Of a stretch of DNA of 64,000 nt, positions 1-64,000 are shown piece by piece. Both the position numbers and the translations under genes were made by a program. The notes under the pieces were generated by a model. That model did not search any database and was not told the origin of the DNA. It saw only the letters and a program-made list of their open reading frames with translations. Numbering within the stretch: the stretch's first letter is position 1; every line of letters starts with the position of its first letter. Origin of the DNA: the human T2T-CHM13v2.0 reference genome, Homo sapiens; the NCBI RefSeq assembly GCF_009914755.1, contig NC_060933.1. One strand, written 5' to 3'.

Positions 1-305
1 ATTAGGGTGGGAAGGCCAGCTTCTTCATGCACTATGCAAATGGCACACCTGGTCCAACCAGTCTTTCATTCCCTACGTAAATCAAACGCCACTTCCTCAA
101 GCTCATCTATAAAACCCTGTGCGTTTCACCGCAGAACTGGCAACCCATTTTCTCTGGGACCCCTTTCTCTGCACAGATAGCTCTTCTCTTTCGTTTGCCT
201 ATTAAACTTCTGCTCTTAACCTCACTGTGGTGTGTCGCGTCCTAGTTTTCCATGGCTGTGGGACAATGAACCTCAGGTATTACCCCAGATAATGATGCCG
301 CTACA
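1..305 (+). mobile_element. ERV1 LTR, MER41-like, 3' part
   Basis: TATA-like ctataaaa, attaaa polyA-like signal, and terminus gtattaccccagataatgatgccgctaca resembling MER41-family LTR ends; subfamily from memory. Confidence 0.6.
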
Positions 306-699
306 CTATGTGCTACATTTCCACATAAGCTGGCGATATGGAGTCCGTGTCAGTGCTCTGCTCACAGTCCTGTGCTTGCGTGCATTTCCTCCCCCGGGTG
401 CTTTCCTTCCAGCAGCCACGCCTGCATTTCTCAGAGGACCCCCTTGAAGGCTGCCATTCCCACGTTTCCTGCTCTCCTGGAGAGTTGGAAGTATCTGAGA
501 ATGTATCTTCTCCTGGGCAGTACTTACCAGTGTGGATTACTGATGGTAGCTGGGATATAAATATTGCAGCTTCCTTGCCCTACTTAGCAAGACAACTCTG
601 AGGGGTGAACTTCACCATACTCTCTGCAATTCTGAGTCAATGGTACTATCTGCAAATTCTTTTACACTCATCAAAAGGCATATCTTTGTGGCAGCTTCT

Positions 700-1012
700 A
701 TAAGAGAATACAGCTGCCATGTAGAAAGATCATGTGAGAACCACATAGAAGGGGAAAGAGATGACTAAGGGGCCCCAGCTGCCCCAGTCCCTGGCTGTTT
801 GAGTCTTACTAGTCCAGGTACCAGACGTGTGAGGGACGACACCTTCGAGGTGGCTCCAGTTCCAGCCACCATCTGGTTACCACCACTGAGAGACCCTGAG
901 TGAGGTATGCCTAGCTAAGCCCAGATGACACCCAAATGTGTGGGCAAAAATAAACGATTGTTATTGTTCTAAGCCACTGTTTTGGGATTGTTATATTTTG
1001 GGATAACTGGAA
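700..1012 (+). mobile_element. MaLR LTR fragment (old MLT1)
   Basis: Typical MLT1 3' end: aataaa...ttgttctaagccactgttttggg...gataactggaa. Confidence 0.55.
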
Positions 1013-3255
1013 GGAATACACCGTGGGACTTTGCTTGATTTGGAACTTTTGCTTGGCCTCTGTATCAGTTTCCTAGGGCTGCTGTAACACACGATCACAA
1101 ACTGGGTGCCTTGAAACAGCAGAAATTTATTCTGTCACATTTCTGGAGGCCAGATGTACAAAATTAAGGTGTTGACAGGGCTATACTCCCTCCAAAGGCT
1201 CTGGGGGGAGAAGACTTTTTTTGCCTCTTCCAGCGAGAGCCTTAACTTAGTTACATCTGTAAAGAACCTTTTTCCAAATAGGCCATGTTCCCAGGTTCTA
1301 TTCCCTGATTCGAATGTTAACATGTCTTTTTGGGCTCTACCATTTAACCTACTATAGTCCAACCTCTGGCCTTCCAAATTCACATCTGCCTCATGTGCAA
1401 AATACATTCATTCCGTCTCAACATCTCCAAAAGTCTTAACTCTCACCTAAATATCATAAAAATTAATTCAAAGAGTCTCAAATATTCACATATAAATAAT
1501 CAGGTGTAGGTGAGTCTATGGGTATGAGCTATGCAAGGGCAAAATTCCTCTGCATCTATTGACTAGTGAGACTAGAAAAGAAGTTACCTGCTTCGAAAAC
1601 ACAAAGGTGGGCCACGTATATGATAGACAATCTCACTGCAAAGCAGAGAAATTAGAAGGAATAAAAGGGTCATCAATCCCAAGCAAGTTAGAAATCCAAC
1701 AAGGCAAAGTCATTTGGTTTCAAGGTCTGGGAATAATCCTCTGTGGCTTGAAGCTGTGTCTTTTGGGCTCATGGCTTCATAGGCCTCTTTGCTCATGGCA
1801 ACTTGGTAGGTCTCTGCTCTTGAACATTCAGCCTCTACCCCTGTGCCCATGACCCTGTCCTCATAGTGATTCTTCCTTTTTCTTGAAGGGCAGCACATGC
1901 TGATACCTGAGTAGTTCTATCAGTCCTCTTCTTGCCTGAAGAATTGTGCATATCTGACAGCCTCTCTTTCACTTTGTCCTGTCTCAGCCCCTTCAGGCCA
2001 AGCTGACAGTGTTTCTTCTGGTACAACCTTCTCAAGAACTTTTGAGGCTCCCATGTATGTCACAGGGATCCATGCCATTAGATAAAAGAACCCCCACAGA
2101 TCTTTCCTGGATAACGCTGGATCTATCCTTGGATCCGTGAGATAATTGAGGGATCCATCAGTTGTATAGCAGATCTCTTCAGCACAATATTGTCTAGGCA
2201 CACCCTCGGCCCTGTATCCAGAGTACACTTTCCCAACAGTGAGTTTCCCAATTTTAGCATCTTTTGCAATCTGAATAGGCCAAGAAGCTCCCAATCATCA
2301 AGTGTTGTTTCTTTTTGCTTAACAGCTCCTTCCTCAATTTGCTTATTTCCTTTTCTGTTTCATTACAAACAGCATGAAGAAACCAGGCTGCATCTTCAAC
2401 ACTTTGCTTAGAAATCTCCTCAGCTAAATATCCAAGTTCATTGCCTACAAATTCTGCTGTCCACCTAAGGACACAATTCATCCAAGTTATTTGCCACTGT
2501 GTCACAAGGATCACTTTGCCTTCAGTTTCCAGTAACATGTTCCTCATTTCCTTCTTAGCCTTCAACATAAACCACTTTTAACATCTGTATTTCTACTAAC
2601 ACTCTGCTCATGATGAGATATACATTTCTAAGATGATGGAAGAATTCTCTACCATGCTCTTCACTTCCTTCTGTTCCCTCACCAGAATTGTCTTTAAAAT
2701 CCATAACTCCACTAACAGTCTCTTCAAGAAATTCTATGACTTTTCTCTCAAGTACCTCAAAAACCATCCAACCTCTATTTATTACTCAGTTCCAAAGTCA
2801 CTTCCACAATTTGAGGTATTTATTAAAGTAGCACCCACTTCCTGGTACCAAAATCTGTATTAGTTTTCTAGGGCTCCCATAACAAATTGCCACAAACTAT
2901 GTGGCTTAAAACAGACAAAATTTTTTTCTCCAAAGTCTGGAGATCAGAAGTCCAACATCATGGTATTGACAGAGCCACTCTCTTTCTGAAGGCTCTAGGA
3001 GAGAATCATTCTTTCCCCTTCCAGGTCCTGGTGGCTCCAGGAATTCTTGGCTTGTGGCAGCATCACTGTAATTTCTACCTTAATCTTTTCATGGCCATCT
3101 CTTCCTGTATGTGTCTCTCCTCTGTGTCTCTTATAAAGTCACTTCTCATTAGATTTAGGGCCCACCTGGATAATTCAGGATGATCTCATCTTGAGATCCT
3201 TCATTACATCTGTTAGGACCCTTCCACCAAATAAGGTCACATTGACATGCTCTGG

Positions 3256-4025
<770 letters not shown>

Positions 4026-4284
4026 TGGAGATTAGGACATAGGCATGCCTTTTTGAGATCCACCATTCAACTCACTCCAGTGGCCTTCCCTTCCTCATCC
4101 CAACTCCCCTCTCTTTTATCATTTTTTTCTTGAGAATGCTCACTAATAAATTACTTTTACACAAATCCTTGTTTTGTGGTCTGCTTCTGGGGAAACAAAC
4201 CTAATAGGATTTATATCTGGAGTCTATATTTGATTCCATTAGTCTATTTGTTTGTACCATACCAATACAATATTGCTTTAAAAA

Positions 4285-5000
4285 TTATTTATTCCGAGAT
4301 ATTTTTAGATTCATATGCAGTTGTAAGAAATAATTCAGAAATAGCACATGTACTCTTTACCTTCAATGTCATCAATATCCAGTTTTCCCCAGTGTTAACA
4401 TCTTGCAAAACTATAGTACAATATCACAACCAGGATATTGACATTGACAGTCAAGATACAGAATCATTCATTTACCACAAGGATCTCTCGTGTTGTCTTT
4501 TTACCACTACACCAAGTTCCCTTCCTCTCCCTGCCTTTATTCGTTGGTCCATGTCATCCACTAACCTTCTCTTCATTTCTATAGTTCTGGGTTTCTAGAA
4601 TGTTATGTAAATGGAATCATACAATAAGAGACCTTTCGGGATTAACTTTTTTCATTGAGCATAATTCCCTACAGATTCATCCAGGAAGCTGCATGGAATA
4701 CTAGTTTGTTCCTTTTGATGGCCATGTGGCATTCCATAGTATGAGTGTACCACAGTTTGTTTAGCTATTCATGTGCTGAAGGACATTTGGGTAGTTTGCA
4801 GTTTTAGGCTGTCATGAATAAAAGATGCTATCAACATTTGTGTACAGATTTTTGTGTGAACATCAATTTTCATTTTTCTGGGATACTTGCCCAGGATTGC
4901 CATTGGTGGATCACAGGGTAGTTTTATAAAAAATGCCCAAACTATTTTCCAGAGTGGCTGCATCATTTTGCATTCCCACCAGCAACATATGAGATGTTGA
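4285..5000 (-). mobile_element. Old L1 3' fragment
   Basis: Motifs gtaccacagtttgttt, ggacatttgggtagtttgcagtttt and ttgcattcccaccagcaa are typical of reverse L1M 3' ends. Confidence 0.6.
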
Positions 5001-5399
5001 GATGATGCCAGCCGGGGCCCCAGGTGGACTACAGCTCCTGTTACAGTGGTAACAGGACACACAGGCTTTATACTCAGCACTGCGCCAGCATGCCTCCCAT
5101 TCCAAGGTGCTGCTTTGAATCCCCTCTTCCCAGCCTAAAGTTTGAAGCTGTTTCTGGAGGTGTAAACTGACTACTTTCCCACTGCTAGCTCGAATACAAT
5201 CACTTTCCTATCCCTGTACTTCATCCTTGTTACTGGCTGTACAAGCTGCAAGCAGCCAGGCCTGTGCTAGGTTACGGTGAGAACTTAAAGACTCCAGATG
5301 AGATCACCTAAGGAAGGAATGGGGAGAGAAGAGGCTCAAGCCTGAGCACCCGGGCACGGCCAGCCAATGGGACTGAATGGGAACATTGGGAAGGTCTGA

Positions 5400-6235
<836 letters not shown>

Positions 6236-6759
6236 GAAAACGAGGAGAGAGCTCTGGGACAATGGAGTGGCCATCTGGTTGAGCAGTGCTAAAAGGCCAA
6301 GAGGTAGACAAAGAACTGACCACGCCTTTAGCAATGCGGGCATCTCAGATGACCTCAGTGAGAGCAGTTTTGGTGGAGTGGTGGAGATGATGACCTGGTT
6401 GGGGGGGCAGTAGGAAAACCGGGGGGAGAAAAACTGAATGTAACGCATATAAAACAACATCACTTGCTCCTCTGAGGATGCAATTATACTTACCTCAGTG
6501 TTTCCAAGTATTTGATTTATTAACTGTCTTCAGGAGTATTAGTTCTCATTCAGGTATTGATTTTCTATAACTTCTTGGTAATATCTGGGTACACATATTT
6601 TTAATTTTTATTTGCATTTATTTTATGCTGAATTTCTTCCCTGGCCATAACCTTCTGTTTCTTTGGTCTCTTCTGAGATATCCTTTCATTCTTTGCAAAC
6701 TCCTCTTCTGGTTTAGGAACAATTTTTTTTTCAGTAAGCGTCTGTTCAAAGGGACACTC

Positions 6760-7765
<1,006 letters not shown>

Positions 7766-8029
7766 GATGGAGATCTATGAGTTGTCTGACAAAGAATTCA
7801 AAGTAATCATCTTAAAGATGTTCAGTGAGCTACAAAGAACACACAAAATCAGGAAAACAATATATGCACTAACAAAATGAGATCAATAAACTATAATATG
7901 TAAGATGTTAGTGATCAGGTAAACTGCGTGTGAGTATATCAGCTGTATTTGCATTTTTTTTTATAAATCTAAAGATACAAAAGTTTATTTTTAATAAGTG
8001 TCAGAAACTGAAATTAAAAACCTATTGTA

Positions 8030-8150
8030 GGCTGGGCACAGTGGCTCACACCTATAATCCCAGCACTTTGGGAGGTCAAGGCTGGCAGATCATGAGGTCA
8101 AGAGATTGAAACCATCCTGGCCAACGTGGTGAAACCCTGTTTCTACTAAA
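8030..8150 (+). mobile_element. Alu left arm only
   Basis: ggctgggcacagtggctcacacc...ctactaaaa, then unrelated sequence. Confidence 0.85.
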
Positions 8151-8642
8151 AGTGGATTCTGTATTCCCTCAGCCAGAGACCTGTCAACTTAACCAGGACT
8201 CCATAGTGCCACTGGGAATTTTGGTTCATGAGAAGAGCTTATTTACTTCTAGCAGTGTCGCCATCAGCTAAAGATAAAACATGTTCTTGAAGGCAAAGCT
8301 CACACAATTTAATACTTTCCCACAACCCACTCCAATTGCCCATCAATTCTTTAGCCCCATAAAGCCCTTCCAGTTCTCCCTGAATGCTGCTCCAGGGTGG
8401 GTGCCGTCATAGGGGTCTTCTGGTCCCCTCTTAGATACTCATGTGCAGGTGGCCTGTCTGAGGAGGGCCTGAGTTGCTCAGTCTGTGCTGGAAGCTCCAC
8501 CTCAGGCCTCTGCTTATGGTCTTAGTTATTTGCTCTCACAAGCCTGTTCTTCTTGCTCATCAGACCTCCCGTGAAAAGCTCTGCTGAATGAGGCAGCACT
8601 TTGCTCTATTAAATGAGAATGTAAATGACAGCTACCTCATTA

Positions 8643-8798
<156 letters not shown>

Positions 8799-8971
8799 TC
8801 ATGCAGCTCAAGGTCATGATCTGAAATGAAACAAACAAAAGTCTATCCACAAATCTAAAGCCATCTTTTAGAATTTAACACTTTACTATTGTTACACATT
8901 GTATATAATCCTTATGTATAAATGTTGGTTGCACTTTTTGCTGTTTTACTTTAGGTTTTTCTCTTGCTGGT

Positions 8972-9660
<689 letters not shown>

Positions 9661-9944
9661 CTGGTAAAAGGTCATCATATTAGGTCATTTTCTTCTATGT
9701 CAGTATTCCTTCTATGTCAGTGGGAGATTTGCAATGCCTTTTCTTATTGGCAATATGTTGTGAGTATTTATCTTGACTTGGGCCATATTATCAACCTCTT
9801 ACTTCTTGGTATTTTCCTTCCCATTATCTCAACACTATGAACTCCTCCCGTATTCTGTATTGAAGGAAATTTATTTTTTTGTAGTCCAACTAACTTCCTT
9901 TATTTTTATTATGGTAAAATATACCTAAAATTTACCATTTTGAT

Positions 9945-10250
9945 TTTTTTTTTTTTGAGACGAGTCTTGCTTTGTCACCCAGGCTGGAGTATGGTGGCAT
10001 GATCATAGCTCACTGTAACCTCAAAAATGTCAAACTTCTGGACATAAGCAGTTTTCCCTGTCTCAGACCCCTGAGTATCTCGAACTATAGACATATGTCA
10101 CCACAGCCAGCTAAATTTTTTTTTTTTTTTTTTGTAGAGACAGGGTCTTGCTATGTTGCCTAGGCTGGTCTCAAACTCCTGACCAAAAGTAATCCTCCTG
10201 CCTAAGCCTCCCAAAGTGCTGGAATTACAAGTGCGAACCACTGGGTCAGC
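9945..10250 (-). mobile_element. AluJ-like
   Basis: PolyT followed by a diverged reverse Alu. Confidence 0.85.
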
Positions 10251-10254
10251 CTTT

Positions 10255-14877
<4,623 letters not shown>

Positions 14878-15858
14878 TCAGGCAGAACTATGAGGCCAAG
14901 AGTGCTCATGCGCACCAGGCTTTCTTTTTGGAATTCAAGGTGAGGCCTTTACCACCCGTGAGCTCAGAGGAGGGAAGACTGGGACCTGTCTGAAGGTCTG
15001 GAGGGAACTCCCAGTTGCACACTTGCCCCCACTGCCCCTTTCCTGGCATGGGGTGAGATCGGTCTACTTCAGCAACCAGTGCCTGCCCTTGATCCCTGCA
15101 GGAGCTGAAGGAGGTGAGCAAGGAGCAGCCCAGACTGGAGGCTGAGTACCCTGCCAACACCACCAAGAACTGTTAACCACATGTGCTACCCTGTGAGTGC
15201 TGGGGGCAGGAAAGGAGGCATGGCAGAGGGCTAGGGCTTGGCATGGGAGCAGGGGGCTTCATGTGCCCAACCCTGAATGCACAGCTTTCACTCTCTGCAG
15301 ATGACCACTCCAGGGTCAGGCTGACCCAGCTGGAGGGAGAGCCTCATTCTGACTACATCAATGCCAACTTGGTCCCAGTAAGGGCCACCGGTGAGGCTGT
15401 CCATGGGATCTGGGATCTGCTCGGGAGATGGGCTGGTTTGCAGGCCACACTTGCCTTCATTAGCTGTAACAGCTCTCTAGGAGATCACCAGCTTGGGCTT
15501 CATGAGCTCAATCCAGCAGGTGTCTAGCAAGGGTCTACTGTGTGCTGGGCTCTGTGCTGGGCCTGCAGGAGGCAGAGCTGTTAGCCACATTCCCCACCTT
15601 CAAAGGAGCATGTAGGCATGTGTGTGACATTCACCACACACTGTGACAAGGGCTGTAATAGAGGAAAAAACACTACTCAGGGCACATGGAGGAAGGGGAA
15701 ATTTCATCCACCTGAGGAATCAAGAAAGGCTTCCCAGAGGAGGGGACATTTGATTTATTGAAGGATGAGTAACATTTTGATAAGTGATGAAAGAGGGAAG
15801 GACATTCTGTTGACTGGAAGAAGCAGCCAGAGAACAGCCAGGCAGTAACGTTCAGGCA

Positions 15859-15867
15859 GTGTGTGAG

Positions 15868-15919
<52 letters not shown>
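15859..15919. repeat. (GT)n microsatellite
   Basis: Long near-perfect gt run. Confidence 0.95.
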
Positions 15920-15920
<1 letters not shown>

Positions 15921-16582
15921 TGGGGGGTGCGTAGGGGTGAGGGAGTGGGGAGGTGCTGGGTGGTGGGAGATGTAATGGGAAAGATAGCCTGGGGCTGAAT
16001 GGGCTGAATGAAGGAGGGCTTGATTGTTAGGCTGAGGGCTTTGGACTCTATTTGGTGGGCAATTGGGAGCCATAGAAGATTTTTGAGCATGGAAGAAACG
16101 CAGTTTGGTTTTAGGAAGGTAACTCTGGGTGGGTGAAGAGGGTGGCCTAGATGGGCTATTTAACTCATGTCAGTATCTTGTTTTCATTGGGGTTTTTCTT
16201 GTCCCTTTGGGGTGGGACAGGGACGGGGGTGATGTCTCTGAAGTCAGCCCTTCTGGTTTGCATTCTGGGTGCACACGTGTTCTTGTGTGTGCACACAGGT
16301 AGGTGTGTGCACAGCATCCTCACTCCTGGAGGTCAAATGTTGGAAATCTGCTGTGTGCTTGACACCAAGCATTGCCCGTTAACCATGTTCCTGATCTCTG
16401 CCTCCTACACCCCAGGGCTACACCCGCCCACCCACAGGAGTTCATTGCCTCTCAGGGGCCTCTCAAGAAAACACTGGAGAACTTCTGGCGGCTGGTGCGG
16501 GAGCAGCAGGTCCGCATCATCATCATGCCGACCATCAGCATGGAGAACGGGAGGGTGAGTGCGCCTTGCAGGCTCCTAGAAA

Positions 16583-16599
16583 GGCCACCAGGTGGCGCA
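16583..16599 (+). promoter_or_regulatory. CTCF consensus motif
   Basis: ggccaccaggtggcgca matches the CCACCAGGTGGCGC core. Confidence 0.6.
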
Positions 16600-19500
16600 C
16601 GTTCTCCTTGTGGGGATGGCCCCGTTGGCATCTTCCCGTGGGAAGGCGGGGCAGACTGGAGTGAGGCCAATCAGGCCTGGAGGGTAGTGGAACCACCTCC
16701 CACCCAGACCTGGGATGGGGAGGCAGTGGGAGGAAACAGGTATGTAAACTCCCAGCTTGGCTTTGTTTCTACGGGCTTCTTGCCCTGGGCAGAGAAGGCA
16801 TCAAGGGGTAGGGACTGCCCAGGGCCGGTGTCAAAGGTACCATCAGGGATCCTTCCTTTCGATAAGCCTGGCAGATGCAGGGCCCTAGGACATGCAGAGA
16901 GGCTGCCGAGTCTGTCCTCTTGCTGGAGCAGTGAGCCCAGGGCCGCTGGCCGCGGAATAAGGGCTGTTCTGTTTGGCACAGGAACCTTGTGGCTGACTCA
17001 GAATCCTGAGAGTCATGAGAGGTCTGAGGGCAAGGGTGCCGGAGCCCAGGCAAGGGAGAGCAGCTCCTGGAGGAGGAAGCCTTGGAGCTGGGTCATTACA
17101 GAGAGCAGAATCCCAGCAGGGTGGCAGGGACCAGAAAGGTGGGCAGGGAGGGGTGGGACTGAGTAAAGCAGGGGGCGGCAGTGATAGGGCTGGGCCCACA
17201 GCTGCCCTTCCCCTCTCCAACCTTCTGGTCCCAGGTGCTGTGTGAGCATTACTGGCTGACCGACTCTACCCCGGACACCCATGGTCACATCACCATCCAC
17301 CTCCTAGCTGAGGAGCCTGAGGATGAGTGGACCAAGCGGGAATTCCAGCTGCAGCACGTGCGTGCCCCAAGGATGAGGGGATGGGACAGGCATTAGAGCT
17401 GAGACCCCTGAGAAGGTTGCCTCACTTCCTGGGTCCCTGGAGCCCTCTCTTTCGGAGGACCACAAGTACTCAGTCACCACCCAGGGAAGAGTGTGTTAGG
17501 GAAGGGGTAGAGAGGCACAGAGAAGATTAAGGGTTTATCTGAGGCTGCACAGTGAGGGAAAGGAAGAACAGGAGAGACATGATGGTTCCTGACCTCCCCC
17601 ATGCCAGCTCAGGGCTCTTGCCTCACCCCATGCCCCCTGTGCCCATCTTCCTTCCCAGATTGTGCACCCCTGGGGCAGGAAAGCCAGAGACCCGAATCAC
17701 TTCTCTGCCCAGGCACCCTCTATATGCAGAGGTTACCCAGGAGGCTAGAGAAGGACCTGAGGGCTCAGGAAGCATCCTGATGGGGGAGACATAGCTGCCA
17801 CCCTCAAGGAACAGTTGGTCTGCATCATCCCTGCCCTTAGGCAGCTGGGGAAGAAAGTGTGAGATCTGGGCCATGGGAACCTGGAGTTAGGAAGATAAGG
17901 AGCAGCAGCAGGGCCCCTCTGCCCCCTTGTCCCCTTCCCACCCCCTTCTTAGGTTGTCCAGCAACATCAACGGAGGGTGGAGCAACTGCAGTTCACCACC
18001 TGATCCGACCACAGCATCCTTGAGGCTCCCAGCTCCCTGCTCGCCTTTATGGAGCTGGTACAGTAGCAGGCAAGGGCCACCCAGGGCGTGGGACCCATCC
18101 TGGTGCACTGCAGGTGACAGCAGGTGAGTGCATAGGGTGGAGAGCCCCCTGCCTGGCCTGGGGGCATGGAGGGCTCTTGGACTGTGGGGAGAGCTGGGGA
18201 CATGGGCAGCCTCTTCACCCATTCAGCTCCTCAGGGGCTGTCCCTGCGGTGTGGGCATGGGCCGGACAGGCACCTTCGTGGCCCTGTCGAGGCTGCTGCA
18301 GCAGCTGGAGGAGGAGCAGATGGTAGACGTGTTCCATGCTGTGTATGCACTCCGGATGCACCAGCCCCTCATGATCCAGACCCTGGTGAGGGCCCTGCAG
18401 GCTGGGCTGGGCAGCTGGGACCCTGAAGGAGTGGGAGGGAGGTGGGTGGCCACAGGGCTACAGGAGGGACCAGGAAAGAGAGCTCATGGGGCACACAGAA
18501 GACCTTGGGGAGAGGGTTTCAGACACATCACCATCCTACCTGGGCTGTGCTTTCTATTCTGTGAAAGGGGAGGTGGGACAGGATCCTGTCAGCTTTGACA
18601 CCATGGGACGGTGGAGGGAAGGTTTCTCAGTGGCTCCCTCTGCCCTCCTACCTGATCCCTGCCTTGCTGGTCAGGGCCTGAAAAATCTCCCTGCAGGCCC
18701 CCCTCGCTCCTCGCTGAGCAGCCTGATGCCTTTTCCCCTGGCAGAGCCAGTACGTCTTCCTGCACAGCTGCCTACTGAACAAGATTCTGGAAGGACCCTT
18801 CAACATCTCTGAGTAAGTCCCAGCTTCCCTGTGCCTCCCACAGGCAGGCTCCCTGCTCCTGTTCGTGGGCAGAGCTGAGCGGACTAGAACGGGGAGCTGG
18901 GGAACCTTGAGTGCCTTCTCCCTCTCCAACCCCCCCACCAGGTCTTGGCCCATCTCTGTGACGGACCTCCCGCAGGCGTGTGCCAAGAGGGCAGCCAGTG
19001 CCAATGCTGGCTTCTTGAAGGAGTATGAGGTACACTTCAGGCCGGGAAGTGGGTGACAGCCAAGGGCAGCCTTCCCCTGCTGAGCCAACCCTGCAGTGAG
19101 ACCTCCCAGCCTCAGGGCACCCATCTCCTTCCCAGCTCTTGCTGCAGGCCATCAAGGACGAGGCTGGCTCTTCCGCACCCCCGCCTGGCTATGAGCAGGA
19201 CAGCCCCGTCTCCTGTGAGTCTCACTGTGGACCCTGTGGAGGGGCAGGGGGCCAGCGTGGGCTGGGGACCTCTGGCAGCTTCACCCTCACTGTCTTCCCT
19301 CAGATGACCGTTCTCAGGGGCAGTTTTCTCCGGTGGAGGAGAGCCCCCCTGACGACATGCCCGAAGCCTGGCTCTTCCCTGTGAGATGATGCTGGTTTTG
19401 CCACTGTTTCCTGCCCTCTCTGACCACCTGTACTTCCCGGGCTGGGGCTGCTGGGGGCTCCCAGAGTTGTGGACTGGGCAGGGGGCACCTTCAGTCTCTG

Positions 19501-20770
19501 GAAGCCAATGATCTGTGCTCTGCAGGGTGGGCCCTCTGGCCGTGATCATACGGTGCTGACTGGCCCCGCAGGGCCAAAGGAGCTCTGGGAGCTGGTGTGG
19601 CAGCACAGGGCTCATGTGCTTGTCTCTCTTTGCCCACCCAATGTCATGGAGAAGGTGACAGAGCAGAGGACAGAGGAAGGGAGGCTCAGGAGTTAGGGGT
19701 GAGGATGGAGGCGGGTAGTTTGTGGTGCTGTCTGTGACCAGGGCAGGGGCAGAGATCTCAGGAAGTTGACTGAGCAGCCCTAACTTGGTCCCAGCCATAG
19801 GAATTCTGGCCAACGGAGATGCAGCCCGTAGTCACAGACATGGTGACGGTGCACTGGGTGGCTGAGAGCAGCACAGCAGGCTGGTTCTGTACCCTCCTCA
19901 AGGTCACACATGTAGGTGCTGGGGCCACAGGGCATGGGGTGTTGCATGGGGAAGAGTCCTGTGTGGGCTTCCTCTGCCCTCTCCAGCACCAATGCTGATC
20001 ATGTCTTTGCCACAGGGGGAGAGCAGGAAGGAAAGGGAGGTGCAGAGACTGCAATTTCCACACCTGGAGCCTGGGCATGAGCTGCCCGCCACCACCCTGC
20101 TGCCCTTCCTGGCTGCTGTGGGCCAGTGCTGCTCTCGGGGCAACAACAAGAAGCCGGGCACACTGCTCAGCCACTCCAAGTGTTGTTGGACAATGGTCTT
20201 GGGGGAGTGGACAATGGTCTTGGGGGAGCGGACACTGGAAGCCCCTCCCTGCCCTTCTGGCATAGCCTCAGATCTCCCTGGGCCCTGCTTGGGTTATGGG
20301 TCAAAAGGACACAGTCTCACAATGCCCCTGTCTTCTCCACACCCTACCCTGTCCTCAGGAATATGGTGGGAATTTACCGCCTCCCTCCCTAGGTCCAGGC
20401 TGGCCGGCTGACCAAGTGTCCGGTGTCCCTTCTCAGTCCCTGCGCCCAGGTTGGGTTTTCCCACATCCGTGGACACCCCCGCCACACCCCCTTTAGGTAC
20501 CTCATCCACCTCTAGGTCAGTTGCAGCAAGGGTGCAACCCAGCTGGGCACCTTCCTGGCCATGGAGCAGCTGCTGCAGCAGGCAGGGTCTGAGTGCACCG
20601 TGGATATCTTTAACGTGGCCCTGCAGCAGTCTCAGGCCTGTGGCCTTATGACCCCAACACTGGTGAGAGGCGACCAGGGGCGACCGGGCTGGCGTGGGGG
20701 CTCAGCTGTGGGAAGGGGCGGGGGGATGAGGGAGCTTCTGCCCAGGCCTCTAGGCAGCACCACCTGGGTA

Positions 20771-20786
20771 GCCACCAGGTGGCGCT
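20771..20786 (+). promoter_or_regulatory. CTCF consensus motif
   Basis: gccaccaggtggcgct. Confidence 0.6.
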
Positions 20787-22948
20787 GTGGACCGCTGTGC
20801 GTTCTCCCAGATGGAGCCCTAGGGGTTGGGGGACACAAGGGAGCCTTTTTCTGTTAGATTGGGGCAGGCGGGGCGAGCCTCCTAACCCTATGTCCATCTC
20901 CAGAAGCAGTATGTCTACCTCTACAACTGTCTGAACAGCGCGCTGGCAGACGGGCTGCCCTGAGTCAGCACTGGTCACGGTGCAGGAGAGGTTTGTGCCC
21001 TGTGGGATGGGGACAGCATTCCTGACACATCCACGTGGGCCTGGGCTCCCTGGAAGGGCGGCCTCCACTGGGCCCTGTGCTGGGAAGGTACAGGGTCTTG
21101 GAATAAAGACCTGTGGCCAAGCCTGAAGCTCAGTGTGTTCTGTCTGTCCATCCTCAGGCCTGGGCCCAGCGTGTGGGTCTCGTGGGCAAACATGGAGCCG
21201 GGATGGAAGCTAGGACCTGGAGTCTGGTTGAACTTGGTGACCTATGGCCCCTATGCTGTTGGTTTTTCCCCTGAAGCAATCCTCTCCCTGCTAATCCTCC
21301 AGTTTCTAAATTTCCTCAGACTTTGGTCTCTCCACGTCTAGTTTCCTGTGGTGCTAAGCCCTGGATTCAGAATCACAGCTCCAAATTGTTTGTCCTCTGC
21401 CTCATCACCCTGTACGCACCATGCTGTATGCAGTAGGGTTTATCCTGTTTCCCACTTCCCTTCTCCTGCCATCCCCAGCCTTCTCTACCTGCCAGAGCCC
21501 CCAGGGGCCACCCTCAGCCCCCACCAGGATGGAGGTGCCAGAGCTACCCTGTTACTCGGAAGGCAGGTGCTGGAGGCACCCCTCAGGCGGAGGTGCCGAG
21601 TTTTCCCTGCTCCTTCTCTGTCTCCTTCTTCCTCCCCTCTACATAAGAGGTGGGGGAGAAAGCAGGGAAGGCATATGGAGAAAGGAAAAACCAGGAGGAG
21701 CAGCAGAGACCAGAAAAGAGGGTGGGGAGGCAGCTGTCTGTCCCACACACTGTAGGACTGCACTGCATACCATGTGCATGATTGCTGGTGGCCACATGAG
21801 CTCCTGCCTGCTTCCCTGGTCAGGCTGGGAGTTTCCAGGTGCAGTGCCTGATGCTGGACACTAACTGCCCCTGGTGGAAGGCCCTGGGAGGACACAGAGA
21901 AAGCCTGGAAAGATCAGAGCAAGAGTCCCTGAAATGGAGTCGGGTCTCCCCAAGGGGAAGCGGGGAGAGCTCTTTGGCCAACCTGAGTTCCTACTAAGGT
22001 GCAACGGGTCAGAAGTCAGGAGGGTCCTTCTCAGGCCTGGTTGAAGAAGGGTACAGAGGTCGTGCTGGCTGCTCAGCCGGGAGCTTTCCCAGAACGAGAC
22101 TAAAGCACGGTGCCCTCCCAGGAGGACTAAATGCCGGTGTCCTCCATATGCCATGTTTATCAGGAGCTGAGGGTGGGCCCCCTAATGACCCTCACAAAAG
22201 CAGGCTGGAGGCTCTGCTCTGAGCTGCCCAAGTCTGTCTCAAGCAGCTGCTGCTGAGGTTGCAACAGGGCTCAACCATGGCTTTTCCACTCTGGGAAAAT
22301 CTCACATTGGAGCAGCAGGAGCTGCAAATGAGATGGAGCCAAGGCTATGGTTGAGTGAAGGAAGTGCAGGCTGGCCTGTGGTAGCTTTCTGCCATAGGGC
22401 AAAGGTGGCTCTATCTGTGAGTCTTTCTGGTCATGTAGGCCCATCCTCTAGCCTTCTTAGGAGGCTCATCTTCTACTTTCAGCGCCATGGCACCAACGGG
22501 AGGCCTAGGGTCAGGGTCTGCTCATTTCTTGGTCCGGCTATGCAGCCCCTCTAGCCCTGGGAGGTTATCGGAGAGTGGAGAGGTGTTGATGAGAGGATTC
22601 TGGCATGTGGAAGGACAGGGTGGAAGAAATCCTGGATGCCTCTGAGGTCCCAGGTTTCTGGTATACCCTCTGGCTGGACCATGGGGAGACAGGGCAAAAA
22701 AGGAAGGAGGGGTGCCCACAGCCTGCTCTAGCTCTGCACTGGGGCTTGGCTCAGCATGGGAGAGACCAGAGACAGCAAGAGGCGGCGTGAAGGAAGCACA
22801 GCCAGCTCACTATGGTCTAAGGAGAGAACAGGGATTGGCCTCAGTTTTAACCACCGTGCCCTTTGCTCACCAGGGCTCTGGGGCCGGCCAGGTCAGCCAG
22901 TTGGTGGGATTCCAGCCTCAGGGTGGCCGAGCTGCAGGTGCAGCACCC

Positions 22949-22965
22949 GGCCTCCAGGTGGCGCC
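22949..22965 (+). promoter_or_regulatory. CTCF consensus motif
   Basis: ggcctccaggtggcgcc. Confidence 0.55.
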
Positions 22966-23774
22966 AATCTGCTTACTTTGAGGTGGCCTCTTGACAAGCA
23001 GCTGAGCTGCACGCAGTCCCTCAGCCTGCCGAGGTCCTGGGAGCAGGGATCAAGGTGGTCCCCGTAAACCTGACAGTAAACCTGACAGAGGCTGCAGGAG
23101 TGCATTTCCACCCAGGGTGCACTCAGCGAGTGGAACTCCACACCCGTTTCTTTGGAGTCAAGGCGCGACCTCTCAGGGAGGAGACTGCTCCTGGTTGCCC
23201 ACTGCCGGGTCATCCCAGCTTGCAGTGGAACCCTCCGCAGCCTGGCCTCTTCCAGGGTAGCCCCTCACTCCCCTCTCTCTTGTCCTAGGATAAGGCCGAG
23301 GAAGGCTGACGAGTTCCAGCTCTGGGGATGCCCTATCAGCTGTGTCACCTTGAACAAATCATTTCTCCTCTTGGGTCTCTGTTTCCTCCAGTGTGAAACG
23401 TGGTGAAGGCATGAGGGGCTATGGGAGCCCCAAGGCCTCTTTCAGAGATCTCCTCTGGGTCCCATGTGACCCCGTGGCTATCCCCAAAGGCAAGAGGGTC
23501 CCCAGCCCTGCAGCCAAGGCCCTGGGACACCCTTTCTAAACAAGTGCAGGTCTCTGACGGGCTGAGCTTTGCTCGCTTGGGTTTCTTTGCTTTTTTCCTT
23601 TTTTTATCTTTCCTGAATGAAATTCCTGCCAGCTCCGAAGGAAGGAGGGAAGGGAGCTAGCCGCAGCGTAGAAAGTTTCCTTGACTCCTCCTCCGGCTGG
23701 GTCTCCCTCCCTTGCCAAGCCCAGCCTGTGAAACTGAATAACGAAGATCACTCAACAAAGCCTGCTCCTCTCTG

Positions 23775-24145
23775 ACTGCACCGTCCCGCCGCCGACGCCC
23801 AGTAGAGCCCCCGGGGCGGTCCCCACCGACGGCGCAGCCCGCCGGGACCGGGAGAAAGCAGCTGCGGACACCGCGCCCGTGCGTCTGCGCGCCTGGCCGC
23901 CAGGTGACCCAGCAGCCCGGCCGCCGAGATGCCCAGCCCGCCCAGGCTCCGGGCGCTGTGACTTCGCGCCGCTGTGTGCGCCTCCCCGAGCGCCGGCTGC
24001 GCCCCCCAGCCCGGCCCGGGGCCTACCGCCTGCCCGGCCCCCTGCCACTGCCAGGAGGACGGCATCATGCTGTCTGCCGACTGCTCTTGAGCTTGGGCTG
24101 TCCGCCATACCGGGGGACCTGGATCCCCTGACGGCTTACCTGTGA
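23775..24145 (+). promoter_or_regulatory. CpG island / LGR6-derived promoter
   Basis: Very high GC and CpG density, GC box ggggcgg near 23813, directly upstream of and overlapping the LGR6-like exon 1. Confidence 0.8.
23929..24141 (+). pseudogene. LGR6: Disabled duplicate of LGR6 coding exon 1 (signal peptide and LRRNT)
   Basis: ATG 23929 reads MPSPPRLRAL* (TGA 23959-61 where LGR6 has Trp as recalled), then [29 protein letters not shown], a +1 T near 24087, then ELGLSAIPGDLDPLTAYL; donor GTGAGT intact at 24142. No further LGR6 exons recognised. Symbol is the parent gene. Confidence 0.9.
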
Positions 24146-26469
24146 GTACTGCCCGCCTGTCTCCACCTGGTACTGCGGGCTGCTGGCTTGCACCCAGTCC
24201 TGGCCTCAGCAGGACACCTGCTTGCTTGGTGCCCTGGGGCGTGGGCATCCCGGAGAGGGTTCACCCCCTTCCAAGTTGACCGTTGCGGGACTGGGGAGGG
24301 GAGAAGAGTCTGAGACTAAATATCAGGCGAGCAGGGAGACCAGGCTTCCCTGACTTGGCTTCCCCATTGGCCTCCGTGCTTGTGGGCTGACTGCGGGAGC
24401 CCAGGTTTGGCAAGGTGGGTTCTGGACCCTAAGCGGGAGGGCGCGGGGCTGGCTCCCCCATCTCCTGTTGCTGCATTCTCTTCCAGCAGAGCAGTGCCCA
24501 GGATGGTGGCTGAGGGTAAAGCTGACAGAACTGGAGGTGGAGGTGAGGGGAGCGTGCCCCAGTGGGGTGGAAATAATGTCTGTTCTTCTGCCATGGTGAG
24601 GACAACAGGGCTGTCACACTGAGGCTGGGTGGCCTTCTTTGGGGGGGGGTCCCAGAAGCTGGGAGGGGGGCCTTATCCACTCTTGTCTCCTCAGAAAGGG
24701 ACTCTGCCAGCACCATCTCCCTTTACTGGGGCCTCCCGGCTCCCCCAGGGGCCTCCCTAAAGTCATGTCCCAAGAGGCTGTGTTGGAGACACTAATTTGT
24801 GGGCAGGCGCGGAGGCTGAAAAGCAGAGAACCATTTTTAGCGTCTGAGTTGGGGTGAGATGGCCCGTGAAGGGGACCCTATTGGGGGCAGCTGTCCTGTC
24901 CGTCTGGCTCACAGGAGCTTCCCCTCAGAGCTGGAGGGCTGGGGGCTCTCGCTGCTTACCACATGGGCAGGAGGAGGGTGAGAGAGCACATTCCAGGCCA
25001 CCTACCCGCACCCCCAGCCCCGCTCTGGGGAAAGGAGACCTCCTCCAGCCCAGCTCTGCAGGCTCCATCAACTTCCTCAGAGGAGCTGGGAGCAGGTGGG
25101 AAAGCCTGGGGCCTTCTGCTGAGGGCTAGGATCCCAGAGCTCCTTCTGGCCTGAGAGAGACCCCTCATGGCTTCTAGCATGTGGGAGTTCTAGCACGTGG
25201 GAGCTTAGAGGAAGAGGACGCTGGGCGAATCTTTATAGGGGCCTAGCAAGAATTTGTGGAACTAAAAGGATGCTCAGTGTTGGCAGTGTCCTGGTGGGAG
25301 GCAGAGGGTCCCAGATGGCAACTCTTCATGGGGCTCCTCTCCAAATGTCCCTGTCCCTAGGTTGGGATGTCCTCCTCCACTCCAAAAGGCACAGGCTGTG
25401 GGCCAGGTAAGGGAGTGAGAAGAGAAAAATAATGCCCATCTTCTAGAAGGACAAATGGAATCCTTCACAGTGCAGCAGGTGACGGCGGAGGCAGTCATGG
25501 GAATAAAGCTACCAACTGCACAGAGGCTGGGTGCTCAGCATCTGGCAAAGCAGGGCAGGCTCCGGCCCCAGCCCACACCCAGGCCAGCCCTGCTTTCAGC
25601 AGTTTTCTATCCTGGGAGTATGTGACATTGGTTCATTGGAAGACAGGGTCCTGTGGCTAAAGAGTTTAGATATGACTTCTGTGGAGCCTTTCTCTGGGTG
25701 AGCTGAAGGAAGGTCCCTTGCCTGGGTTGAAGGGGCAGGGGAGATAAGGCCTTCCAGAGCTTCCTTTCCCAGTGTTAAGTCTTCCTAGACTGATTAATGA
25801 TCCTTTTTCTAGAAGGACCTGGGGGAGGAGGTACACTGTCACCTTTGGAATTCAAGCATCCTACCATCCATGCTGGCAGAAGATTTTCCCACTAACTTGT
25901 CACAATTCCCTGGGAGCTGTGAAGTCTGCATCTGGGTTCAGTGGAGGTGGGGTTTTCTGAGCTGGTCTGTGTCTTCCTGGGGATTGAGAAAGCCCCCCTC
26001 TCTCTCAAGACTCAGGGGATGCTTCTGAGAATGGCGGAGAGAAGAGAGGGAGTGGGAGCTAGAAAGAGTACGATGGGTCCTGAGGCAATGTGGGGAATTT
26101 AGCAGTGGGGTCTGGAATATTGGAAGGAGGTAGCAGAGGACCGTGTTCCCTGCCCTGGGCTGGGGAGGGGTCCCATCAGGATGGTGCATGAGGGATATCT
26201 ACAGTTGTCCTGAGGGTGTCTCAGAGGAGGAATTTTCTTTCTTTGCCCTCTCTGGAGAACAGCTCTACCACAAAGGCACCTGAAGGTGGGGTTGAGGGCT
26301 GGCATGGAGAAGAGCCAGGGTGGGGAAGTCTTGGGGCTCCTTTCTCTTTTCAGCGATGTTAGGAGGTGCCCACCTTGGCCCTGCCCCATGTATCCCAGCC
26401 CTTGCTGAGGACAGCACAGATTCGCATCTGATGATATAACCAGCAGTGCCTCTCTCTGGGCCACTCAAA

Positions 26470-26660
26470 CCTTGGTTCCTTCCTAGCTCTGCCACCTACT
26501 GAGAGTCACTCACTGAACACCTCTAAGCCTCAGGTTCTTGATGTGTACATGGAGAGGAGGAAGCATGTTGCTGAGAGGATTAAATGAGATAATATGTTCA
26601 GTGAAAGTCCCCACAGTGCCTGACACCCGAGGGTGACTCTGAAATGGTGGCTAGTATTAT
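26470..26660. mobile_element. MIR
   Basis: ctctgccacctact...tctaagcctcaggtt...gaggattaaatgagataat. Confidence 0.65.
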
Positions 26661-27543
26661 CATGCCTCCTGTGGGTGCTCCGTGGAGGTGGAGGTAAACT
26701 ACCAGGCCTCTCCACACCAGAGGGAAATTGAGCCTAGTGGGTGAGTGTAGAATTCAAGGGAATTGTTTGTGGCTGGAGGAAGAGAGCTGTGTGCTTGGGG
26801 AGGTGACTGTCAGGGCAACTCTTGATCAATACTTGGCTGGTTCTGGGGACTTGGAGCCCAACCAGTTGGTGCAAATTGGGGGTTGGGGATCGGGAGGGAA
26901 GGTGGGGACTTAGATCCTCCTGACACAGAGTTGAGAATGAAAAATGTTAAAACACTTGGATATGCAGGAAGTAGCAGGCCAGAGAGGACTCGAAGATCCT
27001 TAGAAGGAGCCATAGACGGAACCATAGGAGGCGCCCAGGAGCTATGGGCTCCAGAAGGTACCCGCAAGTCCTCTTGCACATTCCTTGACCTGGTCTCAAT
27101 AAAAATGACATCACATCTCTTCCCCCACTCCACGGCTGTGAGATTTTCTCTTTCTAGCCAATACCTTTCATGAAGTAGGTGCTTCCACCTCTCCATCTTT
27201 GTTCTAGGGAAGACCGGAAAGGCATCTTTATAGTCAACTGGTATTCTTTGCCTTGATACTCATGTCCAAAAACTATTACCACTTTTGGGCTCAATGCCAG
27301 GCCTGTTTGATCAAGGTTGGGAAGACACACTTCAGATACTCACAATCCTTCATATGTCTCTCTTTTTTCAACAGTTTCCTCCTAAACTGTGGTCTCAGCG
27401 AGGCTCATTGACACTCACCGGGGTTTCGACATTCTCCCTGGCTAGGGCCTGTTCTGGAAATAGACCAAGGGGGAGATGGAGCCCCTGGCCGTGGGACATC
27501 CAATCTGATGGTGATGAGAAGGCATGATGCCTCTTGTTCTATT

Positions 27544-27678
27544 CTTTTTTGTTTCTTCTTTTTTTTTAAATAAAAAAGACCAGTAATGTGCTGACTTCAT
27601 AACAAGGTTTGAGGGAGGCACTTCTCACACGTGAGCATGAAAACCCAATCGTCACGCTTCTTAACTGCAAAAGGATCA
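27544..27678 (-). pseudogene. SNORD13: U13 (SNORD13) snoRNA retrocopy with polyA tail
   Basis: Reverse complement reads atccttttgcagttaagaagcgtgacgattgggttttcatgctcacgtgtgagaagtgcctccctcaaaccttgttatgaagtcagcacattac, U13-like; T-rich tail 27544-27567; perfect TSD cctcttgttctatt at 27530-27543 and 27679-27692. Symbol is the parent gene. Confidence 0.85.
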
Positions 27679-28234
27679 CCTCTTGTTCTATTGTATTGCA
27701 TGTACACATGATGCACAGACAGGAATACACAGACAGCAAATAACTTGTTGGGCAGATAATCCCCGGAGTTGTTCCTGAGTAGAAAGATCTGGGTAGTTAC
27801 TCTGGGCCCCCAAGGCTGAGCAGTGTCAGTAAACAGATGGTGCCAGAAAAGGTATCTCACGCAGCTAGTTGTGAAAGACGTCAGGCTCATGCACTTGCAG
27901 TCACACCTAAGCACCCATTTTCATAGCCCACTGCCACCAGGGCTGAGGGAGGGGCCGCTACACCATGCAACCCCCACTTCAGACTGCTGTTTGCTTTCTT
28001 GGGAATTATAACTTTAAGATTGCCTGTGATAACTGATAACCACTGGACTTGTTTGAAAGGTTAGATGGTGTGTGCATGTGTGTCTGTATGTGCGTGTGTG
28101 TCTGTGTGTGTCTGCGTGTTTCTCTGTGTGTGTGTAGATACAGGGTAATTTGCAGGGGATGTCTACAGCCAAAATGATGGAGGCAGGATGCTGGAGGCAG
28201 AGAGTAAGGGGTTGTGGCATTTGCCACAACAAAG

Positions 28235-28430
28235 CAGAGTTCAAACTATCACTTACTAGCTATGTAACCCCCAGCCAGTTGATTAGCCCTTCTGTGACTT
28301 AGTTTCCTCACCTGTAAACAGGGTTAAGATCTACCTCATAGGGTTGTTGTGTGGATTCACTTAGATGATGTTTGCAAAGGGTTTGGCATAATGTCTGGTA
28401 CATGGGAAGAGCTCAATAAATGTTAGCCAG
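28235..28430. mobile_element. MIR
   Basis: cacttactagctatgtaacc...agtttcctcacctgtaaa...gctcaataaatgttagc. Confidence 0.7.
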
Positions 28431-29719
28431 TGCTGTTATTAGGATAACCAGGGCGAAGAAATGTCAGTCATGGAAGTCTTCCTGGAGGAGGAAGTCCTGG
28501 AGCTAGCATGGGAGGGAGGGAAGCAGGCCTATTCTATGAAAGGTGTAGGATAGGTGTATGTGTAGTTGCGGGCTGTGAGAGGTGCAAGAAGCTGCGAAGA
28601 AGATGGAATGAGCTCTGCTGGGAACCCAGAGTAATTTTAGGGTTTTTTTTTTTTGTTTTTTTTTTTTTTTAGAATACAGTCTGAAAAACCAGGGAGGGGA
28701 GGGGAGCACCTGATGGAAGACGCCAGCGTGCTCCCTTACATGGTCTAGACGGGCCCCTGCAGGGGCTACAGATGAGGAGGCAGAGAAACAGGCGGCCTTA
28801 ACAGGGGAGAGCCAGCCTTGGAGAGGATGTATTGTGAATTGGGGGTGGGGGTGCCAACGTGCCAGGTCTCATTTCTCACTTCCAAGGCCACCCTTCCCTG
28901 GCCCAGTCTTAGTCGCCCTTTCTAATAGATTCTAAGAGTTTGACTCCTCCTTCCGGAAACTTGGGGTTTGTGAGTTCTAATCTTCAGTCTCTCAGTTGCT
29001 ATGAGACCCTGTGCAAGTCCCAAAACTTCCCTGGACCTCAATGTCCAGAGAAGCCATGTTTTGGATGAAAAACTAGAAAGTGGGAGAGGCAGGGCGCAAT
29101 CCTCTTTGAGTCTCCTGCTCCTGGTGTGGGACAGAGAAAGCTCCCGGGGAGAGCTGCTCAGCTGCAGGCAGTGAGGGAAGGGAAGGAGGGAAGGGGAGGA
29201 CCCAGGCAGCATCCAGACCAGGGTGGGGAAGAGAACTTATTCTTAAGCAACTTATTCTTAAGCAGCTTCCTGTTCTCTTAGCCTTGAACTTGAAGCCAGG
29301 AATAGGGACAGGGATAGAAGAGCCAAGGCTTGGAGCCGCTGGCCTATGCAGATGCACTTGCTTGTCCAGCAACAGTTGGACAGGGCCTGGCCTGGGCAAT
29401 GTGCTCCGGGGTGCATGGAAAATGTGGTCATTCTTTGTCCGGGGGATTCTTCTTATTCCCTCCCATTTCTCTTTACAGAGAATTTTACACTTCCTTGCAG
29501 ACACTGAATTATTGTGTTAAATTATTATAACTTAATAGCTTGTGAAATATACAAACAACAAGATTATGCCGACATGGCTGTTAGAAGACAAGACAAATTA
29601 GCAGACTCATGCTCATTTCTGTCATTGAACAATTCGTCTCATTCCTTCCTCAAGGCGCTGCCGTTTTCCTGCTCTCCGTCCGTGGGGGTGTTTGTTTACA
29701 CATCTCTCGCAAGAAAAGC

Positions 29720-29860
29720 GCTTCTCTCTGGCTTCCCTCTGCCTCCCCCCCTCCTTCCTGCCCTCTCCCCTGCCTTCCCTTCCTCCTTCCTTCTCTCCCT
29801 CCCTCCTTTTCTCCCCGTTCCTTTCTTCCCTTCTCTCTGTCCTTCCCCCTTCCTTCCTTT
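29720..29860. repeat. CT-rich low-complexity polypyrimidine tract
   Basis: Almost only C and T over ~140 bp. Confidence 0.85.
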
Positions 29861-31641
29861 ACTGATGTAACAACCTTGGTGTGCCGTGGCTAAGCCACAC
29901 TCCACCCCTGACCTGCGGGGGATGAGTCAAACGGTCAGACTTGCCTGGGCTTGTTCCACGCTCCCCTGGCTAGACAGGCGTCTACACATTCTCAGTTAGG
30001 GGCTGGACAGGGGCAGCTGCTAGACAGGTCCTATTCTGGGCCTCTCTGAGAAAAAGTGTCCCTGAAAAGAAAGGGAGCTCCCACTTCCATGGACCCTTAG
30101 CCATGCCAAGGGGCAGTACCGGCTTTCTGCTGGTGCTGATGAGCTGTGGTGTGAACTCACGAAGGTCAGCTGATTCACGGGCCCTGGATCTCTGCTCTCC
30201 TTCCACTAAGTGGGACTCGGGCCAGCCTGCCATGAAGGAGGTAGCTGCTGCAGCTTTCAGGAAGGAACACCAGGTGTCAACCCCACCGGGTGGCCAACCC
30301 CACCTGGCTAGGACCCAGTCCCTGGTGGCTGCTCTCCCGAGAGGCGGGCAGGGCTGGGGCTAGGGGCTGTCCAGGAGTGTTCTGGACTGTCCCTTCGCCA
30401 CAATTCCCACAGGCTGCTCAGGACCGAGGCTGAGACGGGCGACCAGGACGGGATTGTATGGCTGCAGGAGGCTACACAGTCCCAGGAGGCTGCTTCTAAG
30501 AGGCCCACGTGGCCTGCATGGGGATGCGCCTGGCTGTCCAGCATGTGGTCATTTGAATTGTACATGTTTCACTGGGATGCCTACAGAAAAGTAGACAGAA
30601 GATGTGGAAAAAGTTTTTGAAATGTTGCAAACTTAGCTACTTTTAAAATAAAAAAAATAGCTTTATAATTATAAAAGCAATATGTAAATCTTAAAATAAT
30701 TTGCTACATTCTAGTAAGCATCTTATGATCTCTATGTGCCCTATAACATTATGTTGTATAGTTTAAATATATACAATAAAATCTATTTTAAAAAATAGCA
30801 GGCAATTAAATCTCATTTTAAAAAGAGTCAGTTTAACTCCCTTCTAATTTCTACCCCTCGTTTTCCCTCTGTGTGTGTGTATGTGTGTATGTCATCTTCG
30901 TTAAATGGCTCAATGCATTCCGAATATTTTTTCCGTTGTCTTCATGATATATTCATGGGAAGGGGAGTATGTGGCTTATTGCTGTTAGTTTATCAATAGA
31001 GAATGCTGGCCAAATGTCTTTAAGAGTAATGACGATCTCAATAGCGGTAATGACAGCTACCACTTTCGGAGCTCCTCCTGCCTACCAGGCACCACTGGGG
31101 TCCCTCTCTGCAGCCCCTCACGCCATCCTCCTAGTCACTTTCTGAGGTGTGTGTGGTCATCCTCCCATTTGCAGGAGGGCTCTGAAGCACAGGAAGGTTC
31201 GATACTTACCCCATGGCCGGGATAAGATGGGCCAGGGCCAGGCTGTGAACTAAGGCAGAGAAGGGGCTCTCCAGCACCTTTCCTGAGCCCTTGCCTCCTC
31301 TGCCTCTGCCCCATGGCCATCTGGTGGGTGGACACAGCTAAGCCATGGCTAGAACCCAGCATTCTCATGACTGCTTTAACCATAGAAAATCACAAGTTGC
31401 AAGCAACGGGACACACATTTACTTGTCTACATTAGCACTTGTGATGAAGATAATTCATGCTATTTTTTTCCCCATTCGGAACGTACCTGTCCTTAGAATA
31501 GTTAGAGAAGTTTTATGAGGATTGTGTAACTAGCATTAACTTAGGTCACCTAATTCTTGATCAACCAAATCGCAGGTCAAACAAAGGAGGCCTATGCCTT
31601 CATAGAAAGCATCAGTTAATGTCCATTTAAAAACTGATGCT

Positions 31642-31940
31642 GGCCGGGCCCGGTGGCTCATGCCTGTAATCCCAGCACTTTGGGAGGCCGAGGCGGGTGG
31701 ATCACGAGCTCAGGAGATCGAGACCATCCTGGCTAACACGGTGAAAACCCATCTCTATTAAAAATACAAAAATTAGCTGGGCGTGGTGGCACATGCCTGT
31801 AATCCCAGCTACTTGGGAGGCTGAAGCAGGGAGAATTGCTTGAACTCTGGAGGTGAAGGTTACAGTGAACCAAGATCGTGTCATTTCACTACAGCCTGGG
31901 TGACAGAGCGAAAGTCTGTCTCAAAAAAAAAAAACAAACA
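31642..31940 (+). mobile_element. Alu
   Basis: Full dimer, flanked by aaactgatg on both sides. Confidence 0.95.
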
Positions 31941-32032
31941 AACTGATGTTGCATCTTCCAGTCTAAAATAAAAATACATTGTTAACCATTTTTATGTTTA
32001 CAAAACCTACAGTTTTATAGTTCTAAAAGTAG

Positions 32033-32227
<195 letters not shown>

Positions 32228-32872
32228 TAAAGATCAGTCAATTAAAGCTAATTTTTAAGAAAGAATTAAGCTTATATATTCTTCCAATGTCTAACATCTA
32301 TTTTCTTATAAGTGTGTCTTATTTCATGGAAATAATGCCTCATTTATTATTTTAGTAAGTTTTGGCAACCTAGTTAACTCAGTTCACTTGTCCAGTATGT
32401 CAAATCTTCATTTTACTCTGGGACCAACTGTGAAGACATCTGGAACCAAGGGGTGTGGTAGGGGTTATATGGCTCTGTTGTTTGTAGTTAGCTTTGCATT
32501 TTTGCTTCTTGATCATTAGATCAGAAACTAGACCTCATCTCATGAGTGCTTATGTATTGATTGATTATTTGGGTCAGTCAGGGTTGCTGACATTTGAAAT
32601 GCATGCAGGGTAGGAATAAAATGGTTGTGATGCATTTGGTTAGCAAATAGCCCACTTTCCCAGGACTGATGAGAGGGACATTTGGAGGCTCATGACAGGC
32701 AGCATGATAGAGGGGAGTCAGCCTGGTCTCACCGGCAGGTCTTCAAAGCTCAGACTTTCGTGTCTGTGGAAGGCTGGGTTACACGATTTAACAAAAACAA
32801 ACCTGAAGAGTCCTCTTGTCATTGGTAAGCTCCCATCCCCAGAAATCATCCAGTATATTTCTCTCTCCACAC

Positions 32873-32991
32873 CTGGGAGACACTTTCGATTCATCTAGAA
32901 GTTTCTTGAATTGTTCTTTGGCTAGCAGCAATTTACTTTTCTTTTCCTTGTATTCTTCTTTTATTCTTGTCTTGACAAACTGTTCAAATAT
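32873..32991 (-). pseudogene. TCERG1L: Duplicated TCERG1L exon (FF domain), 119 nt
   Basis: ttttaag|[39 protein letters not shown](R)|gtgtgg; open frame with canonical splice sites. Symbol is the parent gene. Confidence 0.85.
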
Positions 32992-33021
32992 CTTAAAACA
33001 CAGACACAGAAGAAAAACATC

Positions 33022-33953
33022 TGACATTTTGGTATCTTTCATCTGACCATCCATATCCAATGTTCTCATTTAAACATTACCCAGCATCATTGTTTATAAT
33101 CAGAAACTCTGGTCCTCCTGTCTGGTGGCACTTAGAGTCTTTTGTGCCATAATGCAGCAGTATGGAGGGAGGATTTTATGGGGAAATGGGGATAGTCTTC
33201 ATGACCACAAATAAATAAATAAAGGAAAACTAAGCTGCATTGTGGGTTTTGAAAAGGTTATTATACTTCTTAACAATTCTTTTTTTCAGGGACTTTTCTA
33301 GCAGTATGACTGTTACTTGACCTTCTTTTAAAAGCATTCCCAAAATGCTCTATTTTAGATAGATTAACATTAACCAACATAATTTTTTTTAGATCGAGTC
33401 AGCATAAATTTCTAAGTCAGCCTCTAGTCGTGTTTCATCTCTTTCACCTGCATTTTATTTGCTGTTTGTCTGAAGAAAGGAAAGAGGAAAGCAAATACGA
33501 ATTGTACTATTTGTACCAAATCTTTGGGATTCATTGGCAAATAATTTCAGTGTGGTGTATTATTAAATAAAAAAAAAACTTTGTTTCCTAGGTTGAAGGT
33601 CTAATTGATACGTTTGACTTATGATGACCGTTTATGCACTTTCAAATGAATTTGCTTTCAAAATAAATGAAGAGCAGCTGTCCTTCTTTCCTCTTTTAAG
33701 TGTTCAGCTGTGGCATGCTCAGAGGTTCCTGCTGGATTCCAGCTGGAGCAGTGTGATACCCTTCTTTTTCAGCTGTTCGTGCCTTCCTTTCTTGTATCCA
33801 CCAAAGTGGAGACAAAAACATGATCTCAAAGATACACAGTACCTACTTAATTCCAGCTGATGGGAGACCAAAGAATTTGCAAGTGGATGGTTTGGTATCA
33901 CTGTAAATAAAAAGAGGGCCTGGGAATTCTTGCGATTCCAAAAAAAAAAAAAA
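33022..33953 (+). pseudogene. Processed retrocopy consisting only of an mRNA 3'UTR plus polyA (parent not certain; possibly TPM4)
   Basis: AATAAA 33906-33911, polyA from 33940, TSD aagaaaaacatc at 33010-33021 and 33954-33965; non-repeat AT-rich sequence. Confidence 0.8.
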
Positions 33954-35337
33954 AAGAAAAACATCATGAAATTGCATATTAGAAATGAAATCTTGTATTC
34001 CAAGCACAACATGAGAAAGCAGCAAGAATCTATGGCAAAAGCTGTTCTTGTTCACAGCTGCTGGAGTTATGAGCAATAGCCTTTCAGCATAGCTCTCAAG
34101 GATCCAAGCGGTCTGAATAATTAAACCTGGGTCCCCACACGGCCCGGCGTTTCTCTACATGCAGGTGCCATTTCTGGGTCAAATGTGAAACAGCCCTGCT
34201 GGAGAAACCCGGAGAATGACTTGGCTGCCCTCTCTGCAGGCGTCTGGAACCAAGTGGTGGTTTGGAACCTGTGCTGTAGGCTGCAGTGGTCCTCACTGTG
34301 GCCTCTGAGCAGCATCCGTCATGCGCGGCCTCCTCACTTTCTCATCACGGCCAGTGGCACCAGAACATAGTAGAGCACTTAGTTCATGCTAGTCACTTCC
34401 TAGGGTGACGTAATTGACATTCTCCCAAAATGAGTCTCCCAAAAATGACCTTAACTTGTGAAAAGAAAGTAAATTCTGCATCTCTGATCCCCACTTGTGA
34501 ACCTGGGTGTCTGGCACCTTGGGGAGGACTCAGGGCGCATAAGCGGCCTCTTCTGAGGAGGTCACGGGATGCCAGGCTGCCTGGGTCATCAGTGTGGAAA
34601 CAACTGGCCAGGAGGCCTGACCCTCAGGTACTGGGCACGCCCCTGTCTGACCAGAAATGCATCTCAAATGCTGCCCCAAACAGGAAAACCCTGTTCTTCA
34701 GTGGGAAGAACACGCACATCAGCCGGCAGGCAATTCTGGGCAAGTCTCCAGGGCACTTCTCCTGGAACCTGGCAGCCCACATAACGAGATGCAATCTCTT
34801 TGTGACAGGCCACAGAACCTCTTCTCTGTCAGAGTAAGATGGATCACTGTTCTAACAACTGAAAAACGGTCATTTATGGACTACAGAGTCAAAGAGGGAC
34901 AAAGTTCTTTCATTCCTCATGCTACCCCAAACTCAAGAATGTTAAAAATAAACTGAAGATAAGTGCTTATGCAAACATAAATAAAAATATCAAGAGAAAG
35001 TCCACATAGGATCCTATAAGGCCAATAAATAGCAACTGTGCACCAATCCAACCAACTGCCAGGCCGATCCTAGAATGTGACCGAGGACCAAGCAGGCAGC
35101 TTCTTCTACACTCATGCCAAGTGAGTGGGGATGAGAAAGGAAGGGCAGGCAGGTGAAAGCCTCGACCCCAGCACTGCTCAGCCCCTTCTCCTGAGCAGCT
35201 CTCTTCCCACTTTTCTTATTGTTTCAGATTCCATGTCAGTAGTGGCAAACCTTTACAGGATTATGAATACAAAATGCCACTGGTCTCCTGAAGATACAGC
35301 AGCAAAATGAAACATCCACAAATATGACTTAAATTGA

Positions 35338-35701
<364 letters not shown>

Positions 35702-37258
35702 TAATTGGCTTCTTATACCTTCAAGGCAAATAGCAATGTAAGTTCTTAGTTATCTTATATTTAACTAATAAAAAATGAATGCAGGGTTATTATCCAAATA
35801 AAAGCATGTGGCTCCATCATTAGCTAGAGTTTTGCTCTATTAATTTTAGACCTAGAGAGAAAGCCTGGCTGGCTGTGGGGTCAGGGCTCTTCAGAAATGC
35901 CTGCTTCTCTCTCTGCCTAGAACCGTTTCTCCATCTCATCAAATGCTTCTCTCTTTCCTCTCCCTTTGCTCTGTTACTTTATTTTATGCTGCTATAATTT
36001 AACATCGCAGGTTTTGTTTTTCATCCTTAACAAATTATACCAGCTTTATCCAAAGTGGAGCATGACTTTTTAAAAGAGATTCCATTGGCTATTATATCAT
36101 TGCTGTATGTTCTACCGCAATAAAACAAAACACTATTTGTTGCCATAGAAACAGGCCTGATTCACACTGCCTTGACCCTGATTCTGTGTAGGATCACCCT
36201 CTTCTCCTGTGCAGCTCATCCAGCAGAGGAAGGGCTGTGATTTTCACACCAGGGGCCTTAGCTTTCCCCATGAAAACGCTGTATGACACTAGGTCCTGTA
36301 CAGATTCTATGTCTGATACTTCTAACCCAATTTCTTCCTAAATAGGACTGTGGTCTTTGGATGGGGTCCAGCTATGATTTCTTTCCATCCCACTCCTCAT
36401 ACGAGCTGCCATGCTCCCCTTTGATGAGGTTGCAGGCACTTCTTCTGAGCACTCTCTGGACCCTCCAGTGCACTGGCTACGGCGTGGCCTGCTTCCTCCT
36501 CTTTCCCACTGGACCTTCTGGGACCAAGTTGCAGGACGTTAGGACAGGCCCACAGTTTCCTCTGGGTGATCTCACGGGGACCTTTAAAGGTTTTCCCCAG
36601 GCAATAGGTACTTAGCATGAGCTATATTCTCATCTCATCTATTTGCAGAGGACCCACCCAGGCAAGGCCAGGGCATCCCAGCCCAGGTAGGCCCAACCCC
36701 ATCAGGGCTGGCATCTGTGGTCTCTGACGATGGCCTGAGGAAGGTCCAGCCTCACAGTGCTCCCTTTGATGAGCCCTGGGTGGGATGCCCACGTCCCCCA
36801 GACATCAGGGGACCAGCCCTGCCCTGCCCATGAACCACTTCCAACCAGCAAGCAGACTGGGCCCCTGTGTTCCCAGCTGTTCTAAGAGATGTGCCTTAGC
36901 ATTTAAACTAGAATATTTGGAAGGGGCTTGATCATAAATTGTAATTTTCTTTTTGTGGTGAGGATGATCTTACTTATTCAATGTTTTTTAAAGGGACTAA
37001 CAGCCTCAAAAGGTATCTATGGCACAGAGAGAGAACAACTGGCAACAGCAAACAAGTCGGTGGTGGCACACGTGGCACGTGCCACGCACACCACACACAA
37101 CCCACACACCACACACAGCACACATGCCCCACACACCACACACACCCCAGATGTACTGATGATTTTAGACACTGCCCGGTTTATGGCTCCTGCCTCTGTC
37201 CTCCAGTGATTCTGTCACATAAAAACACAGGCTCCTTGTTATGCTTTTTCACAGCCGA

Positions 37259-37579
<321 letters not shown>

Positions 37580-38664
37580 TAAAATTGCAAAAAAGGGCGA
37601 AATATGACCAGTTATTAATGTCTATGGTTTTCCTTTGCTATAGGAAAAATATATATAACACCCAAACTCAGCTAACTCTATTGTAGCATTATTTTGAGGC
37701 TGTGATAACACATTTTGCATATTTTAAAATATTTCTTTATAGAAAATGAAACTCAGCTAGAAGACAATAAAATATTATTAATTCCAAGTTCTTGCAAGGT
37801 TCAAGTTCTGTATTCCAAGGCAGTCAATCCTGGGAACACGTCACACTGCCCAGCCTACCCCTGAGCCTGCACCAGCGAGAGGGTACAGTTCCAACGAGCG
37901 GAGTGGTGGGTCGAGGGCTCGGAATGGGAGTGAGGACAGAGCGGGAGTTGGTTACAACGAGCAACGCGGGTCCATATGACTGAGACTCTGTGGGTTCGTG
38001 CTTCACTGACACCATCTCAGGCATTTGCTTAAAGGGACTTTATGAGCAGAGGACAGAATTGAAAATAAAATGGCAATTCCCATACCCTCCATCTGGGGCT
38101 TTATCAGACTCTGCTGGTGTGAGAAATCCAGTGGACACCAACATGGGGGCCCCTGGTCACAGAACCCCTCCTCCCCTAATTAACTCTGGCTCTTCTGTTT
38201 TCAGCGGCTCTTCTTGATAGCTCACCTTCCACGTGCATCATTTCTGAACTCAAAGGGCAAAGAGAGGGCAAGATGTGGCCGCACACATGGAGTCTAACTG
38301 GGGCAGGGAAGTCCGGACCTTCCAGAGTCTATCTCAGGGCCCTTCTCAGACACGCTCCACGGGCCACACAAACCCAGGCTGTGCCCGCTGATGCTGTCAG
38401 ACCATCGGTCCCTCTCCCAGCAACAACAGGCCCCTCCTGTGAGCCAACACCATCTGTCCCTCTGTTTGATACGGAAAGCAGTGTTGGCTCAGGGACCTAC
38501 TTTGTGAAAAGCTAGGGCAGACCCCTGGCAAGTCTCTCCTTAAAATAGCCCCCGGAGAACCCCCTCTAATCAATTCCGTGTTTTGTGGGCGGTGTTTTGT
38601 AGAACTCCACCCTTCACTGTGCTGCGGTTGTTCTCTGGACCACTCCTATTTCATCAGTGTTATT

Positions 38665-39435
<771 letters not shown>

Positions 39436-39847
39436 TATTACATAAGACTTTAAGCATATAAAACCTTAAGGTCTTATGTAAGACCACCTATTTCACTATC
39501 TTTATATAATACCTGAAGTATTTCGTATTTTTAACATATGATTTATAGTCATTTGGAATGAGGGTTAATGTTCCTAAAATTTACATGTTCATCTTTAAAA
39601 GTATTTGTCTTCCAGGGTCATAACCAAATACTGAGGTAAGAATAATGACCAGAATAACCTTCCTCAGTCCCTCTAACTCTGCTTACAAGCTCGCAAGCTA
39701 CAGTACTGGAGCTGTAACTCCTCCCCACTGGCCAAATTTACAACATGGGTGTCTGTTATTCAGCAATGAAAAGCTCCCCAGATCCAGGATGCAACAGTCG
39801 CTTTCATGCTGCGTCTCTGCAGTCAAAGTGCCTTCCCACCCCGTTAC

Positions 39848-39937
39848 CTGCTTTCGTTCCTCAGAGTTGAGCAGGAGATAGCGTGGGTCAAACACGATTT
39901 TGTGTAATTCTTTCTCCCAGGTAGAAAATGCTGATAC
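39848..39937 (-). pseudogene. TCERG1L: Duplicated TCERG1L exon (FF domain), 90 nt
   Basis: ctttag|[30 protein letters not shown]|gtaacg; splices in frame to 32991. Symbol is the parent gene. Confidence 0.88.
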
Positions 39938-40384
39938 CTAAAGAAAGATATTCAATAGAGTGGCTGTTAGCATCTAATGCTAAGCCTGAAGCTGCACTGA
40001 AATGATCCACAGTTAAAAACAAGTGAACAACAAAAACCATCATTAAAGTACAATAGATTCAGTGATGTGGTGCAGTATAAGTGTTAGACATGTCAGACGT
40101 TCCAAGAAAATCAATACCTAGAACATCAGAAAATTTAATTTCTAGACTTGTGACTATTTCTTTCTTGGGTATCTTTCAGGGCTGTCTCTCCCGATCTGAA
40201 ACCCCAATTATACCTGTGAAGGCATGGCATTCTGGAACACCCCATTTCAAAAGGAGAAATTATATTTGTAAAAATTTTCAGAACCCCTACAGACCATAAC
40301 AAAGAGTAATGTCTTGAAAACAGGCTGAGTTTAGTTGATTTGTAATCAAAGTTTAACCTCTTTTAGGTAGGTCATTTTTAAAAT

Positions 40385-41450
40385 AAATTATTTTGTTTGC
40401 AATAGTTTTACATGTACTAAAAATTTGCAAGAATATTACAGAAAGTTATCATATACTCATACCCAATTTCTCACGTTGTTAACATATTAGTAGGCTAGAT
40501 TCGTCACCACTAACACTGATACATTATTACTAACAATAGTCTGCATTTATTCAGATTTCTTTAGGTTTTACCCAATTTTCTGTTTTTGCCCAGGACCCCA
40601 TCACATTTGGCTGCCATATCTCCTTGGACTCCTCTTGGCTGTGACAGGGTCTCAGACGGCCCTTGCCGTTGATGACCTTGATGGTTTGAAGAGCCCTAAT
40701 CAGGTGCATTGCAGGACGCTCCTCAGTTGGGATTTGTCTGAGGCTTTCCTCGTAAATAGCCTGGGGTTATGGGTTTTGGGAGGAAGACCACACAGATAAA
40801 TGCCATTCTCATCATGTCATAACAAGGGTACACACGCTGCTGACATGACTCTTCACTGACAGTGGTGGCTGTAGTCGGCTGGCTGAGGTCTCCCCACTGT
40901 GAAGTCCCCCTCTCCATGCTGTACTCTCTGGAAGGACGTCGCCATGCACAGCCCACACTTAGGGGTATGGGTTGTGCTCCACTTCCGAGGAGGAGAAGTA
41001 GCTACATGAGTGACTGGGAAATGTCCTGGGGGGGATACTCATCCATGCCTCCACATTACTTATGTACTCAATCTTTTATTTATATTGCTATGGACTCATG
41101 GATACTCAGCCCATGCTCGGGCTGGACTCCAGTGTGACTTTGCTTCTTTTCCTGCTCAGCTTCTTCGAGGTTGGCCTTGGTGAGCTCCCGTGGTGGGTTC
41201 CCAGCTCCTGTGTGCCTCTGACAGGTGCTCATCACTTGGCTTTTTGGGCATCTCCTTAATTTCTGCTACTAAAGATGCTCCTGGCTTATCTTCTGCATGT
41301 CCTGCCTTTGCCCTTGAATCAGTCAATTCTCCAAGAAGCTCTGGCTCCTTTCCTAGAACAGTGTTAGAAACCAAGATCTGGGCACTGGTGTGTTCATTGC
41401 TAGTGAGGTGTTGTTGCTTCTAGACTCTCTCAGCTGATAGAGCAAGGGAA
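40385..41450 (-). mobile_element. Old L1 (L1MC/ME-like) 3' fragment
   Basis: gttaacatattag...cactgatacattattactaac...aaaccaagatctgggcactgg motifs. Confidence 0.55.
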
Positions 41451-42295
41451 TGTTTAAGCCATTTAGAACATAAATGCATTCATTTAAAAACATGGACTAT
41501 GTATTCACTGTGCCTTGGGCCCCAAGCTGGGTGTTGAGGATCTTGAGAAAATAAATCAAGGAAGCCCATGGTCTAGGGTAGTGCTGGTGAGGAGATAACA
41601 GACTCTTGAGATGGCACTAGGGCCATGGCGGAGACAGACCTGGACACTAGTGGGACCCAGCAAAGACCCACAGCAGCCTGGGGAGGCGGCTTCCAGAGTG
41701 CTGCGACTTTGGAACATGAATACTCCTCAGGGTTCACAAACGAGCCTGGGGGGTATTCCAGGACCAGCTGGTAGGGGGGCAAAGGTTGGGTCATGAACTA
41801 TGGGGAATGCAAGAATTGCAAGAGGTTGAACATGCCTGGGGGTGCAGAGACAGAGGCTGAGGTGCAGGGCAGTCTGAGACATGGTTAGGAGCCTGGGCAT
41901 TCTCTTGAGAGACAGGGGAGAAGAAAATTCAGATGGAGCGTTCATTTCAGGAAGGCCACCCTGGGATCTGGGCAGGAGATGAATACCTGGCAGGGTCAGG
42001 GAAGGGAAGGTAATTGAAAGTTTACAAAAACAAAACCCCATTCACATTCTTAAAGTATTCTTCATAGAGGTACTATTTCAATAAACACATGCTTTATTTG
42101 TATATTATAACAGATGAATTTTCTTCACTGGCAATTTCTATCTTTAACTGTCAAATTTAAGCCTTTTCTGTAATACCCATGAGCTCTTTTATTGGGTGGG
42201 ATGACCCAGGGTCCAGCCAGGGATTCTCCTCCACAGAGTGAGAACACGGTGAAGCATAGCTGGGACTCAGGGCGAGGTGGCGATTCAGGGGGGTT

Positions 42296-42407
42296 TCCAG
42301 GCAGAATGGATCCGTTTAGCTTCGACTGAGTGCACCTGCCCCCAGGAGCGGGTCTCCAGGCAGAATGGATCCCTTTAGCTTTGACTAGTGCACCTGCCCC
42401 CGGGAGC
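42296..42407. repeat. Two-copy ~59-bp tandem repeat
   Basis: tccaggcagaatggatcc(g/c)tttagctt(c/t)gact...gtgcacctgccccc(a/g)ggagc twice. Confidence 0.85.
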
Positions 42408-42974
42408 ATCTGGGGCTGTTAGAGAAGCTGTGGGCAGCCTCCACTCAGCCCAATCAGATGGCACACACCCACCTCATGGGGACCTGTGCACAGCTGGATG
42501 GTCCCAGCTCTGCAGGGCGAGAGGATTAGACCCTGTGTGGCATAACGACACCAGTTTCTGGAAAATGTTGGAGTTCTAGAAGTATAATAAAATAATTTTT
42601 CAATTAATGATGTGTAGTTTTTGCCCCCGAAGGGATTTATAATCTCTATAGAAGGTCAGATAAGCCATCTCTACAATGATTACAACTCATAATGATAAAA
42701 CCAACTGTGTCATGTCAGGGACAGTTCAGGGAAGGGTGAGAGCACAGTGGCTGGGACCCAGGATGGAGGTGGGGGCTGAAGTGAAGGCTGCACAGCCATG
42801 TGTGAAACAGGGTCTTTCCCTGACCTCCAGGTGGGCGCAGGACTTCTCCCAAAGGGTCCTGACAGCTATGGGGACGAGGAGTCCTATGAACTGCTCCTGA
42901 GGGAAGCCCGTCGTTCCCGAGCCTGTGTGAAACACTTATGATGCCCAGAGAGTACATTCCATGGGGCCACGATT

Positions 42975-43180
42975 GCACACGTGTGTGTGACTATACACAC
43001 ACACATAAGCACACACACCACACATACAAACATTCACAGAGGCGCATGTACACATGCAAACACATGAACACACCCAGGACACGCTAAGATATGCATACAC
43101 AGGCACACATGTACATAGTTGCACAAATGCATACATATGTACAAAGATGCACACATTGATACACACATGCACATGTGTGC

Positions 43181-43221
<41 letters not shown>
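42975..43221. repeat. CA-rich degenerate repeat ending in (CA)n
   Basis: Direct inspection. Confidence 0.9.
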
Positions 43222-43224
<3 letters not shown>

Positions 43225-44099
43225 CCACTACCACCACCAAGGAAGTCCAACATTGTAGAACAACCAGGGGAAGAAAGCCCGTCAACTGAGTAGACAGCAA
43301 GCTGCGTATCTCTTTTAAGTCCGTCTATGTCGTGGGACTGTTCTGTAAGTGGCCGTGGACAAACCCAGCTCTCCCTGTTTCTGGCTGGTACCTCTCCAGA
43401 ATGACTGGAATGCACTGGGAATGCAACAGACTGAGAACAATCAGGCTTTGTTTGGGCCCCGCCCCAGAAACAAGACATCCTTCAAGCTTTAGCCCAGCAT
43501 TCACAGGACCCCAGGGTATAAAACCCACTGCGGGCTGCTTTCTGGGATCCCTTGGTTACAGCAAAGGGTAGATGCGACTCCGTCCCCTCCTTGCAGCTTT
43601 CCTGGGCCTGGGGGACTGGCTTACAAGCACCTTCATCTTCTACCACCCTTGCTTCCTGTCTGCGGGGAATAAACGCACTTCAGATGATTTGCTGCTCATC
43701 TTCTACCACCCTTGCTTCCTGTCTGCAGGGAATAAACCCACATTCCCTGCCCTCCAGCACTGAATAGTATCCGTGGAGGACTAGTGGAGAATAAAGAATT
43801 TTGCTGTTGCCCAGAGATGACCAGGCCACCCCCACGTCCTGTATTGTCTGTGGAGGTCACATGCGGCCAGTAAGGAGGAATGTCTACCTCTCCCAGGCAT
43901 CGGGGTATCAATGGGCACCCCAATGGGGAGCCAGGATTGCTATCCTCACCTATGCTGTAATAAAGGCCCCCCTGTGTGTATTGATGGAGCTCAAGTGGAA
44001 AGATGGATTATACCCTCACCGAACAGTACCAAAGTGTCTTCTCCTTCACCTGCTGGAGGGATGCCAGCTAAAACCAGCCAGAACAGAAGATTCAGATCA

Positions 44100-45360
<1,261 letters not shown>

Positions 45361-45369
45361 TAAAAACCT

Positions 45370-45716
45370 TGGTTTTTCCACAACCCTTTACTGTAACCCA
45401 GACATTCTTTTCTGTTGATTCCAGCTCTTTAGATAATAACCAATTGCTAATTAGAAAATCTTTGAATCTGCTATGACCAGGAAGCCTCTGCTTCCGGTTG
45501 TCCTGCCTTTCCAGACTGAACCAATGTATATCTTACATATATTGTTTGATGTCTTATTTCTTCCTAAAAGACATAGTTTATAAACCAATTTGTAGGCTGA
45601 CTACCATGGGCACATGTCATCAGGGCCTCCTGAGGCTTGTCACAGGCATGTCCTTAGCTTTGGCAAAATAAACTCCCAAATTAATTGAGACTAGGCTCAG
45701 GTACTTTTGGTTTATA
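45370..45716 (+). mobile_element. MER4-family LTR, 3' part
   Basis: ttccagactgaaccaatgtat...tttggcaaaataaac...tacttttggtttata. Confidence 0.65.
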
Positions 45717-46654
45717 GTTTTCTCAGTAGAGGGTGCTTGGAGAACACTGCAAGGAGAAACGGGCTGTCCTGCTGCTTCTGGGGCCATAAAGTTGAGAAGT
45801 GGTATGAGGTGGGTGCTCTGCCCAGTCATGTGCCCAGAGGGGAGTCACTCAGTGACCTCAGAGCCTGGCCTGTCTCTTGCCCTCTGGACATAGACACAGC
45901 ACTCACTATTCCTCCAGTCCCGCTAATGCATTCACTTCCTTTGCTCACCTGCACCCCACCTGCACTGCAGAGGGTTGCCATTGGCACCTTCCTCCCTCTG
46001 AAAACCTGCATGCCGGGTTTCCTGCACCCCGAAGTTGCTTCCTGCCTGCCCAACTAGCAACTGAGGGCCAACTCGCCTGGGAAAATCAGCAAATGTCTCT
46101 ACCTCCCAGTGGGTTGCAACTGTACCTTCTCCAGTGAGGTCTGAACCTCAGACTTGGGGAGGGGTCCCCCTTTCAAGCTTGTCCTTCTTTGAGTACTCTA
46201 CCTCAGTCCAAAAGTACTACAGAGTTTTATTATATATTATAGTTACTCTTTTCTTTTAAATAAATTTTTAATTTTAGAAAAGCTTTAGATTTACAGAAAA
46301 GTTGCAAAGACAGTACAGATTGTTCCAATATACTCTACATCCTATGTCTGCCATTGTTTACATCTTACATTACCAACGTACGTTAGTCATAGCTAATGAA
46401 CCAACATTGGTATTATTATAGTTTACTATTAGCTAAACTCTGTATCTAATTAAAATTTCATTAGCTTTTCCCCAGTGTTCTTTTTCTGTTCCAGGATCCC
46501 ATTCAAGATACTACATTAAATTTACTCATGTCTGAAAAAAATGTCTGTGTCCTAACTCCCAGAACCTGTCAAAATGTTAGGTTACATGGCAAAAAGGAAC
46601 TACAATTTCAGATGAAATTAAGGCTGCTAATGCACTGATCTTAAAATAGGAGGG

Positions 46655-53145
<6,491 letters not shown>

Positions 53146-53584
53146 AAACACTTCCCTTAATCAATACCTCTAAACTCTATCACATCATAAACTATGCATA
53201 TACTTTCAACCCCAAAGCATCCTAAAACAACTCCTATTTAAAAATACACTTATATCCATGCTACTCACAAATATACATCCCAAGTATATGCAAGAACCCT
53301 AGAAATAAAGAATTAAAATTTCTGAAACCCACATATACATGATATTATTCTATTCTGCTGAGCAGTCTAGGAAGAAAAGAATAAAAAATAAATAAATAAG
53401 AAGGAAATAGCCCTCGTGTGCCCCACTGAGGGGGAGGGGTGGGCCGGAGGTGTGGGTGGAGGGTTTGCAGTTCCATTGCAGCAAGGGCTCCTGTGTCCCT
53501 GTGCAGAAATGTCACATGGAGTCCTGTCATGTCACATGAGAGCGCAGCACACAGACACTCACAAAGAGAGGGGAAATACACGGT

Positions 53585-56001
53585 GCCTGGCTGTCTGCCG
53601 CCCCCGGCGCCTCCCCCAGCCGCCCTGGCCAGGCCCTTTGTGCACTGCTCCCACTCCCTGGCCCCATACCCTCCCCACCACTGGGTGCCTAAACTTGGCT
53701 CAGGCTGCTCAGTAAAGTACAGAACTCGAGTCCCACTGGAACAGAAGATGAACTCAACTGAATTCAGTGAAGATGTAGAAGAACTTCTAAGAAGTGAGAG
53801 TGGAGACAGGCCAAAGTTGCTGCTCTAGGCAGCTCCATGAATTCCAGGACTTCTGAGAAACACCCTCTGGAAAGCATCTTCACTGCCCTCCAGGACTTGA
53901 CTGGTCAGCAATGGCCAGCCAGAGTCCGTCCCCAGCATAGAGAGGAGGCAGCTGATCCCAGAGGTGCTCCTAGCACGAATGTGGAACCTGAGAAAATCTA
54001 GCCCTGCCAAGGCAATGGAGAGCAGGCCAGCAGGGCAGGAGCTCAGGCTCTGTGTGGCCAGGCAAGGAGGAGCTCTGCAACCATGCCACCACCCCTTACT
54101 ACAAAAAGCCTATGTATGGCACCTCACACAAGTTCATGGAGAAGAAGAACCGTCCCTCAGGGGACCTGCTAAACATATATGAGCTCTTCCAGAAGGTAAA
54201 TGCCAGCAACAGACCCTCGTCACTTAGGCTCCTGAATGAGCCACAGAAGTGGGACTATGGCAGCACTGGGGTGGCCACCAACAGTGACCCTAACATCTAC
54301 TTCCTGATCCAGAAGATATTCTACATGTTCAACACCCTCAAGTCTAACAGGTCCCAGCTGCACAGCACAATGGACATACTCTCCCTGAAGGTGAACCCCA
54401 CTGAGATGGTGGCCAAATTCCAGCTGCCCCCACCACCGCATAGCAGCTCATGGGCCGCAGAGCTCAAGCAGATGGTGGACCAGAGCCTGTCGGGTGGGGT
54501 CTTGGCAGGCTGCCCACTGGTGCAGCTCTTCCCCAAGCTCTTCAGCTGCAGTTGACTTCTCCCGAGGCTGCAGTGCCTGTAGCTTTGAGGCCAAGCGTAA
54601 GTTGGAGTCACTGCACCTGCAGCTCATCCACAACTACGTGGAGGTCTACTACCCCTCGGTGAAGGACATGGCCGTGTGACAGGCCGAGTGCTTGCCCCAG
54701 CTGAATAACTTCTTCAGCCACTTCTGGGCCCAGAGGGAGATGGAGAACAGCCAGCCCGGTGGCCAGGCTGCCAGCTTCTTTGAGGCCGAGCAGTGGACCC
54801 CGGCCACTTCCTGGACCACAAAGACGAGGAGGACGGCCTGTCTCTGGACCGGAGCAGCACCATGGCCTCAGACCACGTGGTGGACATGCAGGACCTCACC
54901 GAGTTCCTGGATGAAGCCTCTTCGCCCAGCGAATATGCTGTCTTCCTCCTCCACTGGCTCTTCCCTGAGCTCTTTGACCACTGCAAGCTGGGCGAGTACT
55001 ACAGCTGCTATGGGGATGGCAGCAAGCAGGAGCTGGAGCCGCAGAGGCTGCAGATCATCTGCAACTACACAGAGGTCTACTTCTCCCATATGCAGGAGGA
55101 GGAGGCCTGGCTGCAGCAGTGTGCCCAGCGCATCAACGACAAGCTCCAGGGCCTGAGGCTGGATGCGGGCAGTGAAGACGAGCCCCCCACGTGATGACTG
55201 CTACAACTCCTCCAGCCTCCCGATGACATCTCAGTAATCAGGGTGGAGGATAGCTCCAAGGGCGAGCAGCGCCGCTCCAAGAAGATCTGGCTGGTACTCA
55301 TCAACCTGGACAAATTGGAGATCCCCCAGCCCAATTTGGAGGTGCCTGGCACCGACTGCCTGCTCAGCAAGGAGCATCTGCACAGCATCTATGAGAGCAG
55401 CCTGTCCATTGGCAACTTCGCCTTGCACCTGCTGGTGCCCCTGTTCCCCAAGCTCTTCACCCATGAGAACCTGCACAAGCAGTACAGCTCCAGCGGTTCC
55501 CTGGGCAAGAAGCAGCTGGACCTGTCCTGCATCAAGCTCATTCGCCAGTATGTGTGTCTGCTCTACCTCCATGCCAAAAACGACCGCTTCTGGACCCTGG
55601 AGTTCATGGGCAACCTGCGCCGGGACACGAGCAGAGGCGCTCCTACCAGCAGCAGTGCAAGGTCCACGTGCTGGCCCCCAGTGCAGAGACATGAGGAGCT
55701 ATGCAATCAACCCTGAGAGGTTTGAGGAGGAGTTTGAGGGTCCCCCGCTGCCCCCAAGAGGAGCAGGAAGGACTTTTGCAAGATCCCCTTGGACAAGGTG
55801 GTGGTCCCTCGCCCAGCTTCCCGGTGCCCTCTCCCTACCTGCTGTCCGACAAGGAGGTGCGCGAGATCATGCAGCAGAGCCTCTCCGTGGGCAACTTGGC
55901 TGCAGGGCTCCTCCACTGCCAAGAACCTCCCGCTGCAGTACAATCATTCCCGGGCTTGCAACAAGAAGCAGCTGGACCCTACGCAGCTGTGGCTCATCTG
56001 C
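53585..56001 (+). pseudogene. BEND3P2: Processed pseudogene of BEND3 (BEN-domain protein), 3'-truncated
   Basis: ATG 53748 MNSTEFSEDVEE; collinear intronless fragments YKKPMYGTSHKFMEKKN, NIYFLIQKIFYM, LVQLFPKLF, LESLHLQLIHNYVEVYYP, WLFPELFDH, KKQLDLSCIKLIRQYV, YNHSRACNKKQLDPT in shifting frames with stops; ends inside the last BEN domain. Pseudogene number recalled. Confidence 0.9.
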
Positions 56002-56049
56002 AGACTTTTTAGTACACTTTTAGTGTGCTCACTTTTAGTACCTTTTAGT

Positions 56050-57060
56050 TCCCTTTTTTTGGTTGAAAGTGAGACATGATACACTGGGCAAAAGGAACAG
56101 AGGTAAAGAGGTCTTTTGTGTAAGGCTCTTGTGTTTATCTGGCTGGTAGTTAGACTGTCTTCACTGTTTGGTGTTGCTGTAGGTGTCAGAGGCAAAATGT
56201 ACTCAGGTGTCCTTGTTAGTATCTCCCCGCTTGTCTTTGAGTTTCCCTAGAGACTCCTTCTTAAATAAGTGCTGAGACAGTCAATTCCTTCCATTATAAT
56301 TCCCTTATTATACAAAAGTCCTACTGATGTGGTGAGGAGGCACTTATGTGGGAGAGGAAATGTTCGATAATCCTGTAATTAGGTTCCAGGCACAGTGCAC
56401 AGTGAGCCTATGCTCCTAGGCTGTGACCTGCACATGTGCTTCTCAGTAGCCCGTGTCCCTGGTGGGACAGGAAGGCACAGGGAACTGGAGTTTGACACTT
56501 CTCTTTCCGCAACTCAGTTAGACTCTGATAAAACCCCAATACATTAGGCTCTGGTAAAAATATTTTCTGTTAAGGATAGGTTTTTGCAAAGTAGAACTAA
56601 TGTTCTGCTTTTATTTCAAAATGGTTACTTTTCCCATCGTCCTGCCAAAATCAGGAGGGGGTTTTTCTCTGATCTACACCCTGAGAATCTGGTAAGGCTA
56701 CTGAAGGTAAAACTCCTGAAAGTTGGGGCTCTCCTAAGACTGGACATGGAGTTTTTAACTGTCAAGCTCATCCACATTGAACCCTCAGCACTTTGTCAAT
56801 TACAGTTTAGGTTTTTCTACCCTGGGATTGGCTCCAATAGCCAGCTTTTACATCTGAGCTTCCCTTCAGATTAACCGTGATTCTCTGTATCTGCCTGTCT
56901 CCAGTTTTGAGGGTAGTAATCTGCCCTGTGACCTCAATTCTCTGACAGATCTAAGAAGAGTTGTTGACTTTCAGTTTGTTCAGCTTTTTTTTTTCTTGTT
57001 TTGAGAATGGGAGTGATGACTTCCAAGCTTCTTATACTCCAGACTGGAAACTGGAAGTCT
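56050..57060 (-). mobile_element. Old L1 5'-region fragment
   Basis: tgccctgtgacctcaattctctgacagatctaagaagagttgttga...ggagtgatgacttccaagct is typical of reverse L1M 5' ends. Confidence 0.6.
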
Positions 57061-57420
57061 TTAATTGATCTTGGTTCATTTCATTTCACTCCCATAGCTT
57101 GTCTGGGGATGACTTTGGCAACAAAAGCAGCAGCCCATGCCCGTGCACCATCTGGGAGAACAGGGGGGCCCTGATGATGACTCTAGGGCCCTCCATGCCC
57201 TACTCGTCTCTCTCTTCAGGAGTGGATATCTGAGGCTCACTTTGGGGACAGGTCAGAGTAAGCCTCCCTCAGGTGTCTGAGGCTTGGATAAAAGGCATCT
57301 TGGGTGCAGTCTGTGGGTGTGGAAAGAACAGTGATTGAGCTCTCTCAAGAGAGATCTCAGTTTGAATTTCTGTTCCACTACATACTACCTATGATATCTT
57401 TAAAAAGCCACTCAACCCTG

Positions 57421-57726
57421 GCCGGGTGTGGTGGCTCACGCCTGTATTCCCAGCACTTTGGGAGGCTGAGGCGGGTGGATCACGAGGTCAGGAGAGTGAG
57501 ACCATCCTGGCTAACATGGTGAAACCCCGTCTCTACTAAAAATTTAAAAAATTAGCTGGGCATGGTGGCGGGTGCCTGTAGTCCCAGCTACTCGGGAGAA
57601 TGAGGCGGGAGAATGAGGCAGTAGAACGGTGTGAATCCGGGAGGTGGAGTTTGCGATGAGCGGAGATTGCGCCACTGCACTCCAGCCTGGGCGACAGAGC
57701 GAGACTCCATCTAAAAAAAAAAAAAA
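57421..57726 (+). mobile_element. Alu (AluY-like) with small internal duplication gggagaatgaggc
   Basis: Alu dimer, flanked by actcaaccct on both sides. Confidence 0.92.
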
Positions 57727-59669
57727 CCTACTCAACCCTAATAGGCTGCAGTTTATCTTTAAAAATAAACTAAACCAGGATAAGGATACTGAGCACTTAC
57801 ATTGGTTTCAAGAAACAGGGAAACTAACTGTGCAGGAACTGAGATTTGTTTGATCTGTCGCGTGGACTAGGTATGTATCCCCACCCTTTGGTTTAGAGGC
57901 CTGAGAGCATCCAGGAGGACAGGAAATCACCTAACCCCTGGCATAAGGTGTATAACAGGCAGGCCCTCAGGACACAGCCAGCCTGTGGCTGCCACAAAGG
58001 AGAATAGTGGCTCTGGGGACAGTGGAGTGGCTAATACTCTAAACAGAACTGCCCAAGCTCCCCTGACCTTCTGGAGAACATGCGTGGAGCACATGCTGTC
58101 TTGGTAACTCACTGACCTCTCAGAGTCCTGAGCAGCCCTGCTCTGAGACCCCATAACTGAGCTTACCACCAGGGGAGGGAACACTTTCTGTGGAGACCGC
58201 TGAGCTCTAAGGCTGGACACTAGTAGTGGACATATTACTAGGCATGGCAGTACCTCAGTGGTGGAGCTCTGGTCAGAGGCAGGGACTGCTGGAAATACCC
58301 CTACAGGAGTGGATACTGGGAAGACACTTTCTTCAGGCCTCACAATATTATTTTGGGGTGAGAATTCCTGCATGAGTAGTAGAGGGTTTAAGCCAGTGAG
58401 GTCCTAGTGTTGACATGCATGTGAGTCTATCTGTGCCCCTTGCCTGTGAGGGTACAGGAAATGTGGCCAATACCAAGACTGGGGACAATGTGCACTGAAA
58501 CTTTTGGATGGCGCCTTGTCCATACAGACATGTGCTAAATGGGAGCTCTCCCGTTTTCCCGTGGTCTCTGAAGGCTGGGGGTAGGCTGTGCTGAGAGGCC
58601 TCTAGGAGTCCTGCTGGCTGCACAGGGCTGTGTCCAGCAGGCTTGCAGGAAGGATGGCCCAGAACACTATTTTGAGGCTTATTGCTGGGGCACTAAATCC
58701 TGCATCAGCTAAGTAGATAAGGTAATACCAGGCTCTACCAGCTGGAGGAGTACAGACTTCTTGGGGCAGGGTTGGCCAAGGGCCTTAGACAGGAGGGAGC
58801 ATGTTTATGCAGGATTGGGGGCTTTGGAGATGGGCAGTGGGTCAAGTGCCTGCAGACTTGGGGAAAGCAGGGCCTACGGGGACAGGTGAGGAGGGGCAGG
58901 AATTGTCCCTAGGCGCAGAGCTCTGAGCATGGCTGACCTAAACCTCGGCTTTTGGCTTGGCATCAGGACCCTCCTCCATCTGCTTCTGTCAGTCTTTCCC
59001 AGACCCTCATGTTTTGAAAGCACTCTAGCTGCAGGCTGGAACCCTCTTCTCATGGCTGGGATCCTGTTCCCCAGTCCTGCTCAATTACTTTGTGCACCAG
59101 CCACTTCCCTTTTTCCGTCTCCACTGGGAGTCGAACCTCCCTCCTCCACGCCCCAGGAGCGCTGTTCCTGTACTTCAGAGAAGCCCTTGCTCCCTGACAC
59201 TGTGGACACCAGGTGTAGTTTCAGCTCCTCTGAAGGCCTGGGTGCTTCCTGTGGCAGGAGCAACGTTGAGTGCAGACTGACCCCACTCCCTCCCAGCTGG
59301 CGGCCTCAGCTCCCTCAGCACCCCTAGTGTCCCCCCTACCCCTGCTTTCCTCCTAGGAGCCCACAGTTGAGATTCTTTGTGTGAGGTCCCAGGTTCCTGC
59401 CCTGGGAGTCAGACAATGAATCCTATGGAAAGGGCAAGCACTAAGGAGCAGGAGGGGCCTTGGAGGGCCGTGCGGGGTGGAGGAGGAGCAGATGACTCTT
59501 TTGTTGGGTTTGGTTTTGTGTTGCCAAGCTTGGTTTGGGGAATGGCAGTTGATAGGCAGAAAAGCCAGGATTAGGAACCATTTAGAGGGACAGTGGGCTA
59601 GGGAGAGGGAGGGTCAAGCATGGACACCTAGGCCGAGCAGAGAGAAGGGGTCGAGGGGCTCTGCGGTCA

Positions 59670-59981
59670 TCACAGGGTCTGCCATGGGGCCCTGAGGGTA
59701 AGTGGCAGCAGGAGCCAGGTCTGTGGCAGCACAAGGGCTGCGCAGGGCCCAGGCAGGCCAGCAGCCCTCAGAGGCTTGGGTGGAGAGCAGGTGTGAGGAG
59801 CCAGCGCGGGGTCAGAAAGAGGAGTGAGCCTCATGATTTTGTCAATCCAGTTGATGAAGTAGGTGACCCTGGTGAAGATGCTGGGGTAGGCAGGATGCCG
59901 GCAGTCCAGGCCCCAGCTGGCCAGCCCCACCAGGACCCAGGCACTGGGGAGGTAGCAGACTAGAGGCCCCCCAGAATCGCC
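59670..59981 (-). pseudogene. PRSS47P: Terminal exon of a trypsin-family (S1) serine protease gene/pseudogene with catalytic GDSGGP and a hydrophobic C-tail
   Basis: ttctcag|[50 protein letters not shown]...[21 protein letters not shown]; upstream exons not recognised in the window. Symbol and pseudogene status recalled. Confidence 0.75.
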
Positions 59982-60597
59982 CTGAGAACAAAGAAAGAGG
60001 AGTTAGCTTTGGGGGATGAGTGTGTCTGAGACACCAGGTGGCAAGGTCGGACGTTCTGCGCCTCTGCTCTCTGAGTCAGGGTCCCGCTGCAGACCCACCA
60101 GATGGAAATCTCCAGGCATCAAGCTCCTGAGCTGACCCTCAGAGTGGACAATCATAGATCTGAATCTACCAACACGTGAACCCACCCTCTGCCCTCTACA
60201 CCCAGGACAACACACTGCTTGAAGCCTAGAGGGGACAGCTGTATGTACAGGGCCTGAGAGGCGCTGGGCCTGCTAGCAAAGCACAGCCAGCTGAAACCTC
60301 TGTGCAGAGCGCAGCTCTTGTGAACCCTAAGCTGCAGCAGAACATCCCCTCTGGGCGCCCCGTCCTTTTTTGTTCATTTAGGCCTTTGGTTTTCTCTCAA
60401 CTTTTTGGTAAAGTATCTTTAGAAAGTGCCCATGCCCAGGCCCTGTGGAGACAGCCCACATCACTAGGGAAGCAGGCAGGGGTCTCCAGAAAGTTGCTTG
60501 GAGTTACTGGAGTCCTGAAATGCTGTCAGGGTGGGATCATGCAGTTGAAAGCCCCCTATATCATGGGCCAAAAAGTGAGACCCAAAGAAAGGGTCTC

Positions 60598-60978
<381 letters not shown>

Positions 60979-61568
60979 CTAGTCCAGGGTGCACCTGGGG
61001 CATCCAGTGCAGGCACTGCTCTTGGGAAACACGGGGAAAAGACAAACCCTGTCCCCCATGGTGCATAGATAAATAAGCCAACTGACCCTATGGAAGCGGG
61101 AGGACATTTCGTATCCATGGATCACAACAAGCTTTCCTGACCTTACACTCAAATAGGAAACAGAACCTACTTCTGCGAGGTCCAGAAGAGAGGGCCCAGT
61201 TGGCGCAAACCAGGAGAGGATGGGGCAAACCTTGTGGGAGGGAGTGAGGGGGCAGAGGGAGGTCTCAGAGCTGCAGAGGGGCAACTTGGAGAACTGTATG
61301 CTGGAGGGTGGGGGACACGTGACCTGTTTAAACCATCAGTCTGGTGCCATGTAGAGAAAGAAGTTGCTGAGCACCAGGTAGAGAGGAGGGACCAGGGAGG
61401 AAACTACAGGAGGGAAGAAATGGTCAGATTTGGGATGGTATTTTGAAGGAGGAGCCAAAGGACTTGTGGACTCTGGCCTTTTCTTACCAACCAGGGAAAA
61501 GGAGTGGAGACAAAAGGAAGAAGGCTAAGAACTCGGCTCTGGGGTCTCCAGCACTGAGAGGCCGGAAG

Positions 61569-61891
61569 GGCCCAGCCCCTCTCAGGCCCTGTACATACAG
61601 CTGTTCCTTCTAGGCTTCAAGCAGTGTGTTGTCCTGGGTGTGGAAGGCAGAGGGTGGGTCCACGTGTGATAGATTCAGATCCATAATTGTCCACTCTGAG
61701 GGTCAGCTCAGGAGCTTTGATACCTGGAGATTTCTATCTGGTGGGTCTGCAGTGGGACCCTGACTCAGAAAGAGGAGGCACAGAGCATCCGACCTTGCCA
61801 CCTGGTGTCTCAGACATGATCATCGCCCAAAGCTAACTCCTCTTTCTTTGTCCTCAGGGTGATTCTGGGGGGCCTCTAGTCTGCTATCTCC
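61569..61891 (+). repeat. Inverted duplicate of 59948-60270 (protease intron end, acceptor and [11 protein letters not shown])
   Basis: tcctcag|ggtgattctggggggcctctagtctgctatctcc and ~290 bp upstream match the reverse complement of 59948-60270 with scattered substitutions. Confidence 0.92.
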
Positions 61892-62411
61892 TCAGAGGCA
61901 GCTGGTAGCAAAAAGTGGGAGTGGAGTGGCTGGCGACTGGCACCAGCAGCTGAGCGTGAGATGCTGCTGATGTGTCAAGGGAGCAGTGACTCTGGCAAGG
62001 CAGAGGCTGTGGACAAAGTGGCTTTGGTGGCATGAGAGGGACAAGGCTGGTTTGGGTGATTCAGTGCAGTCAGGCCTGGGAGGAGTCTTCAGGGAAGAAA
62101 GGTGGAGAAATGGGGCAGTAGCTGGAGGAGATTGTTGCCATGCCTTGACGTGGGAGGCATGAGAGGGAGGGCAGGGGACACAGGAGTAGGGGAAAGGCCC
62201 TAGCGACCCGGTGCTCAAGGATGGGTTGGCCCAGGGTGAGCCATCGGGGCAAGGGGGAGAGACTAGGCAGATCAGGGTGGGCAGATGTGGGGCCAAGAAG
62301 AGCGAGCTTCTCATTGCTTCATCTTCTCAGTTTGATGAGAAGCAAGAGAGCACACTGAGAGGGAGGGGCCTGGGCTGGGGGAGTGGAGGCCAGAGGAGAG
62401 AGAAGGGGTGA

Positions 62412-62885
62412 CGTGGTGCGGTCACTAAAGAATACTCCCAAAGACATCCATATCCTCATCCCTGGAACCTGTGAATGTGTTATCTTACATGGCGTAGGGG
62501 ACTTTGCAACTGGAGTTGAGTGGAGACTCTTGAGATGGGAGATTATTCTGGAGTATCTCAAAAGGCCCAGTGTCATCACAAAGTTTTTTATAAGGGAAGG
62601 CAGGAGGCAGAAGGGTCAGAGTCAGAGGAGGAGATATGACAACAGACACAGAGGTCACACTGATAGCTTTGAAGATGGAGAAAGAGACCATGAGCCCAGG
62701 AGTGTGGGCGGCCTCTAGAAGTTGGAAAAGGAAATTGAATCTCCTCTAGAGCCTCCAGAAAAAAACCCAGCTCTGATGACACCTTGATTTTAGACTTTTG
62801 CCCTCTAGAACTGCAAGATAATAGACATCTGTGGTCTCAGCCGCCCAGTTTGTGGGGATTTGCTCCTGCAGCCCTGGCAAATTCA
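62412..62885 (+). mobile_element. MLT1D-like MaLR LTR
   Basis: cccaaagacatccatatcctcatccctggaacctgtgaatgtgttatcttacatggc...cctctagagcctccaga...gacaccttgattttag. Confidence 0.75.
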
Positions 62886-63354
62886 TGCCCGGGGTCTTCT
62901 TGGGAGTGGAAAGTGCCTTCGCTGTCTCAGATCCACCCCTCAGTGCTTCCCTACTCGGAGTGCCCACCCAGCTTGTTTGAGGGCAAGAGGAGGCCTGGTC
63001 CTCCGGGCAATGGTCCCTGACTACTCCAGGCCTCAGTGATCCATGCAGATGAACCACCTGCTTGCCAACATCACGCTTGATTCTGGGCCAGTCTGGGAGA
63101 GACGGGAAGGACTCCAAGGGTCTCCTGGCCCTGACCCTTGGGAGCTCCGAGTACGCAGAGGAAGTCCCAACATTAATGTACCCCATGCAAACTAGGCTGT
63201 GGTTTGCACTACTGTGGAGACAGAGGAAGCCACGTGTAACTGGTGGGCCTGGTGGTGAATTCCACATTGGGTGAAAGGGCAGGTCCGAGATAGGCCCAGA
63301 AGAATGAGTACAACTCAGATAGAGGAAAACAGACAAGGCCAGGAACATGGAAGC

Positions 63355-63520
63355 CAACACTTATTAAGCACCTGCTAAATGCCAGGCATGGTGCTACATT
63401 TCTACAGGAACCTTATGAAGTGGAGGCTGTTAGCAAGCCCACTGCACGGGTGAGAAAACTTAGCTAAGGTCACAGCACATGCAAGTGACAGAGTGAAGAC
63501 TGCAACCAGCTGTGTCCTGC
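63355..63520. mobile_element. MIR
   Basis: acacttattaagcacctgctaaatgccaggc...ctaaggtcacagc. Confidence 0.6.
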
Positions 63521-64000
63521 TCGCAGTCTGAGCGCTGAGTCACCCTGCAGCTCTCTCTCTCCTCAAAGCTGTTTTTGCGTGCTCCATGCAGGGAAGAGAA
63601 GAGAGCCACAGGGTGGAGGCGGGGACCACAGCAGATGGCTCAGCAGGAGATGAATCCAGATGGAATCTCACAGACAGGCAGTGGTGGCTGAAAGGCTCAG
63701 GAGATGTCCACCTCAGTGGTGTCCTTGGCCTGGGCAAGGAACTAGAGGAGGGGCAGGGCTGAGGGCACTGTGGAATGTCCAGCAGGTAGGCAAAGTGTGC
63801 TGGCCCTGAGGCTCCAGGGGCATGACCTTTGCAAGAGAGGCTGGTGGGGAACAAGGCTGGAAGGGAGCTGGACTAAGGACTTGTTGGCTGAGCCCCACCA
63901 GGGCTGGGCATTGGGCAGGCTCCCTGCTCCCCCTGGGGTACAGATGACTCTGTGAGGAGAAGGGGCCAGGCCACAGCCAGAAAGGAGGAACAATGAAGTA

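What the first reader, a model, noticed from the sequence alone, without database searches (positions are those of the whole stretch)
18257..20963. Hidden spliced ~346-aa ORF: the PTP D2 half of the pseudogene is still open while D1 is destroyed
Seen: the D1 exons carry five disabling lesions (TAA in KNRY, 4-nt frameshift, TGA in WPD, TAG 18064, lost acceptor 18248-49). From ATG 18257 (ggcATGG, good Kozak), ten exons of 129+68+88+79+77+129+111+164+136+60 = 1041 nt splice in phase through GT/AG sites to the natural stop at 20961-63, with AATAAA at 21102. The only stop (TAG 19798-19800) is itself a usable acceptor 6 nt after the upstream AG, so it can be spliced out in frame. Known: D2 domains of receptor PTPs are usually catalytically dead but regulatory, and PTPRV/OST-PTP is considered lost in human. 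Inference: a soluble D2-only pseudophosphatase could be made, or the D2 half stayed under selection longer. Chance or inheritance from the parent locus is also possible, and some donors are weak (aa|gtgttg at 20180).
Basis: partly seen in the sequence, partly recalled or inferred. Interest (0 to 1): 0.8.

Follow-up and report, generated by a model that had tools for sequence, protein, structure and literature searches.

The report
Duplicated PTPRV pseudogene; ORF is relic
The 346-codon reading frame can be pieced together as described, but it sits in a partial duplicate of the already dead human PTPRV (OST-PTP) gene, needs two splicing choices that the known transcript does not make, and has drifted like neutral DNA, so it is most likely an ordinary pseudogene remnant.

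Summary
Ten GT/AG exons from ATG 18257 to TGA 20961 give 1041 nt, or 346 codons.

- **What the locus is.** Window 14875-29235 is a partial, intron-containing duplicate of the chr1 (1q32) PTPRV pseudogene locus, 92-96% identical. Both copies share the TGA in the D1 WPD loop, so the gene was probably dead before it was copied.
- **The frame is open only under a hypothetical isoform.** About 41 of 71 mammalian PTPRV models, including the primate ones, read EK-PQ-EFWP at the exon 6/7 junction. TAG 19798 is therefore a true Gln-to-stop mutation; chr1 keeps CAG.
- **A donor is weakened.** The donor at 20179 has lost its -1 G, which chr1 and an old chr16 retrocopy both keep. NR_015444.1 retains that intron.
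- **The curated transcript does not carry the ORF.** Six upstream ATGs come before 18257, and the frame stops after 191 codons.
- **Evolution looks neutral.** Exon divergence is 5.5%, against 5.5% expected. dN/dS is 0.63, against a neutral expectation of 0.61. About 0.8 new stops per lineage are expected and one is seen. The chr9 copy has as many amino-acid changes as chr1.

A weak, unresolved sparing of conserved D2 columns remains.

Verdict: known pseudogene, low interest.

The parts
14875..29235 (+). Segmental duplicate of chr1 201440726-201456827, the 3' part of the PTPRV pseudogene locus plus downstream DNA. It has no promoter, extracellular exons or transmembrane exon.
   Evidence: Own-genome DNA searches: 92-96% identity, introns included. 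Pairwise alignment of 14875-21400: 312 substitutions in 6475 aligned nt and 24 gap events.
14877..18256 (+). Juxtamembrane and D1 (catalytic PTP domain) exons: 14877-14939, 15102-15192, 15301-15378, 16416-16554, 17235-17357, 17953-18113, 18250-18256. Lesions are TAA 15174, a 4-nt deletion at 16421, TGA 18001 (WPD Trp, shared with chr1), TAG 18064, and acceptor AG>GG at 18248-49.
   Evidence: Read through in frame against chr1 and 71 orthologue models. Exon translations hit Pfam PF00102 at E 8e-11 and 4e-11.
18257..18259 (+). It is a Val-to-Met change inside the D1 P-loop (HCSAGVGRTG in orthologues, HCSVGMGRTG here). The chr1 copy and a colobus model share it.
   Evidence: In the Pfam match it sits at about profile position 180 of 234.
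18257..19029 (+). Tail of D1 (last ~55 residues of the domain) and the D1-D2 linker: exons 18257-18385, 18745-18812, 18942-19029.
   Evidence: Alignment to orthologues. Pfam match to profile 176-221.
19136..20963 (+). D2 pseudophosphatase domain: exons 19136-19214, 19304-19380, 19526-19654, 19795-19911, 20016-20179, 20527-20662, 20904-20963.
   Evidence: Alignment to PTPRV orthologues. The same domain in a macaque model hits PF00102 at E 5e-13. In a jaguar model it aligns end to end with solved PTP domains at E 2e-31, with the catalytic Cys and Arg replaced.
19798..19800 (+). TAG, a Gln-to-stop mutation in the ancestral Pro-Gln dipeptide at the start of exon 19795-19911. chr1 has CAG.
19793..19800 (+). 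Two tandem acceptors 6 nt apart (cag|CCATAG|G). NR_015444.1 uses the upstream one.
   Evidence: Orthologue gene models use both forms: about 41 of 71 carry the two residues and 27 of 71 lack them.
20179..20185 (+). Weakened donor CAA|gtgttg. The -1 G>A change is specific to chr9; chr1 and the chr16 retrocopy keep G.
   Evidence: NR_015444.1 keeps 20180-20526 inside its exon 20016-20662 (annotation supplied with the finding; translated).
20961..20963 (+). Ancestral stop codon TGA. The chr16 retrocopy stops at the same place; chr1 has a 1-nt insertion just before it.
21102..21107 (+). AATAAA poly(A) signal. The chr16 retrocopy conserves it and follows it with an A-rich remnant.

Best explanation
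The locus is a partial, intron-containing segmental duplicate of the PTPRV (OST-PTP) pseudogene on chr1. It was probably copied to chr9 after the parent gene had already taken a stop codon in the D1 WPD loop. Since then both copies appear to have drifted neutrally for about 4.5-5% pairwise divergence.

That is too little time to riddle 1 kb of coding sequence with lesions, so most of the inherited D2 frame is still readable. It has nonetheless taken one nonsense mutation (Gln>TAG at 19798) and one splice-weakening change (G>A at donor position -1, 20179).

The locus is transcribed as a non-coding RNA. In NR_015444.1 the frame from 18257 ends after 191 codons, far upstream of the last exon junction, and is preceded by six upstream ATGs. 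The 346-codon ORF exists only in a hypothetical isoform and has no function of its own.

- **Shown here:** the duplication, which lesions are shared and which are private, the ancestral splice pattern, and the neutral substitution statistics.
- **Inferred:** that no productive isoform is made or translated.
For: 1. **Duplication.** Window 14875-29235 matches chr1 201440726-201456827 at 92-96%, introns included.
2. **Probably dead before copying.** TGA 18001 at the WPD Trp is in both copies, while a colobus model has Trp.
3. **Private lesions on each copy.**
   - chr9: TAA 15174, 4-nt deletion, TAG 18064, acceptor loss, TAG 19798.
   - chr1: two D1 stops, a 2-nt deletion removing a donor, TAG in D2 exon 5, and a 1-nt insertion before the stop.
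4. **TAG 19798 is a mutated codon.** About 41 of 71 orthologue models carry two residues here, with Q at the second position in 35. These include macaque, colobus, lemur, loris, rabbit and rodents.
5. **Donor.** The chr16 processed retrocopy shows that the ancestor spliced exactly at 20179|20527 and 20662|20904 with G at -1. chr9 has A.
6. **Neutrality.**
   - Exons differ at 58 of 1047 sites (5.5%) and introns at 78 of 1634 (4.8%).
   - A CpG-aware model fitted to 4676 non-exonic nt predicts 5.51% for these exons, a dN/dS (Nei-Gojobori method) of 0.61 (5-95% range 0.36-0.96), and 0.82 new stops per lineage. Observed values are 5.5%, 0.629 and 1.
7. **Polarised amino-acid changes.** The automatic count gives chr9 12 and chr1 16. 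With Old World monkey rows as tie-breakers, about 18-21 against 18-20.
8. **Transcript.** Six upstream ATGs, a 191-codon frame ending 758 nt before the last junction, and the retained intron adds stops.
9. **Database.** No predicted protein matched the chr9 form of exon 20016-20180. The best hit was 95% identical, in unnamed ORFs that carry the chr1 copy's residues at the differing positions.
Against: - **Lesions cluster in D1.** Four of the five chr9-private disabling lesions lie in the 666 nt before the ATG and one in the 1041-nt ORF. My binomial arithmetic gives P about 0.08, or about 0.17 if the donor change is counted.
- **No indel in the ORF.** No frameshifting indel has hit the chr9 ORF, although the intron rate predicts about 2 (18 frameshifting events in 4676 nt pairwise; Poisson P of none about 0.14). 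Many intron events are long repeat-associated gaps.
- **Conserved D2 columns are spared.** At D2 columns at least 90% conserved among 71 orthologue models, there are 5 non-synonymous differences between the copies against 9.7 expected (P 0.07). Variable columns have 21 against 13.2 expected (P 0.017). The test on how non-synonymous differences divide between conserved and variable columns gives P 0.014.
- **chr9-only changes at conserved columns.** These are 11 of 155 in D1 and 1 of 109 in D2 (Fisher P 0.017). A colobus model shows 29 of 147 against 7 of 101 (P 0.006).
- **Non-CpG differences in D2.** The rate is 1.6% at conserved columns and 4.9% at variable columns.
- **The downstream acceptor is plausible.** Gene models of other mammals use it in 27 of 71 cases, so skipping the TAG is mechanistically possible.
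- **D2-only models exist elsewhere.** NCBI models in macaque and jaguar predict D2-only proteins.
Confidence: 0.9

Rival explanations
1. A minor isoform uses the downstream tandem acceptor (19801) and still removes intron 20180-20526. It is translated from ATG 18257 into a soluble protein made of a D1 tail, a linker and a dead D2 domain, and this protein has a regulatory role.
For: - The frame exists, with all 18 GT/AG dinucleotides intact.
- ATG 18257 has a purine at -3 and G at +4.
- The form lacking the two residues occurs in 27 of 71 orthologue models.
- D2-only models are predicted in macaque and jaguar.
- D2 is a full-length PTP-like fold by sequence.
Against: - The curated transcript does neither splice.
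- The mutation that made the stop also turned the needed acceptor from CAG into TAG, while the upstream CAG is intact.
- The donor lacks both -1 G and +5 G.
- Six upstream ATGs come before 18257.
- The protein would begin with the last ~55 residues of a broken D1.
- The chr9 branch has as many replacements as the chr1 pseudogene, including at columns conserved in 54-68 of 66-70 orthologues.
- dN/dS is neutral.
Confidence: 0.03
2. After D1 lost activity in an ancestor of Old World monkeys and apes, the D2 half stayed under purifying selection for some time, at the parent locus and perhaps in both copies. That would be why D2 shows fewer lesions and fewer changes at conserved residues than D1.
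For: - P-loop changes A>V and V>M are shared with a colobus model, so D1 began to change before the ape/monkey split.
- At conserved columns where both human copies differ from the consensus, the counts are D1 11 of 155 and D2 3 of 109 (P 0.16).
- chr9-only changes: 11 of 155 against 1 of 109 (P 0.017). Colobus: 29 of 147 against 7 of 101 (P 0.006).
- D2 non-synonymous hits at conserved columns: 5 against 9.7 expected.
Against: - Total non-synonymous change in D2 is not reduced: 26 codons against 22.9 expected, with 11 synonymous against 10.3 expected.
- The skew comes as much from an excess at variable columns, which selection on D2 does not explain. Uneven mutability does explain it.
- D2 lies downstream of the shared TGA 18001, so it could not have been translated as part of the receptor in either copy.
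- Each copy has taken a nonsense mutation in D2.
- The colobus D1 rate (20%) is above any neutral expectation and may reflect a forced gene model.
- Several tests were run and none survives correction for that.
Confidence: 0.07
3. The locus matters as RNA. The transcribed pseudogene acts as a non-coding RNA or carries regulatory elements, and the ORF is irrelevant.
For: - RefSeq lists it as a transcribed pseudogene, with enhancer marks at 16391-17026 (annotation supplied with the finding).
- It appears in differential-expression gene lists (passages read in PMC5762631 and PMC7962432).
Against: Nothing here tests an RNA function. The sequence diverges from its paralogue at the neutral rate in exons and introns alike.
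Confidence: 0.1

Closest known systems
PTPRVP, the human PTPRV / OST-PTP (Esp) unitary pseudogene at 1q32
   Same: - 92-96% nucleotide identity over 14 kb, introns included.
- Same exon structure.
- Same TGA at the WPD Trp and same P-loop Val>Met.
- Human loss of this gene is in print. Cousin et al. 2004 was seen only as a citation in PMC3657394. Ptprv is listed among human unitary pseudogenes in PMC2864566 (passage read).
   Different: - The chr9 copy holds only the part from the juxtamembrane exon onward. It has no promoter, extracellular exons or transmembrane exon.
- It carries its own lesions: TAA 15174, 4-nt deletion, TAG 18064, acceptor loss, TAG 19798, donor -1 G>A.
- It lacks the chr1 copy's private lesions.
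Functional mammalian PTPRV (for example rabbit, tree shrew, rodent and lemur models of 1500-1750 residues)
   Same: Same D1-linker-D2 order. The D2 exons are 70-89% identical in protein. There is the same dead D2 active site and the same C-terminal end.
   Different: Those models are full receptors with fibronectin repeats and an intact HCSAGVGRTG and WPD. The chr9 copy is truncated and broken.
Membrane-distal D2 pseudophosphatase domains of tandem receptor PTPs (LAR, RPTP sigma, RPTP alpha, CD45)
   Same: The PTPRV D2 aligns over its whole length with these PTP domains (E 2e-31 to 1e-29 for a jaguar D2-only model). Like several D2 domains, it lacks catalytic residues.
   Different: The catalytic Cys is Ser, the P-loop Arg is Gln and the WPD Asp is absent. 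The KNRY region is not recognisable: the Pfam match covers profile positions 56-209 only. No D2 is known to me to act as a free-standing protein made from a pseudogene (recalled, not searched).
PTPRH (SAP-1), the gene named in the RefSeq description of LOC100128076
   Same: A related receptor PTP. A solved PTPRH domain is among the good sequence matches to the PTPRV D2 (7xc0, E 4e-29).
   Different: The locus has a second PTP-like domain and is a near-identical copy of the chr1 PTPRV pseudogene locus. Nearly all named database relatives are PTPRV and none is PTPRH. That PTPRH has a single PTP domain is recalled.

Membership tests
Unprocessed (duplicated) pseudogene of PTPRV | Collinear similarity to the parent locus, introns and flanks included | tested here: met
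   92-96% identity from 14875 to 29235 with chr1 201440726-201456827. Intron divergence is 4.8%.
Unprocessed (duplicated) pseudogene of PTPRV | Nearest protein relatives are PTPRV, with the D1-linker-D2 order | tested here: met
   88 and 76 database hits. Nearly all named ones are PTPRV or PTPRV-like and none is PTPRH. The conceptual translation aligns from the juxtamembrane region to the C-terminus.
Unprocessed (duplicated) pseudogene of PTPRV | Disabling lesions in the ancestral reading frame | tested here: met
   Three private stops, one shared stop, one 4-nt deletion and one lost acceptor in chr9.
Classical protein tyrosine phosphatase domain (Pfam PF00102) | Significant profile match | tested here: met
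   D1 exons match at E 3.8e-11 and 7.8e-11. D2 exons taken singly reach only E 0.15 or give nothing. The macaque D2 as a whole matches at E 5.2e-13. The spliced chr9 D2 was not scanned as one sequence.
Classical protein tyrosine phosphatase domain (Pfam PF00102) | Catalytic motifs HC(X5)R and WPD intact | tested here: not met
   In D1 the WPD Trp is TGA, and the exon junction inside the P-loop has lost its acceptor. D2 has Ser for Cys and no P-loop Arg or WPD Asp, as in all orthologues.
Protein-coding gene or translated ORF | Uninterrupted frame in a documented transcript | tested here: not met
   In NR_015444.1 the frame from 18257 stops at TAG 19798 after 191 codons, and the retained intron adds stops.
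Protein-coding gene or translated ORF | Purifying selection on the frame | tested here: not met
   dN/dS is 0.629 against a neutral expectation of 0.61. Exon divergence equals the neutral prediction. The chr9 branch has as many replacements as chr1. A weak skew at conserved D2 columns is unresolved.
Protein-coding gene or translated ORF | Evidence of translation (footprints, peptides) | not testable with these tools
   No expression, ribosome-profiling or proteomics data are on hand.
PTPRH pseudogene (the RefSeq description) | Derived from PTPRH rather than another receptor PTP gene | tested here: not met
   The parent is the chr1 PTPRV pseudogene locus, a D2 is present, and the named relatives are PTPRV.

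The most novel reading that the evidence does not exclude
PTPRV may have an old internal D2-only product, hinted at by D2-only gene models in jaguar and macaque. The hominoid copies would then have kept the most conserved C-terminal part of D2 under weak constraint after the receptor died. The chr9 copy would still make a little of this pseudophosphatase through the downstream tandem acceptor.
Probability: 0.04. Interest if true: 0.55.

Novelty: already known. Interest (0 to 1): 0.12.

Why it matters
If a free D2 pseudophosphatase were made, it would mean that a gene regarded as lost in humans, the mouse regulator of osteocalcin and insulin signalling, left a working fragment behind. The evidence points the other way. 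The frame is an inherited, slowly decaying remnant.

The case shows how a young duplicated pseudogene can display a long 'hidden' ORF once splice sites are chosen freely. The one practical outcome is an annotation point: LOC100128076 derives from PTPRV, not PTPRH.

Tried and rejected
- **Pfam on single D2 exons** gave nothing usable: one hit at E 0.15 and three exons with none. Exon-sized pieces are too short. I could not hand the spliced protein to Pfam, the structure predictor or the large searches, because only unspliced window sequence is accepted. The chr9 ORF itself was therefore neither scanned as a whole nor folded.
- **A 6-nt tandem duplication as the origin of ATG 18257** was considered and rejected. 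Orthologues and a colobus model show two point changes in the P-loop.
- **An extra TGA with a 2-nt frameshift near 18115 in chr9** was considered and rejected. The ancestral donor lies at 18113|18114, so that stretch is intron. The 2-nt difference is a deletion of the donor in chr1.
- **Gene conversion as the reason for the low divergence of exons 20016-20179 and 20527-20662 (3%)** was considered and rejected. The intron between them is at 4.3%.
- **Indel deficit in exons.** About 5.6 events are expected pairwise in the ORF from the intron rate, and 1 is seen. I do not treat this as evidence, because 7 of the 25 intron events are gaps of 16 nt or more.
- **Literature.**
  - 'PTPRVP': 12 papers matched and the 10 listed were read as titles and abstract openings only; none concerned the locus itself.
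  - 'LOC100128076': 4 papers. The two whose passages I read mention it only in a table or gene list.
  - 'hOST-PTP': 5 papers, which on the listing are osteocalcin and bone-metabolism articles. Only PMC3657394 was opened, and it cites Cousin et al. 2004.
  - 'PTP pseudogenes' with 'OST-PTP': none.
  - The primary paper by Cousin et al. 2004 and the PTP pseudogene survey by Andersen et al. 2004 are not in the library and were not read.

Full report
**1. The observation**

Its parts are:
- Exons 18257-18385, 18745-18812, 18942-19029, 19136-19214, 19304-19380, 19526-19654, 19801-19911, 20016-20179, 20527-20662 and 20904-20963.
- They add up to 1041 nt and are all bounded by AG and GT.
- They translate into 346 residues followed by TGA at 20961.
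- ATG 18257 sits in ggcATGG, and AATAAA is at 21102.
- The five D1 lesions are at the stated places: TAA 15174, a 4-nt deletion at 16421, TGA 18001, TAG 18064, and acceptor AG>GG at 18248-49.

The description is therefore accurate. What needs qualifying is 'still open'. With the exons of the curated transcript NR_015444.1, the frame from 18257 meets TAG 19798. The exon 20016-20662 also keeps the 347-nt intron, which brings further stops.

**2. What the locus is**

A search of the window's own genome shows the following:
- Window 14875-29235 is collinear with chr1 201440726-201456827 at 92-96% identity, introns and downstream DNA included.
- That chr1 place fits the human PTPRV (OST-PTP, Esp) unitary pseudogene. 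PMC2864566 lists Ptprv on chr1+ near 200.40-200.43 Mb of an older assembly (passage). PMC8799702 gives 1q32.1 (passage). Matching the coordinates across assemblies is my inference.
- The chr9 block begins at a juxtamembrane exon. It has no promoter, extracellular exons or transmembrane exon.
- Protein searches with D2 exons returned 88 and 76 proteins. Nearly all named ones are receptor-type tyrosine-protein phosphatase V or V-like, from many mammals, and none is PTPRH.
- The conceptual translation of all sixteen exons aligns from the juxtamembrane region through D1, the linker and D2 to the C-terminus of these orthologues.

The RefSeq description 'PTPRH pseudogene' therefore names the wrong parent.

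**3. Age and order of events**

- Both human copies carry TGA at the Trp of the D1 WPD loop, whereas a colobus model has Trp there.
- Both copies and the colobus model share the P-loop changes that turn HCSAGVGRTG into HCSVGMGRTG. The second of these changes created ATG 18257.
Interchromosomal gene conversion of the TGA cannot be excluded.
- Non-exonic divergence between the copies is 207 of 4676 sites, or 4.4%. From recalled primate divergences, this suggests a duplication in an early ape ancestor, after the split from Old World monkeys. This is an inference.
- After the copy, each paralogue collected its own lesions:
  - chr9: TAA 15174, the 4-nt deletion, TAG 18064, the lost acceptor, and TAG 19798.
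  - chr1: two D1 stops, a 2-nt deletion that removes a donor, His>Pro in the HC motif, TAG in D2 exon 5, and a 1-nt insertion two codons before the stop.

**4. The stop at 19798**

- At the exon 6/7 junction the orthologues read EK-PQ-EFWP.
- About 41 of 71 full-length models carry two residues there, with Q at the second position in 35. These include macaque, colobus, mouse lemur, slow loris, rabbit, tree shrew and rodents.
- chr1 has CCA CAG and chr9 has CCA TAG. The TAG is therefore a Gln-to-stop mutation in the ancestral coding sequence.
Near-identical carnivore models occur in both forms. The two acceptors 6 nt apart thus look like an old tandem pair, and use of 19801 is mechanistically possible.
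- Against it, the upstream acceptor is an intact CAG and is the one used in NR_015444.1. The mutation that made the stop also changed the downstream acceptor from CAG to TAG. By recalled general knowledge of 3' splice-site choice, TAG is the weaker form.

**5. The donor at 20179**

- A 5'-truncated processed retrocopy of the PTPRV 3' end lies on chr16 (89223277-89223729, minus strand).
It ends with AATAAA followed by an A-rich remnant.
- It differs from chr9 at 35 of 276 coding sites and from chr1 at 33 of 276, while the two copies differ from each other at 9 of 276.
- It therefore serves as an outgroup and proves the ancestral splice pattern.
- It and chr1 both have G at donor position -1, while chr9 has A (CAA|gtgttg).
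- The chr9 donor now lacks both -1 G and +5 G. By recalled splice-site knowledge that combination is very poor, and it fits the intron retention in NR_015444.1.
- An unnamed monkey-like database ORF that is spliced across exons 6-7-8, with PQ present, also reads into this intron (P0095). The intron may have been inefficiently removed even before the change.

**6. Coding potential of the known transcript**

- In NR_015444.1, ATG 18257 is at position 465 and is preceded by six ATGs.
- The frame from it runs 191 codons to TAG 19798, which lies 758 nt upstream of the last exon junction. By recalled rules this is the layout expected to trigger nonsense-mediated decay.
- The longest ORF of the transcript is a 245-codon frame from an upstream ATG at 17323. 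It enters the same frame through cryptic splice sites and ends at the same TAG.
- A protein starting at 18257 would begin with only the last ~55 residues of D1 (Pfam profile positions 176-221 of 234), then the linker, then D2.

**7. Is D2 real, and what is it?**

- In orthologues D2 is a degenerate PTP domain.
- The macaque D2-only model matches PF00102 at E 5.2e-13 over profile positions 56-209.
- A jaguar D2-only model aligns over residues 9-266 with solved PTP domains (RPTP sigma, LAR; E about 2e-31). It has Ser in place of the catalytic Cys, Gln in place of the P-loop Arg, and no WPD Asp.

**8. Chance or selection?**

*Raw divergence between the two copies*

| Region | Differences | Rate |
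|---|---|---|
| ORF exons | 58 of 1047 | 5.5% |
| Introns between them | 78 of 1634 | 4.8% |
| D1 exons | 34 of 534 | 6.4% |

*Neutral model.* I fitted CpG-transition, other-transition and transversion rates to the 4676 non-exonic aligned sites of the same block. I then evolved the approximate ancestral coding sequence along two lineages.

| Quantity | Neutral prediction | Observed |
|---|---|---|
| Exon divergence | 5.51% | 5.5% |
| dN/dS (Nei-Gojobori method) | mean 0.61, 5-95% range 0.36-0.96 | 0.629 (18 synonymous and 38 non-synonymous differences) |
| New stops per lineage | 0.82 (P none 0.43, P one 0.37) | 1 in chr9 and 1 in chr1 |

*Polarised replacements.*
- With 71 orthologue rows, the automatic count is 12 chr9-derived, 16 chr1-derived, 8 ambiguous and 3 unclear.
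- Using the two Old World monkey rows as tie-breakers, my reading is about 18-21 for chr9 against 18-20 for chr1.
- The chr9 frame has therefore changed as fast as the acknowledged pseudogene. Residues conserved in 54-68 of 66-70 orthologues are among those changed.

*Lesion counts.*
- The total of chr9-private lesions is 5, or 6 with the donor change. This is close to what the rates predict for 1.7 kb of exons: about 1.4 stops (0.57 and 0.77 per lineage for the D1 side and the ORF), about 3 frameshifts and about 1.5 splice-dinucleotide hits. The frameshift and splice figures are my arithmetic.
- The placement is uneven, with 4 in 666 nt of D1 and 1 in 1041 nt of ORF. The binomial P is only about 0.08, and about 0.17 if the donor change is counted. 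chr1 shows 3 against 2.
- The chr16 fragment, at 12-13% divergence, still has all of its 95 codons open. Openness alone is therefore weak evidence.

**9. What speaks against pure neutrality**

Changes in D2 tend to avoid conserved columns:
- At columns at least 90% conserved among 71 models, the copies differ non-synonymously at 5 codons against 9.7 expected (P 0.07). At the other columns the count is 21 against 13.2 expected (P 0.017). The test on how non-synonymous differences divide between conserved and variable columns gives P 0.014.
- chr9-only changes at conserved columns are 11 of 155 in D1 against 1 of 109 in D2 (P 0.017).
- chr1-only changes are 9 of 155 against 2 of 109 (P 0.13).
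- Columns where both copies differ from the consensus number 11 of 155 against 3 of 109 (P 0.16).
- The colobus model has 29 of 147 against 7 of 101 (P 0.006).
- Non-CpG differences run at 1.6% in conserved D2 columns and 4.9% in variable ones, against 3.5% in introns.

I read this as more likely uneven mutability plus noise than selection, for these reasons:
- Total non-synonymous change in D2 is not reduced: 26 codons against 22.9 expected, with 11 synonymous against 10.3.
- Half of the skew is an excess at variable columns.
- The pattern is shared by the chr1 pseudogene.
- D2 lies behind the shared TGA, so it could not have been translated as part of the receptor.
- The colobus D1 rate is above any neutral expectation and may reflect a forced gene model.
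- Many tests were run.

The skew is not explained away, however. It is the only support for 'D2 stayed under selection longer'.

**10. Known or new**

- Human loss of PTPRV/OST-PTP is established. Cousin et al. 2004 was seen only as a citation. PMC2864566 lists the gene.
- LOC100128076 is an annotated transcribed pseudogene. In the two papers whose passages I read it appears only in a table or gene list (four papers in all).
- I found nothing in print on a D2-only product. The searches were 'PTPRVP', 'LOC100128076', 'OST-PTP' with 'pseudogene' and 'human', 'PTPRV' with 'pseudogene' and 'primates', 'hOST-PTP', and 'PTP pseudogenes' with 'OST-PTP'.
- The spliced chr9 protein could not be given to Pfam, to the fold predictor or to the large searches, so those checks rest on orthologues and on single exons.

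**11. Verdict**

The ORF is real as arithmetic. It is best explained as the inherited, not yet shredded D2 frame of a young partial duplicate of a dead gene. It carries one true nonsense mutation and one weakened donor, and it evolves at the neutral rate. My confidence in this reading is about 0.9. Interest is low.

Noticed in passing
G000 chr16 89223277-89223729, minus strand (locus L007, about 4270-4730): A 5'-truncated processed retrocopy of the PTPRV 3' end. It holds part of exon 20016-20179, the last two coding exons and the 3'UTR, with AATAAA and an A-rich remnant. It is 12-13% diverged from both human copies, and its 95 codons are still open. An unnamed 312-residue database ORF (P0002) runs through it.
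   Followed up: partly
window 6768-14873 and 29262-33000: The PTPRV block is embedded in other duplications. Window 8143-14873 is an inverted 96% copy of chr9 104363742-104370535, about 80 kb downstream, and ends two bases before the PTPRV block starts. Window 29262-33000 matches chr10 132029190-132033473 at 86-95%. The region looks like a mosaic of segmental duplications.
   Followed up: no
window 15316-21121 (LOC100128076): RefSeq describes the locus as a PTPRH pseudogene. The parent is the chr1 PTPRV pseudogene locus, and the named protein relatives are PTPRV, not PTPRH.
   Followed up: yes
window 23958-24141 and 27573-27676: By the supplied annotation, the first exon of LINC00475 and the U13 snoRNA copy lie inside the block duplicated from chr1. 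Both probably have counterparts downstream of the chr1 PTPRV pseudogene.
   Followed up: no
proteins P0070, P0073, P0092 (Macaca fascicularis) and P0060-P0062 (Panthera onca): NCBI gene models predict short D2-only PTPRV-like proteins of 159-273 residues. The jaguar ones start at a Met in the D1-D2 linker. Whether they reflect an internal start site or broken and incomplete upstream exons is unknown.
   Followed up: partly
window 17323-19800 in NR_015444.1: The longest ORF of the curated transcript is a 245-codon frame from ATG 17323. It crosses D1 exons out of the native frame, re-enters the native frame through cryptic splice sites (donor at 18057, acceptor at 18235), and ends at TAG 19798.
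   Followed up: partly
window 20180-20526: The retained intron holds a direct 21-nt repeat (about 20186-20227). It accounts for one of two 21-nt length differences from chr1. Long repeat-linked gaps like this inflate the intron indel rate.
   Followed up: no

What the first reader, a model, noticed from the sequence alone, without database searches (positions are those of the whole stretch)
23775..42000. Transplanted LGR6 promoter and first exon with coding potential removed but splice donor intact: candidate chimeric lncRNA
Seen: the CpG island is retained, both LGR6-frame ATGs in exon 1 hit early stops (23929: 10 aa then TGA; 24067: 7 aa then TGA created by the +1 T), and the GTGAGT donor is perfect. 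Downstream sequence switches to TCERG1L-derived DNA in the opposite orientation. Candidate + strand acceptors include ttgtttcag (~35227), tgttttcag (~38203) and tctttcag (~40179). Inference: a gene assembled by segmental duplication, with LGR6-like (Wnt/R-spondin stem-cell) expression and a body antisense to TCERG1L-homologous sequence. Persistence of the CpGs suggests recent duplication or an unmethylated germline promoter.
Basis: partly seen in the sequence, partly recalled or inferred. Interest (0 to 1): 0.7.

Follow-up and report, generated by a model that had tools for sequence, protein, structure and literature searches.

The report
Chimeric p53 lncRNA with Drosha fossil
The known human lncRNA gene LINC00475 is stitched from copies of two chromosomes, a promoter-first exon from chromosome 1 and exons plus a perfect p53 site from chromosome 10 that likely drives its p53 response, and its first intron holds a retrocopy that starts at the predicted Drosha cut of pri-miR-21, one of five such copies that likely record microRNA-processing leftovers pasted into our genome.

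Summary
Observation confirmed; interpretation partly. This is LINC00475. Exon 1 and its CpG island copy an LGR-type first exon on chr1 (LGR6 by position); the TGA and +1 T are real. Exons 2-4 copy TCERG1L intron DNA (chr10) on the opposite strand, mostly using splice and poly(A) signals already present there. The blocks are 4-5.5% diverged, so not recent; island CpGs decayed 3 of 42 versus 136 of 360 outside, supporting an unmethylated germline promoter. Papers describe LINC00475 as p53-driven through an intronic enhancer. So promoter and enhancer come from different chromosomes. Unplanned result: 33022-33940 is an L1-type retrocopy of pri-miR-21's 3' flank, running from the predicted Drosha cut to the poly(A) site. 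Nine prospective flank searches found four more (miR-373, let-7i, let-7f-1 twice), all starting within 1 nt of the predicted cut. Neither point was found in my literature searches.

The parts
14875..29235 (+). chr1-derived block (C1:201440726-201456827, with a 1.7 kb deletion at ~22460-22474): PTP pseudogene exons, LGR6-type promoter, exon 1 and 5 kb of intron 1
   Evidence: K2P 4.9-5.1%
23775..24141 (+). CpG island and exon 1 (RefSeq exon 23958-24141); TGG>TGA at 23959, extra T near 24087, intact GT donor at 24142
   Evidence: source CpGs decayed 3 of 42 here vs 136 of 360 outside, Fisher p=2.4e-5
29236..29261 (.). chr1|chr10 junction insert: two copies of a 13-nt stretch found inverted at C10:132028247-132028259, ~940 bp beyond the chr10 breakpoint (template-switch signature)
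29262..43741 (+). chr10-derived block (C10:132029190-132043548), 3' introns of TCERG1L read on the opposite strand
   Evidence: K2P 4.1-5.5%
29923..29956 (+). AP-1 site (29923-29929) and perfect two-half-site p53 response element (29937-29956), identical at C10:132029866, inside RefSeq enhancer 29565-30764
   Evidence: chance about 0.002-0.003 per 30.5 kb; only two genomic copies found
30270..30791 (+). approximate copy of the TCERG1L-AS1 transcription unit, with its AATAAA at 30775
   Evidence: hg38 span, placed with a recalled hg38 end of TCERG1L and checked by the AATAAA at C10:132030795; approximate
32873..32991 (-). copy of the second-to-last TCERG1L coding exon (in LINC00475 intron 1)
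33022..33940 (+). L1-type retrocopy of the pri-miR-21 3' flank: starts at the predicted Drosha 3' cut (0 to -2 nt, 2-nt microhomology), AATAAA at 33906, 16-A tail, 10-12 bp target-site duplication, no hairpin; absent from the chr10 source
   Evidence: 12 differences in 915 sites
35228..35355 (+). LINC00475 exon 2; acceptor AG and donor GT present in the chr10 source
   Evidence: annotation given
38603..38782 (+). LINC00475 exon 3; acceptor AG and donor GT present in the chr10 source
   Evidence: annotation given
39848..39937 (-). copy of a TCERG1L FF-domain exon (in LINC00475 intron 3)
40594..42101 (+). LINC00475 exon 4; acceptor is CAG in the copy and AAG in the source; AATAAA at 42080 identical in the source
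   Evidence: annotation given
43740..45362 (+). second chr10 piece (C10:131992190-131993819), out of source order, joined with a 2-bp microhomology

Best explanation
LINC00475 is a chimeric non-coding gene whose CpG-island promoter and first exon are a copy from chr1 (LGR6 by position) and whose other exons and perfect intronic p53 element are a copy from TCERG1L introns on chr10; the two were likely joined by template switching in an ape or catarrhine ancestor, and the chr10 element likely acts as the p53 enhancer of the chr1 promoter. Shown by sequence: block origins, ages, lesions, pre-existing splice and poly(A) signals, the p53 element. Taken from papers: p53 induction and an intronic p53-bound enhancer. 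Inferred: that this enhancer is 29937-29956; that the island stayed unmethylated in the germline; that the strong exon-1 donor activated latent exons on the TCERG1L antisense strand; that loss of the LGR6 frame was neutral decay. Later, L1 machinery likely reverse-transcribed the polyadenylated 3' fragment that Drosha leaves after cutting pre-miR-21 out of pri-miR-21 and inserted it into intron 1.
For: Two-source map with single paralogues. Similar divergence of chr1 and chr10 blocks, 4.1-5.5%, and a junction insert templated from chr10 940 bp outside the copied block. CpG decay 3/42 vs 136/360, and equal in parent and copy (3 vs 3). 5 of 5 chr10-side splice dinucleotides and the AATAAA exist in the source. 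Perfect p53 element, none at up to 2 mismatches in 30 kb of the chr1 source. [quoted passage not shown] LINC00475 and TCERG1L-AS1 are both in a 49-gene core p53 lncRNA table (PMC10173889 Table S4). TCERG1L-AS1 has a recurrent p53 peak within 2.5 kb of its start (PMC10323904). Retrocopy: target-site duplication, A tail, start at the cut; a ~1 kb Drosha 3' fragment of pri-miR-21 ending at the distal poly(A) site is seen on northerns (PMC3413119).
Against: No reads, CAGE, ChIP or primate genomes were available, so the exon1-exon2 junction rests on the RefSeq model and the enhancer's coordinates were not matched to a published peak (the PMC12143595 supplement and Melo 2016 were not seen). No sign of selection: the identical run round the p53 site is 70 bp, outside the 25 longest of 1340 runs; island non-CpG divergence is higher (15/260, 5.8%) than elsewhere (859/25618, 3.4%; p=0.04); exons 2-4 differ from the source like their introns (3.3-4.7%). 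A second p53-like site (1 mismatch, 1-nt spacer) lies at 45633. An isoform without exon 1 is reported (PMC10886067). Published functions conflict (p53 effector vs glioma oncogene).
Confidence: 0.78

Rival explanations
1. The gene mainly inherits LGR6's Wnt/R-spondin stem-cell expression and acts as an antisense regulator of TCERG1L.
For: About 9 kb upstream and 5 kb downstream of the LGR6-type start were copied, and the island is intact. All of exons 2-4 are about 96% complementary to TCERG1L pre-mRNA introns.
Against: 0 of 4 mature exons overlap the two copied TCERG1L coding exons. The regulation found in print is p53. No paper holds both LINC00475 and LGR6. Distal LGR6 enhancers and downstream promoters outside the block were not copied (inference).
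Confidence: 0.08
2. The p53-induced RNA starts mostly at the intronic element, as TCERG1L-AS1 does on chr10, and the LGR6-type exon 1 is a minor start; the RNA is an enhancer by-product without selected function.
For: The source element has its own sense-orientation p53-induced transcript. A 1,184-nt isoform said to lack exon 1 exists. No conservation signal.
Against: The RefSeq cDNA model starts in the island and uses the 24141 donor. The island has been protected from CpG decay. Knockdown phenotypes on p21 and G1 arrest are cited (PMC5470874 passage).
Confidence: 0.2
3. For the retrocopies only: they come from uncut pri-miRNA, with reverse transcription stopping by chance or stalling at the hairpin.
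For: 5' truncation is the norm for L1 products (recalled). The miR-21 junction has a 2-nt microhomology, as truncation junctions often do. The miR-21 case was found post hoc.
Against: 4 of 4 prospectively found copies start within 1 nt of the predicted cut; crude joint chance 3e-11. The cut lies several base pairs inside the lower stem, not at its base (folds). Both let-7f-1 copies read straight through the let-7d hairpin. Both start 1 nt early, as expected for a group II precursor with a 1-nt overhang (PMC4516432).
Confidence: 0.07

Closest known systems
LINC00475 / linc-475 (Melo et al. 2016 Oncogene, seen only as cited in PMC12143595, PMC10173889, PMC9191893, PMC5470874)
   Same: It is this gene: 2,000-nt, four-exon lncRNA at 9q22.31, p53-induced through an intronic enhancer.
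   Different: From recall, newer GENCODE may class it as a transcribed pseudogene, which would mean curators saw the parent; not verified.
Primate chimeric genes made by segmental duplication (PMCHL1/2, CHRFAM7A; recalled, not read)
   Same: Pieces from distant loci joined into a new transcription unit that recruits latent splice sites.
   Different: Non-coding product; promoter and inducible enhancer come from different chromosomes and plug the gene into the p53 network.
TCERG1L-AS1 (PMC10323904, PMC10173889)
   Same: Same p53 element, same strand, same p53 induction.
   Different: About 560 nt at the source locus, started near the element; on chr9 its copy sits inside intron 1 of a longer spliced gene.
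miRNA retrocopies of mir-302a, mir-373, mir-498 (Pan and Lin 2020, PMC7692494)
   Same: L1 hallmarks; 5' ends of the mir-373/498 copies proposed to be Drosha-made.
   Different: Those contain the hairpin. The five copies here lack the upstream hairpin and run from the 3' Drosha cut to the host poly(A) site, so a hairpin search would miss them; mir-21 is not mentioned there.
let-7d-like loci K (chr17) and L (chr1) (Hertel et al. 2012, PMC3384580)
   Same: Most likely the let-7d hairpins inside the two let-7f-1 flank copies (same chromosomes; coordinates not compared).
   Different: Reported as new let-7 loci; the words 'retro' and 'pseudogene' do not occur in the main text. Their stated primate-only range fits poorly with 20-24% divergence.
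Circular-intermediate duplications (PMC7450558, PMC7188851)
   Same: chr10 pieces are in permuted order with a 2-bp microhomology at the end-to-start junction.
   Different: The outer ends are 35 kb apart in the source, not adjacent; a second chromosome is involved; not among pairs 1-12 of the table part I read.

Membership tests
Segmental duplication | >1 kb and >90% identity, with introns | tested here: met
   14.4 kb chr1 and about 15 kb chr10 at 91-95% BLAST identity
CpG-island promoter | GC >55%, CpG obs/exp >0.65 over 500 bp (thresholds recalled) | tested here: met
   23775-24275: GC 0.73, obs/exp 0.72
CpG-island promoter | unmethylated with mapped start sites | not testable with these tools
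   only the CpG-decay proxy and the RefSeq annotation
Chimeric gene made by duplication | exons of one transcript from different source loci | tested here: met
   RefSeq exon 1 in the chr1 block, exons 2-4 in the chr10 block; junction itself from annotation
Protein-coding LGR6 paralogue | open LGR6 frame and downstream exons | tested here: not met
   stop at codon 11, frameshift, block ends 5 kb into intron 1
Natural antisense RNA to TCERG1L mRNA | mature exons complementary to TCERG1L exons | tested here: not met
   0 of 4 exons overlap 32873-32991 or 39848-39937
Direct p53 target | consensus response element | tested here: met
   0 mismatches, 0 spacer at 29937
Direct p53 target | p53 occupancy of this copy and dependence on it | not testable with these tools
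   literature statements only
L1-mediated retrocopy (miR-21 flank) | target-site duplication, A tail after a poly(A) signal, empty site in the ancestral sequence | tested here: met
L1-mediated retrocopy (other four copies) | target-site duplication and end at the host poly(A) site | tested here: inconclusive
   all 4 end 16-23 nt after the host AATAAA start; duplication clear for miR-373 (null 0), weaker for C1 (0.014) and C17 (0.054), not significant for let-7i (0.52)
miRNA retrocopies of Pan and Lin 2020 | contains the precursor hairpin at whose edge it starts | tested here: not met
   no alignment of the upstream hairpin to the 200 bp before any of 5 copies
Drosha 3' cleavage product | 5' end at the 3p-strand cut | tested here: met
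   offsets 0 (miR-21, with -2 ambiguity), 0, 0, -1, -1 from a 2-nt-overhang prediction that uses recalled mature 5' ends
Circular-intermediate duplication | permuted order with outer ends adjacent in the source | tested here: not met
   order permuted, but ends 35 kb apart

The most novel reading that the evidence does not exclude
The human genome holds an unrecognised class of L1 retrocopies made from the polyadenylated 3' by-product of Drosha cleavage. They are nucleotide-exact, datable fossils of Microprocessor cut sites (including the 1-nt group II offset of let-7f-1), of processing order within clusters (let-7f-1 cut while let-7d was left uncut) and of pri-miRNA 3' ends in germline or early embryo. 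One of them sits in LINC00475, itself a primate-lineage p53 node wired from a chr1 promoter and a chr10 enhancer.
Probability: 0.6. Interest if true: 0.76.

Novelty: new variant of a known kind. Interest (0 to 1): 0.66.

Why it matters
First, it gives a concrete origin for a studied p53-network lncRNA: a new stress-responsive gene made by placing an existing enhancer 6 kb behind an unrelated CpG-island promoter, testable with one small deletion. It also warns that ChIP peaks, probes, siRNAs and guides here have 94-96% paralogues at LGR6 and TCERG1L/TCERG1L-AS1, and that intron 1 is 98.7% identical over 0.9 kb to the abundant pri-miR-21 3' fragment, which could inflate intronic signal in miR-21-high tumours such as glioma (untested). 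Second, retrocopies that start at Drosha cuts suggest that L1 copies cleaved, uncapped Pol II fragments end to end. They would let Microprocessor cut sites and pri-miRNA ends be read from genomes across tens of millions of years, and they would explain two orphan let-7d-like loci.

Tried and rejected
Recent duplication as the reason CpGs persist: rejected. Acceptors 38203 and 40179: not in the RefSeq model; 36 similar sites exist. A new protein: the longest ATG ORF in the spliced 2,000 nt is 93 aa, its exon-4 part is also open in the source; not pursued. Selection on promoter, exons or p53 site: none detected. p53 element from the chr1 block or from a transposon: none in chr1 at up to 2 mismatches; only 2 genomic matches of the 201-bp region. 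Circular-DNA origin of the chr10 block: permuted but ends not adjacent; locus not named in the text of PMC7450558 or PMC7188851. More chr10 sequence after 45362: none; old multi-copy repeats follow. Rfam found only the U13 copy in the window. Flank searches with no retrocopy: miR-24-2 (one search was swamped by Alu hits), let-7a-3/let-7b (90), miR-372 (101, only about 240 nt of flank), let-7c (102), let-7e/miR-125a (103). Dropped before counting: two 170-190 bp hits at 70-72%, three 60-70 bp hits and paralogous hairpins, and low-identity tandem-repeat hits. LINC00475 was absent from the stored, truncated part of the PMC10323904 table, so nothing is drawn from that.
Full report
1. What is there. 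The finding covers LINC00475 (NR_027341.1, four exons, 2,000 nt; annotation given, length checked). Genome searches and BLAST map the window as a mosaic: 14875-29235 copies C1:201440726-201456827; 29262-43741 copies C10:132029190-132043548; 43740-45362 copies C10:131992190-131993819; 33020-33940 matches C17:60710085-60711003. Each block had one non-self long match among the candidates scored (at most 40 per search). The chr1 exon encodes an LRRNT-bearing N-terminus closest in the PDB to LGR5; the name LGR6 comes from its chr1 position (recalled).

2. All sequence statements hold: the island, both early stops, the extra T and the donor. One of three proposed acceptors (35227) is the annotated one; 36 sites pass a similar rule. 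Of 70 exon-1 codons, 15 differ from the parent: 7 missense, 1 nonsense, 7 silent, as expected from a decaying copy of a constrained exon. The parent frame spliced to exon 2 would have run 91 codons and stopped 64 nt before the next junction, so the chimera probably never made a stable protein (inference from the recalled 50-nt NMD rule).

3. Age and methylation. Substitution divergence is 4.9-5.1% for chr1 and 4.1-5.5% for chr10 pieces (K2P). PMC7450558 (part 1 read) places duplications of 93.3-93.5% identity at the gibbon or green-monkey branch; the long blocks here are 93.4-94.7% by BLAST, so an ape or catarrhine ancestor is likely. No primate genome was available. In 23775-24141, 39 CpGs are shared and 3 source CpGs became TG/CA; outside, 224 and 136 (p=2.4e-5). 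The reverse counts are 3 and 143. The copy's island has thus decayed no faster than the parent's.

4. How it was built. The 26-bp insert at the chr1|chr10 junction is two copies of a 13-mer found inverted 940 bp outside the copied chr10 block, and the second chr10 piece joins with a 2-bp microhomology. With similar ages, this points to one template-switching event (inference). Exon 2 and 3 splice sites and the AATAAA at 42080 are present in the source; the exon-4 acceptor is AAG there and CAG here, direction unknown. The transplanted donor therefore likely switched on latent exons. Both TCERG1L exon copies lie in LINC00475 introns, so the mature RNA cannot pair with TCERG1L mRNA.

5. How it likely works. 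A scan for p53 elements (up to 2 mismatches, spacer 0-1) gave 2 hits in the 64 kb window, 0 in 30 kb of chr1 source and 3 in 40 kb of chr10 source. One is perfect, at 29937-29956, identical on chr10, 7 bp from an AP-1 site and inside RefSeq enhancer 29565-30764. Chance is about 0.002-0.003 for the 30.5 kb mosaic. PMC12143595 (passages) lists LINC00475 as regulated through an intronic enhancer, citing Melo 2016, which I did not see. PMC10173889 (passages and a Table S4 row) has both LINC00475 and TCERG1L-AS1 among 49 core p53 lncRNAs. PMC10323904 (passage and one table row) gives TCERG1L-AS1 a recurrent p53 peak within 2.5 kb of its start. Placing its hg38 span with a recalled coordinate puts its start about 370 bp past the chr10 element and its end just after an AATAAA. 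So both copies of the element appear active. That the published enhancer is this element is inferred; the supplement with coordinates (PMC12143595 Table S3) could not be seen. Against function by selection: no excess conservation anywhere. PMC10886067 (abstract, section 5, passages, part of methods; supplement not seen) reports an isoform lacking exon 1, which may be an internal start near the enhancer. PMC5470874 and PMC9191893 (passages) cite effects on p21 and G1 arrest.

6. The retrocopy. 33022-33940 is absent from the chr10 source and is flanked by a 10-12 bp duplication with a 16-A tail. Its source begins at the 3' end of the Rfam mir-21 hairpin and it is the only non-Alu copy found. A 2-nt-overhang rule puts the Drosha 3' cut between hairpin positions 67 and 68; the insert starts at 68, or at 66 if a shared TC is given to it. 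TCGA miR-21-3p isoforms in PMC8604322 S1 Table end at positions 62-69 on my conversion, which uses a recalled hairpin start. PMC3413119 (passages) shows a ~1 kb Drosha-dependent 3' fragment ending at the distal poly(A) site. Divergence is 1.3%, so it is much younger than the duplication.

7. Prospective test. I searched 9 other miRNA 3' flanks; 5 gave no copy. The other 4 searches gave four copies: miR-373 at C11:1015719-1016121 (6.1% diverged), let-7i at C6:122898568-122899219 (19%), and let-7f-1 at C17:35325393-35328239 and C1:228559111-228562399 (20% and 24%; 22% from each other, with different flanks, so independent). All 4 start within 1 nt of the predicted cut (0, 0, -1, -1), end just after the host AATAAA and lack the upstream hairpin. 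The -1 of let-7f-1 fits its group II 1-nt overhang (PMC4516432 passages). let-7i is also group II and shows 0, which is unresolved at 19% divergence. Both let-7f-1 copies contain the let-7d hairpin, which argues against stalling at hairpins. Crude joint chance is 3e-11. Limits: mature 5' ends were recalled, flanks searched were about 0.2-1.6 kb, and target-site duplications are weak in the three old copies.

8. What is known. Searches of the held library: LINC00475 91 papers; with LGR6, 0; OST-PTP + pseudogene + 9q22, 0; a pri-miR-21 retrocopy query gave 1 review, listing only, with no pri-miR-21 occurrence; a Drosha retrocopy query gave 1 paper, PMC7692494 (parts 1-3 of 6 read), which covers hairpin-containing copies of mir-302a, 373 and 498 and not mir-21; a chimeric-lncRNA query gave 5 listings, not read. 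PMC3384580 (section 8 part 1 and passages) reports let-7d-like loci on chr17 and chr1 without a retro-origin. I did not search LINC00475 with TCERG1L, subscription journals are mostly missing, and annotators may already know the LGR6 parent.

9. Verdict. The p53 wiring from two chromosomes is a new member of a known kind. The Drosha by-product retrocopies are a new variant of miRNA-related retrocopies and carry most of the interest. Interest 0.66.

Noticed in passing
window 15316-21121: LOC100128076, labelled a PTPRH pseudogene, maps exon by exon with its introns onto chr1 just upstream of the LGR6-type exon (13 of 13 exons; Y_phosphatase in 2 of 3 exons scanned). Its parent is that chr1 locus (PTPRVP by recall), not PTPRH on chr19.
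   Followed up: partly
window 6768-14873 and C9:104363742-104372810: Inverted repeat arms of about 8 kb, 2.4% diverged, bracket the mosaic; the left arm ends at the chr1 breakpoint. Younger than the insertion or gene-converted; a possible inversion substrate.
   Followed up: partly
L039 1501-1903 (C11:1015719-1016121): Retrocopy of the miR-373 3' flank from the predicted Drosha cut to the poly(A) site, 14-bp target-site duplication, tail decayed to AAC repeats, 6.1% diverged.
   Followed up: yes
L047 1501-2152 (C6:122898568-122899219): Old retrocopy of the let-7i 3' flank starting at the predicted cut, 19% diverged.
   Followed up: yes
L053/L049 (C17:35325393-35328239) and L054/L051 (C1:228559111-228562399): Two independent retrocopies from the let-7f-1 cut through an uncut let-7d hairpin to the poly(A) site; likely the let-7d-like loci K and L of Hertel 2012.
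   Followed up: yes
window 45633-45653: Second p53-like element (1 mismatch, 1-nt spacer) inside a multi-copy LTR-like repeat that begins where the chr10 block ends.
   Followed up: partly
window 33210-33911: The miR-21 insert adds several sense AATAAA signals, including the pri-miR-21 one at 33906, and acceptor-like sites (33289, 33772) to intron 1; it could serve as an alternative last exon.
   Followed up: no
window 27573-27676: U13 snoRNA copy on the minus strand with an A-rich end, inside the chr1 block.
   Followed up: no
window 53772-56001: BEND3P2 has closer relatives on chr10 (51.5 Mb and 80.55 Mb, 90-91%) than its chr6 match (85%).
   Followed up: no
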